From an uncultured bacterium (GTDB lineage Bacteria; Verrucomicrobiota; Kiritimatiellia; RFP12; UBA1067): DNA of 64,000 nucleotides. Positions 1 to 64,000 of this stretch are shown piece by piece (position 1 is the first letter of the stretch; each line of letters starts with the position of its first letter). The DNA is taken from the NCBI GenBank assembly GCA_902799385.1, contig CADCAK010000001.1, positions 30,670 to 94,669 on the forward strand. Reading direction: 5' to 3'. A model generated the notes under the pieces. The model ran no database searches. It was not told where the DNA came from and worked only from the letters and a program-made list of their open reading frames with translations. Position numbers and translations under genes: made by a program.

Positions 1-8
1 GGTGTGAT

Positions 9-1235
9 GTGTTTCATTTGACCAAGGGTGGTGATTTTTGGAAAAAGATTGAGAAGCAGATACGTGAATGTACATGTAAATTCTTACCGGTAATGACAAG
101 GGTCTCAAACAGTCGTGAAGGGGTTATGCAGGAGATTGCAGTAGCAAAGAGTGTGGGCAAGAGTCTAAATGACAACGATTTCATCATTCCTCTTCGGATT
201 GATCCAAATTTGGCATTTGGCGATTTTGATCCACGATTAATTACTTGTAATGGGGTTGATTTTACGACTTCCTGGGCAGAAGGTTTTGCTGAGCTGATAA
301 AAAATCTCAATGAACTTAAATGCCCGAAAAATGGAGATATGTCTGATGGTGCTGCAATCTATGAACGTACGATACTTGGAAAATTTAGTACTGTAGAGCG
401 TGAAGAAGTTTTTGACTCGAATTGGTTTTTGATGACAAATCTTCCTTTGACGATAAACTTTTGTCCTCTAAAAGGCGATGGGAAAATGGGCGAATGGGAT
501 TTTCCTGTGTTGCAGTACAAGAATCATTTTGTCTCGTTTGTAGATAGAGATGGGATGCCATCAGAAATATGTCAATTGCTGGTTGCTGATGTGACCCCGA
601 TTAAGTTCAACATCAAAGATTTCTTGAGGGCAAATAAAGATTGTGAGTTTATAAAATACGGATCATTTAAATGGTTGGTTATTGGACTTCTTGCAAAGGT
701 CTTTGATCTGAGCTTGCGAAATCAGTTCGGCGTCAGTACCAAGAAGATGTCGAATAGGCAAATGGCCTTTTTCTACCAAACAGGTGTTTTGGAAAAGAAC
801 AAAAAGGACCGAATAGCATTAGTTGGAAAACATAAAAGCTTGAAATGGCATTTTGCAGTTTCAGGGAATGTTAGACTGTTTCCCGCCCCTATGATTCAAT
901 TCAAGACGCATGTATTATTTTCAAAAAATGGATTTGATGTTAATCTTGATGACCATACTTCTCATGTCGCGAGACGGTCACTTGGTAAACGATGGTGGAA
1001 CAAAGAGTGGCATTCTAGATTAATGGCATTTGTGTCTACTTTGGTTAACTCACCTGATGGAGTAATAATGCTACAAGAAGGGGTTCAATTGCCTGTTGCG
1101 TTAAACTCCAAGCCTGTTCAATTTAAATCCAGAGTTGCATATGATGAGCCAGGGTCAGAGGCCAACTTGGAAGATGCCCTCATTGATGATGTGGATGATG
1201 AGTTAATGACAACGGAATCTGAGGAGGATGATTAA
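9..1235 (+). CDS. 5'-truncated gene; C-terminal end of a TIR-like domain followed by an APAZ-like domain (partner of short pAgo; SPARTA-type TIR-APAZ)
   Basis: ORF runs off the window start. N-terminal visible part (KFLPVMTRVSNSREGVMQEIAVAK..FIIPLRID) resembles the distal helices/strands of a TIR domain, followed by ~350 aa. It overlaps by 8 nt and is translationally coupled to a MID-PIWI short Argonaute gene, the canonical SPARTA arrangement. Confidence 0.5.
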   Translation: MFHLTKGGDFWKKIEKQIRECTCKFLPVMTRVSNSREGVMQEIAVAKSVGKSLNDNDFIIPLRIDPNLAFGDFDPRLITCNGVDFTTSWAEGFAELIKNLNELKCPKNGDMSDGAAIYERTILGKFSTVEREEVFDSNWFLMTNLPLTINFCPLKGDGKMGEWDFPVLQYKNHFVSFVDRDGMPSEICQLLVADVTPIKFNIKDFLRANKDCEFIKYGSFKWLVIGLLAKVFDLSLRNQFGVSTKKMSNRQMAFFYQTGVLEKNKKDRIALVGKHKSLKWHFAVSGNVRLFPAPMIQFKTHVLFSKNGFDVNLDDHTSHVARRSLGKRWWNKEWHSRLMAFVSTLVNSPDGVIMLQEGVQLPVALNSKPVQFKSRVAYDEPGSEANLEDALIDDVDDELMTTESEEDD

Positions 1236-2769
1236 TATGTTATCACTTCCGATTGAGTACATTGAAGAGCCAAAGATTGTCTTTGGGCATGGACAGCGAA
1301 TGTGTGATCCGCGTGACGGATTGTCCTTCTTCGGTCCGATAGAGAATGGTCCGCTTGAGATAAGAAGCGGTGTCGTTGGTTCTAGCAATGCCTTAAGAAT
1401 ATTCAAGTCATATATTGAGAGAATTCGTAGGCCAGTTTATAATGCAAATACGATAACGAGGCCATTTTTCCCAGGTTTTGAATCTGTATTCAATTGTAAA
1501 TGGAATACAAACACGATTTTGTTTAAAGAAGTTACCAAAGAAAGTGTGATGGCCGCTTTGGCTCAGCAAAATAGGAACATTCGGACATATGATGCGGTAA
1601 CGCTTTTCTTGAACCCGATTCTTAGGGCGGGGGATGAAGATTCCAGTGTTAATATGTGGTTTGTTATTGTTCCAGATGAGATATATCAATACTGCCGCCC
1701 AAAATCAGCAGCGCCAAACGAATTAGAGCTTCGTAAACCGTTGCTGACTAAACGAGAAGCCAGTAAATTCGTGCCGGAGAATTGGCTTTTCGCTGAAATG
1801 CGGAAAGAGGATGAGTTGAAGCAGCTTGAGCAAAAAAAGTATTTGTATGACGCCCAATTCCATGATCAGTTTAAGGCACGATTGTTAGAGCGGCAAATAC
1901 CTACGCAAATTATACGCGAAAGCACGTTGGATTGGCAGAACTATGTGAATTCAAAGGGAAAGCCAATCAGAAACTATTCTGCAATTGAAGGTCATCTGGC
2001 TTGGACGTTATCCACGACTGTATATTACAAGGCAGGTGGTAAGCCTTGGCAGCTTTCAGATGTGAGACCAGGTGTGTGCTATCTAGGCCTTGTATATAAG
2101 AAATATGAGTATTCGGCCAACGAGCGTTATGCATGCTGCGCGGCACAGATGTTTTTAAATAATGGCGACGGCACTATTTTTAAGGGTGAGCTTGGCCCAT
2201 GGTACAATCCTAAATCTGGGGAATTTCATCTGCAGACGAAAGCGGCTAGGTCATTATTGCAAAAAGCGGTTGAGTCATATCGTGAAACGACTGGGAATTA
2301 TCCCAAAGAATTATTTATACATGCGCGAACCCATTTCAACAACGAAGAATGGTCGGCATTTTTGGACGTCGTTCCCACAGGGACAAGAATCGTTGGCATT
2401 ACCATAGACCCGAAACCGATATTAAAGTTATATAGGTTGGATAGTCGATATCCAATTATGCGAGGGATGTTACTTAAGCATGATGAGAGGCGTGCGTTGT
2501 TATGGACGAAGGGGTTTGTTCCAAGAATCCAAACCGCATTGGGCTTGGAAACACCGTCGCCATTAGATATTCGAATTGACAAGGGAGATGCCGATATCGA
2601 TGTAGTTGTCCGAGATATACTTGCATTAACGAAATTGAATTATAATGCTTGTTTGTATGGTGATGGTTTGCCTGTGACTTTGCGTTTTGCCGATAAGATT
2701 GGGAATATCCTCACGGCAACGGCGGAGCAAACCACTTGCCCTCCCTTGTCATTCAAATTTTACATCTAA
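1228..2769 (+). CDS. short prokaryotic Argonaute (MID + catalytically inactive PIWI)
   Basis: 513 aa. MID-like nucleotide pocket region (..TVYYKAGGKPWQL..). PIWI C-terminus (..GDGLPVTLRFADKIGNILTA) resembles pAgo C-terminal anchoring motifs. No obvious DEDX tetrad. Start overlaps the upstream APAZ gene stop. Confidence 0.6.
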   Translation: MINMLSLPIEYIEEPKIVFGHGQRMCDPRDGLSFFGPIENGPLEIRSGVVGSSNALRIFKSYIERIRRPVYNANTITRPFFPGFESVFNCKWNTNTILFKEVTKESVMAALAQQNRNIRTYDAVTLFLNPILRAGDEDSSVNMWFVIVPDEIYQYCRPKSAAPNELELRKPLLTKREASKFVPENWLFAEMRKEDELKQLEQKKYLYDAQFHDQFKARLLERQIPTQIIRESTLDWQNYVNSKGKPIRNYSAIEGHLAWTLSTTVYYKAGGKPWQLSDVRPGVCYLGLVYKKYEYSANERYACCAAQMFLNNGDGTIFKGELGPWYNPKSGEFHLQTKAARSLLQKAVESYRETTGNYPKELFIHARTHFNNEEWSAFLDVVPTGTRIVGITIDPKPILKLYRLDSRYPIMRGMLLKHDERRALLWTKGFVPRIQTALGLETPSPLDIRIDKGDADIDVVVRDILALTKLNYNACLYGDGLPVTLRFADKIGNILTATAEQTTCPPLSFKFYI

Positions 2770-2778
2770 GGTGCTGCC

Positions 2779-4035
2779 ATGATGAATAGCTCATATAGGA
2801 TGACTGAAGTTGGGCTTCTCCCTGAGGATTGGGATGCAAAGCGGTTTTCAGAGTGCTTCACTCTGGTTCGGAATAACACTTATGCTCGTGAGTGCCTGAC
2901 CGATCATCCCGGTTCGGTGGCGAATGTCCATTATGGAGACGTGCTGATCAAGTACGGAGCCGTTCTTGACTTCGCGAAGAATGCTGTGCCTTACCTTAAG
3001 TCCGATGTGAAACCGAATAAGGATATGCTGAGAGATGGGGATCTGGTCTTTGCCGATACGGCGGAGGACGAGGCGGTTGGTAAGGCTGTTGAGGTACAGG
3101 GGTTGAAGTCTCGCATGGCGGTTGCGGGATTACATACTGTCGCAAGCCGCCCTCATGATGGTTTGTTTGCGCAACGGTATCTTGGCTATTACATCAATTC
3201 TGCAGCTTACCACAACCAGTTGCTGCCTTTGATCACTGGCACGAAAGTTTCATCCGTTTCTAGGGCAGGTTTTCTGGCAACATACGTGGCCATACCGCCA
3301 AAGAGTGAGCAGCGGCGGATAGCGGGGGCGTTGTCGGATGTCGATGAGTTGATTTCGGCGTTGGGGAAACTCATTGAGAAAAAGCGCAACATCAAGACCG
3401 GCGCGATGCAAGAACTGCTCACCGGCAAAACCCGCCTCCCCGGCTTCGGTGGCAAGTGGGTGGAGAAGAGGTTGGGTGATTGGGGGATGCTTATTCGAGA
3501 AACAGAGAATCCTCTGGAGTTCCCTGATAAACTTTTTGTTGAATATAGTATGCCCGCTTTTGATGCGGGGAAGACACCACAAATAGTGATTGGCAAAAGC
3601 ATGTTAAGTAGTCGCACAAAGATACATGGTGAGGTTCTTTTATTCAACAAGCTAAATGTTCGACAGCGACGAATTTGGCATGTTGAATTATGCCCTGATA
3701 ATGCGATTTGCTCATCGGAGTTTCTACCTTACTATTCTGACACCATCGACCTTCGGCTGCTAGCTTATGCGCTTGACACAGAACAAAGTACTAAACATTT
3801 TATTGATGTGTCTAAAGGCACATCAAACAGCCAAAAACGCATATCTCCGCAAGAGTTTGAAGATTTTAGAGTGATGTTGCCCCCCACTCTCCCCGAGCAG
3901 CGCGCGATTGCGGCGGTGCTAACAGACATCGACGCGGAGATCGCGGCGCTTGAGGCCGACCGTGCGAAATACGAGCGCATCAAATCCGGCATGATGCAGG
4001 AACTGTTGACGGGCAAGACGAGATTGAAGCCATGA
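2779..4035 (+). CDS. hsdS: type I restriction-modification specificity subunit HsdS
   Basis: Two target-recognition halves, each ending in the conserved HsdS linker EQRRIA..L..D..I..L....K.(A)MQELLTGKTRL (present twice). Confidence 0.9.
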   Translation: MMNSSYRMTEVGLLPEDWDAKRFSECFTLVRNNTYARECLTDHPGSVANVHYGDVLIKYGAVLDFAKNAVPYLKSDVKPNKDMLRDGDLVFADTAEDEAVGKAVEVQGLKSRMAVAGLHTVASRPHDGLFAQRYLGYYINSAAYHNQLLPLITGTKVSSVSRAGFLATYVAIPPKSEQRRIAGALSDVDELISALGKLIEKKRNIKTGAMQELLTGKTRLPGFGGKWVEKRLGDWGMLIRETENPLEFPDKLFVEYSMPAFDAGKTPQIVIGKSMLSSRTKIHGEVLLFNKLNVRQRRIWHVELCPDNAICSSEFLPYYSDTIDLRLLAYALDTEQSTKHFIDVSKGTSNSQKRISPQEFEDFRVMLPPTLPEQRAIAAVLTDIDAEIAALEADRAKYERIKSGMMQELLTGKTRLKP

Positions 4036-5327
4036 TTGATGTGCAAAATAGCGAAGTGAGGCAGGAGGTGAAGCACCACATGGGGCGGCGGTGCTTCAAC
4101 TGGGATTATTCCTCACGCTGCATCTACATGATCACGACCACTCTTGCTGACAGGTCGCGGCCTGTTTTGGGGCAGGTTGTCGGCGAGGGCGAGGAATGGC
4201 GGGTCGAGCCGAGCGAGATTGGGCTGATTGTCGAGCAATGCTGGCGCGAGATTCCGCGGCAGTGGCCGGGGGTTGAGATAATCGAGAGCCAGCTGATGCC
4301 AGAGCACTTCCACGGCATTATCTTTGTGAAAGAGCAGCAGACGAAAAAGCTTGGCAATATCATCGGGAGCTTCAAGTCGAAAAGCACGAGCCGCGCAGGG
4401 GTGGTGGGGTTGTGGGCGCCTGGGTATGTTGACTTGATTCTCTTTCGCGCGGGGCAGCTTGAGAAGATGATCGCCTATATCCGCGATAACCCGCGGCGGC
4501 TTGGCATAAAGTTGACACACCCTGAGCTTTTCAAGGTAGCGCGAGATATTGAGATAGACTTGGGCACATACGCCCAAGCGCAGAACCGCGCGCGCCCAAG
4601 CGTAGGACATGCAAGTGGCGAAGCGCAGAACCGCCCGCGTCAAAGCGCAGAACCTAGCGTCGGTGTTATTCCCTCTTGGCGCGGCCCGTCTAAGGGCCAT
4701 TTTATGGCGATTGGCAGCCACTTTCTTTTGGCGCGGCCGATTATTTGCCAGATTCAATGCTCGCGCTCTTTCTTCGCCTACAAGCGCCGCCGGTTGCCGG
4801 GCGGTTGGCAAATCTGCCGCGATTCCGCCGGCAAGCCGATTGTTGAGAAATCAACGCCTGAATTCGAGGAAAAGGCGACCGCCGCCATGCGCGCGGCGGC
4901 GCAGGGCGCGGTATTGCTGAGCCCATGCATCAGCCATGGCGAGCGCGAGATCGCCCGCCGAGCCTTTGAGTCAGGGCACCGCGTGATAACATTGCAGAAC
5001 AAAGGCTTTTCGCCGCTCTACAAACCGGGCGGCAAGCTCTTCGAGACGTGCGCAGCGGGCAACTTGTTGATGCTCGCTCCGATTGGCTGGCCGTATGTGC
5101 CGGGCGAGAAAGCGATGACGCGCCATGAGGCGCAGGTCTTAAATCGCATTGCCCAGCTCATAGCCGATGACGGCGCGGTTGAAATCGACTACAAAGGCGT
5201 TGTGCTGAGCGGCATCGACGAGGCGGTTGCGCAAGCAGTGGCGGGGGTGGACTTCGCCGCACGCGGCGAGGAACTTGGGCGCACGCGCCCAAGCGCAGGA
5301 CAGAACCGCGCACGCGGCGAAATCTAG
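4032..5327 (+). CDS. RayT/IS200-like Y1 (HUH) transposase-domain protein with ~265-aa C-terminal extension
   Basis: N-terminal 165 aa match the COG1943/Y1_Tnp pattern: HuH motif (MPEHFHGIIFV) and catalytic Tyr region (LWAPGYVDLILF...IAYIRDNP). Start overlaps the hsdS stop (ATGA). The C-terminal region is non-repetitive and protein-like but unassigned; a DprA/SLOG-like Rossmann domain is possible but speculative. Confidence 0.55.
   Translation: MIDVQNSEVRQEVKHHMGRRCFNWDYSSRCIYMITTTLADRSRPVLGQVVGEGEEWRVEPSEIGLIVEQCWREIPRQWPGVEIIESQLMPEHFHGIIFVKEQQTKKLGNIIGSFKSKSTSRAGVVGLWAPGYVDLILFRAGQLEKMIAYIRDNPRRLGIKLTHPELFKVARDIEIDLGTYAQAQNRARPSVGHASGEAQNRPRQSAEPSVGVIPSWRGPSKGHFMAIGSHFLLARPIICQIQCSRSFFAYKRRRLPGGWQICRDSAGKPIVEKSTPEFEEKATAAMRAAAQGAVLLSPCISHGEREIARRAFESGHRVITLQNKGFSPLYKPGGKLFETCAAGNLLMLAPIGWPYVPGEKAMTRHEAQVLNRIAQLIADDGAVEIDYKGVVLSGIDEAVAQAVAGVDFAARGEELGRTRPSAGQNRARGEI
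4571..4659. repeat. REP-like GC-rich imperfect repeats (consensus CGCCCAAGCGCAGAACCGCGC), several copies
   Basis: Copies at 4571-4593, 4594-4607 (partial), 4618-4639 and 4641-4659, inside the 3' half of the RayT-like ORF. Confidence 0.6.
5286..5316. repeat. additional copy of the REP-like CGCCCAAGCGCAG(GAC)AGAACCGCGC repeat just upstream of hsdR
   Basis: Same motif as the 4571-4659 repeats. Confidence 0.55.
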
Positions 5328-5346
5328 GAAGGAAGGATCTAGGGAT

Positions 5347-8300
5347 ATGGAAAACAATAAGGTTGAAGGCGAGGTTTTGCGTCCGAGCGCGAGCGCTGGG
5401 GTTGCCCCCGAGCGAGCGGTTCAAGATCGCATCATTGAGCTTCTGAGAACAAAGCTTGGCTATGAGTATCTTGGCAATTTGTCGGAGCGCGAGAACACCT
5501 GTCTCGATAGGCAGGCGCTGAAGGAGTTTCTTGTCGGCAAGCAGAAGCTCGAGCCTGCATACGCCGACCGTGCAATAGCCGAGCTCGGGAAGCGCATGGC
5601 ATGCCCGAGTCAGGCCGACCTCTATAGCGTAAACAAAGAAGTGTATCTGACGCTCAGATACCCGATGCCGGTCGCCACCGAGCCGGGCAAGCCGATGAAA
5701 CAGGTTTATTTCATCGACTGGCAGCATCCGCTCGAAAACAACTTCTCCATAGCCGAGGAAGTGACGGTAAGACGGCAGATCGCGGCAAACGGCCATCGCC
5801 GGCCTGATGTCGTGATCTGGGTCAATGGCATTGCCCTTTGCGTGATCGAGCTAAAGAAGGCGAATGTGAGCGTGGCCGAGGGAATTCGCCAGAACTACCG
5901 CAATCAGCAAGAGGGGGAGATACCGGCGTTTTTTGCCGCGGCGCAGCTCTTGATGGCGGGCAATGAATCGGAAGGGCTCAAGTATGCGACTACGCTTACG
6001 CCCGAGAAGTACTGGTTGAAGTGGAAAGAGCCGTGTGGCAATCCGTGCGCAGCGCCGAGGTGGGGAAAGTCGGAGATAAAGCCGCTTGTCGATCGTCTGT
6101 TTGCGCAGATGCTCGACAAGGAGCGGTTGCTCGCCTTTATACACGATGGCGTTGTGTTTGACGGTGGCGTTAAGAAGGTGATGCGGCCCGCGCAGTTTTT
6201 CGCGCTGGAGGCGGCGAAGCCGCGTATCATGCGCAAGGAGTCGGGCATCATCTGGCATTCGCAGGGCTCGGGCAAGTCGCTTACGATGGTGTGGCTCGCG
6301 CAGTGGATCAAGGAGCATCGGTCTGATGCGCGGGTGGTGATAATCACCGACCGCGACGAACTCGACAAGCAGATCACAAACGGCTTCAAGGAGGCCGGCG
6401 AGAAGCCATATCGCGCGACAAGCGGCGCCGACTTGATAGCAACATTGAATGGGTCTCGCGAGCGGCTGATCACAACTTTGATTCACAAATTTGGCGCGAA
6501 CGGGCCAAAGGAGAAGCTTGATGCCCGAGAGCGCAGACTGCGGGGCGAAAGGTCGGTTGCGGTTTACCTGAAGGAACTTGCCGACAAGTTGCCGCCAGGT
6601 TTCAAGGCGAAGGGCGATATCTTTGTTTTCGTCGACGAGTGCCATCGTACGCAAGGCGGCGTGATGAATCTTGCCATGAAGAAGATCATGGGCCCGGACG
6701 TGATGCTGATCGGCTTTACGGGGACGCCGCTTCTTAAGAGCGAGAAAGGCGCGCTTACGAGCTATGCCAATTTTGGGCCGTTCATCCATACCTACAAATT
6801 CGACGAGGCGGTAGAAGATGGCGTCGTGCTTGATCTGCGCTACGAGGCGCGCGACATCGAGCAGAACCTTGCCGAAGACGTGACATTTGACTCAATCTTC
6901 GAGCGCAAAACCAAGAACCTTCTTCCCGCCAAGAAGGAAGAGTTGAAGAAGCGATGGGCGAGGATGCAGAATCTCTTTTCGGCGAAAGAGCGCGTACAGC
7001 GCATCGTCACCGACATCTGCATGGACATGGGGATCAAGCCCGCGCTGCGCGAAGGGTGGGGCAATGCAATGCTGGTTTGCGAGTCGGTTTACCAGGCCTA
7101 TCGTTTCTGGGCGATGTTCAGCGACGTGCTCTCGCCGCTCAAGGACAAATGCGCCGTTGTCACAAGCTACGGCGGCGACGAGCCCGGTCTTTCCGAGGCG
7201 TTCACCGGCGAGCAGCTTACGGAAGCCGAGTACAAGCACAGGATGAATCTTGCCATGCGCGGCGACAAGACACCAGAGGATTTCGAGGAGTGGGCGAAGA
7301 AGGAGTTTGTCGAACACCCGGCGAAGATGAAGCTGCTTATCGTGGTCGACAAGCTGCTGACCGGCTTTGACGCGCCGCCCGCAACCTATCTCTACATCGA
7401 CAAGAAGATGGAAGACCACAATCTCTTCCAGGCGATTTGCCGCGTCAACAGGCTCAACGGCGAAAAGAAACGCTATGGCTACATAATCGACTACAAGCAT
7501 CTTTTCGAAAGCATAAGGGGCGCGGTCGAAGACTACACCAACGGCGCGTTCAAGAACTTCGAAAAAGAAGATGTCGAGGGGCTCCTCAAGGGCCGGCTTG
7601 AAGAAGGTCGCAAGGCGCTTGAAGCGGCTCTTGAACGGTGCGATATTCTTTCGGAACCGGTACTGCCGCCGAAGGGTCTCGACGAATATTGCGATTACTT
7701 CCTCGCCAATGACGGGGATTTGCAGCAGCGTGAAGATTTCTACCAGGCTTGCATCGCCGCGGTAAGGGCTTGGAGCGACATCGCGCAGGAAACTGACGAG
7801 GCCGGCTACTCCCCCGCCGAGGCGGCTGCGCTAAAGGAGAAGGTGCGCAACTACGACATGCTGCGCGAGGCGATCATGAAGCGAGCCGGCGATTTCGTGG
7901 ACCTCAAGCTCTACGATGCCGAGATGCGATCGCTTCTCGACAATTTCGTCACGGCCAAGCATGCGTTGAAACTCGCCGACCTCGAGGAGCTTTCGTTTCT
8001 CGATCTGATAAAAATCGACAAAGACAACGGAGGTTCGGTTGATTCCGACGTTGAGTCCGATGTCGGCGGCGAGAGAGGTGTTGCCGAAACGCTTGTGGCT
8101 AACGTCAGACGCTACATCTTCAGAAAGAAAGAGACCAATCCAGCCGAGTACCGCAAGTTCTCGGAACGCATCAACAGGCTTCTCGAAGACTACCGCAAGG
8201 AGAAGATCGAATACGGAAAGCTACTCGCGGAAATCGCCAAGATGGGCAAAGAACTGAAAGGCGATTCGACTGCTGCCGATCCGCGGTTAGACACAGAGGC

Positions 8301-8544
8301 CAAGCGAAGCCTCTGCGACAACCTGGGCGGCGATGCTGACCTTGCGCTCAAGGTCTTCGAGGCCGTTGGCGCAAGCGCCAAGCCCGGCTTTCGGAGGAAT
8401 GCCATACGGCGCAGGAAAGTCGAGATGGCCATCGAGGACGCCTTGCAGGGAACTGATTTCAACCCGCTTGCCGTCTACCAGATAGTGGAACACCAAAGTG
8501 AGTTCGACGCAGACTCCTACATGAGCGATGACCCTTGGATGTAG
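5347..8544 (+). CDS. hsdR: type I restriction enzyme R subunit HsdR
   Basis: N-terminal PD-(D/E)xK nuclease region (VIELKKANVSVAEGIRQNYRNQ), SF2 helicase motif I (GSGKSLTMVWLAQ) and DEAH-like motif II (VFVDECHRTQ). Start chosen at M41 of the track ORF, with an AGGAAGGA RBS. Confidence 0.9.
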   Translation: MENNKVEGEVLRPSASAGVAPERAVQDRIIELLRTKLGYEYLGNLSERENTCLDRQALKEFLVGKQKLEPAYADRAIAELGKRMACPSQADLYSVNKEVYLTLRYPMPVATEPGKPMKQVYFIDWQHPLENNFSIAEEVTVRRQIAANGHRRPDVVIWVNGIALCVIELKKANVSVAEGIRQNYRNQQEGEIPAFFAAAQLLMAGNESEGLKYATTLTPEKYWLKWKEPCGNPCAAPRWGKSEIKPLVDRLFAQMLDKERLLAFIHDGVVFDGGVKKVMRPAQFFALEAAKPRIMRKESGIIWHSQGSGKSLTMVWLAQWIKEHRSDARVVIITDRDELDKQITNGFKEAGEKPYRATSGADLIATLNGSRERLITTLIHKFGANGPKEKLDARERRLRGERSVAVYLKELADKLPPGFKAKGDIFVFVDECHRTQGGVMNLAMKKIMGPDVMLIGFTGTPLLKSEKGALTSYANFGPFIHTYKFDEAVEDGVVLDLRYEARDIEQNLAEDVTFDSIFERKTKNLLPAKKEELKKRWARMQNLFSAKERVQRIVTDICMDMGIKPALREGWGNAMLVCESVYQAYRFWAMFSDVLSPLKDKCAVVTSYGGDEPGLSEAFTGEQLTEAEYKHRMNLAMRGDKTPEDFEEWAKKEFVEHPAKMKLLIVVDKLLTGFDAPPATYLYIDKKMEDHNLFQAICRVNRLNGEKKRYGYIIDYKHLFESIRGAVEDYTNGAFKNFEKEDVEGLLKGRLEEGRKALEAALERCDILSEPVLPPKGLDEYCDYFLANDGDLQQREDFYQACIAAVRAWSDIAQETDEAGYSPAEAAALKEKVRNYDMLREAIMKRAGDFVDLKLYDAEMRSLLDNFVTAKHALKLADLEELSFLDLIKIDKDNGGSVDSDVESDVGGERGVAETLVANVRRYIFRKKETNPAEYRKFSERINRLLEDYRKEKIEYGKLLAEIAKMGKELKGDSTAADPRLDTEAKRSLCDNLGGDADLALKVFEAVGASAKPGFRRNAIRRRKVEMAIEDALQGTDFNPLAVYQIVEHQSEFDADSYMSDDPWM

Positions 8545-8548
8545 TGTC

Positions 8549-9256
8549 ATGACTATTGCCGGAATACAGATTGAAGTCGAGCGAAAGAAGATCAAGCACA
8601 CGCATCTTGCCGTCTATCCGCCGGATGCTAGGGTACATGTCTCTGCGCCAGATGATCTTTCCGACCGCGATTTGAGAAGTTTTCTTGCATCCAAGATTGG
8701 CTGGATACGCGACCAGCGGAAGACTGTTCTTTGCCAGCCTCGCCAGGCGCGCCGGGAGTATGTGAGCGGAGAGAGCATTTATTGCCTTGGCCGCAGGTAT
8801 AAACTATTGGTTGTCGTGGAAGATCGTTATGCGACGGAAAAGATGACGTGGGGCGGCAACAAGCTGTCGTTGTACGTGCGGGAGGGCGCTTCACGAGGGC
8901 ATAAGGAGAGGATCGTCGAATCATGGCAGAAGGCGATGTTGGGTGAGTCTCTTGCGGGCAAGATGAAAGGATGGTGCAGAAAGTTGAAGCTTGCTCTTCC
9001 AGAAATCGAAATAAGAAAGATGAAGACCCGGTGGGCGAGTTGTCTTCAGAAACGCGGCAAGATCGTTTTCAACGCCGCGCTTGGAAGAGTGCCCGCAAGA
9101 TGCATTGAGTATGTGGTCGTACATGAGCTGACGCATTTCGAGGTGTCGAACCACTCCAGAGCGTTTGTAGAGCTTATGGACAGGCGATTGCCGCGCTGGA
9201 GGATCTTGCGGAAAGAACTTAATGATTTTATCGCCATGCCGATGGAGGAGGTATAA
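8549..9256 (+). CDS. DUF45/YgjP-like (M48/WLM-like) zinc metallo-hydrolase, commonly linked to hsdR
   Basis: C-terminal HExxH-containing motif IEYVVVHELTHFEVSNHSRAFVELM and the WASC motif (KTRWASC). Located immediately downstream of hsdR. Confidence 0.8.
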   Translation: MTIAGIQIEVERKKIKHTHLAVYPPDARVHVSAPDDLSDRDLRSFLASKIGWIRDQRKTVLCQPRQARREYVSGESIYCLGRRYKLLVVVEDRYATEKMTWGGNKLSLYVREGASRGHKERIVESWQKAMLGESLAGKMKGWCRKLKLALPEIEIRKMKTRWASCLQKRGKIVFNAALGRVPARCIEYVVVHELTHFEVSNHSRAFVELMDRRLPRWRILRKELNDFIAMPMEEV

Positions 9257-9257
9257 T

Positions 9258-10019
9258 ATGGCCAAGAAGCGGGAAAGCAATTTCAAGAAGAATGGAGTTT
9301 CAAGCGAACTCCTGCCGCGCGAGCAGATGGAGCGTGCGGCGAGTCCGCACGACCTAAAGGACGAGGCCGTTCTTGCGATACTGCTCAAGACAGGTGCGCC
9401 TGGCTGTGACGTCTTGGAACTCGCAAGGCGGCTCATCCGGGCGTTTGGTTGCATTCAAGACCTTGTAACCGCCGATTGGCGTACGCTGGTCGCAAAGATA
9501 TCCGACTACAACAAAAAGAACCCAGAAGCTCCCATCAAGGGTATTGGAAAAGTCAAGGCGCTTGAGCTGGCTGCAGCGTTTGAACTCGGGTATCGCCGTC
9601 TTCGCGTTAAGCCTGACGATCTCAAGAAGATGCGTGTCGCAACCGCAGACGACGCATACGAAGTGTTCAAGTTCATTGCCCAGGAGGGCGACGTTCTGGA
9701 GAACTTCTGGGTATTGCCTTTGACGGCGAAGCGAGTTCCGATCTGTGAGCCGATCAGAATTGCACGAGGGCAAGCCAACACGTCATATGTGATGCCGCGA
9801 GATGTCTTCCGAGAGGCCATCAAATGGGATGCCCACTGCATAATGGTGGCGCACAATCATCCAAGCGGAGACCACACTCCGTCAGAAGGCGACATCGAAA
9901 CGACGCGGCAGCTGATGGCGATGTCCAAAGACCTCGGCATTCCGCTTCTTGATCACTTGGTTGTCTCGTCCTTAGGCTATTCCTCGATACGAGACTACAT
10001 AAGGCGAGGCTCAGTCTAG
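9258..10019 (+). CDS. radC: RadC-like JAB/MPN domain protein
   Basis: JAMM motif HNHPSGDHTPSEGDIETTRQL....GIPLLDHLVV and an HhH-like N-terminus. GGAGGAGG RBS. Start at M13 of the track ORF. Confidence 0.85.
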   Translation: MAKKRESNFKKNGVSSELLPREQMERAASPHDLKDEAVLAILLKTGAPGCDVLELARRLIRAFGCIQDLVTADWRTLVAKISDYNKKNPEAPIKGIGKVKALELAAAFELGYRRLRVKPDDLKKMRVATADDAYEVFKFIAQEGDVLENFWVLPLTAKRVPICEPIRIARGQANTSYVMPRDVFREAIKWDAHCIMVAHNHPSGDHTPSEGDIETTRQLMAMSKDLGIPLLDHLVVSSLGYSSIRDYIRRGSV

Positions 10020-10046
10020 TCTCAACAGGGAGTCAACAGGGTCAGA

Positions 10047-10091
10047 TTTGCTGCGGAGTCATCTGTCTGACCCTGTTGGTTCCGGTACTTC
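10047..10091 (+). terminator. inverted repeat (13-bp stem CAACAGGGTCAGA / TCTGACCCTGTTG, 19-nt loop) downstream of radC
   Basis: Perfect 13-bp inverted repeat right after the radC stop. No strong U-tract, so it may be a terminator or a processing hairpin. Confidence 0.3.
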
Positions 10092-10225
10092 TCCCAGAGC
10101 CGGCGGATCCGAACAGCCTGCCGCCAGAACCCGACGACGGCGACATGCCGTTCTGAGATTTGTGCAAAGCTGTAAAGCATTGTCAGATTTTGCCGCGGGG
10201 AGCGAGTAAGGGGTAGAAAGGGATA

Positions 10226-10768
10226 TTGCCTGTAGTGAAATACTGTGCGCTGGCTTTGGTTTTGCTGACGGTGGGTGGATGCGCCTACCGCGATGCGCTT
10301 GTGCTTGAAAACGGCGAGAAAGTCGACTCGCTCTATTACCACGAAAGCCGCATGCCAGATGAGGTGATGGTTGAGATGTGGATCGATTTCAATGCGCGGC
10401 GGTTTCGGTTCAAGTGTGGATTGCATGACGCCATGGGCTGGGAATCCTGCCGGTTTGACGGGATGCGGTTGGATCTTGCCCTTGAAGGGCGTGAGTGGCG
10501 AAGACTCGTACATAATGTCGAACAGGCACATGTCGAGGCCTGGCCGGGAATTGACGCGAGTCGGGCTGCGTCGGCAGTGGATACGACGGCATATTACCTG
10601 CGGCTGCGAGCCGGCGACAAGACCATAGAGAGATTTGCCGTTGGCGCTGCGCCAAAGAAATTCGAGGGAATCCAGTCCGTAATCCAGTTCGCGCTGTCGC
10701 ACAAAGACCTTTACATGTTGCCAGGGGACGTGCCCAGCGGCGGGCATTTGCCCGCGGGCGCAGAATAA
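10226..10768 (+). CDS. hypothetical lipoprotein
   Basis: N-terminal lipobox-like signal ..KYCALALVLLTVGGC. TTG start at 10226 or in-frame GTG at 10235, preceded by AAGGGG. The long antisense ORF over the same region is presumed spurious (high GC). Confidence 0.5.
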   Translation: MPVVKYCALALVLLTVGGCAYRDALVLENGEKVDSLYYHESRMPDEVMVEMWIDFNARRFRFKCGLHDAMGWESCRFDGMRLDLALEGREWRRLVHNVEQAHVEAWPGIDASRAASAVDTTAYYLRLRAGDKTIERFAVGAAPKKFEGIQSVIQFALSHKDLYMLPGDVPSGGHLPAGAE

Positions 10769-11249
10769 AACATGGCGCAAAGTTTTCCAAAAAGTTGGCG
10801 CACGCCCTTGCGCCCCCGGTGCAAATATGAGACAATATATCTGCTCTCCGGAATTGAACTCTGTGGCGACAGAGGTACGAACGGGGGCCTTGAAAGCCGT
10901 TGGGTTGAAACCGATGGAGCCCTGCTGAGAACGGATCGAAAAGCCTGAAGGGTGGGCGGACGGTCCGGGAGGGGGCGCTGATGTCGGGAACCGCGGCGGC
11001 CGATTTGGAACGTGATGGAGGAGGCTTCCTCCGCGGGTTTGAGCGCGATAAGCGCAGCCTAAGCGTCGTCGGCATCTGGCGAGGCATCGCCTATTCCAAA
11101 ATGCTGCGACGACGTGTGTCGTCGGTGAAACGGCAACAAGTCCTGCACAGGCGGGAGAAAGGAATAGGTCATGAGTTATGACATAAGGATTAGGCGGAAG
11201 ACGGGAGGGCCGGTCGAATTCCGGCAGCCGCATTGCATAATCCTAAGCG

Positions 11250-11492
11250 TTGCAATCCGTTTACAAGCAGTCGTACGAACTACAACGACCGATTGTTGCC
11301 GATATGTGCGCAAACGCCGATAACGTCAGCGAAGATGAATTGGCGCATTGTTTTGATCGCGTGCTGGACATTTCATATACAGACTACGGCATGAGGCTTT
11401 TCAACAAATTGTGCAGGGCTTTCAAAGCAAGATATCCAGTTTGTGTGACGGATTATATAAAAATCCAAAAGGAGATTTATGGGGACGATTAA
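11250..11492 (+). CDS. small hypothetical protein (80 aa from TTG; 62 aa if from ATG 11304)
   Basis: ORF with protein-like composition directly upstream of the AlbA_2 gene. No recognisable domain. Confidence 0.3.
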   Translation: MQSVYKQSYELQRPIVADMCANADNVSEDELAHCFDRVLDISYTDYGMRLFNKLCRAFKARYPVCVTDYIKIQKEIYGDD

Positions 11493-11631
11493 GAATGTCT
11501 TGTGCCCACTATCTGAAGGTCGGCAGATTGGCGGCGCGAGACAAGGCGTATCATCCGCGGTCGTAGGTCGATTGCCTGTCCGTGCGAGGATGGAATGTGG
11601 CATAATTTCGACAAAAGCGCAAGGAGTGGGG

Positions 11632-13134
11632 ATGAAGCGAGACGAAAACCAGACGGTCGAGTACAAGGAGTCCTGGCACGAGAAGTACCTGGAGTGGATC
11701 TGCGGCTACGCGAACGCCAAGGGCGGGACGCTGTACATCGGCATAGAGGACGGAACCAAGAAGCCCGTCGGCGTCAGGAATCCCAACAAGCTGATGGAGG
11801 ACATCCCCAACTCCATACGCAACACGATGGGCATCGTGGCCGACGTCGCTTTGCTCAAGAAGCAGGGCAAGGATGTTATACGTATTAAGGTTGCGGCAAG
11901 CGCCTTCCCCGTCAGCTATCAGGGACGCTTCCACTATCGGACGGGATCGGTCAAGATGCTGCTGACAGGCCCGGCCCTTACGCAGTTCCTGATGGAGAAG
12001 TCAGGACAGCAATGGGACTGCATATCATGCTTCGGAGGACATCGTGCGTCCGATTTCACTTTTATTGCGCTCAAGAACCTCTATGAAAAGGCGAGTGGGT
12101 CGAAATTGACAAAGGAGGACATGCTTTCCTTTGGCCTTGTCACAGAGGCGGGCGTCATGACCAATACTGGCGCGCTGCTGGCCGACGAGTCGCCGATTCG
12201 ACATTCCCGCGTTTTCTGCACACGCTGGAACGGACTCGACATGACGGCAGGCGTTATGGATGCTGCCGACGACCAGGAATATAGTGGCGGACTTCTACAG
12301 TTGCTCAAATATGCAGAGGACTTTGTCCGCCTCCACTCCCGCCGCGCGTGGCACAAGCGTCCGACAGACCGCGTGAACTTCCGCGAGTATCCCGAACGCT
12401 CTGTTCAGGAGATGCTCATCAACGGACTCGTTCACCGCGACTACCTTGAGACAGGTAGCGAAGTCCATGTTGATATCTTCGACGATCGAATGGAAATAAC
12501 CTCCCCAGGCGGTATGCCGGGCGACCGCAAGGTTCAGGAGTATCCGAACATTCGGCGGATTCCGTCGCGTCGCCGCAATAAGTGCCTTGCGGATATGTTT
12601 GAACGGCTCGATCTCATGGAACGCAAGGGCAGCGGGTTCAAGAAGCTCAACGAGGACTACGAGAAACTGTCGGTCAACCTTGGGAAACGCATGCCCGTCC
12701 TTGAGTCCGAGAGTGACTACTTTCGCGTTACACTGCCGAATCTTCTCTATGGATTCACAGACGAACAGCTCGTCGCAGCCGTCGACAACTCGTCATACGG
12801 AGTGCCGAAGAGTGAGACGCTATCACTCGCGACCCACCATGATACCCACCATGATGCCCACCATGATACCCACCATGATGTGTTGCCGCTTAAACCAAAT
12901 GAAACCAAGCTTTTGAAGGTGCTGTCATTACAAAGAGAACTCAGCGCCACCGACTTGCGTAAGGCTATGAAACTTAGGAATGCGCCGGACTTTAGAGAGC
13001 GCTATCTCCGGCCGCTTTCTCGCGACGGATACATTGAGTTCACATTGCCGAACGCTAAGAAATCCAAACTTCAGAAGTATCGGCTGACGGACAAAGGACG
13101 TGCCGCGCTGTCGGCAAATACGTATAAGTCATAA
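11632..13134 (+). CDS. AlbA_2 (Schlafen-like) + HATPase_c_4 ATP-binding transcriptional regulator-like protein
   Basis: N-terminal AlbA_2 motif ESWHEKYLEWICGYANAKGGTLYIGIEDGTKKPVGV. C-terminal HATPase_c_4 region LINGLVHRDY..GSEVHVDIFDDRMEITSPGG. C-terminal HTH. AAGGAG RBS before ATG 11632. Confidence 0.8.
   Translation: MKRDENQTVEYKESWHEKYLEWICGYANAKGGTLYIGIEDGTKKPVGVRNPNKLMEDIPNSIRNTMGIVADVALLKKQGKDVIRIKVAASAFPVSYQGRFHYRTGSVKMLLTGPALTQFLMEKSGQQWDCISCFGGHRASDFTFIALKNLYEKASGSKLTKEDMLSFGLVTEAGVMTNTGALLADESPIRHSRVFCTRWNGLDMTAGVMDAADDQEYSGGLLQLLKYAEDFVRLHSRRAWHKRPTDRVNFREYPERSVQEMLINGLVHRDYLETGSEVHVDIFDDRMEITSPGGMPGDRKVQEYPNIRRIPSRRRNKCLADMFERLDLMERKGSGFKKLNEDYEKLSVNLGKRMPVLESESDYFRVTLPNLLYGFTDEQLVAAVDNSSYGVPKSETLSLATHHDTHHDAHHDTHHDVLPLKPNETKLLKVLSLQRELSATDLRKAMKLRNAPDFRERYLRPLSRDGYIEFTLPNAKKSKLQKYRLTDKGRAALSANTYKS
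12833..12880 (+). repeat. 4 x 12-bp tandem repeat (CCCACCATGATR) encoding a His-rich HHDTHHDAHHDTHHD tract inside the AlbA_2 gene
   Basis: Direct reading of sequence. In frame, near the C-terminus. Confidence 0.75.
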
Positions 13135-13189
13135 GACAGTAGTCGCTCGGCATACCGCCTGAGAAGTTTGGCATTGCCGATGACGCTGA

Positions 13190-13335
13190 GGAGGTTGCTA
13201 AAAAGGCGGAAGAGGTTGCTAAAAAGGCGGAAACTGCGGAAAGTGCGCAGGCAGGGGCAGAAAGTAAGCAGACAGGGGCGGAAAATGCGCAGACAGGGGC
13301 AGAAAGTAAGCAGACAGGGGCGGAAAGTGCGCAGA
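13190..13335 (+). repeat. tandem 21-bp repeat array (2 x GAGGTTGCTAAAAAGGCGGAA, then 4 x CAGACAGGGGCRGAAARTRMG)
   Basis: Direct reading. The units are multiples of 3 and are open in the frame of the downstream HTH ORF (7-aa repeats AESKQTG/AENAQTG), but no ATG/GTG/TTG start precedes them. Confidence 0.7.
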
Positions 13336-13337
13336 GA

Positions 13338-13996
13338 ATGATTCGGGTCGAAGCAATGATAGATTCTTTCTTTACCAACGCGATTCGATCTGACGCACGT
13401 CGAAATATGGTGGCGACTCTTGATTGCCTAATAAGGCATCCAGAGTATTCTGCTGCAAAGGTTGCAAAAGAGTTGGGTCTGTCGCAGAGTGCCACACAGA
13501 AGATCATGAGGATGTTGCAGAAAGCCGGGTTGCTACGACGCGAAGGACCGGATTTTGGAGGACGTTGGGCCATCAATGGCCTTAAAAAACCTCCACAGGC
13601 AACCTATGCGGATTCGCCAATGCCTCCGGCGGGCGGATGCTAATCGGCGTTGCCGACGACAAGAAAGGCAATGAGGTTGTCGGCGTCGCTGACTGGAAAT
13701 CGCTGTTTGAAAACATACCCAACCTGATGCGAGACACCATGGTGAGGGTGGGCGCCGCACCAGATGCAATTGTGGCAGATCAGGCAAAGTCGGATGGGCC
13801 GATAAACGGACCAATAAACAAGCGGGTGCTTCAATTCGTTCGGGAGCATGCCGGTTGCAAACGTGCGGATATTGCAAACTGGATTGGTGTTTCGTTGATG
13901 TCTTTGAAACGTGCACTTGAGGGGCTTTCCGCTGAGATTCAATATCGAGGAAGCAAAAAAACAGGAGGGTACTTCCCAAGGGCGAGTAAGGAGTAG
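13338..13996 (+). pseudogene. fragmented AlbA_2/HTH regulator paralog (HTH ORF 13338-13643; AlbA_2-motif + wHTH ORF 13586/13637-13996 in a different frame)
   Basis: ORF1 carries an HTH (AAKVAKELGLSQSATQKIMRMLQKAGLLRREG). Upstream of ORF2's ATG, in ORF2's frame, lies FANASGGRMLIGVADDKKGNEVVGVAD, which mirrors YANAKGGTLYIGIEDGTKKPVGV of the intact paralog. The domain order is scrambled and the size is truncated relative to the intact gene. Confidence 0.4.
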
Positions 13997-14045
13997 AAAG
14001 GAGAGATCGTGAAAAAGAATTTCATTTGGATTGTGAGGCGCACTG

Positions 14046-14183
14046 ATGGATGCTGATTTCTATCCGGAGGGATGGAGTGCGTTTGAAGACATGGGCGGCG
14101 ACGGCAAAGGAGACGCCGGTTGCGGATGCTTATTCCTGGTGGTCTTTTTGATTGGAATTCTGGTGGCATTGTTGAAGAAGTAG
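14046..14183 (+). CDS. candidate 45-aa small membrane peptide (acidic N-terminus, single C-terminal TM helix, KK terminus)
   Basis: ATG..TAG ORF MDADFYPEGWSAFEDMGGDGKGDAGCGCLFLVVFLIGILVALLKK. Not in the ORF track because it is <60 aa. Confidence 0.3.
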   Translation: MDADFYPEGWSAFEDMGGDGKGDAGCGCLFLVVFLIGILVALLKK

Positions 14184-14227
14184 GCGGTATAAACTGCTGC
14201 TTTAAGAATTTCCGCAAATCGTTCTCA

Positions 14228-14276
14228 AATCTCCAACTCCAACTCATCCCTCCAACTCCAACTCTCCAACTCCAAG
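14228..14276. repeat. simple repeat (CTCCAACT-like units)
   Basis: tctccaactccaactcatccctccaactccaactctccaactccaag. Confidence 0.6.
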
Positions 14277-14296
14277 CTTTCGCGGTTGATGTGTCG

Positions 14297-14419
14297 TGTA
14301 GTTTTCAAAACAGGACTGGCGTAGTTTTCAAAACAGGACTCTCCCGGCAATTGCGAACCCCTTGATTTTATTGTGTTTTTGTTATGTAGCAAGCTTGTTG
14401 GGAGTCCTGTTTTGCTCGG
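14297..14419. repeat. two tandem copies of the IS terminal repeat (GTAGTTTTCAAAACAGGACT) plus an inverted partner (GAGTCCTGTTTTG at 14401), giving a ~100-bp MITE-like inverted-repeat unit (14320-14419)
   Basis: CAAAACAGGACTC at 14332-14344 is the exact reverse complement of GAGTCCTGTTTTG at 14402-14414. The same motif forms the ends of the adjacent IS. Confidence 0.5.
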
Positions 14420-14428
14420 ATTCAGCCG

Positions 14429-15820
14429 TGTAGTTATCAAAAGTGGACTATCGTGGCCTCGTCGGTGTTGTCCTTGGGGTGTTTCCTGTCCGTGAACAGA
14501 ACGACGGGGTATGTGCCGTGCTTCGGGTAGTCCTTGACGATTGAGCGCGAGCCGTCGGTGTGCGAACACAGATAGGCCCGGGACCCGACGGGGGCGTTGA
14601 CCGTAACCTCGTCGAGGCCAATCCTGACTCTTCGACCTTTTCCGACGACAGTCGGCTCGATGACTGACCAGACGTATTCCCACCATGGCTCCGCTGGTTT
14701 GGGCCTAAGCTTGTTCCGGCCATCCCTGACCGCCTTGTCCCACGCCTCCATGCCCGTCATCCCGGTTTCGCGGTTGAGGTCGTGCTCCGAGTTCCACACG
14801 ATGAGAGGCCATATCTCGGAGTTGGCCTTGTCGAGATCTGCAGGGACGCCGATCCTTGCGAAATGGGCGGGAAGCCTGTCTTGCCATATCTGGTGCCGTC
14901 GTTCGATCTTCCCCTTTGACTCTGGGGAGTTTGCGAAGACCAGCGTGACCCCGTAGAACTTAAGCCGAGACGCGAGGCGTGTCAGGTGCCTGCCGTCCTG
15001 GCTCTTGAAGAAGGAAGCCTGGTCGACGTATATCTGCAGCGGCAGCCCGTAGCGCTCGAACGACTCCTTGAGGAAGTCGATGTATGCCGCCAGGTTCTCG
15101 TGGGCGTAGACCTTGCCTCCGACCTGTCTGCGGCTTGCGTCGTCAAGCATGTTCAGCATTGGAAGGCATTCGGATCCTTCCCCGAACCACCTGTACGGTG
15201 TCGCGTCGAGCTGCCACAGCTCGCCGACGTTGAGCCTCTGCCAGCGCCTCGTGTGGCACGTAGGCCTGTCCTTCGGCTTCGGGCGCGAGAGCCCCTGCGA
15301 GATGGCCCACAGCCTGACCTGCGCACGGTCCAGCCTCGCGGCGAGTCCAAGCCTGACGGCCTCGGATGCGGCAAAGGCGAAGGAGGCTGGCGGCCTCGTG
15401 GAAAGGGCCTGGCGGAGGAACGCCTTCAGCTCCTCCGTCCAAGGCGCCTTGTGTGCCCCGCCAGAGCTCGAAGGCATCCAGTCCTCGCCGCGGCGGATGG
15501 CGGAGAGCCACTCCTTGCGGATGGCGAACAGGCGGCTCCGCGAAAGACCGAGTTCGCTGCACGCCTGTTCCGATGTCATCGATCCGGCATTGAACGTTTC
15601 AAGCACATGCCTCAACAGCGGCAGTGCAATTCTCTGGTGTAGTTGCTTGCTCATGATAGCGAGCATGGTACAGGATTTTTGGCCGGAGGGGAAGGGGAGT
15701 GCGCTCGGCCCTTCGGGCCGCCCCTTCGGGGACGCTTCTCCCCTTCCCCTCCGGCCATCCCAGCAATATGCCAAACATCAAAGTAAAGCCTAAAGGCAGA
15801 GTCCTGTTTTGATTTCACCC
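14429..15820 (-). mobile_element. IS481-like insertion sequence (rve DDE transposase) with imperfect terminal inverted repeats
   Basis: Ends GTGTAGTTATCAAAAGTGGACT (14429-14450) and GAGTCCTGTTTTGATTTCACC (15798-15818) are imperfect inverted repeats (about 14/20). A single transposase ORF lies between them. Confidence 0.55.
14437..15774 (-). CDS. DDE transposase (integrase core/rve domain, N-terminal HTH), IS481-like
   Basis: W..D.T(x).... DDASRR...D....SPESKGKIER: D, D and the rve E. N-terminal HTH (TSEQACSELGLSRSRLFAIRKEW). Confidence 0.85.
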   Translation of the reverse strand: MAYCWDGRRGRGEASPKGRPEGPSALPFPSGQKSCTMLAIMSKQLHQRIALPLLRHVLETFNAGSMTSEQACSELGLSRSRLFAIRKEWLSAIRRGEDWMPSSSGGAHKAPWTEELKAFLRQALSTRPPASFAFAASEAVRLGLAARLDRAQVRLWAISQGLSRPKPKDRPTCHTRRWQRLNVGELWQLDATPYRWFGEGSECLPMLNMLDDASRRQVGGKVYAHENLAAYIDFLKESFERYGLPLQIYVDQASFFKSQDGRHLTRLASRLKFYGVTLVFANSPESKGKIERRHQIWQDRLPAHFARIGVPADLDKANSEIWPLIVWNSEHDLNRETGMTGMEAWDKAVRDGRNKLRPKPAEPWWEYVWSVIEPTVVGKGRRVRIGLDEVTVNAPVGSRAYLCSHTDGSRSIVKDYPKHGTYPVVLFTDRKHPKDNTDEATIVHF

Positions 15821-15849
15821 CGACACCGGATGCGGTGAAGGTGTGAATA

Positions 15850-15858
15850 TGGTATAAT
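15850..15858 (+). promoter_or_regulatory. extended -10 element TGGTATAAT
   Basis: Followed by AAGGAGG and a 52-aa ORF. The same 25-bp TATGGTATAATTTG..AAGGAGG-like cassette recurs at 16017-16040 ahead of fic. Confidence 0.45.
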
Positions 15859-15875
15859 TTTGCGATAAGGAGGAT

Positions 15876-16031
15876 ATGATAACGAAGAGCGAATTGGAAA
15901 AACTGCTTGCGTCTACTGAGACGTGCCGTGTCGAACGATTCAAGTCTGCGACGGACAAGAACAAGTTCGGCGAGGCCGAGACGGGGGAAGTCGGTCGTGC
16001 TGGCGCCAGTTCGGATTATGGTATAATTTGA
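15876..16031 (+). pseudogene. 52-aa ORF resembling the N-terminus of AlbA_2-family proteins (remnant)
   Basis: MITKSELEKLLASTETCRVERFKS.. resembles the E..VEFK N-terminal signature of AlbA_2 proteins. It ends inside the duplicated promoter cassette of fic. Confidence 0.3.
16019..16027 (+). promoter_or_regulatory. extended -10 element TGGTATAAT upstream of fic
   Basis: TATGGTATAATTTGAAGAGGAAGG then ATG at 16047. Confidence 0.5.
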
Positions 16032-16046
16032 AGAGGAAGGTCGAAG

Positions 16047-17039
16047 ATGAAGAAGATCGAATACATTCCGAAGTTTACGGTTAGCGGCAAGGCGATGCGG
16101 CTCATTATGGAGATTGCCGCCGCATTAGAACGATACAAAATCGTGATGGAGGGGTCTGATGGCGTGCGGCTCAGAAAGCTCAATCACATTCGTACGATTC
16201 GTGGGACGACGGCCATCGAGGGAAACACGCTGACCGAGGAGCAGATCACAGCCGTGCTGGCGGGGAAGCGCGTGGTGGCAACGCGGCGCGAAATTGACGA
16301 AGTGAAAGGTGCCCATCGCGCCTATGCGAAGATTGAGTCGTTCAATGCGTATTCGGTTAAGGATCTCTTAAAGGCGCACGCGTTGATGACGAAGGGGCTT
16401 GTTGAGAAGCCGGGCGAATTCCGCAAGTGTGCCGTGGGGGTGATGAATGGCGCGGGTGAAGTCGTGCATCTTGCTCCGCGTTTTGAACTCGTTCCTGGGC
16501 TGATGGATGATTTGTTTGCGTGGCTTGCCGATTCAGAAGAGCCAGTGCTTATAAAGAGTTGCGTCTTTCACTGGTGCTTCGAGGACATTCATCCATTTCC
16601 AGACGGCAATGGGCGCACTGGACGCCTTTGGCAGACCGTGTTGCTCGGCTCGTGGAATCCGCTCTTTTACGGCGCGCCAATTGAGAACATCGTATGGGCG
16701 CATCAGTCGGAGTATTATGCAGCGATACGGGCGGTTGAAGAGCACGACATGGACATCGCTCCGTTCATTGAGTTCATGCTTGACAAGATTCTTCGGACAC
16801 TGAAGGCCAAGGGTGAAGCGTATGAGGCAGGGGAAGAAAGTAGGGTTAAGAGTAGGGATAAAAGTAGGGATAAGGTGTTGTGCCTTTTGCGCAGGCAGCC
16901 TGATTTGACCCAAGCAGAGCTTGCTAATGCGTTGGGACTGACGGTAAAAGCGATTGAGAAGATCATTCGTCAGTTGAGAGATGCCAATCTCATAAAGCGC
17001 GAGGGCGGCAAGAAATTCGGACGCTGGATTGTGGCGTAG
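16047..17039 (+). CDS. fic: Fic family protein (class II, N-terminal inhibitory helix) with C-terminal HTH
   Basis: Fic motif HPFPDGNGRTGR. Intramolecular inhibitory (S/T)xxxE(G/N) motif TAIEGN near the N-terminus. C-terminal winged-HTH (QAELANALGLTVKAIEKIIRQL). Confidence 0.9.
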   Translation: MKKIEYIPKFTVSGKAMRLIMEIAAALERYKIVMEGSDGVRLRKLNHIRTIRGTTAIEGNTLTEEQITAVLAGKRVVATRREIDEVKGAHRAYAKIESFNAYSVKDLLKAHALMTKGLVEKPGEFRKCAVGVMNGAGEVVHLAPRFELVPGLMDDLFAWLADSEEPVLIKSCVFHWCFEDIHPFPDGNGRTGRLWQTVLLGSWNPLFYGAPIENIVWAHQSEYYAAIRAVEEHDMDIAPFIEFMLDKILRTLKAKGEAYEAGEESRVKSRDKSRDKVLCLLRRQPDLTQAELANALGLTVKAIEKIIRQLRDANLIKREGGKKFGRWIVA

Positions 17040-17143
17040 AGAATGAGCAAGTCCACACAGATTGTTACGTTGGGAGATACCTCAAGCCTTGATCTGCCCA
17101 AGGTCGGGTTTCTGTCGTCGCGCTGAAGCAGGAGCGCTCGGGG

Positions 17144-17881
17144 CTACGAGGGCTGGACGAGAGATGCCGCCGCGAGGGACGAGATGCGCTCGGGACGCGG
17201 CGCTTCTGCCGAGAGGTCTACGAACGTAGCGCCGAGGCGGTTGGCGGCGGCTGTCCAGCGGGCGGTGTGCGCCTCGAGCGCGGCGTGGTACTTCGATAGG
17301 GCGTCAGAGTCCATCGTCATTTCGCGCCGTTCCCCAGTCTCGGAATCGACGAGCTCGAACGCGCCGGCGGCGGGAGGGTCTGCCTCTTCGCGCGAGAGGA
17401 CGCGCACGATGGCGAGCGCGGCGGAGTTGTGCGCAAGACGGACGAGGATTGCGTCGGGATCCTCGTCGAAAAGCGTGTCTGTTATGTAGACACGCACGGC
17501 TCGCGGGGTCTTTGGATGTTCCCTGTAGACGACGCGGCAGCCGTCGGCGGCGGTGGAGAGAAGCCCGAAGAGCCAGTCTGCGCAGGCAGACTTGGTGGGC
17601 GGCGTCTCCATTGACGCAGAGCGGTCGCGAAACACCTCTACGACGGGTGCCACTTCCTCCCTACGCACCCGCACGACTTCTCGTCCCGTCCGCGCGAGGA
17701 CCGTCCAGTCGAGGTTGCGGAGATCGTCGCCCGGCGTGTAGTCGCGGTAGTCCTGGAATTCGAGCGACTCGCCTGCGCGGGAACCGAGGCGCGAGCCGAC
17801 GCCGCCCCTCAGCGCGAGGCGCGGCAGGAGGAACCTGAGTCCCCGCCCGTCTTCGCGCCCATTCTGTTCGGCTTCCGTCAT
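17144..17881 (-). CDS. DUF58 domain protein (MoxR-associated)
   Basis: LEFQDYRDYTPGDDLRNLDWTVLARTGREVVR matches the DUF58 signature (F.x.REY..GDD.R.IDWK..AR). ATGA overlap with the upstream ABC permease. The track ORF's N-terminal extension is judged spurious. Confidence 0.75.
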   Translation of the reverse strand: MTEAEQNGREDGRGLRFLLPRLALRGGVGSRLGSRAGESLEFQDYRDYTPGDDLRNLDWTVLARTGREVVRVRREEVAPVVEVFRDRSASMETPPTKSACADWLFGLLSTAADGCRVVYREHPKTPRAVRVYITDTLFDEDPDAILVRLAHNSAALAIVRVLSREEADPPAAGAFELVDSETGERREMTMDSDALSKYHAALEAHTARWTAAANRLGATFVDLSAEAPRPERISSLAAASLVQPS

Positions 17882-19266
17882 TTCGGCCTGCGGTATGTTC
17901 TGAATGCCCTTACGGACGAAATGACGATCACGCAGAGGGAGAACAGGAGCAGCAGTCCGTAGCTCGTGAGGTGCGCCGCCGGCTTTTCCGCTACGCCCGC
18001 GAAGTTGCACGGCAGCATCGCCACGAGGTCTTCCTCGATTGCGTCGATTTCCGCCATGAACGAGAGGATGGAGACGGCGATGATGTAGGCGATGAAGAGG
18101 GCGGTGACGAGTCGGAAGCGCCTGTCGTCGCATTTCCTGCTGCGCAGTATCGCGCCCGCGATCACCGGAACGCCTGTCAGCTCGGCGAGGTCGGCCCAGA
18201 GAATCAGGGAGTGGTCGTTCCCCGTCTCGAGCGCGGAGTACGTTCCGCCTGCGACGGCGATTATGATCGCGGCGAAGAGCATCCCCGGCACGGCGCCTGT
18301 CGCGAACGGGAACGAGAAGAGGCGGCCGAATAAGTTGCGCGGAACATTCGACTTCGCGGCTCTCGGGATTTCGCGGGAGGTAAGCGACGAGGTGAGCATC
18401 AGTATGCCGCCGATCACGACCCATGCTATGCACCACGCCCTATAGCTCCAGATGGCGGCCGGCGCGGAGACGACGAACAGCGCGAATACCACGCGTCTGA
18501 ACGGACGGTCCGCGTCAACGTACCTCGGCGCGAGCTGGGAGGCGCAGAACGCGCGCACGAAAAGGACCAGCGCGGCGAGAATGGCGGCATAGCCCAGGAT
18601 GGATGCGATGTACGACGGCTCCTCGACGGGTGCGGCGCCTCCGAAATGCCTGTGGGAGACAGACACCGCGGTTACAATGCCCGGCACGACGAAGGTCATT
18701 GCGAAGAAGAGCCCGACCGTCATTATAACGCGCAGCGGAACGGCGACCGGCCTGCACGCGATGACGAGCGAAAGCGAGAACATCGCGATGGCGTAGCCGA
18801 ACAGGGCGAGCGGCGTGAGGAACACCTGCTCGAGCGTGATGCCGCGCAGGAGGTAGGCGAAGATGAAGAACGGCATTGCCGTGGCGACGGCGGACGCTAT
18901 CAGTATGGCGGTCGAGACGAGCCGTCCGCCTACTATGTTCGCGGGCGTTAGCGTCGTGGTGAACTCGAGTCCGGGCCCGTTCCTGTTCGTGTCGAGGATC
19001 GCCTTCATCGCCGCGTAGAACGGTATGCCGAGGCATGCGACGATTCCCGTGATCACGGCGACCATCGTGAACGGCCCCTCGCCGATTCCGCTCCCGAACG
19101 CGATGTCCTCGGCGGAGCGCTTGCCCATGGCCGTCGCGACCGCGAGCATGGTGAAGCCGAAGAGTATGGCGGGATAGAGTGCGAAGCTCCAGGTGATTAC
19201 GCGCGAGCGGACGAGCTGGCGAAGTTCGCGGAGCGCGACGGGGTTCAGCGAGAATGGGTTTTTCAT
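17878..19266 (-). CDS. ABC-2 type transporter permease (polytopic membrane protein)
   Basis: ~12 predicted TM segments. Immediately downstream of, and overlapping, the ABC ATPase gene. Start at MKNPFSLNP. Confidence 0.65.
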   Translation of the reverse strand: MKNPFSLNPVALRELRQLVRSRVITWSFALYPAILFGFTMLAVATAMGKRSAEDIAFGSGIGEGPFTMVAVITGIVACLGIPFYAAMKAILDTNRNGPGLEFTTTLTPANIVGGRLVSTAILIASAVATAMPFFIFAYLLRGITLEQVFLTPLALFGYAIAMFSLSLVIACRPVAVPLRVIMTVGLFFAMTFVVPGIVTAVSVSHRHFGGAAPVEEPSYIASILGYAAILAALVLFVRAFCASQLAPRYVDADRPFRRVVFALFVVSAPAAIWSYRAWCIAWVVIGGILMLTSSLTSREIPRAAKSNVPRNLFGRLFSFPFATGAVPGMLFAAIIIAVAGGTYSALETGNDHSLILWADLAELTGVPVIAGAILRSRKCDDRRFRLVTALFIAYIIAVSILSFMAEIDAIEEDLVAMLPCNFAGVAEKPAAHLTSYGLLLLFSLCVIVISSVRAFRTYRRPK

Positions 19267-20177
19267 GCGAGTGCTCCTTTCGTCACGTGCATGAACACGT
19301 CTTCGAGGCGGCCCGCCTCGGATGTAAAGTGGATCGGGACAAGGCCTTTCGCGAAAAGCTCCTTCGCGAGACTCTCCGCCGCGTCGTCGCCTGCGTCTAT
19401 GCGCACGCGGAAACCCGCGCCGGAGAGCTCCGCCTCCTTGACCGACGGCATTTCGAGGAGCTTCGCGAGGATTGCCTCGCCGCCTTCCGAGTTGAACTTT
19501 AGGCGAATCCACGCGGTCTCGTCCTTGAAGTCGGTGGAAAGCCTTCTGCCGCGCTCGATTATGACGGAAGTGGTGCACATCTCCTCGAGTTCGCTCAGGA
19601 TGTGCGACGAGATGAGTATTGCCTTGCCCTGCTCGGCGAGGGCGCGGACAAGCTCCCTCAGCTCGATGCGGGCGCGCGGGTCAAGCCCGTTGGCTGGTTC
19701 GTCCATGACGATAACCTGGGGATCGTGGACGAGCGCGCGCGCGAGCGAGACGCGCTGCTTCATCCCCTTCGAGAGCTCGCGCAGCGTCTTGTCGCGGAAC
19801 GAGACGAGCCCGGTGAAGTCCTCCACTCCGTTGATCGCGTCCGCGAGCTCCTTGCCGCGGAGGCCGTAGGCGCGTCCGAAGAAGTCGAGGTATTCGTCTA
19901 CCGTGGTGTCCGAGCGGTTCGGGAGGTCGTCAGGCATGAAGCCAACCGCGCGGTGCGCGAGCGACGGGTCGTCGAGGATGGATTTCCCGTCGATCAGGAT
20001 GTCGCCTGAATCGGGAACGTCGAGCGTCGCGAGCATGCGCATCGTAGTCGTCTTTCCGGCACCGTTGGGTCCCACGAAGCCGACGACTTCGCCCGACGTG
20101 AACGAGAACGAGAGGTCGTCAACCGCCTTGAATCCGCGCTGGAAGACGCGCGTGAGGTGAAGTAGCTCTACTTTCAT
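19263..20177 (-). CDS. ABC transporter ATP-binding protein
   Basis: Walker A GPNGAGKTT, signature LSKGMKQRVSLARAL, Walker B VIVMDEPANGLD. Confidence 0.9.
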   Translation of the reverse strand: MKVELLHLTRVFQRGFKAVDDLSFSFTSGEVVGFVGPNGAGKTTTMRMLATLDVPDSGDILIDGKSILDDPSLAHRAVGFMPDDLPNRSDTTVDEYLDFFGRAYGLRGKELADAINGVEDFTGLVSFRDKTLRELSKGMKQRVSLARALVHDPQVIVMDEPANGLDPRARIELRELVRALAEQGKAILISSHILSELEEMCTTSVIIERGRRLSTDFKDETAWIRLKFNSEGGEAILAKLLEMPSVKEAELSGAGFRVRIDAGDDAAESLAKELFAKGLVPIHFTSEAGRLEDVFMHVTKGALA

Positions 20178-21958
20178 TTCTCCTCCTTTCCGCCGTCTTC
20201 GGCAATGCGTCCCGCGACAACCGCCTCCGCAGTTTCGTATGTCTCGCGCGATGCGAGCGGGGAGGGGAAGAACGGCGAGCCCGCGAGACGGACGACGTAT
20301 GTCCTGTCGGGCAGAAGCAGCTTGTCCTTCTCGATAAGCTCTGTGATGTCCTTCCAGTTGCGTCCGTACGACGTTCCCTTTTCGAAAAGCGTCTCGTGCG
20401 GAAGCGGCGCATTTGCCGCGGCCTTGTCCGGAAGCGGTTCGCCTTTGACAGTCGCCTGCTCGCCGGGAGCGAGAGCCGGCACTTTGTAGCGGCTGTTGCC
20501 GAACCTGGCGGTTCCTCCCGTGACCGGTACGCCGAGGAGGTTGGCGAAGACGAGATCGCCGTCCTGCGCCGGCCTGACGTCGAGCCTTTCCGACCGGCGC
20601 TCGGCGCGCTCGAAGTCGAAGAACGTTGCGGTAAGCGGCTTTATCCAGTCGCCGGAGAGGCGGCAGCTCTCGCCGAAGGACGCGGTGAACCTTTCGTTTC
20701 CGCGTCCGCGCAGGCGGAAGGAGACGTCGGAAGGAATCGACATCTCCTTGGTCACGTTCCCCGGCGCGAACACGGCGAACTGCCCGCGCGTCACGGCAAG
20801 GCGGCTTTCGGGGTCAAGAATCGTGACGGACTGAATCCGCACTGTCGGCGTCGTGCCGTATGCGATGAGCGCTATGGCCGCCACGACGAGCGTCAGGGCG
20901 AAGGCAGTTCCCGGAAGCGCCGCGAGGATAAGAAGACGCCTGTTGCGCTTTGCGCAAACGAAGACGATTCCCGGCATCGCAATGAACGCGACGAGAAGAA
21001 GCAGGAAGACGAGGAGACCGACTGGCAGCGACTTGCCGACGTTTATCGGAACACATGCGTGGTTCTCTGTAAAATGGGAATCAGGCGTGCCGCTGTAGTA
21101 GTATTTTTGCACGTTTAGGTCGCCGATGCGCCGCTTCTGCGCGGCATCCGCCGTTGCCTGAATGTTGGACGGAACAGACTTGCCGTCTGCGAATGTGATC
21201 ACCGCGCCGCCGAGAATGTCGAACGCCCGAAGCGCCGCGCGTGACTCCTCGGGGAGAGCGTCCGCGACTTCCTTCGTCATGCACACGGCGTCGAAGGGCA
21301 GGTATGCGCGGAAGTCGCGCGGCCAGTCCGCCGCGTCTCGGCGCAGCTCGACGGAGTTGAAGTCGTGTTTGAACGCGGGCAGCACGGCGTCGCGGACTAT
21401 TCCTGCGGAGAGCAGGAGATTCACCTCGTTCTCGACGGTGTGTCCGTATGAGGCATAGTTATAAGCCGAGACTCTGCTTGACAGCTGGAGTGGCTCGCTT
21501 TTTGGTCCGTTGCTGCTTGGGGGCTTCGCCTCAAACAAGGAGATGGAGCTCTCGCCGTAGCCGTAGCCGTCTTCAACTGTGAACACGCCCGGCAGCGTAA
21601 TGGTGGCGGAAGCTCCCGGGCCGAGGGCGACGGTTCTTGTGGACAGCGCGGAGCGCGGGGCTTGGACGCTGACTTGTATAGTGCGCGGGAAGGGGAGGGT
21701 GTTTCGCAGCGCGATGCGACTGAGCGGCGCGTCGTGAGTTATATCCGAGCCGACGACAGTCTCGTCGCGGTATTCGAGCGCGTCTATCATCGAGCAGCTT
21801 TTCCATGAAGCCGGGCTGAGGACTGCGGTGGAGCCGCCGATCTCCTTCTTTTCCGTTTTCGGATCCGGCACTATCGACAGCGCCTTTGCGGGAATTACCG
21901 TAGAAAACGCGGCGAGGGCGGCTGCGAAAAGAAGAACGGATTTTCTGTGTATTGTCAT
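20174..21958 (-). CDS. GldG-like ABC-transporter auxiliary membrane protein (N-terminal signal/TM, large exported domain, C-terminal TM pair)
   Basis: Signal-like N-terminus MTIHRKSVLLFAAALAAFSTVIPAKA. C-terminal hydrophobic helices (LPVGLLVFLLLLVAFIAMPGIV...LILAALPGTAFALTLVVAAIALIAY). Sits between MoxR and the ABC ATPase. Assignment is by architecture and context only. Confidence 0.4.
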   Translation of the reverse strand: MTIHRKSVLLFAAALAAFSTVIPAKALSIVPDPKTEKKEIGGSTAVLSPASWKSCSMIDALEYRDETVVGSDITHDAPLSRIALRNTLPFPRTIQVSVQAPRSALSTRTVALGPGASATITLPGVFTVEDGYGYGESSISLFEAKPPSSNGPKSEPLQLSSRVSAYNYASYGHTVENEVNLLLSAGIVRDAVLPAFKHDFNSVELRRDAADWPRDFRAYLPFDAVCMTKEVADALPEESRAALRAFDILGGAVITFADGKSVPSNIQATADAAQKRRIGDLNVQKYYYSGTPDSHFTENHACVPINVGKSLPVGLLVFLLLLVAFIAMPGIVFVCAKRNRRLLILAALPGTAFALTLVVAAIALIAYGTTPTVRIQSVTILDPESRLAVTRGQFAVFAPGNVTKEMSIPSDVSFRLRGRGNERFTASFGESCRLSGDWIKPLTATFFDFERAERRSERLDVRPAQDGDLVFANLLGVPVTGGTARFGNSRYKVPALAPGEQATVKGEPLPDKAAANAPLPHETLFEKGTSYGRNWKDITELIEKDKLLLPDRTYVVRLAGSPFFPSPLASRETYETAEAVVAGRIAEDGGKEEK

Positions 21959-22001
21959 ATCTTTTATCCCTAAAACATCTCTGTGCCTCTGTGTTAAAAA
22001 A

Positions 22002-22967
22002 TTACTCCGCCACAGGAACTGAATCGAGGATGCGTTGGGCGACATCTTCGGACGTGACGCCGTCCAAGGAGGCGCGATAGTCGAGGACGAGGCGGTGGTT
22101 GAGGACTGGAAGCGCGACGGCGCGGACATCGTCAAACCCGACCGAGGGCCTGCCGTCGAGGAGCGCGAAGGCGCGAGCCGACTCCGCAAGCGCAATCGCC
22201 GCGCGAGGCGAGGCGCCGTACTTTACATGCTCCGCTCCGTGCGTCGCGGCGACGAGGCGTCCGATCCACGCGGCGACCGCCTCGGGCAGCACGACGCGCG
22301 AGGCGGTGTCGAACGCGCGCGCAAGCGCGTCCTTCGAGAGCGAGAAGCCGGGATCGGGCATCTTGCCCTGTGCGCGCGAAGAGATGATAGCCGTCAGCGT
22401 CGCGGCGTCCGGCGAGCCGACGTGGAGGCGGAAGAGGAATCGGTCGGTCTGCGCTTCAGGAAGTGGATATGTTCCTTCGAGCTCTATCGGGTTCTGGCTC
22501 GCGAGGACGAAGAAGGGTTCCGGCAGCGGGCGCGTCACGCCCATAAGCGTGACTGAGCGCTCCTGCATTGTTTCGAGGAGAGCCGACTGAGTCTTGGGCG
22601 AGGCGCGGTTGATTTCGTCCGCAAGGAGCAGGTTGCAGAACACAGGCCCCGGCTTGAACGCCATTTCGCGCGAGCCGTCGGGCCGCGTCTCGAGGATGTG
22701 CGAGCCGACGATGTCGGACGGCATCAGGTCTGGCGTGAACTGGATGCGCTTCGCGTCGAGCTCGAGTATCTTGGCGAGCGCGGTGACGAGCGCCGTCTTG
22801 CCGAGACCGGGAAGTCCCTCAAGGAGAATGTGCCCGCGCGCGAGGATTCCTGCGAGCACGAGCCGGTGCAGCGCGGGGCGTCCGAGCAGCATCGAGTCGA
22901 GAGCGGCGAGCGTGCGGTCGAGGTCCTGCTTTACAGGCGCTATTTCATCTGGGGATAGAAGCGTCAT
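22002..22967 (-). CDS. MoxR-family AAA+ ATPase
   Basis: Walker A LEGLPGLGKT, Walker B LLADEINRASPKTQSALLE, sensor region. ~320 aa, typical MoxR size. Confidence 0.9.
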   Translation of the reverse strand: MTLLSPDEIAPVKQDLDRTLAALDSMLLGRPALHRLVLAGILARGHILLEGLPGLGKTALVTALAKILELDAKRIQFTPDLMPSDIVGSHILETRPDGSREMAFKPGPVFCNLLLADEINRASPKTQSALLETMQERSVTLMGVTRPLPEPFFVLASQNPIELEGTYPLPEAQTDRFLFRLHVGSPDAATLTAIISSRAQGKMPDPGFSLSKDALARAFDTASRVVLPEAVAAWIGRLVAATHGAEHVKYGASPRAAIALAESARAFALLDGRPSVGFDDVRAVALPVLNHRLVLDYRASLDGVTSEDVAQRILDSVPVAE

Positions 22968-24097
22968 GGCTGTTTCCTTTCTGTCTCGAAAAATCTCTTC
23001 ACCGTCCCGCGATGGCGCGGGGCGACCGTGCGGTTCACCGAGGTCCCTGCGGAGCGGCCGCCGATTGCCGCCGCGCCGCGCTTGGAAGCCTCGCCTTTCG
23101 CGGTCGGGTCCTCCTGCGAAATAGACTCGCCGAGCTTTCCCTCCTCGGCGTTCTTGCCCGGCTTCAGCTCCTTCGCGTTGTCGTCGTATTTTGAGTCGCC
23201 GAGCTCGGAGGGGTCGGTCCACGACATCTCCGCGTCGCCGCGACCGCGCTCGGGAGACCCCGCGCCTGGAGTCTCGCATTGCTCTTCGCATTCACCCTCT
23301 TCGCCGGGACGCTCCTCTCCGTTCGGGCAGGAGCCCGCGCACGACTCGTCAAGCATCTTCTGGAACTCCTTCGCCGCTTCTGGGTCGTTGGCGATTCGCG
23401 CGAGCGCGTCGGAGTCCTGCACGACTCTCTTTAGCGCTTCGCTGTTCAGCTCAAGCAGCGCGGCGACTCTCTCGCGCAGGCGTTCTGCGGCGTCGAGGGC
23501 CGCGCCCGGGTCGGAGGGGTCGGCGGCGGCCTCTATGCGCTTCAGTTCCTCGGCGAGTTCCTCTATAGTCTCGGGTTCGAGCGACTCCTCTTCGCGTATG
23601 TCCTCTATCTCGTTTCTTATGTCGGCCGTGATGTCGGGGAAGGTGCGCGGCGCGGAAGGAGCTGCCGCCGCGAACCAGCTTGCCGGTACGGTGAAGGCGA
23701 CGGCGAGCACGAGAAGGGCGAGGACGTATTTGGGGACATGGCGGCGAATCCTGACCGGGACCTTGGCGGCGACAGGGGCGGGGCGCTGCCACGCATCGGC
23801 GCCTGGTAGGCCTTCGACGAGCAGCAGCCCGCCAGCGTGGGTCGCGTCCTCGGTAAGCGCGGCACATGCGCCGCGAGAGGGAGTGCGGCGCAGGGCAAGA
23901 AGCGCACCTGCGAGCGAGCAGAGCGGAACCAGCGCGAGCGAGGCGGGAGTCCATGCCGGGGCGGGATGCACCAGCGCGCGCAGGGCGAGCACGACAGCCG
24001 CCGAAACGAGGCACCCGCAAAGGCCACCTGCACAGGCGCCTTCGACGGCAAGTGCGCGCATAAACGCGCGTCTCGTCGGATCGTTCAACAAAGCCAT
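22964..24097 (-). CDS. hypothetical membrane protein with acidic/Cys-rich C-terminal region
   Basis: Overlaps the MoxR start. Several TM helices in the N-terminal half. No recognisable domain. Start uncertain in this high-GC region. Confidence 0.4.
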   Translation of the reverse strand: MALLNDPTRRAFMRALAVEGACAGGLCGCLVSAAVVLALRALVHPAPAWTPASLALVPLCSLAGALLALRRTPSRGACAALTEDATHAGGLLLVEGLPGADAWQRPAPVAAKVPVRIRRHVPKYVLALLVLAVAFTVPASWFAAAAPSAPRTFPDITADIRNEIEDIREEESLEPETIEELAEELKRIEAAADPSDPGAALDAAERLRERVAALLELNSEALKRVVQDSDALARIANDPEAAKEFQKMLDESCAGSCPNGEERPGEEGECEEQCETPGAGSPERGRGDAEMSWTDPSELGDSKYDDNAKELKPGKNAEEGKLGESISQEDPTAKGEASKRGAAAIGGRSAGTSVNRTVAPRHRGTVKRFFETERKQP

Positions 24098-24297
24098 GCC
24101 GGATATTATACTAAATTTTCGCCGCCGATGCTTTGCCGTAAGTCGACGGAAAAATTAGTTGAAGAAACTAGTTAAAACCAGTTGCATACACTTGTGACGG
24201 AAGAGCTTGCTCTATGACTGATAATATGATATCATTTCATAAAATACGACACGATGGTAGGATTGCTTTCAAGAGATGACGGAAAAGTTTAGTCGAC

Positions 24298-26262
24298 TTG
24301 AAGAAAGGCACGAAAATGAGAACACTATGCGTAACAATCTTCGCGGTGGCTGTGTGCGTTGCGGCGAATGCTGCCGATGTAGCAGACTTGGTTGACATGC
24401 GGATCGGCACAGGACGCGCCACGGGCAGCAACGTCCTCGGGCCGTGTGTGCCGCACAGCTCCGCGCATCCTTCGCCAGACTCGCTCTGGCCTTCACCGCA
24501 CAAGAAGCCGAAGGCCGCGCGGCATGGCTTCGGCCCGCCTACGAGCGGGTGGTGGCCTGGCGACAAGGTAATCGGCTTCTCGCAGCTTCACGCGCAGGGT
24601 ACGGGCGGCGTGCCAAGCTACGGCATTTTTCGCTATGTCTGCGAGCCATCCGACATGGAGATGCTCGAGGCACATCCCTATTGCTTGCGTGTCCGTCTCT
24701 CCAGTGCCGGCGGCGCTCCGCTTGATGTCGCCGTCGCGCCGACCGCGCATGGCGCGATATACGATGTCAGGACTGCGGACGGAAAGCCCGTCCAGCTTCC
24801 GCTGAACCGCCGATGCAAGCTTGCCAAGGACGATTGCGTTAACGAGCGCGGCGAATTCACGGGCAACTGGAACCCCGCGCCGTATCGCTGCTACGCTCAC
24901 GACGAGACGGACGGCGGGCTACACCGCATAGCCGTCTCGTTCAAGAGCGACGAACAGGCAAGGGAGTATTTCGCCTCGGAGCTTGCGGGGAAGTCGTTTG
25001 ACGACATCGCCGCCTCCGCAAGGTCGCTATGGGAAGCTTCGCTTTCTCGCGTCCGCATTGAAGGCGTCGACGACGCGGAGAAAAGGCGTTTCTATTCGCA
25101 TCTCGCGCAGACTTTCATTCAGCCGCGAGACAGGACTGCGGACGGCATAGGATGGGATGATCACTACACGCTTTGGGATACGTGGCGCACGCTCTTTCCG
25201 CTGATGGCGATCGTCGATCCCGATGCGCTCGCCGCGAATGTAAACGCGTTTGCCGGCCGCTTCGAGCGAAACGGACGGTGCGACTCGTGCTACACGCAGG
25301 GAAAGGACTACAAGGTAGGGCAGGGCGGCGACGAGGCGGACTGCGTAATCGCCGACGCATGGGCGAAGAAGGTCTCTGGCATAGACTGGACTCGTGTCGT
25401 GCCACTTCTCGAAAGCCGCTGGAAAGGACGCACGCGGGAGTACCGCGAATGTGGCTTTGCCGTGGATGGCTTGGCAGAAGGGTATTGCCGGCGGTTCAAG
25501 TCCGGCTCGGCGACGATGAACTTCGCCTACCAGGACTGGTGCTGCGCCGAAGTTCTGGAAGGGCTTGGCAGAAGGGAAATGGCGGCGAAGTTCCGGGCGC
25601 GTTCTGGCAGCTGGACGAACGTGTGGGATTCTTCCGCCGTAGATGCGCAAAGCGGTATTCGCGGGTTTGCCCGCGCCCGACGGAAGGACGGATCGTTTTC
25701 TGCGACAAACCCGCGCGAGGGCTTCAACACGGACTTCTACGAAGCCAGCTGTTGGGAGTATTCGCTTTTCGCGCCGCACGACATTTCCGGGCTTGTCGCA
25801 CGATGCGGCGGAAAGGAGGCGTTCTGCGGCAGAGTCTTGTATGCGCTTGAAAACGGTCTCGTAGATTTCGGCAATGAACCTGGGTTTCACATTCCGTGGC
25901 TTTTCTCCTACGCAGGGCGAGGCGATCTCGTTACGAAGTGGGCGCATAAAGTGGAAACCCTTTTCAAGGGTGACGAACTCCCAGGCGACAACGACTCTGG
26001 CGCGATGTGTGCGCTCTTCGTCTTTCTCAAGCTTGGGTTCTTCCCTGTGGCGGGGCAAGACATATACATAATGCACGGCAGTGCGTATCCTAAGATAGAA
26101 ATAGCGTTGCCTGGCGGAAAGACGTTTGCAATAAGGACGAAAGGCAAAGGCGACGTGGTGAAGTACGTGACATTGAACGGCAAGCTGCACGACCCTCTCT
26201 TTCTCCACCACTCAGAAATTGTCTCCGGCGGTGAGTTGGTGTTTGAGTTCGCGGGGGACTAA
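24298..26262 (+). CDS. glycoside hydrolase family 92 (alpha-mannosidase), secreted
   Basis: GH92 hallmark segments GNEPGFHIPWLFSYAG and GDNDSGAMCALFVFLKLGFFP. N-terminal signal peptide. Confidence 0.8.
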   Translation: MKKGTKMRTLCVTIFAVAVCVAANAADVADLVDMRIGTGRATGSNVLGPCVPHSSAHPSPDSLWPSPHKKPKAARHGFGPPTSGWWPGDKVIGFSQLHAQGTGGVPSYGIFRYVCEPSDMEMLEAHPYCLRVRLSSAGGAPLDVAVAPTAHGAIYDVRTADGKPVQLPLNRRCKLAKDDCVNERGEFTGNWNPAPYRCYAHDETDGGLHRIAVSFKSDEQAREYFASELAGKSFDDIAASARSLWEASLSRVRIEGVDDAEKRRFYSHLAQTFIQPRDRTADGIGWDDHYTLWDTWRTLFPLMAIVDPDALAANVNAFAGRFERNGRCDSCYTQGKDYKVGQGGDEADCVIADAWAKKVSGIDWTRVVPLLESRWKGRTREYRECGFAVDGLAEGYCRRFKSGSATMNFAYQDWCCAEVLEGLGRREMAAKFRARSGSWTNVWDSSAVDAQSGIRGFARARRKDGSFSATNPREGFNTDFYEASCWEYSLFAPHDISGLVARCGGKEAFCGRVLYALENGLVDFGNEPGFHIPWLFSYAGRGDLVTKWAHKVETLFKGDELPGDNDSGAMCALFVFLKLGFFPVAGQDIYIMHGSAYPKIEIALPGGKTFAIRTKGKGDVVKYVTLNGKLHDPLFLHHSEIVSGGELVFEFAGD

Positions 26263-26321
26263 GGTGGCATGGCGAAGGCGCGAAAATGATATAATAGTGA
26301 TAAAAAACCAAGGAGCGGAAA

Positions 26322-26894
26322 ATGTTTGAACAGACAGTCGAGGCGCTGAAGAGGCGCGGGTTTGAGGTAGAGGCGGTGGCGACGAAGCAAGAGGCGCTTG
26401 CGCTTGTCATGAAGGAGGCCGAGTCGGCTGCGAGCGTCGGCTGGGGCGGTAGCGAGACGATCAAGGAGATCGGCGCGCGCGCGCGGCTCGTCGAGAGCGG
26501 CAAGGAGATTCGCGACCACCAGCTCGTGTGCGACCTCTTCCTTCTCTCTGCCAACGCCATCACGGCCGACGGCCGCATCGTAAACATCGACGGCATCGGC
26601 AACCGCATCGCGGCGTCGATCCATGGCCCGAAGCGTGTCGTCTATGTCATCGGCAGCAACAAGATGGTTGACGGCGGCCTCGACGAGGCGATTGCGCGCA
26701 TCAGGCGCTGTGCCTGCCCGCCGAACGCGAAGCGGCTCGGCAAGCGCACGCCCTGCGGGCTCGCGGGCGCGTGCGTCGGCGGCGAGGGGTGCGACTCGCC
26801 CGACAGGATGTGCAAGGTGACGGCGGTCTTCGACCGCAGGCCCACTGGCACGCCAACCAAGGTAATTCTCGTAGATGAAGACCTCGGCTACTGA
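26322..26894 (+). CDS. LUD-domain (lactate-utilization LutC-like) protein with C-terminal Cys cluster
   Basis: LUD-like core LFLLSANAITADGRIVNIDGIGNRIAASIHGPKRVVYVIG. Cys-rich tail CACPPNAKRLGKRTPCGLAGACVGGEGC. Confidence 0.5.
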   Translation: MFEQTVEALKRRGFEVEAVATKQEALALVMKEAESAASVGWGGSETIKEIGARARLVESGKEIRDHQLVCDLFLLSANAITADGRIVNIDGIGNRIAASIHGPKRVVYVIGSNKMVDGGLDEAIARIRRCACPPNAKRLGKRTPCGLAGACVGGEGCDSPDRMCKVTAVFDRRPTGTPTKVILVDEDLGY

Positions 26895-26990
26895 GAATTT
26901 TGGTATAACATCCGCTACCAGCGGTGTGAAGGTCCGGCGACCTCTGGGTGGAGGGTCATGTGGCCCTTGAAAATTTTTTAAAATACCCCA

Positions 26991-27020
26991 TTGACAGTCA
27001 TCCCCCAAATGGGGTATAAT
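26991..27020 (+). promoter_or_regulatory. sigma70-type promoter (TTGACA -35, 18-nt spacer, TATAAT -10) with upstream A/T tract
   Basis: ttgacaGTCATCCCCCAAATGGGGtataat. Drives the secreted-protein gene starting at 27054. Confidence 0.55.
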
Positions 27021-27053
27021 ACGCGGCGAAAACCTCTCAAAGGGAGAATCAGA

Positions 27054-28049
27054 ATGAAAGCAGAGAAAGTTCTTGGATTTGCCGTGTGCGCATTCGCGTG
27101 CACGATGGGTTCCGCATTTGCTAATGAGACAAATGGTTGGTTTGGTGTGACTGCCGACACGGCGATTAACACGTACAACTGCAGTACGTCAGGAGTAGCT
27201 ACTGTAAGTGATAGCAAGATTGTTCTCGACAACGACATGTCCTCGCCGTTCGTGGTCAGCAACTTTACTGCGGCTTCAACGAGCGACGGCATTGTCAAGC
27301 TTACCGCTACTGCGCGTCTCACACCAAGCAGCACCAACGACTTTACCGAGGTTTCAGCCGATGCGAAGGCCGGTTTTGCGGTTGGCATCGATGGCTATAA
27401 CAATACGAATTTCTACGGCTATGCTAATGGGGCGTGGCATAAGTTGACGGGTACTGTGGCGGGGGTGGGCGAGGATACGACGTTTTCGTTGCTCCTCAAT
27501 TATCGTGATGGCAAGGTAAGTTTCTTCCAGGGCGATGGTATTCTTCTTGATGAAAGTAGCACCACGGAGTTTGACCTCGAAGGTGCTGATGCCCTTAACG
27601 GCATCAATGCCTATGGCAATGGCTCTATTACCTCGATTACCGGAGGCTACGAAGTCGCAGTCGCGGCGTATGGTGGTAAGAAGTATGGCTCGGTTGCCGA
27701 TGCAAAGGTTGCTGGTGGCACCGGGTCGGACATTAAGAAAGTCAATGATACTGGTGCTGTTATAGACAAGACTACAGCGGACAATGGTCTTTCGGTGGCT
27801 GTTTGCATGGCTCTTGGCCTGGACATAGATAGTTCAACTGCCAACATTGCGGTTGCGCCGGTTGACACAGATACGGCTCCGGATGCAATTACGCTTAAGA
27901 TCAATGTTGATAGTGCGCCAGAAGCTTCTGCGGTGCGGTATGCTGTTCAAGAAAGTAAAGCAGCCTCTCCTACGTACTATGATAAACCCGATCAGGTTCA
28001 GATTCCGCTTGAAGCTGGAACCTACACCATCACTCCGGTGCTGAAGTAA
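27054..28049 (+). CDS. secreted hypothetical protein (signal peptide)
   Basis: MKAEKVLGFAVCAFACTMGSAFA signal. Ser/Thr/Asp-rich mature part. Confidence 0.6.
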   Translation: MKAEKVLGFAVCAFACTMGSAFANETNGWFGVTADTAINTYNCSTSGVATVSDSKIVLDNDMSSPFVVSNFTAASTSDGIVKLTATARLTPSSTNDFTEVSADAKAGFAVGIDGYNNTNFYGYANGAWHKLTGTVAGVGEDTTFSLLLNYRDGKVSFFQGDGILLDESSTTEFDLEGADALNGINAYGNGSITSITGGYEVAVAAYGGKKYGSVADAKVAGGTGSDIKKVNDTGAVIDKTTADNGLSVAVCMALGLDIDSSTANIAVAPVDTDTAPDAITLKINVDSAPEASAVRYAVQESKAASPTYYDKPDQVQIPLEAGTYTITPVLK

Positions 28050-28070
28050 ACTTCTTAAAGGAAAACAACA

Positions 28071-28769
28071 ATGAAAAAGACAATTGCAATTCTCTTTGCG
28101 CTCGTGTCTGCGGCAGCATTCGCCGGAATGGACGATTTGCTCATTTCGTTCTATACACTAGGCCCCGACAAGTATGCCGATGGAACCGATGTTCAGATTG
28201 GCGAGTGCTACTCGCTTGTCGGTACGGATGCCAAAGGCAATAAGGATATCGTCCTTAACTATCAGACGCTGACGGCGGGTAAATGTTCGCCAGTTGTATA
28301 TATGGTAGACAAGGGTACGGCTTCAAAGTATGTCGAGTGGAGTGTCTATCTAACAGATACGCGCGACTTCGCGACCGACAGTAAGCCAGCTGGCCTTGAT
28401 GAAAAGGGACAGCCAAAGGTTAAGAATGTTCAGGCCCCGATTGTAGCATCTGTGGCCACTTCCGATGGAAAGTTTGCTACGGAGACGGCAAAAGAGGGCG
28501 TTTCTGCTGGTGCGTACGATCTTGATGCGGCTAAAGTTCCCCAGCCTAAGATCGAGGGAATTAGGGTTGCAAATGCTAAGGTCTACGTAACTGTCAGCAA
28601 CACTCGCCCGTTCGTTGGTTACGCGCTTGTCTATGGTGATGACGTGACTAAATTCTCTCCGCCTCCGTCGACAGGAACGAATGGAGATGTCTCTGCAGAT
28701 GGTGTTATTGAGCTTGTTGCAGACAAACAGGACGGCGCTCAGTTCTTTAAGGTTTCCACCGTTAAGTAA
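28071..28769 (+). CDS. secreted hypothetical protein
   Basis: MKKTIAILFALVSAAAFA signal peptide. RBS AAGGAAAACAACA. Confidence 0.6.
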   Translation: MKKTIAILFALVSAAAFAGMDDLLISFYTLGPDKYADGTDVQIGECYSLVGTDAKGNKDIVLNYQTLTAGKCSPVVYMVDKGTASKYVEWSVYLTDTRDFATDSKPAGLDEKGQPKVKNVQAPIVASVATSDGKFATETAKEGVSAGAYDLDAAKVPQPKIEGIRVANAKVYVTVSNTRPFVGYALVYGDDVTKFSPPPSTGTNGDVSADGVIELVADKQDGAQFFKVSTVK

Positions 28770-28786
28770 GATTTGGAGGTATAAAA

Positions 28787-29521
28787 ATGAAAAAACTTCT
28801 TTCGATGACTGTTGCCTCCCTTGCGCTTGCAGTGGTGGCTGATTCTACATATTCGCCGATAACAGTTAAGGTCGATACGTTTGTGCCTGCAAGCGCGAAT
28901 GTGATTATACCAGTTCCTTTCTCGACTATAGGATCGACGGAAGGTAGTGTTTCTGTTCACGACCTCGTGAAAGCAGCAAATCTGCCAGACGACACTATGC
29001 TTTATTATTTCAATGGCGCAAGCACTAATTATCTGGCGTGGATCAAGCTGGGCTCTGCTTGGACCATTTCAGGAATCTCGGCAACGAGTATTAATAACGT
29101 TCCGATGTCCCCAGGGTCTGAGACAGTCAATGTGTCAGTAGGTAGTGCGCTTTGGCTTGTTTTTCCTGCGGGAACCGATCTCAGCAAGCAGAAGGTGGTC
29201 TTTTATGGCGGCACTCCTGCAACAACGACTTCCACGGTAAACTTGAGTCAGATCAATCTCCTCAGCAACCCAACGAAGTCAACCGTGACAGGCGCGACGC
29301 TGGAGAGCAAGCTTGAATTCGCGCAAAAAGGAGATAGGATTCGGCTGATTACCGCTGATTTTAGCGGGGAGTATGTTAAATATGTTAATGATGATGAATC
29401 ATATTGGATGCAGAACACTGGTACTGGCTATGTGAAAGTTCAATTGCCGAGCATTGCGTCTTATCAAGGTTTTTGGTACATTCCAAACTCACGGAGCGGA
29501 ACGCAAGAAATTAACTGGTAA
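28787..29521 (+). CDS. secreted hypothetical protein
   Basis: MKKLLSMTVASLALAVVA signal peptide. GGAGG RBS. Confidence 0.6.
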   Translation: MKKLLSMTVASLALAVVADSTYSPITVKVDTFVPASANVIIPVPFSTIGSTEGSVSVHDLVKAANLPDDTMLYYFNGASTNYLAWIKLGSAWTISGISATSINNVPMSPGSETVNVSVGSALWLVFPAGTDLSKQKVVFYGGTPATTTSTVNLSQINLLSNPTKSTVTGATLESKLEFAQKGDRIRLITADFSGEYVKYVNDDESYWMQNTGTGYVKVQLPSIASYQGFWYIPNSRSGTQEINW

Positions 29522-29567
29522 CACGGTTTGTAACCCCAAAACTAAAGCTACTTAAAGAACTAGATCT

Positions 29568-30050
29568 ATGAAACAATTGCTGATAATATTGGTGGCTGTT
29601 GCAGGTATAGCTGCTCATGCTGACTATCTTTACTGGATGGTAGGAAGCAATCCGCAGGCTGGCGAAACCATTACAGGTGATCCAACGGATTTTACTTGGA
29701 CCGAGGCGAAGCTTTATGCAGATGGTGAAGCGGTTAGTGGCGCAACGCTGACTTCTGATGCATGGAGGCAATATCAGGACCTTGGTGGTTATGCCTATGC
29801 TAGCATTGGTGATAATTATGATGCCAAGTCATTCACGATTGAGTTGTTTAGCGGCGATCAGTGGCTTGCTAGGTCTGCTGCCGTTTCCGGTAGTTTATTG
29901 GGACAGTTCATTACGACTGGTATGTCGCTGAATCCTGTTGCGGGTGGATGGGTCGCAACTTCCTACGCCGTTCCGGAGCCGACCAGTGGCTTGCTCTTCC
30001 TGCTCGGCGGGATGCTTCTTGGCCTGAAGCGTCGTCGTCAGAAGGTCTGA
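29568..30050 (+). CDS. PEP-CTERM sorting-domain protein
   Basis: C-terminus VPEPTSGLLFLLGGMLLGLKRRRQKV has the PEP motif, a TM helix and a basic cluster. N-terminal signal peptide. Confidence 0.8.
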   Translation: MKQLLIILVAVAGIAAHADYLYWMVGSNPQAGETITGDPTDFTWTEAKLYADGEAVSGATLTSDAWRQYQDLGGYAYASIGDNYDAKSFTIELFSGDQWLARSAAVSGSLLGQFITTGMSLNPVAGGWVATSYAVPEPTSGLLFLLGGMLLGLKRRRQKV

Positions 30051-30133
30051 GCAAGGCTGACAAATGTGAGCAAAGTGCAAGATGCCGTGATGGTGTCTTG
30101 CATTTTTCTTTGAAAACCTAAACTTGGAAGACT

Positions 30134-32443
30134 ATGGACAATAACATCTTTGACACTGACAAGCTCGGCAAGCGCGACGTTAGCCTTGCGACTCTCACTG
30201 GCATCGGCTTTTTCTTCGTCTACATGATCTTCTCTCCGCGTGGGCTTGACCCTTCGCTCTGGAACGATATGGCGGTGGCGGCGGGGATATGGAAGCCCGA
30301 TACCGTCGTCTCCGGACTGTGGCGGGTCATGACCAGCTGGCTGCTCTCCATGCTCGGGCCGGAATACATCACCAATACGCTCAGAATCATCGGCGCCGCA
30401 GTAGGCGGCATAGCGGTGTTCTTCGTATACCTGATCGTCCGCCAGATTCTCGCCTACCTTACGCGGGTGAAGGACTTCTCCAACTGGACGTGGATTGCAC
30501 CGTTCTTCACGGCGTGCGCGGCTATATGCTTCGGCTCGGGCGACGCAATGTTCCGCATGCTCTCCCCCCTGTCGCCGAATGCGTTTCGCTTCCTCGCACT
30601 GCTCTTCTCGCTTTACCTCTTCCTCCGCTTCGTCAAGGCCGGGGGCGTGTGGCGCGTCCTGCTGTCGATGTTCTTCGCCGGCATGCTTGCCGCCGAGACG
30701 CTCGTCGGGCTTGCCCTCGTCGCCGCCTACTACCTTGTCGAGCGCCTTTCGCTCGCCGCCGCTATCAACGGAAAGATACAGGTGGAAGCCTCCCCCGAAA
30801 AGCACCTCGCGTTCATGCCCCGCTGGCGGATGTTCTTCTCGTTCGTGTTTGGCGCCGCCATCGTGATGGGGCTGAACATCGCAATATTTGTTGCCTGGGG
30901 CGGACTTGACGCAAACGGATGGACCGGCTTCGACCTCGCCTTCAGGTACGTCGTGAACTACTACGATCTCCTTGTGTCCGCAGCTTCGCCCGTCGGCTGG
31001 GTCCTCGCGATCACGTTCTCGCTCCTGCCGCTCGTCGTGTCGCTCGTCCTCTTCCCGATGCTCTGCCGCAACACCGAGCCGCTTAACTTCAGGCTCGGCC
31101 TCATCCTCCTTTTCGCAGGGTTGCTCGCCCTGCTGCAGTGCGGCCTTCTGCCGTACACGCGCCTCTGGTCGCTCTCGTCGGGTGCGGTCGAGATAAACTC
31201 CGAGTTCCTCGAGTGCGTGTTCATGCTCATGACCGCAATCTCCCTCGCCCTCGCTACGTCGTGCTTCGCGCTCGGCTGCCAGGACGTATACTTCTTCGAC
31301 GAGGACGACGGCACCTTCAAGGTCGCGGGACCGCGCGGCCCCGTGATGCGCAACCTCGTCCAGATCGTCGTCATCGTCTGCGCGCTGCCGCTGCTGGTGC
31401 GCCTGTACCGGCCCGTGGAGACCGAATTGAGGTCCGTCGTCTACGAGGCGGTGGCCGAGACCGTGCGCGAATGCGGCGACGCGAAGTTCATCTTCACCGA
31501 CGGGCGGCTCGACGCGGGCATAGAGCTCCTCGCCGCGAAGTCAGGCTCCCAGCTGAAGCCGCTCAACATGATGAGCGGCCCCTCGCAGTGGCAGGTCAAC
31601 ATGCGCACGCGGCACTTCGCCGAGGGCACGCCCGACCGTGCGTCGGCCGAGGTGGGCGTCCCCGTCCTCCTGCGCGTCTGGGCGGGCGAGATGACGAATG
31701 GAATGGACAACGCCGCCATCCAGCTCGGCTTCGAGTTCTGGCGCAGGGCCAGAAAGCCGCTGCCGAAGTGCTCTGGCTTCATCGCGCGCGACAAGGGGCT
31801 TTCCGACGCCGATGTCGAGCGCGGCGTAGCCATCGCAAATGCCCTCGCCGCCCGCATAATCAAGGCCGCGAAGGAGCATCCGCACCTGGTCGTCTCGCCT
31901 GCCCTGCGCAGCGCCGTGTCGGCCGTGTCGTGGCGCATATCGCGTTTCGCCCGCATGAGGGACGACGAGCGGCTGGCTAACGAGCTCGACGAGTGGAACG
32001 ACGCGGTCAAGCACATGATGCGCCTCATCGAATACGAGCGCATGCGCACGTTCATGCAGATGACGCCCTACGAGGGGCTTAAGCTTGCCCTGCGCCGCGC
32101 GGACTTCGTCGAGGCGCGCAAGTACGGCGCGACGGTCCTGCAGATCGACCCAGACGACCCCGAGGCGAACTTCGGCACGGGCATGGCGTTTCTTATGGAG
32201 GAGAAGTACAAGGACGCGGAGTTCTACCTTGAGCGCACCCTCGTCAAGCGCCCCGACGAACCTGCCGTCCTCAACAACCTCTCGATAATCTTCCGCAAGA
32301 CGAACCGCCTCGACAAGTCGCTCGAATACGTCAAGAAGGCGTACGAGCTCGCCCCCGGAAACGAGGAGATCGCCCGCACCCTGAAGGACACCGAACGCGC
32401 GGTCACGAAGCGCAACGAGGCGCTCAAGTCGGCGTTCAGGTGA
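30134..32443 (+). CDS. large polytopic membrane protein with C-terminal TPR repeats
   Basis: >=10 TM helices in the first ~420 aa. The C-terminal ~300 aa have TPR-like repeats (..GTGMAFLMEEKYKDAEFYLERTL..LNNLSIIFRKTNRLDKSLEYVKKAYELAPGN..). Function unassigned; O-antigen-ligase/glycosyltransferase-like architecture. Confidence 0.65.
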   Translation: MDNNIFDTDKLGKRDVSLATLTGIGFFFVYMIFSPRGLDPSLWNDMAVAAGIWKPDTVVSGLWRVMTSWLLSMLGPEYITNTLRIIGAAVGGIAVFFVYLIVRQILAYLTRVKDFSNWTWIAPFFTACAAICFGSGDAMFRMLSPLSPNAFRFLALLFSLYLFLRFVKAGGVWRVLLSMFFAGMLAAETLVGLALVAAYYLVERLSLAAAINGKIQVEASPEKHLAFMPRWRMFFSFVFGAAIVMGLNIAIFVAWGGLDANGWTGFDLAFRYVVNYYDLLVSAASPVGWVLAITFSLLPLVVSLVLFPMLCRNTEPLNFRLGLILLFAGLLALLQCGLLPYTRLWSLSSGAVEINSEFLECVFMLMTAISLALATSCFALGCQDVYFFDEDDGTFKVAGPRGPVMRNLVQIVVIVCALPLLVRLYRPVETELRSVVYEAVAETVRECGDAKFIFTDGRLDAGIELLAAKSGSQLKPLNMMSGPSQWQVNMRTRHFAEGTPDRASAEVGVPVLLRVWAGEMTNGMDNAAIQLGFEFWRRARKPLPKCSGFIARDKGLSDADVERGVAIANALAARIIKAAKEHPHLVVSPALRSAVSAVSWRISRFARMRDDERLANELDEWNDAVKHMMRLIEYERMRTFMQMTPYEGLKLALRRADFVEARKYGATVLQIDPDDPEANFGTGMAFLMEEKYKDAEFYLERTLVKRPDEPAVLNNLSIIFRKTNRLDKSLEYVKKAYELAPGNEEIARTLKDTERAVTKRNEALKSAFR

Positions 32444-32886
32444 TGAAGGCGCTCGTACAGCGGGTGTCCGAGGCGAGCGTCACAATCGACGGCGAGGTCG
32501 TCGCCGAGATTGGCACGGGCTACCTCGTGCTCTTCGGCGTGACCCACGGCGACACCGCCGAGATGGCCGACAGGCTCGCGTCGCGCGTCGTCAAGCTGCG
32601 CATCTTCGAGGATGGGGACGGCAAGACGAACAGGTCCATTGAGGACGTCGCTGGCTCCGTCATTGTCGTCTCGCAGTTCACGCTCTACGCCGACACCGAC
32701 CACGGCAACCGACCCGGCTTCTCCGGCGCCGCGCGGCCCGACCTCGCGATTCCGCTCTACGAGCGCTTCGTCGGCGACCTTCGCGCCGCGCTCGGCCCAG
32801 ACAGGGTCGGCACGGGCCGCTTCGGCGCCGACATGAAAGTCCGCCTCCTGAACGACGGCCCGTTCACGGTGGAGCTGCGCGGATAG
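32443..32886 (+). CDS. dtd: D-aminoacyl-tRNA deacylase
   Basis: MKALVQRV...SQFTL..D...GNRPGFS...LYERF...NDGPFT; collinear with Dtd over full length. Confidence 0.9.
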   Translation: MKALVQRVSEASVTIDGEVVAEIGTGYLVLFGVTHGDTAEMADRLASRVVKLRIFEDGDGKTNRSIEDVAGSVIVVSQFTLYADTDHGNRPGFSGAARPDLAIPLYERFVGDLRAALGPDRVGTGRFGADMKVRLLNDGPFTVELRG

Positions 32887-32987
32887 CGTACGTTGTTTGT
32901 GGCCTGAAGGCGCGAAAATGTGGTATAATATCCGCTGTCGTCATGCGTGACGGCAAATTCCATGATAAACTCTACGGAAGACACGAA

Positions 32988-34154
32988 ATGAACTACAAGT
33001 ACAACTGCCTCAATCCGATTGCGGACTGCGGGCTCAACAACCTGGGCGAGAACTACGCCCGCACGGAGAAGTTCGAAGAGGCCGACGCCGTCTTCGTAAG
33101 AAGCGCCAAGATGGACGAGCTCGTCCCGGGCCCCAACCTTCTCGCGGTCGCCCGCGCCGGCGCTGGCGTCAACAACATCCCGCACGCCGAATACGCCAAG
33201 AAGGGCATCGTCGTGTTCAATACGCCCGGCGCTAACGCCAACGGCGTCAAGGAGCTCGTGATCGCCGCGATGCTGCTCGCGAGCCGCGACATCTTGGGCG
33301 GCGTCGAGTGGGTCAAGGAGAATGCCGCCGATCCAGCAATCGGCAAGACCGCAGAGAAGGCCAAGAAGGCGTTCGCGGGAACGGAGATACAGGGCAAGAA
33401 GCTCGGCGTGATTGGCCTTGGCGCAATCGGCCAGAAGGTCGCCAACGCCGCCGTCGAGCTCGGCATGGAGGTGTTCGGCTACGACCCGTACCTCTCGGTT
33501 GACGCCGCATGGCAGCTCGACCACGCAGTGAAGCACTGCAAGAACGTCGAGGCAATCTACCGCTCCTGCGACTTCATAACGATCCACGTCCCCGCGCTCG
33601 AGTCCACCAAGGGCATGATCAACGCCGACGCGCTCGCCATGATGAAGCGCGGCGTCATCGTCATAAACGCGGCGCGCGACGCCCTCGTCAACGAGAAGGA
33701 CATGCTCGCCGCAATCGAGTCCGGCAAGGTGCGCAGGTATGTGTCCGACTTCCCCAACGCGACGACCGCTGGCCAGAAGGGCTGCATCGTCATCCCTCAC
33801 CTCGGCGCGTCCACCGAGGAGGCCGAGGACAACTGCGCGGTTATGGCCGTCAGGGAGATGCGCGACTTCCTCGAGAACGGGAACATCGTCAACTCCGTGA
33901 ACTACCCGGCGTGCTCGCTCGGCGTCCCAACCAGGGCCGGGCGCGTCGCCATCTGCCACAAGAACGTCGCGAACATGATCGGCCAGTTCACATCGATCCT
34001 CGGCAACGCCAAGGTCAACATCGACGCGATCGCGAACAAGAGCCGCGGCGACTTCGCGTACACTCTCATCGACACCGACTCGGCGATTCCGGCGGATGTC
34101 GTGAGGTCGCTTGAGTCGAGCGACGCAGTAATCCGCGTCAGGATCGTCAAGTAG
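32988..34154 (+). CDS. serA: D-3-phosphoglycerate dehydrogenase (2-hydroxyacid dehydrogenase + ACT domain)
   Basis: NAD-binding GVIGLGAIGQKVA, catalytic region. C-terminal ACT-like regulatory domain. Confidence 0.85.
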   Translation: MNYKYNCLNPIADCGLNNLGENYARTEKFEEADAVFVRSAKMDELVPGPNLLAVARAGAGVNNIPHAEYAKKGIVVFNTPGANANGVKELVIAAMLLASRDILGGVEWVKENAADPAIGKTAEKAKKAFAGTEIQGKKLGVIGLGAIGQKVANAAVELGMEVFGYDPYLSVDAAWQLDHAVKHCKNVEAIYRSCDFITIHVPALESTKGMINADALAMMKRGVIVINAARDALVNEKDMLAAIESGKVRRYVSDFPNATTAGQKGCIVIPHLGASTEEAEDNCAVMAVREMRDFLENGNIVNSVNYPACSLGVPTRAGRVAICHKNVANMIGQFTSILGNAKVNIDAIANKSRGDFAYTLIDTDSAIPADVVRSLESSDAVIRVRIVK

Positions 34155-34165
34155 GGCGGGGTTCA

Positions 34166-35344
34166 ATGGGCTACGCAAGGAGAAAGTCTTCCGAATCCGG
34201 GGCGGCAGTCGCGCCTGTGCCGGCGGCTTCCCCTCGCGCGGCCCAGCCCTCGAAGCCCGCGCAGTCGATCTGGAACATGCAGCTCGGGGGTGCGAAGCAG
34301 AAGACCGCGATGAAGCCCGTCGAGGTCCTGCTCTTCACTTCCGAGCTCGCCGACCTTATCGAGGCCGGCATGACGCTTGGCCAGGCGCTCCAGGCGCTCG
34401 CCAACCAGGGCGAGGAGAACTCGGCCCAGCGCTACGTCTGCCAGGACCTCTGCGACCGCATCGTGCGCGGCGAGACGTTCTCCGACGCCTGCGCGCACCA
34501 CCCCAAGACGTTCCCGCCGCTCTACTCGAGCATGATTCGCGCGGGCGAGGCGTCGGGCGCGCTCGTCGAGGTCATGCGCCGCCTGGCCGACCACTACGAG
34601 CGCTACGACAACATGCGCGGCAAGATCAAGAGCGCGATGTCGTATCCCGTGATCGTGCTCTGCTTCGGCATCGCCGCCGTCATCGGCGCGCTCGTGTGGA
34701 TCATACCGAAGTTCAAGAAGGTGTTCGACTCGATGGGCGCGTCCCTTCCCCTGCCGACGCGGATGCTCATCGGCCTGTCCGAGTTCTTCATCCACTACGG
34801 CTGGGTGCTCGCCATCGCCGCCGTCGTGTTCTTCGTCTGGTTCAGGAAGTGGAAGGACACTCCGGCCGGAAGGGCGGTGATCGACGGCTGGAAGCTCAAG
34901 GCCCCGCTCGTCAAGGGCATTGTCGCGGCCGGCGCCTATTCGTCGCTCGCCTACACCCTCAAGACCCTTCTCTCGAACGGCGTGAACGTCCTCCAGGCGC
35001 TCAAGATCTCCGAGGAGACCTGCAACAACGCCGTGATCGCCGAGGCGCTTGCGACGGCGCGGCGCCGCGTCACCGACGGCACGTCCATCTCGGGGCCGCT
35101 TGCGTCCTCGGGAGTGTTTCCGCGCATGATGACCGACATGCTCGCGGTCGGCGAGCAGGCGGGCGACATGGTCGCCTCGCTCGAACACATAGGCAAGCGC
35201 TACCAGAAGGACATGGACCGCAACATAACGACCTTTACCAACGCGCTTGAGCCGATTCTCATCGTACTTATCGCCGGCGCGGTCGGTTTCGTGGCCATCG
35301 CAATCCTGATGGCCGTCTTCCAGGTGTCCTCGTCGCTCGGGTGA
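34166..35344 (+). CDS. gspF: type II secretion/type IV pilus platform protein (GspF/PilC family)
   Basis: Two GspF repeats with a TM helix between them (..PLYSSMIRAGEASGAL... and ..PRMMTDMLAVGEQAGDM..). ~390 aa. Confidence 0.8.
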   Translation: MGYARRKSSESGAAVAPVPAASPRAAQPSKPAQSIWNMQLGGAKQKTAMKPVEVLLFTSELADLIEAGMTLGQALQALANQGEENSAQRYVCQDLCDRIVRGETFSDACAHHPKTFPPLYSSMIRAGEASGALVEVMRRLADHYERYDNMRGKIKSAMSYPVIVLCFGIAAVIGALVWIIPKFKKVFDSMGASLPLPTRMLIGLSEFFIHYGWVLAIAAVVFFVWFRKWKDTPAGRAVIDGWKLKAPLVKGIVAAGAYSSLAYTLKTLLSNGVNVLQALKISEETCNNAVIAEALATARRRVTDGTSISGPLASSGVFPRMMTDMLAVGEQAGDMVASLEHIGKRYQKDMDRNITTFTNALEPILIVLIAGAVGFVAIAILMAVFQVSSSLG

Positions 35345-35348
35345 AACG

Positions 35349-36263
35349 ATGGAGCGCACGGTCGAGGACATTGGCGCGAAGATGGACGCCCTCGGGGCGT
35401 GGGAGGCGGTTGCGCCGTACAACTGGGTCGTCTGCCCCAAGGGAACCGTGTTCCCCTATTTCTGTTCGATGATGAAGGGCGACGGCAATCCCGTGAACGT
35501 GCGCTTCATGATGGTCGAGGGCTGGCAGAGCTTCCACGACTACGTGCGCACGCGCATCGACTCAAGCTTCGGCTTCTATTCCTCCCCGATGGAGCTGCCG
35601 CACTTCGAGCTGGTGTTCGCGTCCGGCGGGACGGTGCGGCTCTTCAGGCACGATCCTTGCTTCATGCCCCGCCTCGCCACCGACGCCGAGCGCGCGTTCT
35701 GCGCGAAGATACTCTGGGAGTCGTACGGCGTGATGATGCGCGTTGAGTCCGACGCCGAGCTTCCGCTGAAGTTCGCGTCCGAGAAGGCGATGTTCGCGCG
35801 CGTCGAGGGCGAGGGCGGCGCCTGGACCGACAGGGCGCTGCCGATTCCCGATCCCCGTCCGCACGTCGAAAGCGTCACTTTCGCCAAGGCCGACCTCGCC
35901 CGGGCGAAGGACCTGCCTTTCGCCGCAGGGGAAAGGGTCGCCGTAGATTTCGCGCTTGTCGTCGGCCTTTCGACGAAGGAACCGAGGCCGCGTTGCGTCT
36001 ACCGCCTTTCGGCGTACGACGCCGCGACGGGCGAGCAGTTCGTGTCCGACGCCGTCTCGCCGGTCCCGGACGGCGGCCTTCGCGCGATGTGGGAGTCCGT
36101 CGCGCCGCGCCTTCTGGGACATATCCTCGCCCGCGGCCGCATACCGGGCGAGGTAATGGTGCGCTCGCAGAGGCTCTTCAGGCTGCTACGTCCGCTTTGC
36201 CTCGACCTTCCGTTTAAGCTGTCCCTTCATGACTCGTTGCCGGGAGTTGCCGCAAATGCTTGA
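35349..36263 (+). CDS. hypothetical protein
   Basis: Non-repetitive ORF tightly packed between gspF and dedA. No recognisable domain. Confidence 0.45.
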   Translation: MERTVEDIGAKMDALGAWEAVAPYNWVVCPKGTVFPYFCSMMKGDGNPVNVRFMMVEGWQSFHDYVRTRIDSSFGFYSSPMELPHFELVFASGGTVRLFRHDPCFMPRLATDAERAFCAKILWESYGVMMRVESDAELPLKFASEKAMFARVEGEGGAWTDRALPIPDPRPHVESVTFAKADLARAKDLPFAAGERVAVDFALVVGLSTKEPRPRCVYRLSAYDAATGEQFVSDAVSPVPDGGLRAMWESVAPRLLGHILARGRIPGEVMVRSQRLFRLLRPLCLDLPFKLSLHDSLPGVAANA

Positions 36264-36957
36264 GACTATCGCATCGCACCTCGATTCAATCGCATCCCTC
36301 GCGCCGACGTGGGGGCTCGCGCTCGTGTTCGTATTCATGGCCATAGAGTCGAGCTTCATACCGTTTCCGAGCGAGGTCGTGATGGTTCCAGCGGGCTTTC
36401 TCGCGGCGCGCGGCGAACTCGGGCTTCCGCCAGCCGCCGCGCTCGCGGCCGCAGTAGCGGTCGGCGTCGTCGGCTCGCTCGCGGGCGCGTTCGCGAACTA
36501 CTATCTTGCGCACTGGCTCGGCAGGCCGTTCCTCGAAAAGTACGGGAAGTACTTCTTCGTGAAGCCCGAGCCCCTTGCACGCGCCTGCGAGGTGTTCAAC
36601 CGCTACGGCGCGGCGACGACGTTCGTGTGCCGCCTCGTTCCAGTCATACGGCAGTTGATCTCCATTCCCGCCGGGATATCGCGCATGCCGGTTTTCTCCT
36701 TCGCGCTCTTCACCGGTCTCGGCGCCGGGATATGGACGGCGATACTCGCGGCAATCGGCTTCGGCATCGGCCGTTCCACGGCGGACATATCGTATCTCGA
36801 ACTTTGCGAGAGGGGCAAGGACATGGCCTCTGCGCATCTCCCGCTCGTAATAGGCGGTGCGGTCCTGCTCGTCGCGCTTTACTTCATTGCCTCGAAGCTC
36901 GTAATGGGAAAGAACACATCGGCCGCCTTGCGGCGGACCTCAGGGAAGGAGAAGTGA
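36256..36957 (+). CDS. dedA: DedA/VTT (SNARE-associated) family membrane protein
   Basis: ..FMAIESSFIPFPSEVVMVPAGFLAA..GAFANYYLAHWLGRPFLEKYGKYFFVKPE..FNRYGAATTFVCRLVPVIR. Confidence 0.8.
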   Translation: MLETIASHLDSIASLAPTWGLALVFVFMAIESSFIPFPSEVVMVPAGFLAARGELGLPPAAALAAAVAVGVVGSLAGAFANYYLAHWLGRPFLEKYGKYFFVKPEPLARACEVFNRYGAATTFVCRLVPVIRQLISIPAGISRMPVFSFALFTGLGAGIWTAILAAIGFGIGRSTADISYLELCERGKDMASAHLPLVIGGAVLLVALYFIASKLVMGKNTSAALRRTSGKEK

Positions 36958-36958
36958 C

Positions 36959-37831
36959 ATGTTGCTGGAAGTCGAACATCTGCGCGTTGCGTTTCGCATG
37001 GAGGGGGTTCTCTCCGTCCCGGTGCGCGACGTTTCGTTTTCCGTGCCCGAGAACGGGCGCGTCGCGCTCGTCGGCGAGTCGGGCTGCGGCAAGTCCCTGA
37101 CGTCGCTCGCCGTCGGCGGGCTCGTGGACCGCGCCGAGATATCGGGGATGATCTCCGGCTCCCCGCGCATCGCGTACATCTTCCAGAACCCGATGCAGTC
37201 GCTGAACCCGGTGATGCGCGTGGGCAAGCAGATCGTCGAGGGCCTTCGCAGGGCGGATCCTTCCATCTCCGACAAGTCGGCGGAAGCCCGCGTCCTCCAG
37301 CTGCTTGAGTCTGTCGGGCTTCCCAGCGCCACGACGCGCAAGTTCCCGTGCGAACTTTCCGGCGGGCAGCAGCAGCGCGTCATGATCGCGATGGCGCTCG
37401 CGCAGGAGCCGGACCTGCTCATTGCCGACGAGCCGACGACGGCGCTCGACGTGACTACGCAGAAGGAAGTGCTCGACCTCGTCAACCGCGTCGCGGACGA
37501 ACACAAGACGGCTGTCCTGCTCATCACGCACAATCTCGGGCTCGTCGCGCAGTATTCCAAGTACGTCAACGTGATGTACGCGGGCGAGATCATCGAGAGG
37601 GGAACTGTCCCCGAAGTCCTCGGCAGTCCGATACATCCATATACGCAGGGGCTTCTCGCCGCAGTGCCGCGCCTCGACCTTCCGAAGGACTCTCCGCTCG
37701 TCGGAATCCCCGGGACGGTTCCTCCGCCTACGGATTGGCCGAGCGGCTGCGCATTCCACCCGCGCTGTCCAAAGGCGACGGCGGAGTGCGCACGGGCTGT
37801 AGCCAAGTCTTGTATGACTGCGCTTCGCTGA
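36959..37831 (+). CDS. ABC transporter ATP-binding protein, oligopeptide/dipeptide (DppD/OppD-like) type
   Basis: Walker A GESGCGKS, signature LSGGQQQRVMIAMAL, Walker B LLIADEPTTALD, C-terminal oligo_HPY motif IHPYTQGLL. Confidence 0.85.
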   Translation: MLLEVEHLRVAFRMEGVLSVPVRDVSFSVPENGRVALVGESGCGKSLTSLAVGGLVDRAEISGMISGSPRIAYIFQNPMQSLNPVMRVGKQIVEGLRRADPSISDKSAEARVLQLLESVGLPSATTRKFPCELSGGQQQRVMIAMALAQEPDLLIADEPTTALDVTTQKEVLDLVNRVADEHKTAVLLITHNLGLVAQYSKYVNVMYAGEIIERGTVPEVLGSPIHPYTQGLLAAVPRLDLPKDSPLVGIPGTVPPPTDWPSGCAFHPRCPKATAECARAVAKSCMTALR

Positions 37832-37921
37832 CCGCAACAGGCGGTGGTGCGTATTGCAGATTCGGGCAGACGGGGCCACAACAGATTGTGTAGCAGAAAA
37901 TAAAAAAACACAATTTCCCCC

Positions 37922-37950
37922 TTGCGCGCCACAACAAATATTGGTATATT
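37922..37950 (+). promoter_or_regulatory. sigma70-type promoter (TTGCGC, 17-nt spacer, TGGTATATT) for hup
   Basis: cTTGCGCgccacaacaaatatTGGTATATT. Confidence 0.5.
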
Positions 37951-38016
37951 ATAAGCCAAAGCACAAGGGATGGTATCTCGCGTGCATCACTAGTGAAAAA
38001 ACAAAGGATCAAAAAA

Positions 38017-38310
38017 ATGGCTAAGAAAGTTCCCGCTACCAAGTCCGAGATCATGGCTGCCATCGCTGAGGCCGCTGGCATCAGCAAGAAGCAGGCCGTT
38101 GCTGCCTACGACGAGCTCCTCAAGATCGCCTATGCTGGCGCCAAGGGTCCGAAGGGCATTATGCTCCCTGGCCTCGGCAAGATGCTCAAGGCGAAGAGCA
38201 AGGCTCGCCTCGGCCGCAATCCCGCGACTGGCGAGACGATCAAGATCCCTGCCCGCACGAAGGCGAAATTCCGCCTCTGCAAGGCCGCGAAGGACGCTGT
38301 CCTCGCCTAA
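38017..38310 (+). CDS. hup: HU family DNA-binding protein
   Basis: ..GLGKMLKAKSKARLGRNPATGETIKIPARTKAKFRLCKAAKDAV; HU arm signature R.GRNP.TGE.I.I.A. Confidence 0.9.
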   Translation: MAKKVPATKSEIMAAIAEAAGISKKQAVAAYDELLKIAYAGAKGPKGIMLPGLGKMLKAKSKARLGRNPATGETIKIPARTKAKFRLCKAAKDAVLA

Positions 38311-38375
38311 GGCAAGGAGCATCGCACGATGCATCGGACGCGGGTTCCACGGAGCCCGCGTTTGTTTTTGGAATC

Positions 38376-40940
38376 ATGGTAAAGTCCGGCATAACTCAAG
38401 ACGAGGTGATCTCGTGGGGCGGCGAAGACGTCTTCAACAAGGCGTTGCCCATTGTGACATCCGGCGACGTACACGATGTCGCCTACAACGACGAGACGCT
38501 TGAGATCAGCGGCAAGATCGAGCAGCCGAGCGGATGGGACATGCCTGTCTCGTTCTTCCTGAAGCCCGGCGGCCGCATCGAGTCGCATTGCCCGTGCGAC
38601 ACGAATAGGCGCTTCGGCATGGTGTGCCAGCATGTCGTCGCCGTTGGCTATGCGCTCGTCGTCAGCGAGATGGACGACATCGAGGAAGAGAAGCCGCGCG
38701 GCGTGCGCGCTGAGGAGCCGGACGAGCCGCAGGAGGAAGAGGACTTCATCGAAGTCGAGACGAAGCCGAAGTTCTCGGCGTTTGTCGCCGGTTCTCGTGC
38801 GTCTCTCTCAATAGAGATCGACGCGCACTACGGCGAGATCGAGTTCCCGGTCTGCTCGGTGCAGAGCCCGCGGACAGTCTACCTTCCAGATCCCGACGAT
38901 CCGCTCGTTAGGCGCGTGCGCTCGATGAAGACGGAGCGCGAGGCGGTGAAGGCCGTCGAGAAGTGGGGCTTTTCCCCTGGGTACAACGACGGTGATCTGC
39001 GGCTTTACATCACCGACCCGCAGAAGGTGCTCAACTTCCTCGGCGCAGGGCTTCCCGCGCTAAGGCGCAAGGGCTGGCGCATAGACCTCGCCGACAAGCT
39101 CATGGAGCTTACGGACGCGATGCCGTCGGTCGTGCCCGTCGTCACTGTGCGCGACGCGCCGAACGGCGCGTTCGATGTCTCGTATGCGTTTGACGCGATG
39201 GGCCACGATGTCTCGCCGGTCGAGATACAGGCCGCGCTGAACCGGGGCGACGGCTACATCATGAAGGACGGGGCCGTCGTCCTTCTCGACAACTCAGCAA
39301 TTGAGTCTATGCACGGCGTCTTCCGCGACTGCGCGCCGTCCCAGAACGGCGCGGCGGCCGGGTGGTTCCGCGTCGATTCCGTCCATGCGCCGTACGTAAA
39401 GGCGTCGCTCGATCTTCTCGACTGCATCGACCTCGATGATTCCGCCGCGCGACGCTGGCGCGAGACTGCGGCGGCGAGGAACCGCGACTCCGGCGCGAAG
39501 TTCGAGCCGGTCGCGCTCGGGCCGCTCGACAATGTCTTGAGGCCCTACCAGAAGCAGGGCGTATACTGGATGCGCTTCCTCGAGAATGCGGGGCTTTCTG
39601 GGCTTCTCGCGGACGAGATGGGGCTTGGAAAGACGCTCCAGACTTTGACTTGGCTTTCGTTACCGAGAGCGGGAAGAGGGAATAGGGAAGAGGGAATAGG
39701 GAAGAGGGAAGAGAGAAGAGAGAAGAGGGAGAGTCCCTCGCTCATTGTTTGTCCAACGTCGCTTGTGCGCAATTGGGAAGCGGAGGCGAAGAAGTTTACG
39801 CCGTGGCTGAAGGTCCTCGTCGTGTCCGGGCCGGATCGCGCTGACACTTTCGGGCTTATCGACTCGTCTGATGTCGTCGTCACTTCCTACGCGCTTCTCC
39901 AGCGCGACTTCGAGGACGCGTACCTCGGGCACAAATTCTCCGCCGTCGTGCTTGACGAGGCGCAGCACATCAAGAACAGGCAGACGAAGAACGCGAAGTC
40001 TGTGAAGATGCTCGACGCCGAGCGGCGTCTCGTCCTCACCGGCACGCCTGTCGAGAACTCTGTCGCGGACGTCTGGTCGATCTTCGACTTCCTCATGCCC
40101 GACTACCTTGGCGACTACGAGACGTTCAAGGCGAATTTCGAGGAGCCGATCGCCGACGGCGGCGCGGCGGGAGAGGAGGCGCAGGCGCGGCTTAAGCGCA
40201 AGCTGCATCCTTTCATCATGCGTCGCCTCAAGAAGACGGTTGCTAAGGACCTTCCCGACAAGATTGTGAAAGTCTCCTACTGCCCGATGTCGGAGGACTC
40301 GCAGCGCGAATACAACGAGGCGCTTGCGAAGACGCGGCGCCAGGCGGGAGACGCGATACGCGAGAAGGGCTTTGCGAAGTCGAAGTTCGAGATCCTTGCG
40401 ATGCTCATGAAGCTGCGGCAGATCGCCTCGCGCGCGAAGCTCGAGGCGTTCCTGGAGCAGCTTGAGAGCGCGATAGAGGGCGGGCACAAGATACTCGTCT
40501 TCTCGCAGTTCGTGAAGATGCTCGGGACTATAGCCGAGGAACTGAAGGAACGTGGCGTTCCGTTCTGCTATCTCGACGGCTCGACGAAGGATCGCCTTGG
40601 CGAGTGCAACCGATTCAACCGCTCGCCCGAGATACCGGTGTTCCTCATTTCGCTCATGGCTGGCGGCACGGGGCTCAACCTCACGGGCGCAGACATGGTG
40701 ATGCACTACGATCCGTGGTGGAACCCGGCGGTAGAGGATCAGGCGACTGACCGCGCCCATCGAATCGGGCAGAAGAAGACGGTGTACGTCATGAAGATGA
40801 TTGCGTCGGGTTCAATTGAAGAGAAGGTTCTCGCGCTTCAGCGCCGCAAGCAGGCGGTGATTTCCGCTACAGTCTCTACGACCGACGAGGCGGTGATGGA
40901 GCGTCTCACTGCCGACGATCTCGCCGCGCTCTTGTCGTAG
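38376..40940 (+). CDS. SNF2-family helicase with N-terminal SWIM zinc finger
   Basis: SWIM CPCDTNRRFGMVCQHVVAV. SNF2 motif I LLADEMGLGKTLQT, motif II VLDEAQHIKN, helicase-C (..GGTGLNLTGADMVMHYDPWWNPAVEDQATDRAHRIGQ). Confidence 0.85.
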   Translation: MVKSGITQDEVISWGGEDVFNKALPIVTSGDVHDVAYNDETLEISGKIEQPSGWDMPVSFFLKPGGRIESHCPCDTNRRFGMVCQHVVAVGYALVVSEMDDIEEEKPRGVRAEEPDEPQEEEDFIEVETKPKFSAFVAGSRASLSIEIDAHYGEIEFPVCSVQSPRTVYLPDPDDPLVRRVRSMKTEREAVKAVEKWGFSPGYNDGDLRLYITDPQKVLNFLGAGLPALRRKGWRIDLADKLMELTDAMPSVVPVVTVRDAPNGAFDVSYAFDAMGHDVSPVEIQAALNRGDGYIMKDGAVVLLDNSAIESMHGVFRDCAPSQNGAAAGWFRVDSVHAPYVKASLDLLDCIDLDDSAARRWRETAAARNRDSGAKFEPVALGPLDNVLRPYQKQGVYWMRFLENAGLSGLLADEMGLGKTLQTLTWLSLPRAGRGNREEGIGKREERREKRESPSLIVCPTSLVRNWEAEAKKFTPWLKVLVVSGPDRADTFGLIDSSDVVVTSYALLQRDFEDAYLGHKFSAVVLDEAQHIKNRQTKNAKSVKMLDAERRLVLTGTPVENSVADVWSIFDFLMPDYLGDYETFKANFEEPIADGGAAGEEAQARLKRKLHPFIMRRLKKTVAKDLPDKIVKVSYCPMSEDSQREYNEALAKTRRQAGDAIREKGFAKSKFEILAMLMKLRQIASRAKLEAFLEQLESAIEGGHKILVFSQFVKMLGTIAEELKERGVPFCYLDGSTKDRLGECNRFNRSPEIPVFLISLMAGGTGLNLTGADMVMHYDPWWNPAVEDQATDRAHRIGQKKTVYVMKMIASGSIEEKVLALQRRKQAVISATVSTTDEAVMERLTADDLAALLS
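39667..39735 (+). repeat. purine-rich GGGAAGAGGGAATAGGGAAGAG... microsatellite-like insertion inside the helicase ORF (encodes RAGRGNREEGIGKREERREKRE)
   Basis: Direct reading. Sits between SNF2 motif I and Ia, in frame. Confidence 0.7.
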
Positions 40941-40991
40941 CATCTTGGAATGCGCATGAACCTTTTGGAGTTGAGTGGCGTTCTAAATGGT

Positions 40992-43148
40992 ATGAAAAGC
41001 AAAATTGTTGTTGTTTGCGCCGCTGTTGCAGGCGCATTGACCGGAATGGGAGAAGAAGCAGGCGCAAACGCCTCGACTAACGCAGTGGCCGACTTGGGAA
41101 CGGTCGTCGTCGAGGGCTCTGCTCTCTCAAAGTACCGGCCCGAGACGGTGGATGGCGCGACTTTCACCGACCTCGCGCCCGAGAAGTCGCCGACAGTCGT
41201 CGATACGCTGACCGAGGACTTCATCCGCGAGCACAACCCAACTGACCTTCACGACTTGCTGCGCTACGTCCCCGGGATCGAGACGGGCGGCAAGTCTCTT
41301 CTCGTCCGCCAGCCGGGGACGTTCCAGATACGCGGCATGGGCGGCACAGAGCCTGCCTTCGACGGCGTCGTGCCGATTGGTAGCGGTGCGGGACTTTTCA
41401 TGGATCCGTTCCTTATGGAGCGCGTCGAAATCGTGAAGGGCCCGATTGGTTCGCTTTCCGGCGGCGCGGGCGCGCAGCAGAACAACTCGGGCGCGGGCGG
41501 CTCGGTAAACATGTACCTGAAGGGCGCCAACTTCCGCGGAGACAGGATCGACTTCCAGGAGAACACCTCCGTCGGGCGCAACACCTGGCGCCAGCGCGGC
41601 ATGATCGACGCGAACGAGGTCTATGGCGACGACAAGTTTGCTGTCCGCGCAATCGGCGCGTTCGACGTTTTCTCGCCTGCCTATCTTGGCAAGGGCTCGC
41701 AGAAGGGCGCCGACCCTCGACAGTCTTACACGATTGCGCCGTCGTTCGCGTGGCGCCCCGTCGAGAACGTGACGATTGGGCTCAAGTCGATGTTCCAGAA
41801 GACCGACCAGCCGAGCTACATCGGAATTCCCGTCTGGCACGGACGGCCCGGCGGTGGATATAGCTGGTACGAGTCGTCGTGCCGCAAGGGCGACCGCTCT
41901 AAGTACGACTCGATGTACATTAACCCATACGTCGATTGGCAGGTCACGGACGACTGGCTTCTCAAGTTTGGCGGCGCGTTCATGTTCTCCGACTGGGAGC
42001 AGAGGACGCGCGAGCCGTACATGGCGAACGCCGAACTCGCCAATTTCTACAAGACAGGCGAGTGGACGAGCGGCGAGAAGTACATGACGTCGGGCTTTTC
42101 CGAGTCCGATCGCATAAGCCGCAGCTACAACCTCTACGCGCGCTCGGTCTACACGAAGGAGGAGCTACCGTGGGGTTTCAGGAACACGCTCGTCTTCCAG
42201 CCCGACTTCTGGTACCGCGAATCGACTACGGGCTTCGGCGCTCCCGTTACGCGCTACGGCGCGACGCTCCAGGACTCGCTCGGCTGGGGTTGGGTGACGC
42301 TCCTTGGCGGCCTGCGCTACGACTACTTCACGGAGAATCCTCAGACGACTACCGCGTCCAACGGCACGACCACGCACTACCAGCGCGCAAACGAGTTCGC
42401 GTTCTCGCCGCGTGGCGGTCTCACGGTCCAGCCGCTCGATTGGCTCGTCTTCTTCGGCAACCTCTCGCAGACGACTACGCCGACACTCGGCTACCGCGAC
42501 GCCGACGGCAACAGGCCGACCGACCCTTGGACGGCGACGCAGATGGAAGGCGGCTTCCGCGTCCGTCCCGTCGAGAAGCTCTGGTTCTCGGCTTCGGTCT
42601 ACCGCATCGACCAGCGCAATACGCCTGTCGCCGAGACGGTCGGGAGCGACACGTACTACTATTTCGAGGGCAAGAGCAACTCGCGCGGCGTAGAGCTTTC
42701 GCTTGCGGGCGACATCACCGAGAACTGGACGGTCCTCGCGATGTACGCGTACAACCACTACGAAAACCGGAGCGCGACGGGAACAGCGCCGTCGGTCTTT
42801 CGCCGCAACCCCAACCACACGTTCTCGCTGAATACCTCCTACCGGTTCGACTGCTGCGACATCCTTCGCGACGTCGTTGTCGGTTGCGGCTACCGCTTCC
42901 GCTCGAAGAGCTTTGCGACTTTCCGCGGCTCCTTCGTAGACGACAACCTCTACTTCGCGCACAGCCATGTCTTCGACGTCAACGTGTCCGTTCCGCTGAC
43001 GAAGTTCGGCGGGCCCGAGGACTGGACGCTGACGCTCGGCATCCGCAACCTCTTCGGAGAGAAGTACTTCGAGTCCGCGCGTCACTTCTACGAGTGCCTT
43101 GTCGGCGAGCCGCGCACGTTCGAGATCGGGCTCCGCGCGAGATTCTGA
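40992..43148 (+). CDS. TonB-dependent outer-membrane receptor
   Basis: Signal peptide. Plug region (..LLRYVPGI..VEIVKGP.GSLSG). C-terminal beta-barrel ending ..EIGLRARF (terminal aromatic). Confidence 0.75.
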   Translation: MKSKIVVVCAAVAGALTGMGEEAGANASTNAVADLGTVVVEGSALSKYRPETVDGATFTDLAPEKSPTVVDTLTEDFIREHNPTDLHDLLRYVPGIETGGKSLLVRQPGTFQIRGMGGTEPAFDGVVPIGSGAGLFMDPFLMERVEIVKGPIGSLSGGAGAQQNNSGAGGSVNMYLKGANFRGDRIDFQENTSVGRNTWRQRGMIDANEVYGDDKFAVRAIGAFDVFSPAYLGKGSQKGADPRQSYTIAPSFAWRPVENVTIGLKSMFQKTDQPSYIGIPVWHGRPGGGYSWYESSCRKGDRSKYDSMYINPYVDWQVTDDWLLKFGGAFMFSDWEQRTREPYMANAELANFYKTGEWTSGEKYMTSGFSESDRISRSYNLYARSVYTKEELPWGFRNTLVFQPDFWYRESTTGFGAPVTRYGATLQDSLGWGWVTLLGGLRYDYFTENPQTTTASNGTTTHYQRANEFAFSPRGGLTVQPLDWLVFFGNLSQTTTPTLGYRDADGNRPTDPWTATQMEGGFRVRPVEKLWFSASVYRIDQRNTPVAETVGSDTYYYFEGKSNSRGVELSLAGDITENWTVLAMYAYNHYENRSATGTAPSVFRRNPNHTFSLNTSYRFDCCDILRDVVVGCGYRFRSKSFATFRGSFVDDNLYFAHSHVFDVNVSVPLTKFGGPEDWTLTLGIRNLFGEKYFESARHFYECLVGEPRTFEIGLRARF

Positions 43149-43252
43149 CGGGCGGCGTCTACCGCGATTTCCTTTAGGGTGTGGCCGGGTGGCATTGACT
43201 AACGCCATCAAAATGAGGTATAATATGCCCTCATCAACGAAAGGAAAGCAAA

Positions 43253-43732
43253 ATGTCTATTCTCATCGGTTTCCTCTATGTGGTAGAAGTTCTTGTCTGC
43301 ATTCTTCTGGCAATGGTCGTAATGCTTCAGAAGCCGAAGGAAGGCGGCCTAGGCGGCGCTTTTGGCGGCGGGATGCTTGAGGCTTCGCTCGGTGCCGACG
43401 CTGGCAACGTCCTCATCCGCACCACGGCCATTCTCGGCGCAATCTTCCTTGTCAACACTCTTGTGCTTGCGCGTCTCACTTCGACCGTCCACTCCCGCAG
43501 CCTGATGGCTCGCGAGGCGGAGCCTGTGGCCGAGACTGCCCCTGCGCTTCCTGCGGCACCGGAGCTTCCGGCTGCGGCACCCGAACTTCCTGCGGCTCCC
43601 GAAGCGCCTGCGCCTGTCGCGCCAGCGCCCGCCGCACCTGCACCCGCACCTGCGCCCGCCGCACCCGCACCCGCGCCTGCGCCTGTCGCACCCGCACCCG
43701 CGCCTGCGCCTGTCGCGCCTGACGCGAAGTGA
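43253..43732 (+). CDS. secG: preprotein translocase subunit SecG with Pro/Ala-rich C-terminal extension
   Basis: SecG core MLQKPKEGGLGGAFGGG and a second TM. ~70-aa tail of (PA/PE/PV) repeats from imperfect GC-rich DNA repeats at 43545-43725. Confidence 0.7.
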   Translation: MSILIGFLYVVEVLVCILLAMVVMLQKPKEGGLGGAFGGGMLEASLGADAGNVLIRTTAILGAIFLVNTLVLARLTSTVHSRSLMAREAEPVAETAPALPAAPELPAAAPELPAAPEAPAPVAPAPAAPAPAPAPAAPAPAPAPVAPAPAPAPVAPDAK

Positions 43733-43740
43733 GGTGCGCT

Positions 43741-44784
43741 ATGAAGGTCCTCGTCACCGGCGGTTCGGGCTTTCTCGGCATCAATCTCATTCGTTTTCTC
43801 CGCACCAAGGGCGTGGAGGAGATTCGCGTCCTCGACATAGCAGATTTCGACTATCCCGAAAAGTCCGAGCCGTGGCTTAAGTTCACTCTGGGCGACGTGC
43901 GCGACATTCCGGCTGTCGAGAAGTGCGTCGAGGGCTGCGACATCGTCGTTCACTGCGCTGCGGCGCTCCCGCTCTACTCCGAGAAGGACATCTTCACGAC
44001 CGAGGTTGACGGCTGCCGCAACGTCCTCGCTGCGTGTCGCAAGTTCGGCTGCGACAGGATGGTGCAGATTTCATCTACCGCCGTCTACGGTGTTCCGAAG
44101 AAGCATCCGATCTACGAGACCGATCCGCTGGTTGGCGTCGGTCCATACGGGCAGGCCAAGATCGACGCCGAGGAAATCTGCCGCGCGGCGATAAAGGAAG
44201 GGTACTGCGTCTCGATTATCCGCCCGAAGAGCTTCATCGGCCCAGAGCGGCTTGGTGTATTCGCGCTTTTCTACGACTGGGCGTACACTGGCCACGGCTT
44301 CCCGATGATCGGCAGCGGCAACAACCGCTACCAGCTGATGGACGTCGACGACCTCGATCATGCGATCTGGAACGCGATGACTTATCCAAAGGACAAGGTC
44401 GCGACCGAGTTCAACATTGGCGCGAAGGAGTTCACGACGATGAAGGAGGACTACCAGGCGGTCCTCGATCACGCCGGCCACGGCAAGAAGATTCGCGGCA
44501 CGCCCGTGAAGCCGATAGTCTTCATCCTTCGCATCCTCGAAAAGCTCCATCTCTCGCCGCTCTATCCGTGGGTGTACGAGACGGCTTCCACCGACTCGTT
44601 CGTCTCAATAGAGAAGGCCGAGAAGATACTCGACTTCAAGCCCCAGCATTCCAACAAGCAGGCGCTTATCCGCAACTACGACTGGTACGTAGAGCACCTC
44701 TCCGAGTTCCAGGGCAAGTCCGGCGTCTCCCACCGCGTTCCGTGGAAGCAAGGGCTTCTTGCTGTGGCAAAGTGGTTTTTCTGA
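43741..44784 (+). CDS. NAD-dependent epimerase/dehydratase (extended SDR)
   Basis: VTGGSGFLG Rossmann motif, catalytic YGQAK. Confidence 0.85.
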   Translation: MKVLVTGGSGFLGINLIRFLRTKGVEEIRVLDIADFDYPEKSEPWLKFTLGDVRDIPAVEKCVEGCDIVVHCAAALPLYSEKDIFTTEVDGCRNVLAACRKFGCDRMVQISSTAVYGVPKKHPIYETDPLVGVGPYGQAKIDAEEICRAAIKEGYCVSIIRPKSFIGPERLGVFALFYDWAYTGHGFPMIGSGNNRYQLMDVDDLDHAIWNAMTYPKDKVATEFNIGAKEFTTMKEDYQAVLDHAGHGKKIRGTPVKPIVFILRILEKLHLSPLYPWVYETASTDSFVSIEKAEKILDFKPQHSNKQALIRNYDWYVEHLSEFQGKSGVSHRVPWKQGLLAVAKWFF

Positions 44785-44791
44785 TTGCACG

Positions 44792-46102
44792 ATGAGCGAT
44801 TCCCGGCAACGGCGCAAGTCCCTCGATTTCCTGCAAATGCTCGCGGCGAGGCGACGCTTCGGCATGAGGCCGTCCCTCGACGCGATCAGCGGCACATGTG
44901 CCGCGCTCGGCGATCCTCAGAAAAAGCTACGTGCGATTCATGTCGCAGGCACGAACGGGAAAGGCGCGGTCTGCGCGATGGTCGACGCGTGCCTCAGGGC
45001 CGATGGCCTTAAGACTTGCAGATACACGTCGCCCCATCTCGTAAGGGTAAACGAGCGGTTTTTCGTGGACGGAAGACCCGTCGACGACGCGACTCTCGAA
45101 CGCGCGGCGGATAAGGTCTTTCACGCCGATTCCGACACAAACCCGCAACTTACCTTCTTCGAGGCGCTGACGGCCGTCGCGTTCATCGCCTTCACCGAGG
45201 CGAAGTGCGACTACGCCGTTCTCGAGACGGGGCTTGGCGGCCGGCTTGACGCGACGAACATCTGCGTGCCGGAGATTTGCGTAATAACGAAGATCGGGCT
45301 CGACCACTGCGACTGGCTTGGCGACACCGTCGAGAAGATTGCGGCGGAAAAGGCGGGGATAATAAAGAAGGGCGTGCCCATTGTCCTTGGGAAGAACGAT
45401 ACTGAGGTCGTTGCGGTAGTGAAATCCCGCGCAAACGAGGTCGGCGCGCCATTCTTCTACGCGCCTGACATGGCGGACGAATCGGAAATTCCAGATGGCT
45501 TCTCCCTTGAAGGCGCGTTCAACCGCGAGAACGCCGTCACCGCTCTCGCAGCGCTTAAAGTCCTCAAGAAGGGCTCGCGTGACGGGCTCTTGGATGTCGT
45601 CTGGCCGGGGCGGTTCCAGAGGGTTGGGCGCTTCATCATAGACGGCGCGCACAATCCTCCGGCGGCCCGTGCGCTTGTCGCCGCGCTTCGTAAATACGCA
45701 CCTTTCGCGGGGTCTGTCCCCACGCTTATCGCCGGCTTTTGTGGCGACAAGGACGTTGGCGAGGTTCTCTCGATTCTCGCACCGCTGGTGACAAGGGGAT
45801 TTGCCGTCAAGACAAACAACCCGCGTTCGCTCTCCGCCGAGGAGACGGCGGCGAAAATGCGCGAGGCCGGTATCGACGCAGTTGCGTGTCCGTCGCTCAA
45901 AGAGGCGATCCGCAGGGCATCTCCCGCACCCGGCACTAGGCACCAGCGGCGGAGCCGCGCAAGCACCAGCGGCGGAGCCGCGCAAGCACCGCTCACCCTC
46001 ATTTGCGGTTCGCTGTTCCTCGCAGGCGAGGCGCTTGCCGAGCTTGGCGCCTTTCCGTGGCAGGCAGACCGTTTCGATGCGGCAGAAATCCTGAAGGTTT
46101 GA
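44792..46102 (+). CDS. folC: bifunctional folylpolyglutamate synthase/dihydrofolate synthase
   Basis: Mur-ligase P-loop HVAGTNGKG, DGAHNP. Contains a 2 x 23-bp tandem duplication at 45936-45981. Confidence 0.85.
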   Translation: MSDSRQRRKSLDFLQMLAARRRFGMRPSLDAISGTCAALGDPQKKLRAIHVAGTNGKGAVCAMVDACLRADGLKTCRYTSPHLVRVNERFFVDGRPVDDATLERAADKVFHADSDTNPQLTFFEALTAVAFIAFTEAKCDYAVLETGLGGRLDATNICVPEICVITKIGLDHCDWLGDTVEKIAAEKAGIIKKGVPIVLGKNDTEVVAVVKSRANEVGAPFFYAPDMADESEIPDGFSLEGAFNRENAVTALAALKVLKKGSRDGLLDVVWPGRFQRVGRFIIDGAHNPPAARALVAALRKYAPFAGSVPTLIAGFCGDKDVGEVLSILAPLVTRGFAVKTNNPRSLSAEETAAKMREAGIDAVACPSLKEAIRRASPAPGTRHQRRSRASTSGGAAQAPLTLICGSLFLAGEALAELGAFPWQADRFDAAEILKV

Positions 46103-46116
46103 TATAATCTACGGCG

Positions 46117-47433
46117 ATGAAGAAGAAGAGAGGAACGCTCGCACTCGTCTCGCTCGGCTGCGCCAAGAACGCAGTTGACTTGCAGGTCATGGCCGGCAAT
46201 CTCCTGAAAGAGGGCTGGGCTCTTTCTCCCGATCCCGACTGTGCGGACGTCGTCATTGTCAACACCTGCTCCTTCATCGCATCGGCTCGCGAGGAGGCGG
46301 AGGCCGAGATACTTCGCGCGATTGAGCTCAAGAAAATCGGCCGCTACGGAAAGGTCGTCGTCGCGGGATGCTATCCGCAGAGATATCCCGAGCTGAAGGG
46401 CGCGTTCCCCGGCGTCGACGAGTGGGGGGGCGTGCCGAAGGGCTGGATCGAGCCGAAGATGCCTGCGCTTCGCCTCACCGGAAAGGCGTTTGCATACCTC
46501 AAGATCGCCGAGGGCTGCGCGCACCGCTGCGCCTACTGCGCGATTCCGCTAATCCGCGGCAAGTACCGCTCGCGCCCGCTCAGGTCGATACTAAAGGAGG
46601 CGCGTTCGCTCGTTGCGACAGGGTGCCGCGAAATCAACGTCATAGCCCAGGACCCGATGCTCTGGCGCGAGGGGAAGAAGTCGCTTCCCGATCTCCTCTG
46701 GGCGCTCGACAAGATTCCTGGCGACTTCTGGGTGCGCGTCCTCTACAGCTACCCGAGCGAGATATCCGACGATTTCCTCGTATGGATGCTCACGTCGAAA
46801 CACGCCGTCCGCTACATCGATGTGCCGCTCCAGCACACCGTTCCCGAAGTCCTCGAGAAGATGAACCGCAAGGCCGCGATAGACGATTCGCTTGCGGCAG
46901 CCGAGTTCCTGCGCGGCGTCGTTCCAGGGGTCACGCTGAGGACGACGATAATGACCGGTTTCCCCGGCGAGACGGAATCGCGCTTCAGGAAGCTCATGGC
47001 CGACTTGCGGCGCATGCAGTTCGACCACCTCGGCTGCTTCGCCTATTCGCCCGAGAAGGGCACGAAGGGCGCGCTGCTTGGAGGGCGTCCTTCGCGCGCG
47101 GTCGCGCTCGCCCGAGAGAAGGCGGTGATGGGGCTTGCGAAGGAGATTTGGAGAGCTCGCTCCAAGAGGTTGGTCGGAAAGACTTTCCGCGCGCTCGTCG
47201 TCGCGCCTGGCGTGGCGCGGCTTGAGTCGCAGGCGCCAGATGTTGACGGAGTGACGTATATTACGGGGAACGGGGAACGTAACCGCCCCTTGCGGGGGTT
47301 TGCGACCCATGGGGAAGCAAACACGCCGAGCGAAGCGAGTGCCGAGGGAATGGGTAACGGGCATGTCGGCGAATTCGTCGATGTCCGCATAGAGAAGGTC
47401 GAGGGCTTCGACTTCAGGGGAAAGGTCGTTTGA
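46117..47433 (+). CDS. rimO: ribosomal protein S12 methylthiotransferase RimO (MiaB-like radical SAM)
   Basis: MTTase N-terminus (LGCAKN..VNTCSF). Radical-SAM CAHRCAYCAIP. TRAM-like C-terminus with a Gly/Asn/Glu-rich insertion (GNGERN...GMGNG). Confidence 0.85.
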   Translation: MKKKRGTLALVSLGCAKNAVDLQVMAGNLLKEGWALSPDPDCADVVIVNTCSFIASAREEAEAEILRAIELKKIGRYGKVVVAGCYPQRYPELKGAFPGVDEWGGVPKGWIEPKMPALRLTGKAFAYLKIAEGCAHRCAYCAIPLIRGKYRSRPLRSILKEARSLVATGCREINVIAQDPMLWREGKKSLPDLLWALDKIPGDFWVRVLYSYPSEISDDFLVWMLTSKHAVRYIDVPLQHTVPEVLEKMNRKAAIDDSLAAAEFLRGVVPGVTLRTTIMTGFPGETESRFRKLMADLRRMQFDHLGCFAYSPEKGTKGALLGGRPSRAVALAREKAVMGLAKEIWRARSKRLVGKTFRALVVAPGVARLESQAPDVDGVTYITGNGERNRPLRGFATHGEANTPSEASAEGMGNGHVGEFVDVRIEKVEGFDFRGKVV

Positions 47434-48371
47434 AGATGCGCCGCCCGATTCCATACGTCAACGAGGAAGTCTCGAACAGGGATCTCAAGTACTACATCTT
47501 CGACTGGGACGACAACATCCTCCACATGCCGACGCGCATCAAGATGGAGCATCGCGACTCCGTCGACAGTCCGTGGAAGCTGGTGGAAGTCTCGACCGCC
47601 ACCTTTGCGCTCGTCCGCGCCGACGAGGAACACTATCGCGCTCCCGGCGGAGTGTGGGCCGACGCGTTCAAGAACTTCGAGGACGCGCCTGGGCGCGACA
47701 ACTTCATCGAGGACACGATTGCGGCGCTTGAGAAGATAGAGCACGGCGAGAAGCCGTCGCCGAGCTTCTATACGTTCAAGAAGACCTTGATCGAGGGTCG
47801 CATTTTCGCCATCGTGACGGCTCGCGGCCATGCGCCCGAGACGATAGAGAGGGCGGTGAGGGTGTTCATCAAGTACGTCCTTTCCGAAGAGGAGCGCGAG
47901 ACGATGATGTCGAACCTTCGGGGCTACCGTCAGTGGATCGACGGCGTCGGCGACGGCGAGTTTGGCACCGATGCGGAGGAGCTCGACTACTACCTCGGCA
48001 TGTGCCGCTACTCCGCCGTCACTTTCGAGGGCTTCAAGGAACGCATGCGCGCGGATCCGATCTACCAGGAGAAACTTGCGGTCGCGCCGACGGCTGCGAA
48101 GCCCGAGCTTGCGAAGGAGTTCGCGATACGCGACTTCGTGGAGCACATCTTCCACATGCTGAGGCGCAACGGCACTTCAAGCCGCGCCGTCTCGATTGGC
48201 TTTTCCGACGACGACAAGGGCAACGTGAAGTGTGTTTCCGACTACATCCGTTCGGAGCTTTCGAAGCGCTTCGAGGGGATCAAGTTCGTAGTCTACGACA
48301 CTTCGGACCGCTCGCTCGGCAAGGGCCGCAAGGTCTGCGTCTCAGGCCAGCTCAACCTGCCGGGATTCTGA
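47430..48371 (+). CDS. hypothetical protein, possible HAD-like hydrolase
   Basis: Motif-I-like FDWDDNIL, Thr in AIVTARG, DD in GFSDDDKGN. Weak assignment. ATGA overlap with rimO. Confidence 0.45.
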   Translation: MKMRRPIPYVNEEVSNRDLKYYIFDWDDNILHMPTRIKMEHRDSVDSPWKLVEVSTATFALVRADEEHYRAPGGVWADAFKNFEDAPGRDNFIEDTIAALEKIEHGEKPSPSFYTFKKTLIEGRIFAIVTARGHAPETIERAVRVFIKYVLSEEERETMMSNLRGYRQWIDGVGDGEFGTDAEELDYYLGMCRYSAVTFEGFKERMRADPIYQEKLAVAPTAAKPELAKEFAIRDFVEHIFHMLRRNGTSSRAVSIGFSDDDKGNVKCVSDYIRSELSKRFEGIKFVVYDTSDRSLGKGRKVCVSGQLNLPGF

Positions 48372-48990
48372 CAAACCTGCGGATATCGACGGGCAGCAGG
48401 TTCGCGGCGGCAAGGTCGGCAAGAGGTCGCCATTCGAACCCGATCCAGTCTTCCTGCGCCGAGACGTCGCCATTACCGATTGAAAGCTCGTAGACGAGGT
48501 TTATCTCGCAGTGCCTTTCGCCGTGCTGAAGGAAGGTGCTCTCGACGACGCCGAGGAACTTCCCGGCCGTAGAGTCGAGCCCAGTCTCTTCCTTCATTTC
48601 GCGGACAAGCGCCTCTGCGCCCGTCTCGCCAAACTCGATGTGCCCGCCGGGGAGATAGGTAGAGGCCGCGCCCTTGCCCCGGCAGAGCAGGACTTTGCCG
48701 TCCTTCACGCACACGCCGCGCGCAATCGTCTCGATCTCGCCTCGCGCACCGGCGAAGAGCCGCTCCCAGATGGCGCAGACCGTGTCGCGTTTTGCAGGCG
48801 GAACTGCCGCCGCGACGCGCGCAAGTATCTCGCGCTCTCGCTCCTTGTCGATGCGCGGCGCGCCCTCGCGGATTTTCAGCTCGCGGATGCGGTCGGTGAC
48901 GGCAAAGCGCCGCCTGAGCGCGGCGAGAATCGCGTCGTCCGCCGCGTCGACTTCATTTCTCAACTCGTCCAGTTCGCTCATTTTCCACAT
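48352..48990 (-). CDS. chorismate mutase (AroQ) - NUDIX hydrolase fusion protein
   Basis: AroQ N-terminus ELDELRNEVDAADDAILAALRRRFAVTDRIRELK. NUDIX box GGHIEFGETGAEALVREMKEETGL. Confidence 0.7.
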   Translation of the reverse strand: MWKMSELDELRNEVDAADDAILAALRRRFAVTDRIRELKIREGAPRIDKEREREILARVAAAVPPAKRDTVCAIWERLFAGARGEIETIARGVCVKDGKVLLCRGKGAASTYLPGGHIEFGETGAEALVREMKEETGLDSTAGKFLGVVESTFLQHGERHCEINLVYELSIGNGDVSAQEDWIGFEWRPLADLAAANLLPVDIRRFVRIPAG

Positions 48991-50047
48991 GCCCCGCTTC
49001 AGTCGGATTCTCCTGCATCTGTTTAAGCGCCTTGATTGTCTCGGCGCGCTCGGCAGCTTTTTGCCGCGCACTTTCCTCTCTTTCGCGGAGCCCCGTCTTG
49101 ACGCCGAAGAACCCGCAGGTCGCATAGGCAAGGACGCCAAGCAAAAGCAGCGCTACGACAAACCAGCGCGTTGGGCCACGGCGGATGCCCTCGGGCAAAT
49201 CGTACGGCTCGGCCGTGCGAACCCAGAAGGTAGTCATTGCGACCGGCAGGAAAAGCCTGCCGAAACTTGCAAAGAGGTCTGCGAGAAACATCACGGACGT
49301 CCGCGCTAACGCGGTGCCGGACGGCGCGGGCAGACCCGCCATCTCACCCCTCGCGTACCATGCCGCAAGCGAGCTTGGAATCGCGGAGATTCCCCCCGTG
49401 ACAAGCCATGCGGCGACAATCAGGAGGATGCAGCATGCAACCCGGCCGTGCACGAAACGCCACGACTCGCCCATTGCCGTCGTGCCCATGATCGGATGGA
49501 TGGCGCTTAAGATGACGGCGAAGCTCCAGCGCACGAGTATCCAGACGATGGCAACGACCAACGGAGCCAATATGATGCACGCGATAATGGCGGAAAACGC
49601 CGACGCCGAGCCGCCAACCTGGGTAAGCGGTGCGTTGGATACAAAGATCATTACGATGACAAGCGCAATGACTGCCACGGCGACAAGCGCGACATCGACG
49701 GCCATGCGCAGCCACCCCGTCGCCATCATGCGCCCCCAGGCAGCGGTGAGCCCCCCGCCGGACGGACGGCGCTGGCCGGTGCACTTTAGAAACACGCGGT
49801 CCACGACAAGCGCGACTGCGACGAGCCCGAGCGTCAGGTCGAGCGCCAGAGCGACAAGGTTCTCGTACCTGAGGTTGGCAAGGCTCCCCGCGCCGCTCGA
49901 CGCGGCATAATGCCTGTAGAGCGCCATCAGAAGCTGGAGCGGGATGAATACGGCCAGCAGCAGCGGATAGCGCTCCTTGACGACCTGCCAGTAGACGTGA
50001 AGCGCCTCGATCAGCGTTTCCCAGACATTTGCGGAGTAGCGTTTCAT
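48953..50047 (-). CDS. hypothetical polytopic membrane protein
   Basis: ~8 TM helices. Lies in the minus-strand operon between the SPFH genes and the chorismate mutase-NUDIX gene. Confidence 0.5.
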   Translation of the reverse strand: MKRYSANVWETLIEALHVYWQVVKERYPLLLAVFIPLQLLMALYRHYAASSGAGSLANLRYENLVALALDLTLGLVAVALVVDRVFLKCTGQRRPSGGGLTAAWGRMMATGWLRMAVDVALVAVAVIALVIVMIFVSNAPLTQVGGSASAFSAIIACIILAPLVVAIVWILVRWSFAVILSAIHPIMGTTAMGESWRFVHGRVACCILLIVAAWLVTGGISAIPSSLAAWYARGEMAGLPAPSGTALARTSVMFLADLFASFGRLFLPVAMTTFWVRTAEPYDLPEGIRRGPTRWFVVALLLLGVLAYATCGFFGVKTGLREREESARQKAAERAETIKALKQMQENPTEAGHVENERTGRVEK

Positions 50048-50063
50048 GGAGTTTTCAGGGTCC

Positions 50064-51857
50064 TTACTTCTTGCCTTGTGCCGGAATTGCGAGGGACGCG
50101 CCCTTCATGTCCGTCCAAAGCGTTCCCTCGCCGGAGTGGATCACGCGGATGTTGACGGCGGGGTTGAGCGCGTCGGCAAACACGAGATCCGCCCAAAGCG
50201 ACGGATCCTTGAACGCAGAGGCGCGGCGCTTGATGCCGAGCGCTTCCTCGTTCTCGACAAGGAACTTCGCCTTGACCTCTGCGGAGCCGCGCGTCTCGGT
50301 GATCTTCGCCTGTATCTTCGCGCATTCGAGGTCGATTTCCGCCGCCTTGAGCTTCGTTTCGGCGTTTATCTCGGCGACGTCCTTCTTCATCTCGGCGGCG
50401 ACGGTCGCTACGAGCTTCGCCGTCTCCTGTTCGACCTCGCGCTTAAGTTGGTCGACCTTGGCGACTTCGGTGTTCAGTTCGGCTCGGCGCTTTTCCGTGT
50501 CCTGCTGAGTCTTGTTGGTAAGGTCCTGCTCCTTCGCGACGGCAGCGGACTGGATCGGCGCAAGAATTTCTTCGGGAACTTCGACATGGCGGACGATCGC
50601 GTTCCTGACGAGGATGTGCTTTTCGCCGAGGACGCGCACGAGCTCGGCCGTCATCTCCTCCTGGAACTTCTGGCGGCCTTCGCCGTCGATGAATTCGCGT
50701 GCCTTGTAGTCCGAGCCCTTCATGCGCGAGATCGAGAGGATCTGCGGCATGATGATCTTCGAGACGACTGCGGGAAGGTCGCCGTAGAGCATGAATATCT
50801 TGGAGATCTTCTCGGGCATAAGCTCGAACTCTACCGTCATGTCGAGCATGATCGCAAAGCCGTCGGATGACGGGAACTGCACGAACTGGTTCATGCCGAA
50901 AGCGACCGAGTCGTTTGCCGGGAGCTGCGACTGCCCGACGGGCGCGCGCTGCTGCGCCGGCGCGGCGGCACCGGTGACCGCGGAGGAAACGGTTGACAGA
51001 TAACGGTTGCCGCTCGCGCTCTTGCGCGCGGTCGGCGCACGGGAGAGCGAATTGAGCGAGAAGTTGTTGCGGGCGGAATCTTCGTCGACGATTCCGAGGT
51101 CGGCGTTCTGCGTCACGTACTCCGCGCGCTTCTGCACCTGCTTCTGAAGCGTCATTCGCTGCAGCTCGTCGAGTCCGTTCGCGCTCTGGCTCTGCGCCTT
51201 CGTGAGGACGACCGTTCCCGACTTGCCGACGATGGACACCTGGTTCATGCCGATTTCGACGACGTCAACCTGGTATGCGCGGGGGTTCACATAGTAAAGC
51301 CCAGGCTGCAGGACCTTCTCCATGACGCCTTTTTCGCCAGGGCCGGCGAACGAGCCAGCCGCGGCGGGCTTTCCGGTCTGGCTCGTCACGACGCCGACAT
51401 AGCCGATCGGGATGTTTATCGCGCTCATCACCTTGACGTCGTATCCCTCTGGATTGAGGCGATACCTGCCGGGGCCAAGTACATCCTTCCACACGCCCTT
51501 CGAGTCGCGGTCGGGCGCAAGAATCTCGCCCGGGGCAAGTTCGCGGCCGTTCTTCGAGGTAACGACGCCGACGGAGCCGGCAGGAATCGTAATCGCCGCG
51601 ACGATGCGCCAGTCGTGCGTGACGGGGTTGAGGAAATGGCGTCCTTCCCCGAGAGGGATTCTCTGGACGCCTTTCTGCCCCGGCTCTGCGAGAATTGCGC
51701 CAGGCGGCAGTTCGTCGCCGGTCTTCGAAGTGACGATGGCCATCTCGCCCGGACCAACATAGACCCTGCAGAAGATCCAGACGAACGCGAACGCGCCAAG
51801 CACGAACAAGGCGGCCGCTGCAACAAGCACAGATGCGAACTTTCCGAAGTTATTCAT
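50064..51857 (-). CDS. SPFH/Band-7 domain membrane protein with N-terminal repeated beta-modules and C-terminal coiled coil
   Basis: N-terminal TM anchor. Three repeats of VGVVTS..G..L..GE.L....KGV...VL.PG.Y.LNP. SPFH-like core. Lys/Glu/Ala-rich coiled coil. Confidence 0.65.
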   Translation of the reverse strand: MNNFGKFASVLVAAAALFVLGAFAFVWIFCRVYVGPGEMAIVTSKTGDELPPGAILAEPGQKGVQRIPLGEGRHFLNPVTHDWRIVAAITIPAGSVGVVTSKNGRELAPGEILAPDRDSKGVWKDVLGPGRYRLNPEGYDVKVMSAINIPIGYVGVVTSQTGKPAAAGSFAGPGEKGVMEKVLQPGLYYVNPRAYQVDVVEIGMNQVSIVGKSGTVVLTKAQSQSANGLDELQRMTLQKQVQKRAEYVTQNADLGIVDEDSARNNFSLNSLSRAPTARKSASGNRYLSTVSSAVTGAAAPAQQRAPVGQSQLPANDSVAFGMNQFVQFPSSDGFAIMLDMTVEFELMPEKISKIFMLYGDLPAVVSKIIMPQILSISRMKGSDYKAREFIDGEGRQKFQEEMTAELVRVLGEKHILVRNAIVRHVEVPEEILAPIQSAAVAKEQDLTNKTQQDTEKRRAELNTEVAKVDQLKREVEQETAKLVATVAAEMKKDVAEINAETKLKAAEIDLECAKIQAKITETRGSAEVKAKFLVENEEALGIKRRASAFKDPSLWADLVFADALNPAVNIRVIHSGEGTLWTDMKGASLAIPAQGKK

Positions 51858-53323
51858 TTCGCACCTCCTTTCTCGGTGGCGAAAGTGCTTTTGGCGGGAA
51901 TCCCCATCATCTCGCGCGGATCGTCGGCTGTCACGACATCCGTCACGCGCGGCGCCGTCTTCTCGTAAAGCCGAGCCCTAAGGTAGTCGCGCTCGTCGGC
52001 ATAGACCGCGACTTCGCGCTTCATGACCTCGGCCTCGGCGGTCGTCCGCGCCTCGACAACCTTGCGATCGGCCTCCGCCTTGGCGAGCTTCGCTGCGGCC
52101 TCGGCCTCGGCGGCCTTTAGCTCTGTCGCGGCGACCGTCAGACGCGTCTCGGCGGCGATAGTGACTTCTGCCCTCGACTGCTCGGCGGCGATCTTCTTCT
52201 GGATGCGCTCTGTCTCTGCCGCGACGACCTTGGAGTTGCGCTCGGCGAGCGACTTCTGCTTGCCGAGCTCGGCGAGCGACTTCGCCTGAACAATCTGCTG
52301 GTCGATCTTCTTCGCTTCCTGGACGGCGAGTTCGCGTGCGCGGATGATCGCCGCCACTTCCTGCGGCGCGAAGATGTCGCGGATGAGGACGGAGTTGAGC
52401 GAGATGCCCCACGGCGCGCAGACGCCCTTAAGGTACGCCTCAAGCGAATTTTGGAACGCCTGACGAGACTCGCCGACGATGAACTCGGTCGCGACCTTCT
52501 TAGAGCCTTCGATGCGCGAAAAGCCGCGCGCAGAGGGAAGGATGATCTTCTGGAGAATGTCGTCCATGTCGCCGACCTCGTGCGAGAGGAGCGCGACCTT
52601 GTCGAGCTGCAGGTTGAACTCAAGCGTTCCCTCGGCCTGCACCGTGAAGCCGTCCTGCGTGAGGAACGTTATCGCGTCGGCACCGGAAAGCTCGAAGCGC
52701 TGGCTCTGCACGTTCACGATCGAAACGGAGTAGAGGAAGGGATTGAGTCGGTGCGTTCCTTCCTTGAGAATCCCATCCGTCACGCCCTTGGCACCCTTGC
52801 CGACGAGAAAGCCCGTTCCAGTAGCGGCGTCGGCGCCTTCGGAAAGGATGTCTGCTCCCGTGAGCCGCGTCACGACGCCGACGTGGCCGGGCTTGATCGT
52901 GATGTCGTCGTAGAGCTTGACGTCGTAGGCAAAGGGGTTTATGCGGTGGCGGCCAGTGCCGAGGACATCGCAGACGATGCCCTTGAAGGAGTCGTCGCGG
53001 GCGATTATCTCGCCTGCGGGAAGGTCCTTGCCGAACTTCCTCACGAGGACGCCGAACTTCCCTGCGGGAATATCCATCGCGCGGAAGTACTTCCACTCCC
53101 ACGTCCACGGATTGCGGAAGTAGCGGCCTTCAGGCAGCACGTCCGCCTGTATGCCCTTGTATTCGGGCCCAGGCGAGAGAATCGCCTCCGGCGGGAGGTC
53201 CTTCCCCGTCTTCTTCATGAGGACGGCTATCTGCCCGTTCTCGGGCTCGATGCGCCAACCCCACCATATCCACGCCGCGAACACGACGAACGCGGCCGGA
53301 ACGACTGCTGCAATGGCTTTCAT
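51854..53323 (-). CDS. SPFH/Band-7 domain membrane protein, paralog of the downstream gene
   Basis: Same architecture (TM, repeated G(K/V)FGV..G..LP.GEI......KG....VL..G.HR.NPF modules, SPFH core, AEAK-rich coiled coil). Overlaps the downstream paralog start. Confidence 0.65.
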   Translation of the reverse strand: MKAIAAVVPAAFVVFAAWIWWGWRIEPENGQIAVLMKKTGKDLPPEAILSPGPEYKGIQADVLPEGRYFRNPWTWEWKYFRAMDIPAGKFGVLVRKFGKDLPAGEIIARDDSFKGIVCDVLGTGRHRINPFAYDVKLYDDITIKPGHVGVVTRLTGADILSEGADAATGTGFLVGKGAKGVTDGILKEGTHRLNPFLYSVSIVNVQSQRFELSGADAITFLTQDGFTVQAEGTLEFNLQLDKVALLSHEVGDMDDILQKIILPSARGFSRIEGSKKVATEFIVGESRQAFQNSLEAYLKGVCAPWGISLNSVLIRDIFAPQEVAAIIRARELAVQEAKKIDQQIVQAKSLAELGKQKSLAERNSKVVAAETERIQKKIAAEQSRAEVTIAAETRLTVAATELKAAEAEAAAKLAKAEADRKVVEARTTAEAEVMKREVAVYADERDYLRARLYEKTAPRVTDVVTADDPREMMGIPAKSTFATEKGGAK

Positions 53324-53339
53324 GGGTTCTCCTTGTGTT

Positions 53340-55127
53340 TTAGCCAAGCGCGGCCTTGATTGCCTCAAGAGCCGCGTCTGGCGCGACGATCTGCATCTTC
53401 GACTTGTCCTCATCGCGGCGCTTGATCTCGACGCCGCCGTTGGCAAGCCCCTTCGCGCCGACGACGACGCGGACAGGGAAGCCGATCAGGTCGGCATCCT
53501 TGAACTTGACGCCGGGACGCTCCGCGCGGTCGTCGACGATTACGTCGATTCCGGCCGCCTCAAGCGCAGACTCGAGATCGTCTGCGACCTTCGTTACGTC
53601 TGGCTTGTCGGGATCGAGGTTCTCGACGATGACCTGGTACGGCGCGACAGACGCGGGCCAGATTATGCCGTCCTTGTCGTGGCATTGCTCGATGACCGCC
53701 TGGAGCGTGCGGGAAACGCCGACGCCGTAGCAGCCCATGATCATCACATGGTCTTCGAGCTTGTCGTTCTTGTAGACGGCGTTGAACGCGGCGGAATACT
53801 TCGTACCGAGCTTAAAGACCTGCCCGACTTCGATGCCGCGCTTGATTGCCATGGGCTTGCCGCACTTCGCGCAGATGTCGCCGTCCTTCACGATTACGAG
53901 ATCGGCGTAGTCCGCGTCCGCGATCTTCGCGTCGCGCGCGAGGTCAACGTTCTTGAGGTGGAAGTCGTCCTTGTTCGCGCCGACGATGCGTCCCTTCGCG
54001 CCCTTGAGCGCGATGTCAGCGACAATCCTGAGCGACGCGTCCGCAGGAGCGACGGGGCCGACGAAGCCCGCGTTCGCGCCGGTCGCCTTAAGGACGGTGC
54101 CGAAATCGGCAAGCGCGACGGACTTCGCGCCGAGGAAGCGCTTTAGCTTCACCTCGTTCACGTCGCGATCACCCTGAACGCACACCATAACCGGCTTGCC
54201 GTCGGCAACATAAACGAGAGACTTGACGAAACGGTCGGCGGGAAGGCCGAGGAAAGAGGCGACCTCTTCGATCGTCTTGGCGTTGGGCGTCGCGACCTCT
54301 TCGCAGGCGTCTCCGTTCCCCATTCCCGCTTCCCCGTTCCCCGTTCCCCATTCCCACCCCTCTAGCGACCGCTCGCGCGGCTCGCTTCGCTCGGGGGATA
54401 CGTTCCCCATCTTCCGTTCCGCCTTCTCGAGATTCGCAGCGTAGCCGCAGCCGTCGCAGAACGCGATGCCGTCTTCGCCAGCGTCGGCAAGGACGTGGAA
54501 CTCGTGCGTCATCGAATCGCCCATGTCGCCGCCGTCGGCCTGCACGGGAACGGCCTTGAGCCCGCAGCGCGCGTAGATGCGCTCGTAGGCGTGGTACATG
54601 TTCCAGTAGCTCTTGTCCGCGCCCTCGGCGTCAGTGTCGAAGGAGTAGGCGTCCTTCATGAGAAATTCCTTGGAGCGCATGAGCCCGAACCTCGGGCGCG
54701 TCTCGTCGCGGAACTTCCACTGGATCTGGTAGATCGTGACGGGCAGCTGGCGATAGGAGCTGACGAGCGACTTCGCGAGGTCGGTGAAGACCTCCTCGGC
54801 GGTGGGGCCGAGCGCGAACTCGTGCTCGCCTCTATCGCGGAGCTTGAACATGTTCGGGCCCATCGTGTCCCAGCGGCCCGTGGTGCGCCAGAGCTCGGCG
54901 GGCTGGAGTATCGGCGAGACGATTTCGAGCGCGCCCGCGCGGTCCATCTCATCGCGGACGATCTCCATGATTTTCTTGAGCGAGCGCATGCCGAGCGGCA
55001 GGTACGCGTAGAGCCCGCCCGCGACCTTGCGCGCGAGCCCCGCGCGCATCAGGAGCCTGTGAGAGTCGATTTCGGCGTCGCCGGGATTCTCCCGGAGCGT
55101 CTGTATGAGAGATTTCGTCCATTTCAT
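53340..55127 (-). CDS. proS: proline--tRNA ligase
   Basis: Class II aaRS motifs, C-terminal anticodon-binding domain. Contains a Gly/Asn/Glu-rich insertion WEWGTGNGEAGMGNGD from a GGGAAYGGGGAAC repeat at 54300-54360. Start at MKWTKSLIQTL. Confidence 0.9.
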   Translation of the reverse strand: MKWTKSLIQTLRENPGDAEIDSHRLLMRAGLARKVAGGLYAYLPLGMRSLKKIMEIVRDEMDRAGALEIVSPILQPAELWRTTGRWDTMGPNMFKLRDRGEHEFALGPTAEEVFTDLAKSLVSSYRQLPVTIYQIQWKFRDETRPRFGLMRSKEFLMKDAYSFDTDAEGADKSYWNMYHAYERIYARCGLKAVPVQADGGDMGDSMTHEFHVLADAGEDGIAFCDGCGYAANLEKAERKMGNVSPERSEPRERSLEGWEWGTGNGEAGMGNGDACEEVATPNAKTIEEVASFLGLPADRFVKSLVYVADGKPVMVCVQGDRDVNEVKLKRFLGAKSVALADFGTVLKATGANAGFVGPVAPADASLRIVADIALKGAKGRIVGANKDDFHLKNVDLARDAKIADADYADLVIVKDGDICAKCGKPMAIKRGIEVGQVFKLGTKYSAAFNAVYKNDKLEDHVMIMGCYGVGVSRTLQAVIEQCHDKDGIIWPASVAPYQVIVENLDPDKPDVTKVADDLESALEAAGIDVIVDDRAERPGVKFKDADLIGFPVRVVVGAKGLANGGVEIKRRDEDKSKMQIVAPDAALEAIKAALG

Positions 55128-55136
55128 GATGGGGAT

Positions 55137-55173
55137 ATTATACCAAATCCTCGCGCGTGAAATTTGGTATACT
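55137..55173. promoter_or_regulatory. divergent back-to-back extended -10 promoters: ATTATACCA (proS, minus strand) and TGGTATACT (tcdA, plus strand)
   Basis: The minus-strand TGGTATAAT (plus coordinates 55137-55145) ends 9 nt before the proS ATG (55127). The plus-strand TGGTATACT (55165-55173) ends 9 nt before the tcdA ATG (55183). No SD sequences, so both look leaderless or near-leaderless. Confidence 0.5.
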
Positions 55174-55182
55174 TTACCGCGA

Positions 55183-55938
55183 ATGAAACATCCAGCCATA
55201 TTCAGACGGACGGAGCTGATGCTCGGAACCGAGGCCCTCGACGCGCTCGCTGGCACGAAAGTCGCAGTGTTCGGGCTCGGCGGCGTGGGTAGCTGGTGCG
55301 TCGAGTCGCTCGTCAGGTCAGGTATCGGGAAACTGCTCCTCGTGGACTTCGACCGCGTCTGCATCACGAACGTGAACAGGCAGCTGATGGCCACGACGAA
55401 GACCGCTGGGCAAGTCAAGGCGGATGTCCTCGCAAAGCGGCTGAAGGAGATCAACCCCCTCGTCGAACTCGACGTGCGCCAGCAGATATACTCGCCCGAG
55501 ACGGCCGGGGAATTCGCGCTGGACGAATACGACTACGTCATAGACGCGATAGACTCCCTCGACTGCAAGGCGGCGCTAATACGCCATGCGCTCTCGATTC
55601 CGACGGTGACGCTCTTCGCCTCGATGGGCGCGGCGCTGAAGATGGATCCCTTCCAAATCCGCGCAACCGAGTTCCGCAAGGTCGAAGGCGACGGCTTAGC
55701 GCGCGCGCTTCGCACCAAATTCAAGAAGACAGGCGGCATGCCGACGCGAAAGTTCAAATGCGTGTGGAGCCCGGAACGCCGCGAGAACCTTGGGACGGCA
55801 GACAACGACGGCGAATCCAAGAAGCGCGTCAACGGAACGGTCGCGCACACGACGGCGATCTTCGGCTTTGCGCTCGCAGGACTCGTCGTTCAAGACGTCG
55901 AACGCAAAATTGGAAGTCTAACTTCTAAGAATGTTTAG
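55183..55938 (+). CDS. tcdA: tRNA threonylcarbamoyladenosine dehydratase (ThiF/E1-like, TcdA/CsdL)
   Basis: E1-like Rossmann motif VFGLGGVGS. ~250 aa, matching YgdL/TcdA size. Confidence 0.8.
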   Translation: MKHPAIFRRTELMLGTEALDALAGTKVAVFGLGGVGSWCVESLVRSGIGKLLLVDFDRVCITNVNRQLMATTKTAGQVKADVLAKRLKEINPLVELDVRQQIYSPETAGEFALDEYDYVIDAIDSLDCKAALIRHALSIPTVTLFASMGAALKMDPFQIRATEFRKVEGDGLARALRTKFKKTGGMPTRKFKCVWSPERRENLGTADNDGESKKRVNGTVAHTTAIFGFALAGLVVQDVERKIGSLTSKNV

Positions 55939-55980
55939 CCACAAAGAACACAAAGCTCACAAAGAGCATGGCTAAAGGGC

Positions 55981-56547
55981 TCAGAGTATTTTCTTAAGTT
56001 GCTTGTCTGCGGCAGAGGCGACCTTGTCGAAAAGCGAATTTCCGTGCGCGTCCATCGCGACCACGCCGCGAAAGCCCTCTACCTCGAAATGCCAGCACGC
56101 CTCGGCCGCGCCGAACTTGTCGAGAAGGTCAACGCCCGCGACCTTCTTCACAGAGGCGGCGTAAAGCGCGCCCGCGCCGCCAACTGCCTGAACGTAGACG
56201 CAGCCGTGCTTCTTCATGGCGGCGAGAGTCGCGTCGTCCATGCCGCCCTTGCCGATTATGATGCGGACGCCAGACGACTTGATGAAGGCGGGCTCGTATG
56301 GGTTTTCCCTGACGCTCGTCGTCGGCCCTGCCGAGACGACTTCCCAGCCGTTCTCGCGCTTGACGCACACGGGCCCGCAATGGTAGAGCGCACCATCATG
56401 GAAGTCGACGGGGATCTTCCCGCCGTCGGCGAAGAACTTGTGAAACTTGTCTCGCCCGGTGTGGATTAGGCCGGAAATGACCACGGAATCGCCCGCCTTC
56501 AGCGAACGTATCCGCTTCTCGTCAAATGGATGTTTCAGCTCTTTCAT
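55981..56547 (-). CDS. Fe-S hydro-lyase beta subunit (fumarate hydratase class I / tartrate dehydratase beta)
   Basis: ~190 aa. GRDKFHKFFADGG....GPVCVKRENGW..SAGPTTS.RENPYEP....GVRIIIGKGGM matches the FumB/TtdB C-terminal domain family. No alpha subunit adjacent. Confidence 0.7.
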   Translation of the reverse strand: MKELKHPFDEKRIRSLKAGDSVVISGLIHTGRDKFHKFFADGGKIPVDFHDGALYHCGPVCVKRENGWEVVSAGPTTSVRENPYEPAFIKSSGVRIIIGKGGMDDATLAAMKKHGCVYVQAVGGAGALYAASVKKVAGVDLLDKFGAAEACWHFEVEGFRGVVAMDAHGNSLFDKVASAADKQLKKIL

Positions 56548-57824
56548 GGCGTTGATGACAATATTGTGCCATCTTCGCCATCGCCTGTCAAGAAGCAAAG
56601 GCCCATTTCTCCATACGCAAAGTTTTTTACGACTCTTCGTTCACCGTTTCCGGTTTTCAGTCCGATCGCCTCTGCGACGGCTGCACCGTATGCCCTGGCG
56701 AGGGACATCATGCCGTAGTCGTTGGGGTGGACGCCGTCGACCGTCCCCTCCAGGTCGTTTGCATACATCTTGTCCTTGGAGAGGTAGACAAGGTTCTTCC
56801 ACCCTTCGGACACGAGTTTCTCGTACACCGACCTGAGATAGACGTCCTTTGCGCACGGGCCGCCGCAGTACACGTCGCACTGCTCCGCCATGACGATGGG
56901 AACGCCAGGACGCTTCGCGCGGAGGTTGCGGATGAACGGCTCGTAGTTTTCGTCCATGTTGCGTCCTGCGCACGCCCTGGCGTCGTTTGACATGCGCATG
57001 TTGTGCAGGCAGTCGAGTACATAGCAGCTTGCGTCAATGCGGGCGAGGTGCTCGCTCATCTCGTATTCCATCACGCCGGACCCGGAAAAGCCAAGGTTGA
57101 CCACGGGCACGTCCAGTTCTCGCCCGACGATATTGACGAACGACATCCCCGGACGCGACGCGCAGCCGCCGTGCGTGATGGAGGTGCCGTAGAACACGAC
57201 GGGCTTCTCAACGCCGCTCTTGCGCGGTGGAAGCGCGTGAACCGCCGCGTTTGTCTCCACTCCAAGCGCAAATTTCTTCACGCCGTTGTAGAGAGGCAGG
57301 TTCACTAGACAAGGCGTGCCGGGCGACCACGGCAGCTCGAGCTGGGCGCCGGAAGGTTTCTCTATGCGACCGGTCTTGACATACAGCCAGCGCCCACGCG
57401 CCGCGTCGAACCGGTAGACGTCGATGCCGCTCATGCCGGACTTCGGCATGTGGTCCATCGACATCCATCCGGCGTTGTAGGGCACCCACTTGAAGAAAAG
57501 CCTCTTTGAGTCGGTGGAGAAGCGGAACTGCATTCCGGACGTGTGGTGCTTCATGTTCCTGACTCCCTTGTTGACATTTGTCGACACCCCAGAAGGCAGT
57601 CGGTCGTAATAGTGGTCCACGTCGTCGAACGCGCGGCCTTCGATCGGAAGAATCTTTCCGTCGATCCACTTTATCCCGTTCGTGACCGAGATCCCGTCCA
57701 CCGACATGTTGGGATCATATTCGGCGATGTTCCCGGCGGCGCCAAACGCGGATAGGGACGCCAGCGCCATGGCCGCGAACATGACGGACGTTGCATGCTT
57801 CTTGTTCGTGATCTTCGTTTTCAT
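56544..57824 (-). CDS. secreted SGNH/GDSL-family hydrolase (esterase) with N-terminal beta-sandwich domain
   Basis: Signal peptide MKTKITNKKHATSVMFAAMALASLSAFGA. Block I GTSITHG, catalytic DxxH-like DGVHPND near the C-terminus. ATGA overlap with the downstream gene. An alternative upstream ATG at 57863 abuts a TATACT box. Confidence 0.7.
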   Translation of the reverse strand: MKTKITNKKHATSVMFAAMALASLSAFGAAGNIAEYDPNMSVDGISVTNGIKWIDGKILPIEGRAFDDVDHYYDRLPSGVSTNVNKGVRNMKHHTSGMQFRFSTDSKRLFFKWVPYNAGWMSMDHMPKSGMSGIDVYRFDAARGRWLYVKTGRIEKPSGAQLELPWSPGTPCLVNLPLYNGVKKFALGVETNAAVHALPPRKSGVEKPVVFYGTSITHGGCASRPGMSFVNIVGRELDVPVVNLGFSGSGVMEYEMSEHLARIDASCYVLDCLHNMRMSNDARACAGRNMDENYEPFIRNLRAKRPGVPIVMAEQCDVYCGGPCAKDVYLRSVYEKLVSEGWKNLVYLSKDKMYANDLEGTVDGVHPNDYGMMSLARAYGAAVAEAIGLKTGNGERRVVKNFAYGEMGLCFLTGDGEDGTILSSTP

Positions 57825-57877
57825 GATTTTCTTTGCCTCGTATGGCTTGTTGAATTTCCTCATAGTATATCATAAGA

Positions 57878-58092
57878 TGGTATAATATGGTTATGAGCAT
57901 ACGAATCCCCCTTGTCAATTGCATAAATATAAATGGTATAATATGCACTATATGAAGTTGGGCAGATATAGGAAAAGCAGCAAGCCAGTCGCAATGTGCG
58001 ACCGGTCTGCTCTGTTCGGCTTCACGAATCCGACCTCTACCGAAATCCCGCGCATCAAAAAGTCGGCATTTGTGCAAGGTTAAATGGTATAA
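57878..58092 (+). promoter_or_regulatory. cluster of three TGGTATAAT extended -10 elements (57878, 57937, 58084) in a 215-bp ORF-poor stretch
   Basis: Direct reading. Only short ORFs follow the first two; the third precedes the ORF6N gene. Confidence 0.4.
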
Positions 58093-58226
58093 TATACGGC
58101 AAAGCGGGAAATGATTATGAGTAGTAGAAAAGCAGTATTTGGCAAGGTTGCGACAATCCCGCGCATGCTGATGCGATATCCTACTCGGATGTCCAGCAGA
58201 GAATCATCTGCATTCGTGACAAGTCT

Positions 58227-58739
58227 GTGATCATCGATGTTGACGTGGCGGCCCTGTACGGGGTCGAGACGAAACATGTCAACCAAGCTGTGCGAAACAA
58301 CCGGGATAAGTTCCCGGCAGACTATGTGTTTGAGTTGACTTCGGGAGAGGTCGAGAATTTGCGGTCAAAAATTTTGACCACAAAATTGTCGTCGAAGAGC
58401 CGGGTCGCGCCTAATGCGTTCACGGAGAAGGGTCTTTATATGCTTGCTACGATTCTCAAAAGCAAGCGGGCGACTGCGGCGACGTTTGCAATCATAGAGA
58501 CGTTTGCGAAGGTGCGTGGACTGAAGTGTGAACTGGTCGAGCTGCACAAGGAGGGCGACAAGCGCAAACAGGCGGACAAGATGCGGCATTTCGGCGAGAC
58601 GCTTGCGGACATCGTAATGCCAGACCTTGAAACCGTCGAAACGGAATCTTCGCTTGAGCTGAACTTCTTCATCGGAAAGATCAAGCATACTGTCCGCCGT
58701 ATCAGGAAAGTGGAGCCGAAGAAAGTCGGGGCGAAATGA
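58227..58739 (+). CDS. ORF6N-domain (KilA-N-related) DNA-binding protein; true N-terminus probably upstream (frameshifted or non-canonical start)
   Basis: ORF6N signature ..DVDVAALYGVETKHVNQAVRNNRDKFPADYVFELTSGEVENLRSKI......APNAFTEKGLYMLATILKSKRA. The conserved preceding segment RIICIRDKSVII is encoded in frame from 58128 but has no ATG/GTG/TTG. An ATG at 58117 is in the +1 frame. Confidence 0.7.
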   Translation: MIIDVDVAALYGVETKHVNQAVRNNRDKFPADYVFELTSGEVENLRSKILTTKLSSKSRVAPNAFTEKGLYMLATILKSKRATAATFAIIETFAKVRGLKCELVELHKEGDKRKQADKMRHFGETLADIVMPDLETVETESSLELNFFIGKIKHTVRRIRKVEPKKVGAK

Positions 58740-58941
58740 AAAACTTCGAATCAAAGAGTTTTTACTTTCAGAGCCGGATAGTGCGCTATGGTGGACAAGT
58801 CGGCTTCACGAACCTGAACGCTGCCGAAATCCGCAATTGAAGCGGAACTTGCGGGGACTAGCTAAAGCGTTGTCGAACGCCTGTTTGCGCGTGGGTCGGG
58901 CTCGCGGCAGTTTTGCCGCGCTGATTTTTGCTATAATATTT

Positions 58942-59147
58942 ACATCCTGCGAGGCGGTATGCGCGACGCGGGGTCATAGTCCGGGAAACGGAACGGTAGG
59001 GGCGCCTCTCCGAGGCGACCGTAACAATCCCGCCGGGCGCTTGTCAATGTAGCATCAAAGCTACACGTCGTTCAGCCAAAATACGACCAATATTTTATTC
59101 CAGAACGACCTGTAAGTGGAGATGCGCCCAGCTGGGCGCATTTTTCT
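58942..59147 (+). ncRNA. candidate small RNA (promoter TGCTATAAT at 58927-58935 to intrinsic terminator at 59122-59147), ~200 nt
   Basis: Extended -10-like TGCTATAAT. No convincing ORF (only a 71-aa ORF lacking an RBS). Ends in a perfect hairpin ATGCGCCCA-GC-TGGGCGCAT followed by TTTTT. Confidence 0.3.
59122..59147 (+). terminator. rho-independent terminator (9-bp perfect stem, 2-nt loop, T5 tract)
   Basis: gATGCGCCCAgcTGGGCGCATTTTTct. Confidence 0.6.
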
Positions 59148-59361
59148 TCATGTATTCTGGAAAGGCCTTTGGTCGGGCTTGGCTGAGTGCATGAGAGGAA
59201 GTGCGCTCTTTTTATGCATGCGAGGCGGTCTCCGCGACTATTTGTGCGCAGAGAGCGAGAGGCCATAACAAGACATGAATAGTGGGTTCCAGGCGTTTGG
59301 ACGCCTTGCCATAATGTTTGTCCTAATTAGCCTTTCGACCGTTGCACATGGAGGCGCGACT

Positions 59362-60252
59362 ATGCGCGCAAGACCATTCGTAAAGTGGGCTGGGGGCAAA
59401 GGACAGTTATTGGAACAGTTGGACGCGCTTTTGCCGAATGATTTTGCGCAAAGAGAGGATCTTGTTTATGTCGAACCTTTTGTCGGCGGTGCTGCGATGC
59501 TTTTCCATGTTCTTGCGAAATACCCAAACATCAAACGAGCTGTCATAAACGATGCTAACTCGGAACTCGTTGCCACGTACAAGACGATTAAGACTAAGCC
59601 TGAAGAGCTGATAGGACGCCTATCCAAGCTGCAAGAAGAATTCAGCAAGTGTGCAACCGAGGAGTTGCGACAAGACATGTATCTCAAGCTGCGAGACAAG
59701 TTCAATTCGCGTAAGAGCGACGAGCTTGAAATGTCGTCGCTTTTCATCTTTCTCAACAAGACATGCTTCAATGGTCTTTATCGGGTCAATTCAAAAGGGG
59801 AATTCAATGTCCCATTTGGGAAGGCGAAAAACCCGACTATCTGCGACGCGGACAACATACGTGCACTTAACAAGGTGTTGCAGAAGGTGATGATATTGAA
59901 TGGCGATTTTGAGGATGTCATGAAATCCGTAAAAGGCAAGGCGTTCTTCTATTTTGATCCTCCATATCGGCCGCTTACACAAAGCGCGGCGTTTACGGCA
60001 TACGCAAAAGGCGGCTTTAATGATGACGAGCAACGGAGGTTGGCACAGTTTTGCCGTAAGCTGGACAGGGCTGGGCACCAGTGGATGCTCTCGAATTCCG
60101 ATCCACATAACATCAATCCAGACGATGATTTCTTTGAAGAACTTTATCAGGGATTTGACATAAAGCGTGTTGTGGCATCTCGCGCCATCAATTCAAAAGG
60201 TGATGGGCGCGGCAAGATAGCAGAACTTGCGATAAGGAACTATGGGGAGTAG
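59362..60252 (+). CDS. Dam-family N6-adenine DNA methyltransferase (GATC-type; DpnM-like)
   Basis: N-terminal RPFVKWAGGK and YVEPFVGGAAMLF (AdoMet site). DPPY catalytic motif. Start at M30 of the track ORF. Confidence 0.85.
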   Translation: MRARPFVKWAGGKGQLLEQLDALLPNDFAQREDLVYVEPFVGGAAMLFHVLAKYPNIKRAVINDANSELVATYKTIKTKPEELIGRLSKLQEEFSKCATEELRQDMYLKLRDKFNSRKSDELEMSSLFIFLNKTCFNGLYRVNSKGEFNVPFGKAKNPTICDADNIRALNKVLQKVMILNGDFEDVMKSVKGKAFFYFDPPYRPLTQSAAFTAYAKGGFNDDEQRRLAQFCRKLDRAGHQWMLSNSDPHNINPDDDFFEELYQGFDIKRVVASRAINSKGDGRGKIAELAIRNYGE

Positions 60253-60257
60253 ATGAC

Positions 60258-61103
60258 ATGAGGAATTTTGATACATGGCTGGCGCAATTTCGTGACAGCA
60301 TTTCAAATTACAGTTATTATACGGATTTTGAAAAGGTCATAGAGAACGCTCGTCCGCTTAAGGCGGAACTGCACACCCTGAATTCTCTTATAGGGTCTAG
60401 CGATATTGAGGCTGAGTTTCGCGCGCTTCTGAAAAACTATCCGTCGATATTGCGCGCAATTCCGATTTTGCTGGCGAAACGGGAGTCTGAGATTTACGCA
60501 AAGGACGATGAGGGTGGTGGTCTCTACCGCTTCGATGTCATGGTGCAGGATGTTGACGAGTATTGTGTATTCATGCGGAAGACTGGCCTTTTCGATCTCA
60601 TATCGAAGCATCTCGTGAATAACCTTTATGATTATGTGATTGGCGTGGAAACAGGATTGGATTCAAACGGTCGTAAGAACAGGGGAGGGCACTTAATGGA
60701 AGACCTTGTTGAAGGATTTCTTAAGCGCGCTGGCGTTGAATATTACAAGGAAATGTACTCTGATGACTTGGTGCATAGATGGGGCATAGACATTTCTGCG
60801 CTGACGAATACGGGAAAGACACTGAAGCGGTTCGACTTTGTTGTTAAGACATCCGCATGCGTATATGCAATAGAGACGAATTTCTATGGAAGCGGCGGTT
60901 CTAAACTGAACGAGACAGCTCGAAGCTACAAGATGTTGGCTGTTGAGGCGCAGAATATCAAAGGGTTTAAGTTCGTGTGGTTTACTGATGGGGCGGGGTG
61001 GAAGAGTGCAAGACAGAACCTTAGGGAGACTTTTGATGTTCTCCCTACTGTGTTCAACATAAAGGAAATGGAAGACGGAGTCATGTCTTCGCTTTTCATC
61101 TAA
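60258..61103 (+). CDS. DpnII/MboI-family type II restriction endonuclease
   Basis: ~280 aa. Collinear with the DpnII family and flanked by two GATC-type MTases. 6-nt spacing after the Dam gene. Confidence 0.75.
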   Translation: MRNFDTWLAQFRDSISNYSYYTDFEKVIENARPLKAELHTLNSLIGSSDIEAEFRALLKNYPSILRAIPILLAKRESEIYAKDDEGGGLYRFDVMVQDVDEYCVFMRKTGLFDLISKHLVNNLYDYVIGVETGLDSNGRKNRGGHLMEDLVEGFLKRAGVEYYKEMYSDDLVHRWGIDISALTNTGKTLKRFDFVVKTSACVYAIETNFYGSGGSKLNETARSYKMLAVEAQNIKGFKFVWFTDGAGWKSARQNLRETFDVLPTVFNIKEMEDGVMSSLFI

Positions 61104-61109
61104 AGAGGG

Positions 61110-61922
61110 ATGTCGCCTTTTTTTACATCAAATGGAAATGACTTTGCTCTCTATCGGGGTGATTGTAGAGAGATTATGCCAGAACTTGGCGGCTATTTCG
61201 ATATGATATTTGCCGATCCGCCGTATTTCCTCTCTAATGGTGGCATGTCTGTACACTCGGGAAAGGCCGTGTGCGTCAACAAGGGCGAGTGGGACAAATC
61301 AAGCGGGTATGCAGAAGATTCGGCATTTAACTATGAGTGGCTAAGGGTGTGCCGTGAGAAGCTGACTGATGCTGGCACAATTTGGGTTTGCGGTACGTTT
61401 CATAACATCTTTTCTGTTGCAAACGCATTGACAGAACTGGACTATCGCATACTTAATGCGATTACGTGGCAGAAGACGAATCCTCCTCCAAATCTGAGTT
61501 GCAGATTCTTCACCCATTCGACGGAAGTTGTTTTATGGGCGCGAAAGACAAAGCGAGTACCACATTATTTTAACTACGATTTGATGCGCCAGTTCGCGGG
61601 CAACAGGCAGATGACCGACGTATGGCGGATGCCTGCAATCGCGCCGTGGGAAAAGACATGCGGCAGACATCCAACGCAAAAGCCGTTGGCATTGGTCGTC
61701 CGCGCGATTCTTGCTTGCACGAAAAAGAGTGCGCGAGTTCTTGATCCATTCGCGGGGAGTGGGACGACAGGCGTAGCGGCAAATCTTGTTGGGCGGCGGT
61801 TTGTCGGAATTGACAGTGAACGCTCATATCTCGACATGGCTGTTAAACGTAGACTTGAGTTTGAACGTGTTCATTCTGAATGGAGCATGAAAATAGCAGA
61901 CTTGCGTATTCTTGGCGAATGA
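61110..61922 (+). CDS. second N6-adenine DNA methyltransferase (DpnA/ParB-methylase-like, beta-class N6 MTase)
   Basis: DPPY (..FADPPYF), HPTQKPLAL, C-terminal AdoMet motif LDPFAGSGTTGVAA. Confidence 0.8.
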   Translation: MSPFFTSNGNDFALYRGDCREIMPELGGYFDMIFADPPYFLSNGGMSVHSGKAVCVNKGEWDKSSGYAEDSAFNYEWLRVCREKLTDAGTIWVCGTFHNIFSVANALTELDYRILNAITWQKTNPPPNLSCRFFTHSTEVVLWARKTKRVPHYFNYDLMRQFAGNRQMTDVWRMPAIAPWEKTCGRHPTQKPLALVVRAILACTKKSARVLDPFAGSGTTGVAANLVGRRFVGIDSERSYLDMAVKRRLEFERVHSEWSMKIADLRILGE

Positions 61923-61943
61923 ACGTTTTGAAATGCCTTATTA

Positions 61944-61952
61944 TGGTATAAT
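61944..61952 (+). promoter_or_regulatory. extended -10 TGGTATAAT placed for a leaderless transcript of the 61959 ORF
   Basis: -10 ends at 61952 and the GTG start is at 61959, so the predicted transcription start site coincides with the start codon. Confidence 0.45.
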
Positions 61953-61958
61953 GTCTGC

Positions 61959-62657
61959 GTGACACAAAAAGAACAGGTGATTGCTGTGCTTGAGAAATGT
62001 GGCGGATTCGCTACATTTACAGAATTGTATCGTCTAGTGGACACATCTCGCTGGGGGACGAAAACAGCGGCAGCGACTATACGGCGTATTGTTCAACAGG
62101 ACGCCAAATGCTTTTATCGAATCGTGCCAGGACAATGGGGCTTGGTGTCAATGCGTAAGCAGATAGAGGGTTCTGGTGCGGATGCTCGCAATCCTAAATA
62201 TACGCATGGGTATTATCAGGGGCCACTTGTGGACATTGGGAACGCGGAGCACTACATGACTTATGTGCCACCGGCAGATCGTAATAGGCAATATTCCCAA
62301 TCCAAACTTGGGGACAAAACGACCCTTCGGCGGATATATGAGTTTACAGGCCAAAAGATACTTCGTAAGGCAAAGACCGTTGACACGATTTGGTTCAATT
62401 GCCGTGAGATGCCAGACTCATTTTTTGAAGTTGAGCATACGACAGACATCCAACATTCTTTAGACAAGTTTTATGAACTTCAAGATTTTAATGCCAAGTT
62501 TTTCATTGTGTCGGACTTGGCAAACAAAGCGCATTTCGATGATTTGCTAAGCTACTCGCATTACCGGGAGATCTGCAAGCGAGTAGAGTTTCGTGATTAT
62601 GCATGGCTTTACAAGTATTACCGGCTTAAGATGGAAGTATCGGGGATGGTGTTGTGA
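61959..62657 (+). CDS. hypothetical protein (possible winged-helix N-terminus), linked to the GATC R-M cassette
   Basis: 232-aa ORF, no recognisable catalytic motif. Translationally coupled to a downstream small ORF (ATGGTGTTGTGAAGTG overlap). Confidence 0.5.
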   Translation: MTQKEQVIAVLEKCGGFATFTELYRLVDTSRWGTKTAAATIRRIVQQDAKCFYRIVPGQWGLVSMRKQIEGSGADARNPKYTHGYYQGPLVDIGNAEHYMTYVPPADRNRQYSQSKLGDKTTLRRIYEFTGQKILRKAKTVDTIWFNCREMPDSFFEVEHTTDIQHSLDKFYELQDFNAKFFIVSDLANKAHFDDLLSYSHYREICKRVEFRDYAWLYKYYRLKMEVSGMVL

Positions 62658-62818
62658 AGTGGGCTGTTGAAATCACTGAGACCTTGCAGACGAGCGTCGA
62701 GATTGAAGCTGAGTCGGCAGAAGATGCCGAGAGGCAAGCGCGAAGTATGTATCGTTGCGGCGACATAGTGCTTGACGCATCGGATTATGTGGATGTCGCT
62801 TTTGACGCGCAACAATGA
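62654..62818 (+). CDS. small acidic protein, DpnD/PcfM-like (54 aa)
   Basis: GTG-start ORF MKWAVEITETLQTSVEIEAESAEDAERQARSMYRCGDIVLDASDYVDVAFDAQQ. Size and pattern resemble DpnD/PcfM small proteins found with Dpn cassettes. Assignment from memory, unverified. Confidence 0.35.
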   Translation: MKWAVEITETLQTSVEIEAESAEDAERQARSMYRCGDIVLDASDYVDVAFDAQQ

Positions 62819-63783
62819 GATTGTGCTTCATGGGCTGGATTCAGGCGGCGGTGGCGATAGTCGTCTGGGGCGTGACGTTCGCGAGTACGCGGGCGCTGCT
62901 GGAGGACTTCTCGTCGCTTGAAATTCTTGTGCTGCGCTTTTCTCTTGCGTGGGTGGCGCTGTGGATGCTGTGTGCGACGAAATGGCGGCGGGCCCGGAGT
63001 GCCCGCCCTACCTGTGTGGCGGACGTTTTGTGCGTCGAGTGGATTTTTGCCGCGATGGGTTTTACTGGGATTGTCGCGTACCAGTTTCTCGAGAATTGCG
63101 CCATCTACTACACGAATGCAAGCAACGTGGCGATTCTCGTCTCATTCGGTCCGATTGTAACGGCGCTTATGGCGAGGGCGTTTGCAAGGGGCGGACAGTT
63201 CTCGCTGCGTCTCGTCGCCGGTTCCATCGTCGCTGTTTGCGGTGTGGCGCTCATCAGCTTCAACGGGCTCGTCGAGTTCGAGTTGCGTCCGATTGGAGAT
63301 GCGATGGCGCTTTGTGCGATGGCTTCTTGGGGTTTCTACTCAATCCTTCTCGATGTCGCGAACGGCCGCGGCGTTCCGCCGCTCGTGGCCATCCGCAAGG
63401 CATTTGGCTGGTCTCTTGCAATGATGGCGCCGGTTGCCGCGTGGGGGATGACGGAGTCCGGAATCTGCGCCCTCGACGGCTCGTTTGCGGTCATTCTCGA
63501 CGCCGCTGTCAACGCGCAGCGATTTGCGAGCTTGGTCAACTGGATGAACATCGCGTTTCTCGGACTCCTCGCGTCCGCGGCAAGCTTCGTGCTTTGGAGT
63601 GCGGCATGCCGGACGATCGGCGTGGTAAAGATGACGGTCTCGCTTTACCTCGCGCCCATTGTGGGCGTCGTTTTCGCCGCGATGTTTCTGGGGGAGAGGG
63701 TGACTCAACTTGAAATCATCGGCGGTTGTGTCATTCTTGTCGGTGTCGCCCTTGCGACAAAAGTCAAAGGAGGTGGGAAATGA
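62815..63783 (+). CDS. DMT-superfamily (EamA-like) transporter
   Basis: 10 TM helices in two EamA-like halves. Confidence 0.8.
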   Translation: MRLCFMGWIQAAVAIVVWGVTFASTRALLEDFSSLEILVLRFSLAWVALWMLCATKWRRARSARPTCVADVLCVEWIFAAMGFTGIVAYQFLENCAIYYTNASNVAILVSFGPIVTALMARAFARGGQFSLRLVAGSIVAVCGVALISFNGLVEFELRPIGDAMALCAMASWGFYSILLDVANGRGVPPLVAIRKAFGWSLAMMAPVAAWGMTESGICALDGSFAVILDAAVNAQRFASLVNWMNIAFLGLLASAASFVLWSAACRTIGVVKMTVSLYLAPIVGVVFAAMFLGERVTQLEIIGGCVILVGVALATKVKGGGK

Positions 63784-64000
63784 GATTTGCCGCGGCAATC
63801 GCGCTAATTTTGCTGAACTCGACAATCTTCGCCGTGACAAACGCAACGGAGGTGGTTTGCTCTCCCACGACCAATGCTGCCCCGGTAAAGGTTTCCAAGA
63901 AGGTGCCAAAACCCGTGCGTCCGCAATGCGAGGCAACGACACTCTCGGGCGCCCGTTGTAAGCGCCATGCTACTGAAGGTTCCAAATACTGCAGCCAGCA
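63780..64000 (+). CDS. 3'-truncated gene for a secreted protein (signal peptide)
   Basis: MRFAAAIALILLNSTIFAVTNA.. with ATGA overlap to the upstream gene. Runs off the window end. Confidence 0.35.
   Translation, partial: MRFAAAIALILLNSTIFAVTNATEVVCSPTTNAAPVKVSKKVPKPVRPQCEATTLSGARCKRHATEGSKYCSQ

Follow-up and report, generated by a model that had tools for sequence, protein, structure and literature searches.

A probable SPARTA short-Argonaute system among the type I restriction-modification genes of an uncultured member of the Kiritimatiellia

Introduction

The stretch of DNA analysed here, 64,000 nucleotides from an uncultured bacterium of the Kiritimatiellia and referred to below as the window, opens within one gene and continues directly into a second that encodes a short Argonaute (pAgo). 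The question raised by this locus is whether the two genes make up a SPARTA defence system, which a sequence-only reading of the DNA had proposed, and whether such a system would stand alone or belong with the genes that surround it. Profile searches, comparison with solved PDB chains and examination of the tetrad positions all favour SPARTA. The best explanation, to which we would give a probability of roughly 0.88 from the sequence evidence, is a canonical clade S2A system in which a TIR-APAZ protein and a predicted catalytically dead short Argonaute are encoded by adjacent co-directional genes.

Results

The TIR-APAZ gene is cut by the edge of the window and lies at positions 3-1235 of the forward strand, where an open frame of 410 aa runs without interruption from nt 3 to a TAA at 1233-1235, corresponding to residues 37-446 of a 446-aa protein. 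Contigs that are 99.4-99.6% identical to the window over positions 1-3419/3451 place just 36 N-terminal residues (108 nt) outside it, and the full-length gene is found at 8659-9999 of one of these, L001, a contig 99.4% identical in DNA to the window. In these near-identical contigs of other samples the missing N-terminus, including the TIR β-A strand with which the 446-aa protein directly starts, reads MGNQRISIFISHATPDD.... The product encoded in the window matched the PADLOC profile Aga_TIR-PNTD1-PNTD2 at 4.5e-88 (profile positions 34-436 of 443) and Pfam TIR_2 at 1.9e-07 (positions 30-122 of 122; 32.0 bits against a cutoff of 28), while the solved BabTIR-APAZ, MapTIR-APAZ and CrtTIR-APAZ chains gave values from 1.7e-80 to 1.8e-74 (PDB 8qlo_A 1.7e-80, 8fex_A 2.8e-76). 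Taking the boundary from residues 1-158 of MapTIR (PMC10355822), the TIR part covers approximately nt 3-377 of the forward strand and the APAZ part the remainder. The sequence-only reading had described the effector as TIR-like plus APAZ-like, with its N-terminus beyond the window; PADLOC, Pfam and the solved chains bear out the first point and the near-identical contigs the second. It had also taken the effector domain to be inferable only from the last ~60 aa, which proved mistaken, as the window holds ~100 aa of the TIR domain including the codon of the catalytic glutamate.

This codon, a GAG at positions 132-134 of the forward strand, was located by gap-free alignment to MapTIR-APAZ and specifies Glu80 in full-length numbering, the equivalent of Glu77 in both CrtTIR-APAZ and MapTIR-APAZ. 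Mutation of that residue to alanine (E77A) abolishes NADase activity (PMC9097488). The aromatic residues that stack against the adenine of NAD in MapTIR, Phe45 and Tyr105, correspond to Phe48 and Phe108 here, so that in the latter case phenylalanine replaces tyrosine and the position is still aromatic. The C-terminal tail of the TIR-APAZ protein, encoded at 1128-1232 of the forward strand, is predicted from its composition to be an autoinhibitory plug of the nucleic-acid channel: its last 35 residues are 43% Asp/Glu, the range reported for the acidic tails of the S2 clade being 21-45%, and this role has been demonstrated for BabSPARTA and MapSPARTA (PMC10899771). The TIR-APAZ protein is just 37% identical to MapTIR-APAZ, so it could have a different guide preference, temperature optimum or other quantitative property.

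The second gene, identified through PADLOC and PDB chains, encodes a 510-aa protein of MID-PIWI architecture at 1237-2769 of the forward strand. It matched the PADLOC profile pAgo_I at 1.4e-186 over profile positions 3-493 of 493, and it is matched best, in all three cases along the full length, by the SPARTA Argonautes of solved structure, CrtAgo (8ifk_B, 6.3e-208), MapAgo (8fex_B, 2.6e-206) and BabAgo (8qlo_B, 3.4e-203). The protein is 59% identical to MapAgo and its alignment with the chains of Crt, Map and Bab (507 aa) extends from one end to the other, with no N or PAZ domain, in agreement with the ~510-aa MID-PIWI Argonaute read earlier from the sequence. A Pfam search of the protein returned no Piwi or MID match. 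This silence is explained by how far short pAgos have diverged from the Pfam models and does not speak against the protein being an Argonaute, a question decided by PADLOC, the PDB chains and hhalign. For both proteins the match scores are far beyond chance.

There are two candidate starts for the pAgo gene. An in-frame ATG at 1228 would give a 513-aa protein whose reading frame overlaps the TIR-APAZ gene, and the one at 1237 gives the 510-aa form. A Shine-Dalgarno-like GAGGAGG, read from the sequence at 1221-1227 of the forward strand and assigned by consensus resemblance only, directly abuts the first of these and lies 9 nt before the second. Exactly this 510-aa product has been annotated on 14 public contigs while an exact look-up of the 513-aa product found no record, and the closest relatives have an N-terminus as long as that of the 510-aa form. 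Because of these three features, the record of the 510-aa form, the Shine-Dalgarno spacing and the length of the relatives, the gene probably starts at ATG 1237 with a gap of 1 nt after the TIR-APAZ stop. The two-gene operon with an 8-nt overlap proposed earlier is therefore retained as an adjacent, co-directional pair; the overlap (ATG 1228 to TAA 1235) exists as a feature of the open reading frames, though as a gene start it is downgraded, the 513-aa product being without a record where the 510-aa one has its own.

The tested residues through which MapAgo holds its guide (roles from PMC10355822) are all present. The codons of the 5'-phosphate and RNA-guide pocket of the MID domain lie at 1861-2031 of the forward strand and match MapAgo one to one, with His209 (1861), Lys213 (1873), Gln224 (1906) and Lys265 (2029) forming the MID pocket and Arg227 (1915) and Thr230 (1924) the RNA-guide contacts. 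Arg154, which contacts the 5' base, is encoded outside this span at 1696. The identical residues in MapAgo are His207, Lys211, Gln222, Lys263, Arg225, Thr228 and Arg152, respectively, and the C-terminal Ile510, the residue of the C-terminal carboxylate, is also identical to that of MapAgo.

The PIWI positions equivalent to the catalytic DEDX tetrad lie within 2092-2694 of the forward strand and required a profile to be placed, since a direct phmmer alignment to TtAgo covered only the C-terminal 50 residues. Using hhalign with a SPARTA pAgo profile of 19 sequences (probability 90%, E 1.4e-06), and with the numbering of the tetrad verified in the TtAgo sequence, Val286 (2092-2094), His331 (2227-2229), Arg364 (2326-2328) and Asp486 (2692-2694) were found at the positions of TtAgo Asp478, Glu512, Asp546 and Asp660. 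The loop around the glutamate position is uncertain by ~2 residues. Both core-strand aspartate positions are non-acidic (Val and Arg), and the fourth position is an aspartate as in active Argonautes. The slicer site is thus incomplete and the protein is predicted to be catalytically dead; the absence of a catalytic tetrad noted in the sequence-only reading holds, the four positions reading V/H/R/D.

The copy at the left edge of the window is apparently an ordinary and intact one. No stop codon interrupts either frame in the window, the pAgo is 100% identical to the copies on the other contigs and the TIR-APAZ protein differs at only 3 of 410 residues. Compared with the 74%-identical lineage represented by the Kiritimatiellaeota MAG L007, dN/dS is ~0.10 for TIR-APAZ, while for the pAgo pN is 0.074 with synonymous sites saturated. 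The SPARTA genes are under purifying selection.

The genes that surround the pair belong to a type I restriction-modification (R-M) system. Within the window hsdS, which encodes the specificity subunit, starts 9 nt past the pAgo stop and lies at 2779-4035 of the forward strand (PADLOC Specificity_I 1.9e-67; Pfam Methylase_S), and hsdR, which encodes the restriction subunit, follows on the same strand at 5347-8544 (PADLOC REase_I 4e-292; NCBIfam hsdR 8.3e-142). The upstream genes hsdM (PADLOC MTase_I 2.6e-270) and rhuM are seen in contigs L001-L004 and in L007, in all of which the order is hsdM, rhuM, TIR-APAZ, pAgo, hsdS, hsdR with every gene in the same direction; L005 and L006 start within the gene that immediately precedes TIR-APAZ (rhuM in L005) and do not reach hsdM. 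Scans of the window for tRNA genes and Rfam families were empty, giving no tRNA-linked integration site or known RNA element.

The SPARTA pair has a GC content of 41%, against 59% in the rest of the window and ~55-58% in its flanks in L001. When the window is compared with L001, the SPARTA genes have a dS of 0.008-0.009 and hsdR one of 0.256. This ~30-fold lower synonymous divergence than in the adjacent hsdR shows that the block has been recently exchanged. The 5' half of hsdS (to approximately nt 3420-3450) lies within the shared block, and the 3' half varies between haplotypes. In the best explanation the pair is a horizontally acquired, low-GC, recently exchanged cassette within a type I R-M operon, whose upstream part is seen in L001-L004 and L007. 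What the analysis shows for this locus is the identity of the genes, their architecture and genomic context, the conserved functional residues and purifying selection. The idea that embedding in a type I R-M operon is a trait of a SPARTA subclade was rejected, as seven relatives at 36-68% identity (L008, L009, L011-L019) lie outside such operons.

Two alternatives concern the identity and state of the pair itself. It would seem extremely improbable that the genes encode a different short-pAgo system, such as SPARSA with its SIR2-APAZ partner, SPARDA with a nuclease-APAZ partner or the Mrr-TIR-APAZ subclade, or that the TIR domain, in the manner of Thoeris, produces a nucleotide signal to which a separate effector responds. 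Weaker PADLOC matches in this direction do exist, to REase-TIR-PNTD at 2.7e-28 and, on the pAgo, to a SIR2-PNTD-pAgo fusion model at 1.5e-29, and in the relative L016 a SIR2_2 gene comes after SPARTA, but the plain TIR-PNTD1-PNTD2 and pAgo_I models are ahead by ~60 orders of magnitude. Extended upstream in the near-identical contigs, the partner is a plain 446-aa TIR-APAZ protein that begins with its TIR domain and has no SIR2, nuclease or Mrr-TIR part. For the Mrr-TIR-APAZ subclade this leaves the REase-TIR value of 2.7e-28 against 4.5e-88 for the plain model, and for SPARSA (clades S1A and S1B) a partner with a TIR_2 match and without a SIR2 match. As for Thoeris-like signalling, the gene next to the pair in the window is hsdS, with no adjacent ThsA-like effector, and CrtTIR-APAZ yields non-cyclic ADPR (PMC9097488). 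A second alternative, that a real 5' truncation of TIR-APAZ, for instance by insertion or rearrangement, has left an orphan pAgo and a non-functional remnant in this genome, is very unlikely. The start of the gene lies outside the window and the locus is prone to rearrangement: the halves of hsdS vary, a RAYT-like ORF is accompanied by REP-like palindromes, and 11 kb downstream there is an ISNCY transposase. However, all 410 codons in the window are open with just three substitutions relative to full-length genes elsewhere, the pAgo is identical to that on 14 contigs carrying the complete partner gene, and identity to those contigs reaches position 1 of the window, as expected of an arbitrary cut and not of a junction.

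A further alternative accepts the system as SPARTA and asks whether it is integrated, functionally or by regulation, with the R-M genes and not merely lodged among them. Here the operon would be transcribed as one unit, starting at a promoter ahead of the methyltransferase genes, hsdS and hsdR would need read-through from SPARTA, and the two defences would be complementary or synergistic. The genes are indeed co-directional with short gaps (9 nt between pAgo and hsdS in the window, 62 nt between rhuM and TIR-APAZ in L001). Scans for sigma-70 promoters and intrinsic terminators, which report consensus matches only, found nothing between the genes above the expectation from shuffled sequence and one perfect site upstream of the operon, a TTGACA-18-TATAAT with an extended -10 TG ahead of the first methyltransferase gene in L001. 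Two lineages with just 74% identity between their SPARTA DNA share the gene order, the exchanged block unites SPARTA with the first half of hsdS, and HsdS was reported in 2018 among the proteins enriched in pAgo neighbourhoods (PMC6299218). On the other hand, SPARTA transferred to E. coli works on its own, and short pAgos have no specifically associated partner other than the APAZ protein (PMC9097488). Relatives at 55-68% identity are found outside type I R-M operons, in unrelated defence or mobile contexts; a Tmn gene is inserted in the same operon in haplotype B; and type I R-M operons are, quite generally, hotspots in which unrelated defence genes such as TgvAB, DarTG2 and PrrC become embedded. 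We therefore regard integration as unlikely, and it is similarly doubtful that the type I R-M promoter drives a single exchangeable module made up of SPARTA, the RhuM/PDC-S05 gene ahead of it and the half of hsdS that encodes the first target-recognition part. If this were true, expression of the R-M specificity and restriction subunits would be physically tied to SPARTA in a composite, co-regulated two-layer immune operon, with R-M covering unmethylated DNA and SPARTA highly transcribed multicopy invaders, and selection would act on the unit and not on SPARTA alone. Most likely SPARTA is an independent second layer of defence in a defence hotspot.

Discussion

The system closely resembles CrtSPARTA, MapSPARTA and BabSPARTA, the characterised members of clade S2A (PMC9097488; 8ifk, 8fex, 8qlo). 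The order, TIR-APAZ then pAgo, is the same and the protein lengths are similar (446 and 510 aa here, ~450 and 507 aa there), and the catalytic glutamate, the MID pocket, the RNA-guide contacts, the C-terminal isoleucine, the acidic tail and the incomplete DEDX tetrad are common to all. It differs at the fourth tetrad position, an aspartate here and an asparagine in Crt, in its host, which belongs to the Kiritimatiellia (PVC), an assignment made from ProRS, and not to Bacteroidota, Bacillales or Proteobacteria as in those three systems, and in the embedding of the operon in a type I R-M locus. SPARSA (SIR2-APAZ and short pAgo) and SPARDA (DREN nuclease-APAZ and short pAgo) likewise combine an inactive pAgo sensor with an APAZ-fused effector activated by oligomerisation, the effector being SIR2 or a nuclease in place of TIR.

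The scheme expected for complex formation, type of guide, tetramerisation and NADase output is that of the homologous Crt, Map and Bab systems. TIR-APAZ and pAgo probably form a 1:1 heterodimer, in which the MID pocket would grip a small guide RNA, originating from invader DNA that is highly transcribed, by its 5'-phosphate. Once this guide had paired with complementary single-stranded DNA of the invader, the acidic tail would be expelled and the sensor loop of the PIWI domain remodelled, and pAgo-pAgo dimerisation and then tetramerisation would follow. The TIR domains could then stack head to tail, creating composite active sites in which Glu80 would hydrolyse NAD(P)+ to ADPR(P) and nicotinamide, so that the cell would stall or die and the spread of the plasmid or phage be aborted.

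In its genomic setting the locus is comparable with TgvAB of the V. cholerae island VPI-2 (PMC11411939), DarTG2 of EPEC (PMC12255303) and PrrC, each of them a self-contained defence cassette that has hsd genes of the same orientation on either side. A strain-variable locus is common to defence systems embedded in type I R-M operons, described as 'guilt-by-embedding' (bioRxiv 10.1101/2024.01.29.577857). The cargo differs from that of TgvAB, DarTG2 and PrrC, consisting here of SPARTA and a RhuM/PDC-S05 gene between hsdM and hsdS. None of the papers found in our literature searches mentions SPARTA by name as a cargo of type I R-M operons, though absence from the literature covered is no proof of absence.

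The SPARTA family has thousands of members (>3,250 homologues) whose mechanism and structures are well characterised, so the system itself adds little, and the exact pAgo sequence is already present, though unnamed, in public metagenome assemblies. Of modest value is the documentation of SPARTA in gut-associated Kiritimatiellia of the PVC group. The setting offers a clear case of SPARTA carried within a type I R-M operon, in an order conserved across two diverged lineages, and a sharp population-genetic signal that the cassette and the adjoining half of hsdS move between strains by recombination. The locus may thus be used to study the turnover of defence cassettes inside R-M operons.

Identification of the SPARTA pair

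The left edge of the window cuts into the gene for a TIR-APAZ protein, leaving a stop-free frame of 410 codons (3-1235, + strand). Its product matches the PADLOC model Aga_TIR-PNTD1-PNTD2 (4.5e-88, profile positions 34-436 of 443) and Pfam TIR_2 (1.9e-07, 32.0 bits against a cutoff of 28, profile positions 30-122 of 122), as well as the TIR-APAZ chains of the solved systems BabSPARTA (8qlo_A, 1.7e-80), MapSPARTA (8fex_A, 2.8e-76) and CrtSPARTA (8ifk_A, 1.8e-74), to which the alignments begin at chain residue 34-36. In L001, a metagenomic contig whose DNA is 99.4% identical to window positions 1-3419, the full gene encodes 446 residues, only 36 of which lie outside the window. The effector domain therefore need not be judged from its last ~60 residues, as the sequence-only reading had supposed; ~100 residues of the TIR domain, the active-site glutamate among them, are inside. 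The short pAgo that follows matches PADLOC pAgo_I (1.4e-186) and, over essentially its full length, the SPARTA Argonaute chains 8ifk_B, 8fex_B and 8qlo_B (6.3e-208 to 3.4e-203), and the earlier assignment to a SPARTA-type TIR-APAZ and short pAgo pair is thus borne out.

The pAgo frame (+ strand, ending at 2769) can be read from ATG 1228, giving 513 residues, or from ATG 1237, giving 510. The former exists as an open frame and would produce the 8-nt gene overlap proposed before, but the latter is the likelier start. The 510-residue form is called on 14 public contigs while no exact record of the 513-residue form was found by look-up, a GAGGAGG motif (1221-1227, +) abuts ATG 1228 but lies 9 nt before ATG 1237, and the N-termini of the closest relatives (86% and 77% identity) match the 510-residue form in length. 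Most likely, therefore, the two genes are 1 nt apart (TAA-T-ATG). In more distant SPARTA relatives the genes overlap by 1, 4 or 8 nt, so tight translational coupling would be a habit of the family under either start.

Functional residues and proposed mechanism

In an alignment without gaps, Glu77 of MapTIR, whose mutation to alanine abolishes NADase activity (PMC9097488), corresponds to residue 44 of the partial window protein, Glu80 of the full TIR-APAZ (codon GAG, 132-134, +). The NAD-stacking residues Phe45 and Tyr105 (PMC10355822) align with Phe48 and Phe108. Aspartate and glutamate make up 43% of the last 35 residues, and this acidic tail matches the C-terminal tail that is autoinhibitory in BabSPARTA and MapSPARTA (PMC10899771). 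In the pAgo (510-residue numbering) the MID 5'-phosphate pocket of His209, Lys213, Gln224 and Lys265 is identical to that of MapAgo (His207, Lys211, Gln222, Lys263), as are the RNA-guide contacts Arg227 and Thr230 (Arg225, Thr228); the 5'-base contact Arg154 (Arg152) and the C-terminal Ile510 are also kept.

The slicer site was investigated by aligning TtAgo (pTT27), with Asp478, Glu512, Asp546 and Asp660 verified in translation, to a profile of 19 SPARTA pAgo sequences (probability 90%, E 1.4e-06). These residues fall on Val286, His331, Arg364 and Asp486. The loop at the glutamate position could shift by 1-2 residues, because there is a glutamate two residues upstream. Both core-strand aspartate positions unambiguously carry non-acidic residues, which leaves the tetrad incomplete, in agreement with the claim that this pAgo has no catalytic tetrad.

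By homology, the TIR-APAZ and pAgo would form a heterodimer with a 5'-phosphorylated guide RNA held in the MID pocket. Complementary single-stranded DNA from an invader would displace the acidic tail and the PIWI sensor loop, dimerisation through the pAgo and tetramerisation through the TIR domains would create composite NADase sites, and Glu80-dependent hydrolysis of NAD(P)+ would stop the cell. As judged from the sequence, every feature that these steps would need appears to be present in the pair.

Purifying selection acts on both genes. At the protein level the pAgo is 100% identical to that on 14 other contigs and the TIR-APAZ differs from that of L001 at 3 of 410 positions. Against L007, a locus that a genome scan turned up in a Kiritimatiellaeota MAG of a Hadza gut metagenome, where the DNA of the pair is 74% identical, dN/dS is ~0.10 for TIR-APAZ, and for pAgo pN is 0.074 with synonymous sites saturated.

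Genomic setting

On the downstream side hsdS (2779-4035, +) starts 9 nt past the pAgo stop, followed by an ORF of 431 residues (4032-5327, +), hsdR (5347-8544, +), a YgjP-like peptidase and RadC. The N-terminal part of the 431-residue product weakly resembles RAYT/Y1 (IS200-like) transposases (NCBIfam REP_Tyr_transpos 5.7e-08, below cutoff; Pfam Y1_Tnp 0.016). The ORF contains and is followed by GC-rich, REP-like palindromes (4558-4657 and 5269-5334; for example CTTGGGCGC-AC-GCGCCCAAG at 5274-5293), and the long frame may in part be a spurious read-through of repeat DNA.

The upstream side is read from L007 and from four contigs carrying a near-identical pair (haplotype A, L001-L004), all with the same gene order. 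A perfect sigma-70 consensus (TTGACA, 18 nt, TATAAT, extended -10 TG; L001:3436-3465), the only strong promoter-like site detected ahead of the SPARTA genes, stands just upstream of the gene for a 581-residue protein that joins an N6-methyltransferase domain to a type I specificity-like domain at its C-terminus (L001:3485-5230; PADLOC mad2, MTase_I and Specificity_I). Then come HsdM (762 residues in L001-L004; PADLOC MTase_I 2.6e-270) and, 62 nt before TIR-APAZ, a RhuM-family gene (L001:7520-8596; Pfam Virulence_RhuM; PADLOC candidate PDC-S05, 3.3e-131). The locus may thus hold a second, fused methyltransferase-specificity enzyme besides the classical HsdM, HsdS and HsdR. Taking both sides together, the SPARTA pair is most likely embedded co-directionally between hsdM/rhuM and hsdS/hsdR. 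A RhuM gene (L011:2478-3329) is also found close to a SPARTA of 66% identity whose surroundings are different.

The presence of ProRS, a TonB-dependent receptor and a SNF2 helicase indicates that the window is chromosomal. Proteins named 'Kiritimatiellae bacterium' share 83-85% identity with the ProRS, whose best named relatives place the host in Kiritimatiellia. The mechanical ORF (53340-55451, -) has 703 residues; homologues have ~571-593, covering ~84% of it, and the real start is probably downstream. Elsewhere, a 551-residue protein (11479-13131, +) with Schlafen AlbA_2, HATPase_c_4 and Fic-like_C domains gives a weak partial match (1.3e-10) to a PADLOC model for SIR2-APAZ; a DNA-binding module common to both, and not an APAZ domain, may account for it. 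Its island also holds an ISNCY-family transposase (14437-15771, -) and a Fic protein (16047-17036).

Exchange of the cassette

The pair has a GC content of ~41%; the remainder of the window has 59% and the L001 flanks ~55-58%. This contrast, which recurs in L007 (40% against 56-60%), suggests that the pair came from a low-GC donor. Compared with L001, the block at 1-3450 of the window has synonymous divergences of 0.009 in pAgo and 0.008 in TIR-APAZ, against 0.256 in hsdR and 0.261 in RadC within 5347-10061. Between L001 and L005, a contig of the second haplotype (B), rhuM is ~4% diverged while SPARTA and the first half of hsdS differ by ~0.3%; identity then collapses in mid-hsdS, where the second target-recognition half, observed in three variants, has been swapped. 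These patterns argue for a recent exchange of a block from the rhuM/TIR-APAZ spacer to mid-hsdS between strains whose flanks are older and diverged.

Haplotype B, in which the SPARTA pair is identical, carries three extra genes between hsdS and the RAYT-like ORF (L005:5303-10574, L006:4482-9753), a 1227-residue Tmn/YobI-type NTPase (PADLOC Tmn 2.3e-89) and two uncharacterised ones, so the stretch between hsdS and hsdR is a slot in which defence genes vary. Haplotype A retains only an 80-residue remnant of the RAYT-like ORF, the rest being deleted.

Relation to the restriction-modification system

The short gaps between genes, the conserved gene order and the fact that no internal promoter or terminator stood out in scans between the genes could suggest that SPARTA is coupled, functionally or by regulation, to the surrounding system. 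We consider such coupling improbable. Seven other SPARTA loci (36-68% pAgo identity) occupy other defence or mobile settings, including a type II restriction-modification system accompanied by a reverse transcriptase, a serine recombinase, and SIR2_2, Schlafen-type helicase and GmrSD/HNH genes, and a type I operon surrounds the pair in none of the seven. In the work of Koopal et al (PMC9097488), short pAgos had no specific partner other than the APAZ protein. Defence cassettes of unrelated kinds embedded in type I operons are well documented, as for TgvAB (PMC11411939), DarTG2 (PMC12255303) and PrrC and in a 'guilt-by-embedding' survey (bioRxiv 10.1101/2024.01.29.577857), and HsdS was already listed in 2018 among proteins enriched near pAgos (PMC6299218). 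On the simplest reading, then, this SPARTA stands alone in a defence hotspot of a known kind.

The evidence supports an unremarkable member of the SPARTA family, of clade S2A and the plain TIR-APAZ type. Its interest is mild, and lies in its probable embedding in a type I restriction-modification operon of a Kiritimatiellia bacterium and in the clear signs that the cassette was exchanged recently.

Follow-up and report, generated by a model that had tools for sequence, protein, structure and literature searches.

In the 64,000-nt stretch of DNA analysed here (the window), which probably originates from a rumen Kiritimatiellia bacterium, a gene pair of the SPARTA type (TIR-APAZ and short pAgo) is followed by the hsdS gene of a type I restriction-modification (R-M) system, which raises the question of where hsdM resides and which genes, if any, have been inserted into the R-M operon. 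The operon containing the start of the window is chromosomal, and its genes in the window are tightly packed on one shared strand (+) in the following order:

3–1235, + strand: TIR-APAZ gene, 5′-truncated by the window edge (Pfam TIR_2; PADLOC Aga_TIR-PNTD1-PNTD2)
1237–2769, alternative start 1228, + strand: short pAgo gene, MID-PIWI (PADLOC pAgo_I)
2779–4035, + strand: hsdS, intact and mosaic (PADLOC Specificity_I)
4032–5327, + strand: ORF4, a RayT-like gene of 431 aa, with an N-terminal Y1-HUH (RayT/IS200-like) domain and a conserved C-terminal domain
5347–8544, + strand: hsdR, 1065 aa, intact (Pfam, TIGR00348, PADLOC REase_I)
8528–9256, + strand: ygjP-like metallopeptidase gene (Pfam YgjP-like, E 3.7e-54)
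9222–10019, + strand: radC-like JAB gene (Pfam RadC, E 2.9e-28)

These gene calls reflect strong homology to intact genes and not chance. As the earlier note had stated, hsdS lies directly 3′ of pAgo with no hsdM between them; the spacing was measured as 9 intergenic bases from the pAgo stop codon (TAA, 2767–2769) to the hsdS ATG (2779), with an AAGGTG motif overlapping the stop. Further downstream, hsdS extends 4 nt into ORF4, and ORF4 is separated by 19 nt from the hsdR ATG (5347), which is preceded by the ribosome-binding site AGGAAGGA. No promoter or terminator matches above chance were found in the operon, the promoter scan being consensus-based and uninformative for the host phylum.

The SPARTA pair is well defined by a TIR-APAZ protein with the TIR glutamate and a directly downstream short pAgo having the MID and PIWI domains only. 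The TIR-APAZ reading frame opens at window nt 3, window nt 1 corresponding approximately to gene nt 107–116, and the protein matched PADLOC Aga_TIR-PNTD1-PNTD2 with E 1.6e-86 over model positions 37–436 of 443, the N-terminal 35–40 aa falling outside the window. It is 95% identical to a close homolog of 449 aa (P0001), which in turn aligned end to end with TIR-APAZ chains of solved SPARTAs (E 6e-98). The conserved motif GVMQEIAVA aligns with GVLKEIAVA of 8qlo_A and contains the Glu that we take to be the catalytic residue of the TIR NADase. The pAgo product comprises 510 aa from position 1237, or 513 aa from the alternative ATG at 1228, and the two genes abut or overlap. It matched PADLOC pAgo_I (E 1.4e-186, model 3–493/493), its residues 10–513 aligned to residues 5–507 of solved SPARTA pAgos (8ifk, 8fex; E about 1e-208 to 6e-208), and the exact 510-aa product is present on 14 public contigs. 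The solved SPARTAs (8fex, 8ifk, 8qlo) share the TIR-APAZ and short MID-PIWI pAgo composition with overlapping, co-oriented genes, and differ in genomic setting alone, the pair in the window being nested in an R-M operon. In SPARTA systems, guide RNA bound to target DNA senses invading nucleic acid and the TIR domain depletes NAD+. By analogy, the pair described here would sense an invader via guide RNA and target DNA and deplete NAD+ through its TIR domain; it probably shares a transcript with hsdS and hsdR, yet would act independently.

The type I genes present in the window, hsdS and hsdR, are intact. HsdS matched PADLOC Specificity_I over its full length (E 1.9e-67, 3–417/418 aa), and alignment with relatives resolved the two variable (target recognition, TRD) and three conserved segments of a type I specificity subunit:

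2800–2832, + strand: N-terminal motif
to about 3306, + strand: TRD1
about 3307–3453, + strand: central conserved region
about 3454–3888, + strand: TRD2
3889–4032, + strand: C-terminal conserved region

The gene is a mosaic, with TRD1 of the type found in related locus L024, a central region of the type in L002, L003 and L005, and a unique TRD2. HsdR contains the Pfam domains HSDR_N, SWI2_SNF2, T1R_D3-like and T1RH-like_C, that is, an N-terminal nuclease followed by an SF2 motor, and matched TIGR00348 (E 9e-142) and PADLOC REase_I (E 5e-292, 7–1029/1034). HsdM, HsdS and HsdR would together protect the cell's own DNA by methylation and restrict DNA that lacks it.

No hsdM was detected within the 64-kb window in tblastn searches with three HsdM/N6-MTase proteins from related loci (best E 0.4), and the sole methyltransferases detected there are those of a distinct DpnII-type system (59.3–61.9 kb). 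This result, with the window opening inside TIR-APAZ, could suggest that hsdS and hsdR are an orphaned, decaying remnant which SPARTA merely adjoins, hsdM being absent or located elsewhere, and the internal ORF4 deletion in four related loci (L048–L051) indicates that the operon does erode. However, neither hsdS nor hsdR is shortened or lacks a domain, and every close relative with visible upstream DNA has hsdM 5′ of SPARTA, so that an orphaned remnant is very improbable. The loci L048–L051, retrieved from public rumen contigs, encode an identical pAgo in the gene order N6_Mtase (581), HsdM (762), RhuM (358), TIR-APAZ, pAgo, HsdS, ORF4 remnant, HsdR, YgjP and RadC; their nucleotide identity to window positions 1–3419, across the SPARTA–hsdS junction, is 99.4%, and from hsdR to radC 94.7%. 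In L024 and L025 (93% identical), hsdM likewise precedes SPARTA. The prediction that hsdM lies upstream is supported by these relatives, in which SPARTA is therefore situated between hsdM and hsdS as the earlier note proposed, but not alone, since rhuM also separates hsdM from SPARTA, joined in some loci by DUF1016/YhcG or a 278-aa ORF. In the source genome, rhuM and then hsdM would almost certainly be found just beyond the window edge, although the DNA at the TIR-APAZ edge may be rearranged, as the source contig could end there.

SPARTA differs from the rest of the operon in composition, with a GC3 of 0.37–0.43 compared with 0.71–0.72 for ORF4 and hsdR and 0.73–0.78 for the hsdM genes of relatives. 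The relatives L001–L003, L005, L042 and L047 carry the same operon without SPARTA, and in L001–L003 and L047 the HsdR proteins are 91–97% identical to that of the window. The low GC3 and these absences bear out the claim that SPARTA is a lineage-specific insert, and support a recent, presumably horizontal acquisition. Phylogenetic incongruence points the same way, SPARTA in L024 being 93% identical and ORF4 only 65% identical to the window. The unit that moves could be delimited by nucleotide identity to relatives:

1–3419, + strand: exchanged block of SPARTA, the hsdS 5′ conserved region and TRD1

This block is 99.6% identical to L052 and 93% identical to L024–L029 and L033, whereas the core genes flanking it are much more diverged. 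SPARTA always co-occurs with the first half of hsdS (TRD1); it has not simply landed in a spacer but travels as a block with the hsdS 5′ half. In the proposed course of events, SPARTA would have arrived from a lower-GC donor, and SPARTA together with the hsdS 5′ half would now be exchanged among related operons by homologous recombination. The right crossover falls within the central conserved segment of hsdS. On the left, the junction is located at the rhuM 3′ end in the L048 type; in the L024/L033 type it is some 60 nt inside a former hsdS copy, and TIR-APAZ is preceded by a dead hsdS stub of 34 codons. The two left-junction variants imply a history more complex than one event.

The PrrC anticodon nuclease is physically regulated by the type I enzyme EcoprrI, and SPARTA could in the same manner be checked or triggered by the R-M complex, in which case the embedding would be mechanistic. 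The 9-nt spacing, the shared strand and the co-inheritance of SPARTA and TRD1 are compatible with such coupling, and PrrC is a precedent, since it occurs nearly always inside type I R-M loci, according to the main text of bioRxiv 10.1101/2024.01.29.577857. However, more distant SPARTAs (47% identity) occur in other, unrelated islands without type I genes, and recombination at the conserved regions of hsdS accounts for the TRD1 linkage. Moreover, solved and tested SPARTAs are reported to work on their own. Functional coupling is considered highly unlikely.

The second gene proposed as an insert, ORF4, has a different history. All its family matches were below threshold (NCBIfam REP_Tyr_transpos 32.8 bits, cut-off 80; Pfam Y1_Tnp 15.8, cut-off 23), but it contains an HUH motif (MPEHFHGIIF, 4296–4325) and a Tyr motif (AYIRDNP, 4473–4493), with H92, H94 and Y149 invariant in 21 homologs. 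The N-terminal domain of the predicted model, with pLDDT of 61–86, and no other part of it, gave as the top Foldseek match RayT bound to its REP hairpin (4er8_A, E 8.5e-6), followed by IS608, ISDra2 and IS200 TnpA (E 1e-5 to 1e-4), which points to a Y1-HUH fold. ORF4 shares this fold, the HUH and Tyr motifs, and a hairpin near or in the gene with RayT (TnpA-REP, PDB 4er8) and the RAYT/REPIN systems (PMC5581495), but is twice as long as RayT and has an extra conserved C-terminal domain of about 220 aa. PrrC occupies the same hsdS–hsdR slot in EcoprrI; ORF4 showed no PrrC homology in PADLOC, Pfam or NCBIfam searches.

The intact, invariant motifs and the RayT/TnpA structural match might be taken as signs that ORF4 is an active mobile element of the IS200/IS605 or RayT type that has entered the hsdS–hsdR interval, and homologs are called ‘RayT’ or ‘transposase’ in some sources, one of them (58% identity) being located outside any R-M locus. 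Against this, ORF4 has no intergenic flanks, and neither IS ends nor dispersed REP/REPIN sequences flank it; because it overlaps hsdS and lies so close to hsdR, transposon ends could not be accommodated. It is single-copy in the 64 kb, has a host-like GC3 of 0.71, falls below both curated HMM cut-offs and carries the additional domain. Its position directly upstream of hsdR is unchanged in L001–L005, L021, L042 and L047, even where HsdR identity is as low as 66%, and L048–L051 are without an intact copy solely through the internal deletion. A mobile ORF4 accordingly has little probability. The RayT-like gene does sit between hsdS and hsdR as the earlier note described, but not as a lineage-specific insert: within this operon family, ORF4 is a Y1-HUH gene of long standing.

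A 28-nt hairpin repeat, CTTNNNCGCACGCGNNNAAG CGCAGRAC, was observed in frame inside ORF4 and also in neighbouring R-M genes of relatives. In ORF4 of the window it occurs at two sites:

4559–4653, + strand: in-frame hairpin repeat array in the ORF4 linker, with stem covariation
5252–5330, + strand: 3′ end of ORF4, with two additional hairpin units

The 3′-end units make ORF4 about 27 aa longer than it is in L001–L003. The hairpin is short and GC-rich with a conserved flanking motif, occurs beside and inside ORF4, is read in all three frames, and is located in ORF4 itself and the adjacent hsdM, hsdR and ygjP genes; the remaining 54 kb of the window and the flanks of the loci outside the operon contained none. 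REPINs are dispersed and extragenic, whereas these hairpins are intragenic, in frame and confined to the operon in the DNA examined. The Rickettsia palindromic elements, said to have been described by Ogata et al. in 2000, are reportedly in-frame MITE-like inserts of 100–150 nt found genome-wide; they are likewise short palindromic repeats tolerated in frame within coding genes, but the present unit is 28 nt long, has a local distribution in the DNA covered and accompanies a Y1-HUH gene. A tentative, rather doubtful proposal is that ORF4 may encode a RayT-like enzyme for single-stranded DNA that has become domesticated, with the 28-nt hairpin as its substrate, copied or maintained in cis, in frame and on the coding strand. 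If true, ORF4 and its hairpins would represent a local ‘REPtron’ living in a restriction operon. That they also promote the turnover of the accessory cassettes in slots A and B, defined below, is very unlikely.

Synteny was compared over 14 loci, including the window, plus L048–L052. As read from these sequences, the conserved backbone is [N6-MTase]-hsdM-{slot A}-hsdS-{slot B}-ORF4-hsdR-ygjP-radC. Among the loci with downstream DNA retrieved, ygjP followed hsdR in all, and radC followed ygjP solely in Kiritimatiellia-type operons. The cargo in the hsdM–hsdS and hsdS–hsdR slots (A and B) varies among relatives and includes RhuM, DUF1016, Fic, KAP/YobI ATPases and AbiTii; the slots house accessory cassettes, largely of the defence type, whose identity changes even among close relatives. 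In this genome, slot A contains SPARTA and slot B is empty. With cargo between core genes, on the same strand and of variable content across homologous operons, the locus conforms to an embedded-cassette arrangement. The view of the R-M operon as a landing pad for two inserts thus holds for the landing pad and for SPARTA, but not for the RayT-like gene.

Defence genes nested within type I R-M operons have been described before (PMC11411939; main text of bioRxiv 10.1101/2024.01.29.577857). The main text of Payne et al. 2024 (‘guilt-by-embedding’; bioRxiv 10.1101/2024.01.29.577857) likewise describes same-strand, variable defence cassettes between core genes of type I R-M, BREX and DISARM systems; here, in contrast, the cargo is SPARTA and the exchanged unit includes half of hsdS, and no mention of SPARTA (pAgo, Argonaute) as embedded cargo was found in that main text. 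In Vibrio cholerae VPI-2, the two-gene autonomous defence system TgvAB similarly interrupts an active type I R-M operon, and TgvAB and its host R-M system have been proposed to be complementary (PMC11411939). TgvAB is, however, a GmrSD-like type IV restriction system that was experimentally tested, whereas the present system is of the Argonaute/TIR abortive-infection type and known from sequence. Altogether, it is very likely that a SPARTA block was exchanged into slot A of an operon with hsdM upstream and ORF4 as a resident gene, and the locus presents a clear new example of the known nesting of defence genes inside restriction operons.

Positions 1-10019 of the window hold seven closely packed genes in one orientation:

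3-1235, + strand: TIR-APAZ gene, truncated 5′ by the start of the window (PADLOC Aga_TIR-PNTD1-PNTD2, E 1.6e-86)
1237-2769, alternative ATG at 1228, + strand: short pAgo gene (PADLOC pAgo_I, E 1.4e-186)
2779-4035, + strand: hsdS (Specificity_I match over the full length)
4032-5327, + strand: ORF4, 431 aa (RayT/Y1 matches only, sub-threshold)
5347-8544, + strand: hsdR (all four type I R domains)
8528-9256, + strand: ygjP-like gene (Pfam YgjP-like, E 3.7e-54)
9222-10019, + strand: radC-like gene (Pfam RadC, E 2.9e-28)

The pAgo was matched by solved SPARTA pAgos with E about 1e-208. Its stop codon (2767-2769), overlapped by the motif AAGGTG, lies 9 nt before the hsdS ATG (2779), the end of hsdS shares 4 nt with ORF4, and the gap between ORF4 and hsdR is 19 nt. 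Scans for sigma-70 promoters and terminators returned chance counts and were hence uninformative, Rfam identified no family in window positions 1-12000, and the window had no relevant counterpart in the plasmid and E. coli collections. Kiritimatiellia MAGs from rumen and gut share 79-97% identity with the window HsdR, and the window probably stems from a bacterium of this kind. A YgjP-like metallopeptidase gene was present 3′ of hsdR in every locus with downstream DNA retrieved, including distant loci of Bacteroidales, Actinomycetota and Acidobacteriota, and ygjP may be a part of the R-M system instead of a mere neighbour. The RadC-like JAB gene after ygjP was confined to Kiritimatiellia-type operons.

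The absence of hsdM between pAgo and hsdS, pointed out in the earlier note, holds for the full 64 kb: three HsdM or N6-MTase proteins used as tblastn queries detected no hsdM-like sequence (best E 0.4). The only methyltransferases in the window, at 59.3-61.9 kb, belong to a separate, complete DpnII-type type II R-M system (59275-61922, + strand), with genes for a D12-class Dam-like methyltransferase, a DpnII endonuclease and an N6_N4 methyltransferase. When the 513-aa pAgo, HsdS and ORF4 were looked up as exact proteins, none matched; the exact 510-aa pAgo (start ATG 1237) was found on 14 public contigs. Contigs L048-L051 begin the operon with N6_Mtase (581 aa), HsdM (762 aa; domains HsdM_N and N6_Mtase) and RhuM (358 aa) and continue, after 62 nt of spacer, with TIR-APAZ, pAgo, HsdS, an 80-aa ORF4 remnant, HsdR, YgjP and RadC. 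L048 is 99.4% identical in nucleotide sequence to the window over 1-3419 and 94.7% from hsdR to radC. The second contig set (L024-L027), with 93% identity across that 3419-nt stretch, has the order HsdM, RhuM fragment, DUF1016/YhcG, SPARTA, HsdS, three cargo genes, ORF4 and HsdR. Since these near-identical loci carry hsdM 5′ of SPARTA, the presumption that hsdM lies upstream in the source genome too is well supported by the relatives, the window itself beginning inside TIR-APAZ. The earlier note was right to place SPARTA within a type I R-M operon, with hsdM 5′ and hsdS 3′. For annotation, an hsdS adjoining a pAgo gene should not be taken as the mark of a broken R-M system. In L024 (1669-3459), L048 (3485-5230) and the related locus L042 (1-1165), hsdM has another N6_Mtase gene, about 580-600 aa long, directly 5′ of it, which may encode a second HsdM-like subunit or a separate enzyme.

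SPARTA differs from its surroundings in composition, with GC3 of 0.37 (TIR-APAZ) and 0.43 (pAgo) versus 0.71 in ORF4, 0.72 in hsdR and 0.73-0.78 in the hsdM of relatives. Operons of the related loci L001, L002, L003 and L047 lack SPARTA although their HsdR are 91-97% identical, and L024 has SPARTA at 93% nucleotide identity, yet identity falls to 65% in its ORF4. Three or more operon backgrounds share one SPARTA block at 99.4% identity or above, and a pAgo metagenome scan recovered 3 loci only, L033 among them. Judged from sequence, the distribution of SPARTA against that of the core genes amounts to phylogenetic incongruence, and the pair is very probably a recent, laterally exchanged insert.

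The tract of high identity takes in SPARTA, TIR-APAZ first, as well as half of hsdS and ends at about 3419-3451, in the hsdS central conserved region; the exchanged unit is SPARTA together with the first half of hsdS, not SPARTA alone. The window HsdS is a mosaic, with the first target-recognition domain (TRD1) of L024/L048 type, the central region of L002/L003/L005 type, and a unique TRD2. On the left, two junction types were found. L048 and L052 remain homologous to SPARTA-free operons up to about 10 nt before the rhuM stop. In L024 and L033, a 34-codon ORF precedes TIR-APAZ; it opens with 19-20 residues of the conserved HsdS N-terminus, MKTSKFKMTELGPIPEGWE, and is therefore a dead hsdS stub. 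The two left junctions and the hsdS breakpoint indicate that SPARTA took the place either of the main part of an hsdS copy or of the junction between rhuM and hsdS, and that it is now shuffled via recombination at conserved hsdS and rhuM sequences. A general association of SPARTA with type I R-M was rejected, as SPARTAs of 47% identity occupy unrelated islands; the embedding is specific to this clade.

SPARTA is not the only variable content. The interval from hsdM to hsdS (slot A) contained RhuM alone, RhuM with a 274-278-aa ORF, a RhuM fragment with DUF1016, or Fic, each type occurring with or without SPARTA. The interval from hsdS to ORF4 (slot B) was empty in the window, L005 and L048, and elsewhere held a 297-aa ORF with two KAP NTPases, a cassette that ends in a YobI-type ATPase after two or three unannotated ORFs (and in L047 sits behind a 307-aa ORF and AbiTii), or DUF2806/Abi_alpha with a 288-aa ORF. 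The cargo genes are low in GC3 (0.40-0.51). Unannotated low-GC ORFs of 274-278, 285, 297, 307 and 399 aa recur in the slots (coordinates: L002 1989-2825 and 4079-4972; L047 540-1364 and 2567-3490; L024 11889-13976), and these are candidate defence genes by "guilt-by-embedding". The operon as a whole is best described from these comparisons as a scaffold with two variable slots. Defence genes embedded in type I R-M are already known as a general phenomenon (TgvAB, PMC11411939; Payne et al. 2024), PrrC being a further example, and the operon of the window fits the pattern. Two features are new: the cargo is SPARTA, and it is physically linked to a half of hsdS that can be exchanged.

ORF4 had been regarded in the earlier note as a second, unrelated insertion, which is contradicted by its position directly 5′ of hsdR in L001-L005, L021, L042 and L047, by its host-like composition (GC3 0.71), and by the lack of intergenic space for transposon ends around it. 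By position and composition, ORF4 is very probably a resident gene of the operon, not a lineage-specific insertion. A Paludibacteraceae operon (L008) has an ORF4-like gene in its hsdM-hsdS interval, and one member of the family (>1700 members in the search), 58% identical, sits outside any R-M locus. In L048-L051, which carry the identical pAgo and are closest to the window, an internal deletion of about 930 nt (window about 4245-5172 missing; L048 12898-13140) has left both gene ends and an 80-aa N-terminal remnant. As both ends are left, ORF4 is ancestral there, and it appears dispensable for operon upkeep.

The N-terminal 170 aa of ORF4 form a Y1-HUH domain, whose HFH (H92, H94) and Y149 do not vary across 21 homologs. 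The top structural match was E. coli RayT with bound REP hairpin (4er8_A, E 8.5e-6), and IS200/IS605 transposases came next; ORF4 scored below both curated family thresholds, a sequence search of PDB found nothing, and the full-length AF2 model was poor (pLDDT 53.7). The C-terminal domain of about 220 aa is strongly conserved and without a detectable fold relative: its model (pLDDT 66.5) had no significant match among PDB folds (best E 0.34), leaving a DprA-like identity unsupported.

ORF4 carries a GC-rich 28-nt hairpin repeat unit, CTT-NNN-CGC-AC-GCG-N′N′N′-AAG followed by CGCAG(A/G)AC, i.e. CTTNNNCGCACGCGNNNAAG + CGCAGRAC. Units are often lengthened by 22-24-nt half-units, and the repeat occurs on the coding strand only, in frame. 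Copies were located as follows, L001-L006 being related loci:

Window, 4559-4653 and 5252-5330, + strand: ORF4 only
L001: 2794-2900, 3048-3160
L002: 10727
L003: 9046-9370, 12352-12430
L004: 2979, 4115
L005: 535, 5598, 7305, 8465
L006: 1258, 11206, 12421

Relatives also carry the repeat in hsdR (three or more sites), ygjP and hsdM, and sites differ among relatives in copy number and presence. It was absent from the remaining 54 kb of the window, from DNA flanking the operons in the related loci and from the low-GC cargo genes, and the exact pattern had 0 matches in viral contigs. The SPARTA junctions contained no copies, and no link was found between the hairpins and SPARTA insertion. ORF4 homologs of L042 and of a non-R-M Victivallales locus (L036) contain hairpins internally.

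Stem positions 4-6 co-vary (CG, GC, UA), and 93% of stem cells are paired versus 33-46% with slid partner columns, the former value being inflated by copies partly chosen for hairpin formation. Single-strand DNA folding energy of the arrays was no better than that of shuffles (z -1.7 to +0.2), and the hairpin call is one of conservation and covariation, not energy. Among homologs the unit is translated in all three frames (FAARGEAQN, LGRTRPSAEP, PHAAKRRT), and nothing scored in a protein search for host protein families with the hairpin translated in three frames. The co-occurrence of ORF4 and hairpins suggests a possible enzyme-substrate pair, and this association is the least expected element of the locus.

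Beyond the operon, the following genes were identified:

10022-11233, − strand: 403-aa ORF without family match
11479-13134, + strand: 551-aa protein with Schlafen AlbA_2, HATPase_c_4 and Fic-like_C winged-helix domains, just 3′ of the operon, with weak PADLOC similarity to the Argonaute-associated PNTD region (E 1.3e-10)
14437-15774, − strand: rve-type integrase
16047-17039, + strand: Fic/DOC-HTH protein

The 403-aa ORF, the integrase and the Fic/DOC-HTH protein may mark the edge of a larger variable island.

If functionally linked, the Y1-HUH gene and its in-frame hairpins could provide a new approach to the study of RayT-like enzymes. The locus also backs "guilt-by-embedding" for the discovery of new defence genes, and indicates that a type I R-M operon can serve as a shared scaffold for swapping immune modules within a natural population. 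As the SPARTA swap is coupled to exchange of half of hsdS, gain or loss of SPARTA would simultaneously change the target specificity of the R-M system.

Follow-up and report, generated by a model that had tools for sequence, protein, structure and literature searches.

RayT enzymes are the textbook example of a domesticated bacterial transposase, and the RPEs of Rickettsia are palindromic elements that lie in frame inside coding genes. The way in which the REPs linked to RayT are spread is still unknown (PMC8266576). In Marinomonas REPtrons, the REPs are clustered close to tnpAREP (PMC8266576), and in TnpAY1 subclass 2.4 they are inserted in frame between HuH and Y (PMC6006769). The MITEs of Coxiella are also palindromic elements found in frame inside coding genes (PMC5896051; reviewed in PMC3184786). 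The window analysed here, a whole stretch of 64,000 nt within which all positions are counted, contains a RayT-type nuclease fused to a DprA-type, predicted ssDNA-binding domain, a combination not described before, and nothing relevant on a RayT/HUH-DprA fusion was found in the literature searched. The fusion ORF (RayT-like HUH/DprA-like; 4032..5327, + strand) is complete and encodes 431 aa. A first-pass annotation had noted that the gene start overlaps the hsdS stop; the ORF is confirmed to be intact, and its ATG at 4032 overlaps the hsdS TGA (4033-4035) as ATGA. The 5' operon neighbour is hsdS, encoding the type I specificity subunit (2779..4035, + strand), and hsdR, encoding the type I restriction subunit (5347..8544, + strand), begins 19 nt beyond the end of the fusion ORF. 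A YgjP-like metallopeptidase (8528-9256) and RadC (9222-10019) are kept together with hsdR 3' of the fusion gene (8528..10019, + strand), giving the operon order hsdS - fusion gene - hsdR - YgjP - RadC. An Rfam search of 3800-5600 returned a chance lncRNA match only.

The N-terminal part of the protein is a Y1 HUH (RayT/IS200-type) nuclease domain (4080..4565, + strand; aa ~17-178). The HUH motif and RayT-like tyrosine region reported earlier were both located: PEHFHGII spans aa 90-97, with CAC TTC CAC at 4305-4313 and H92/H94 as the HUH histidines, and GYVDLILF and YIRDNP are both found in the protein. Y149 (4476-4478) is the catalytic tyrosine, and N153 (4488-4490) occupies the metal-ligand position; H92, H94, Y149 and N153 are invariant across 48 members of the family, down to 32% identity. 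The domain has the TnpAREP-type fold, with RayT/TnpAREP (e.g. E. coli YafM, PDB 4er8) as the top structural match, and it combines HUH with a single tyrosine and a Q/N ligand four residues on, as RayT does. The Y1 HUH fold and the HUH plus Y(x3)N set are thus shared with the RayT/TnpAREP REPtron (TnpAY1 class 2, Quentin et al. 2018, PMC6006769). A profile built from the 48 members matches ISDra2 TnpA (E 5e-5), with HUH aligned on HUH and Y149 on the catalytic Y132; the catalytic domain is therefore common to the IS200/IS605 TnpA proteins (IS608, ISDra2), for which recognition of ssDNA hairpins would be the expected mode. However, unlike REPtron enzymes, the fusion protein scores below the NCBIfam RayT cutoff (NF047646, REP_Tyr_transpos; 32.8 vs 80 bits). 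It also lies under the cutoff of Pfam PF01797 (Y1_Tnp; 15.8-18.7 vs 23 bits), a model that matches 29 of the 48 family members at E<=1 (best 3.2e-7). These scores count against the assignment to RayT that is preferred here.

Given this fold and these motifs, the gene could be an active IS200/IS605-type insertion sequence that landed by chance between hsdS and hsdR, and direct repeats with hairpins (D3, 4558/5273) do bracket part of it. Those repeats, however, lie within the ORF and enclose the C-terminal domain only, and the gene, unlike an IS200/IS605 element, has no left or right ends around it. In addition, there is no second copy of the fusion gene within the 64-kb window and no tnpB, and both halves of the protein are under strong purifying selection (omega 0.06-0.16). 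The fusion was found at full length in more than 100 homologues among the matches listed (48-91% identity), and in relatives the gene lies directly 5' of hsdR-YgjP-RadC, at the same insertion point, down to ~60% identity; the same fusion beside hsdR, looked for elsewhere, was therefore found with its gene order kept. Interruption of the ORF in relatives had been raised earlier as grounds for doubting the gene, and the ORF is intact there. The genomic context is identical across samples, and each relative examined has one fixed context; this housekeeping-like behaviour, with one fixed context per lineage, is shared with the REPtron. Searches for full-length matches returned none in 72,556 plasmids and none in 50,697 phages, on which a plasmid or phage origin was rejected. 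The fusion gene is chromosomal, stable and vertically inherited, is present in single copy within the 64-kb window and, unlike IS200/IS605 elements, appears neither mobile nor multicopy. Gene order and copy number led to rejection of the insertion sequence explanation, which is considered very improbable.

The C-terminal half of the protein, which distinguishes it from IS200/IS605 TnpA, contains a DprA-like Rossmann domain (4680..5240, + strand; aa 217-403). The domain described earlier as 'new' is of the DprA Rossmann type but divergent, and is DprA-like by fold only. It has the DprA Rossmann fold, and DprA is its best PDB sequence-profile match, although a weak one (E 0.15 over 50 residues). 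Its motifs are HFxAIGNxFLL..P..QVQCSRS, GAVLxSPCISxGEREIA, NKGF..YKPGG.LF..CA.GNLL.LAP and TR....LNRIAQ, and in the DprA profile alignment AIGNxFLL..P..QVQCSR pairs with CVGDTKLLDTPLKVAIIGTR. Pfam, NCBIfam and PADLOC gave no matches on the C-terminal half; Pfam DNA_processg_A (PF02481) did not match the domain at E<=10, and Pfam DprA matched 0/48 members at E<=1, which also weighs against the preferred assignment. In contrast to DprA/Smf (PF02481) and the DprA-like ShosA, the domain here is without SAM or winged-helix accessory domains, and, unlike DprA/Smf, it is found only as the C-terminal half of an HUH fusion. It matches at least 865 clusters (50% identity) at E<=1e-3, and the HUH domain was also present in 100/100 full-length cluster representatives; the two domains are obligately fused. 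No such 190-aa DprA-like domain was found for TnpAY1 subclasses in the literature searched.

The first-pass annotation had left two alternatives, a domesticated ssDNA transposase with an extra domain inside a restriction operon, or a RayT gene with a REP array behind it that is open by coincidence. In favour of the second alternative, stop codons are almost absent from the repeat units described below, whichever frame is read, and repeats by themselves could easily give a long open frame. Nevertheless, the 561-nt stretch between the repeat clusters, 4680-5240, contains 0 repeat units and has coding-type codon-position GC (0.61/0.48/0.73, compared with 0.60/0.37/0.72 in hsdR), with a GC3 of 0.73 like that of hsdR and an omega of 0.06-0.15; the linker (0.71/0.63/0.53) and the tail (0.82/0.64/0.71) are without the coding pattern. 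Together with the invariant residues, the confident fold and the 865 homologous clusters, these coding statistics bear out the earlier impression of an open frame over a non-repetitive, protein-like domain, and a short RayT gene with a non-coding array open by chance can be regarded as practically negligible and was rejected. The fusion, the selection and the gene order support the first alternative: the gene is genuine and conserved, and it encodes a domesticated RayT-type ssDNA transposase fused to a DprA-like domain in an R-M operon.

The repeats lie on either side of the DprA-like domain. At least five copies of a GC-rich motif had been reported in the 3' part of the gene; five were confirmed, although they are not part of the C-terminal domain, which they bracket from the linker (4559-4653) and the tail (5250-5324). 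A search for the exact 20-mer GCCCAAGCGCAGAACCGCGC gives a single match in the window (4572-4591), and the 21-nt consensus GCACGCGSCSAAGCGCAGRAC, with <=3 mismatches allowed, has five matches, at 4566, 4588, 4611, 4633 and 5281. Each of them is on the + strand and within the fusion gene, with four belonging to the linker and one to the tail; shuffling of the 64-kb window predicts 0.04 matches, and 0/100 shuffles reached five. The linker array (4559..4653, + strand) encodes disordered aa 177-208, with a pLDDT below 50 for aa 181-210. Its 5' part is a degenerate hairpin, CTTGGGC-acatac-GCCCAAG (4559-4578, + strand), followed by four tandem units of ~22 nt (4566, 4588, 4611 and 4633, + strand). 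The tail repeat (5250..5324, + strand) encodes the disordered C-terminal tail and contains a perfect hairpin, CTTGGGCG-cacg-CGCCCAAG (5274-5293, + strand), then CGCAGGAC (5294-5301), within an outer imperfect stem (5250-5265/5309-5324, + strand); the tail unit in full is written CTTGGGCG-CACG-CGCCCAAG-CGCAGAAC. The tail DNA folds at -23.4 kcal/mol (z -2.4 for the top strand, z -3.95 for the bottom strand). The hairpin is not named a terminator here, since a promoter/terminator scan gave nothing exceeding chance.

Across relatives, the unit is a 28-nt hairpin at the DNA level; its stem is 8 bp long, its loop reads CACG, and CGCAGRAC follows on the 3' side. In a census anchored on the loop and 3' octamer only, 39 units were found in 13 loci, and 8/8 stem pairs were formed in 27 of the 39. 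Changes on both sides were seen at 5/8 stem pairs; compensated cells numbered 31, vs 12.3 +/- 2.4 after shuffling (0/500 shuffles as high), and the stem covariation score was 0.325, vs 0.07-0.10 for slid partners. In a larger set of 28 loci there were 87 units, of which 55 lay in the fusion gene, 26 in hsdR, 4 in hsdM, 1 in YgjP and 1 in intergenic sequence, with more than 20 distinct stems whose pairing is compensated. Thus 86/87 units are intragenic. Inverted copies make up 12 of 86. Reading frames 0, 1 and 2 are used 8, 3 and 10 times, and 39/41 distinct units are stop-free in all six frames. Since one and the same DNA unit is translated in three frames, a peptide-level repeat was rejected; the earlier description of the motif as REP-like is supported, the motif being a hairpin that has compensatory stem changes and uses all three frames.

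The association of gene with short GC-rich hairpins, whose sequence varies by lineage, is common to this locus and the REPtron. REPs, however, number in the hundreds and are extragenic and genome-wide, whereas the units here are few, almost all intragenic and within their own operon. When 185,579 genomes and a metagenome collection were scanned, the two main hairpins turned up in 7 and 15 stretches, the loci from these pattern scans being biased to the two commonest stems and diverged units lying beyond the reach of the whole-genome scan. The fusion gene or the adjacent hsdR was contained in 21/22 of these stretches. The suspicion that the motif might be a genome-wide REP was rejected, as no further units occur in the 64 kb and only 22 stretches were found in the two large collections; the hairpin units are almost exclusive to the fusion gene and its operon neighbours. 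The 5' flank of the unit is only [AG]A, and the GT[AG]G foot of canonical REPs is not present; instead, the conserved octamer CGCAGRAC lies 3' of the stem; on the opposite strand it reads GTYCTGCG and precedes the stem. The units are also found inside the gene and the genes next to it and do not flank it, although distant family members have other hairpins of their own, on both sides of the gene as well as within it. The Rickettsia RPEs and Coxiella MITEs share with this locus the tolerance of short palindromes within ORFs as extra peptide segments, but at 28 nt the units here are far shorter, use three frames and are confined to one operon, which encodes the likely mobilising enzyme.

Relatives carry more units than the window does, at loop sites of the fusion gene and at 3-4 loop sites of hsdR. 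At 3-4 sites, hsdR copies of 94-96% identity differ in whether they have a unit, and the fusion gene in close relatives differs likewise; filled and empty hsdR sites differ by 15-120 nt. Sequence similar to the left half of a unit is already present at most of the 'empty' hsdR sites, which fits templated extension or deletion as well as transposition. Moreover, units are often in tandem with a period of 22-27 nt (window 4566-4653; 7 x 27 nt in locus L016). These half-unit sites, the tandem periods and the low, local copy number would all agree with a GC-rich minisatellite in disordered linkers, unrelated to the activity of the protein, that changes by slippage or gene conversion and reached hsdR through short-homology recombination. 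Slippage does not predict that more than 20 stem variants remain paired around a fixed loop and 3' octamer, and a minisatellite leaves unexplained the inverted copies, the new copies at separate sites in four genes together with the intergenic copy, and the unrelated hairpins in the same arrangement in distant family members. A minisatellite is accordingly thought rather unlikely.

In the Kiritimatiellae branch, co-location with hsd genes is constant, and the protein could instead be an accessory of the type I R-M system or a defence island (e.g. in ssDNA sensing or processing, or in modulating HsdR), with the hairpins as regulatory DNA or mRNA binding sites that are not mobile. However, this co-location is absent from the Victivallales-type and Muribaculaceae-type branches; other branches of the family have the gene in unrelated contexts that lack R-M genes nearby, after PFOR, beside uvrB and beside an MFS transporter. 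The fusion protein has no PADLOC match. In addition, the hsdR, hsdS and YgjP genes of the window have no hairpin units, and such sites are therefore dispensable for the operon. An accessory role of this kind is judged unlikely, though it retains some weight.

The explanation that is probably correct overall is that the protein is a predicted RayT-type Y1 HUH ssDNA transesterase joined to a DprA-type ssDNA-binding domain, with the hairpins as its putative cognate substrates, by analogy with REPs for RayT. On ssDNA, the HUH domain would recognise and bind the hairpin in its folded form, then cut and rejoin beside it through a 5'-phosphotyrosine link to Y149, while the DprA-like domain may hold the flanking ssDNA, dimerise the enzyme or recruit RecA. 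The RayT-DprA-type fusion suggests that the mechanism includes capture of ssDNA, dimerisation or recruitment of RecA. If the enzyme is mostly active near its own gene, units would consequently be copied into, or removed from, nearby DNA, and the surviving copies would be those in frame at surface loops, in the interdomain linker and in the C-terminal tail. Because the units are nearly stop-free and only in-frame copies would survive, the ORF would stay open while protein length varies among close relatives. The missing 5' GT[AG]G and the tiny, local copy number count against this explanation, and, since copy number differs in this way from that of classical REPs, slippage or gene conversion could instead be what spreads the units. 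A further and more speculative proposal, which is doubtful, is that the HUH-DprA enzyme works mainly in cis on ssDNA of its own operon and there writes and erases stop-free hairpin cassettes within coding sequence; the system would then be a self-contained, locus-restricted REPtron that remodels surface loops of its own protein and of the R-M subunits, perhaps also adjusting how strongly these are expressed.

The gene belongs to a large unannotated family that extends over gut and rumen Kiritimatiellae, Victivallales and Muribaculaceae, the C-terminal half of which has no Pfam model. As the units are few, private to the operon and in frame in coding sequence, their gains and losses can be read from alignments of close relatives. 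For annotation, these units would account for the odd low-complexity inserts (such as ARGEAQN, RTRPSAEP and SPHAAKRRT) through which the fusion proteins and the neighbouring HsdR vary in length.

The RayT-like gene lying between hsdS and hsdR is an uninterrupted ORF of 431 aa (4032-5327, + strand), the ATG of which overlaps the TGA of hsdS (2779-4035), as the first-pass annotation had read it. The hsdR gene starts at 5347, 19 nt past the stop codon, and is followed by YgjP-like and RadC genes. No promoter or terminator signals above chance were found between these genes, so the RayT-like gene reads as a member of the operon. The YgjP-like metallopeptidase and RadC genes (8528-10019) overlap each other and hsdR, and the three form a conserved trio in all Kiritimatiellae loci examined.

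The ORF encodes a single, genuine protein made up of two domains. A homologue search of 5.8 billion proteins returned 1,734 matches, the best 120 of which are full-length (356-527 aa, 48-91% identity), originate from Kiritimatiellae and Victivallales MAGs and carry no annotation beyond 'transposase' or 'RayT'. The homologue alignment contains two conserved blocks, with segments of variable length between and within them. Both blocks are confidently predicted in the AlphaFold model (mean pLDDT 69.5), in which pLDDT drops below 50 at residues 1-19, 181-210 and 408-431. The first-pass annotation had offered two alternatives, a domesticated transposase joined to a new domain inside a restriction operon, or a RayT gene followed by a REP array that stays open by chance. 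The former is borne out by the conservation of both blocks, pairwise dN/dS against five relatives being 0.09-0.16 in the N block and 0.06-0.15 in the C block. The latter is rejected on the same C-block dN/dS and on its coding-type codon-position GC (0.61/0.48/0.73), which matches that of the N-terminal block (0.57/0.38/0.73) and hsdR (0.60/0.37/0.72), a pattern absent from the linker and tail.

The HUH motif and RayT-like tyrosine region noticed at first pass are both present, as PEHFHGII (HUH at 4305-4313) and YIRDNP (Y149 at 4476-4478). A profile built from 48 diverse members of the family matches ISDra2 TnpA (E 5e-5), with MPDHxH placed on MPDHVH and Y149 on the catalytic Y132. Residues H92, H94, Y149 and N153 are invariant across the 48 sequences, down to 32% identity, and make up the HUH plus Y(x3)Q/N catalytic set known from Y1 enzymes, with roles assigned as established for IS608 and RayT. 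The window protein falls short of the curated cutoffs of NCBIfam REP_Tyr_transpos (32.8 bits against 80) and Pfam Y1_Tnp, and is thus a divergent relative rather than a model-defined RayT. The C-terminal domain has no match among Pfam, NCBIfam and PADLOC models; the best PDB sequence match of its profile is H. pylori DprA, which is weak (E 0.15) and has a coherent motif alignment (AIGNxFLL..P..QVQCSR vs CVGDTKLLDTPLKVAIIGTR). An exhaustive HMMER scan with this domain against 1.84 billion cluster representatives gave 865 clusters at E<=1e-3. Among the 149 representatives listed, the HUH domain is also present in 100 of the 100 long enough to judge, the remaining 49 being short fragments; the fusion is thus old and obligate. 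A second search, from a distant family member, extends the family to Muribaculaceae.

At least five copies of a GC-rich motif had been reported at first pass, and the 21-nt consensus GCACGCGSCSAAGCGCAGRAC (<=3 mismatches) has five matches, at 4566, 4588, 4611, 4633 and 5281, all on the + strand and within the RayT-like gene (0.04 expected), and none in the 64-kb window outside it. The copies do lie in the 3' part of the gene, but they fall into two clusters, one in the interdomain linker and one in the C-terminal tail, which flank the C-terminal domain and do not make it up. The variable protein segments ARGEAQN, (G)RTRPSAEP and SPHAAKRRT are one DNA in three frames, and the repeats are DNA hairpins rather than peptide repeats. 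Each unit consists of [AG]A, an 8-nt arm, CACG, a second 8-nt arm and CGCAGRAC. An anchor fixing only the loop and 3' octamer found 39 units in 13 loci, with 8/8 stem pairs in 27 and 7/8 in five, the others being tandem 'half units' in which the 5' arm is replaced by the tail of the preceding unit. Across 27 distinct sequences, five of eight stem pairs have changed on both sides, compensated cells number 31 vs 12.3 +/- 2.4 in shuffles (0/500 reaching the observed value), and the covariation score is 0.325 vs 0.07-0.10 with partners slid by 1-3 columns. The addition of 15 further loci gave 87 units in total; 71 of them form hairpins, whose paired stems come in more than 20 versions. That the frame stays open is explained by the units themselves, 39 of 41 distinct ones having a stop codon in none of the six frames.

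The window's copy in the tail (5274-5293, +) forms a perfect hairpin that is itself enclosed by an outer stem, and the first of its linker copies (+), CTTGGGC-acatac-GCCCAAG, is degenerate. In IS608 and REPs the guide or GTAG motif sits 5' of the stem; on the bottom strand of the unit the octamer, as GTYCTGCG, occupies this position, so the active strand could be either of the two. The native sequence coding for the WPYVPG loop (TGGCCGTATGTGCC, 5088-5101) shows 93% complementarity with the degenerate hairpin of the linker (4563-4576), and may descend from an old inverted unit that has since decayed; this loop is swapped for a hairpin unit in two relatives (loci L001 and L014).

This case is distinguished by the small number of its hairpins, their local occurrence and their position within genes. 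In loci centred on matches, 55 of the 87 units lie in the RayT-like gene (29 kb of DNA sampled), 26 in hsdR (49 kb), four in hsdM, one in YgjP and one between genes, just past a MoxR-like gene in locus L020; 74 are on the strand of the RayT-like gene and 12 on the opposite strand. Exact-pattern searching with the two most frequent hairpins, and thus for two stem variants only, gave seven stretches among 185,579 species-representative genomes and another 15 from a metagenome collection, and the RayT-like gene or its adjacent hsdR is present in 21 of these 22. On these counts, and with no match elsewhere in the 64-kb window, a genome-wide REP was rejected. In the fusion protein, units are inserted in loops or disordered parts, namely past residue ~123 between HuH and Y, in the linker, at the beta-turn after residue 256, in loop 350-357 and in the tail. 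Among HsdR proteins of 94-96% identity, units are present or absent at 3-4 sites, with zero units in the window HsdR. Turnover is thus recent and bidirectional; one site (A) is filled in five relatives and cleanly empty in the window. Slippage or gene conversion, with no involvement of the enzyme, would account for the arrays in tandem and for empty sites that resemble half units, but seems quite unlikely as the source of the repeats, since it leaves unexplained why stems are compensated, why new sites are dispersed over four genes and why distant relatives show a parallel arrangement. In L001, where HsdR is 94% identical to that of the window, hsdR, YgjP and hsdM carry in-frame units (12186-12300, 12734-12790, 14022-14060, 15204, 3600-3754), and the added protein segments include GGGDFAARGGELGRTRPSAGQNP.

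Distant members of Muribaculaceae type have unrelated hairpins, GTA-TTGCRAG...CTYGCAA, before, inside and after their gene (5887-5953, 7036-7102 and 9019 in locus L024; 5951, 6417 and 7045 in L029), so the gene-hairpin association is family-wide and the hairpin sequence lineage-specific, as in REPtrons. The motif GCAATACACCGACAYSCACC is also common to these distant members. The gene is best read as encoding a domesticated HUH enzyme of RayT type that carries a DprA-like, predicted ssDNA-binding domain and is accompanied by putative cognate hairpins; beyond fold and motif conservation, the steps are inference. The enzyme would bind the hairpin in ssDNA and cleave through Y149, possibly with a preference for acting in cis, and the DprA-like domain may serve in ssDNA capture, dimerisation or RecA recruitment. 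There is precedent for in-frame repeats in a nuclease gene in TnpAY1 subclass 2.4, where REPs lie in tnpAREP between HuH and Y (PMC6006769), and for repeats gathered round their gene in Marinomonas, where REPs are concentrated around tnpAREP (PMC8266576). A DprA-like fusion of a RayT/HUH enzyme, a 3' octamer replacing the 5' GTAG, and units near-exclusively in the coding sequence of one operon were not found in the literature searched.

In the Kiritimatiellae branch the gene is always directly upstream of hsdR-YgjP-RadC, and the layout hsdM-hsdM-(RhuM/Fic)-hsdS-variable cargo-gene-hsdR is kept from 91% to ~60% identity. In other branches it follows PFOR or lies beside uvrB or an MFS transporter, each context being stable across samples, and the restriction link is thus lineage-specific. 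It is unlikely, although compatible with a domesticated enzyme acting on its hairpins, that the protein is a dedicated R-M or defence accessory, a role that the tight operon placement and ShosA-like fold would fit, but to which the lack of a general R-M placement in the family and of hairpins in the window's own hsd genes runs counter. The genomic behaviour of the family is that reported for RAYTs, which are housekeeping-like (PMC5581495), and is unlike that of an insertion sequence. An active IS was rejected given the stable contexts, the lack of a second copy in the 64-kb window and the lack of a full-length match to the fusion protein in plasmid and phage collections.

Upstream of hsdS lies a SPARTA-like short prokaryotic Argonaute system (9-2769), comprising a TIR-APAZ protein cut by the window start (PADLOC Aga_TIR-PNTD1-PNTD2, E 1.6e-86) and a short pAgo (pAgo_I, E 1.4e-186). 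Its GC is 0.38-0.44, that of hsdR ~0.57, and the system has the look of foreign defence cargo carried within the type I R-M operon. What occupies the position between hsdS and the RayT-like gene differs among relatives (L001 6912-9999, L012 1050-9951, L014 7713-9921), being three unknown ORFs, two KAP-family NTPases or a DUF2806/Abi_alpha protein, and the operon is apparently a hotspot of defence-gene exchange. A 551-aa ORF at 11479-13134 has a His/Asp-rich run (HHDTHHDAHHDTHHD) close to its C-terminus.
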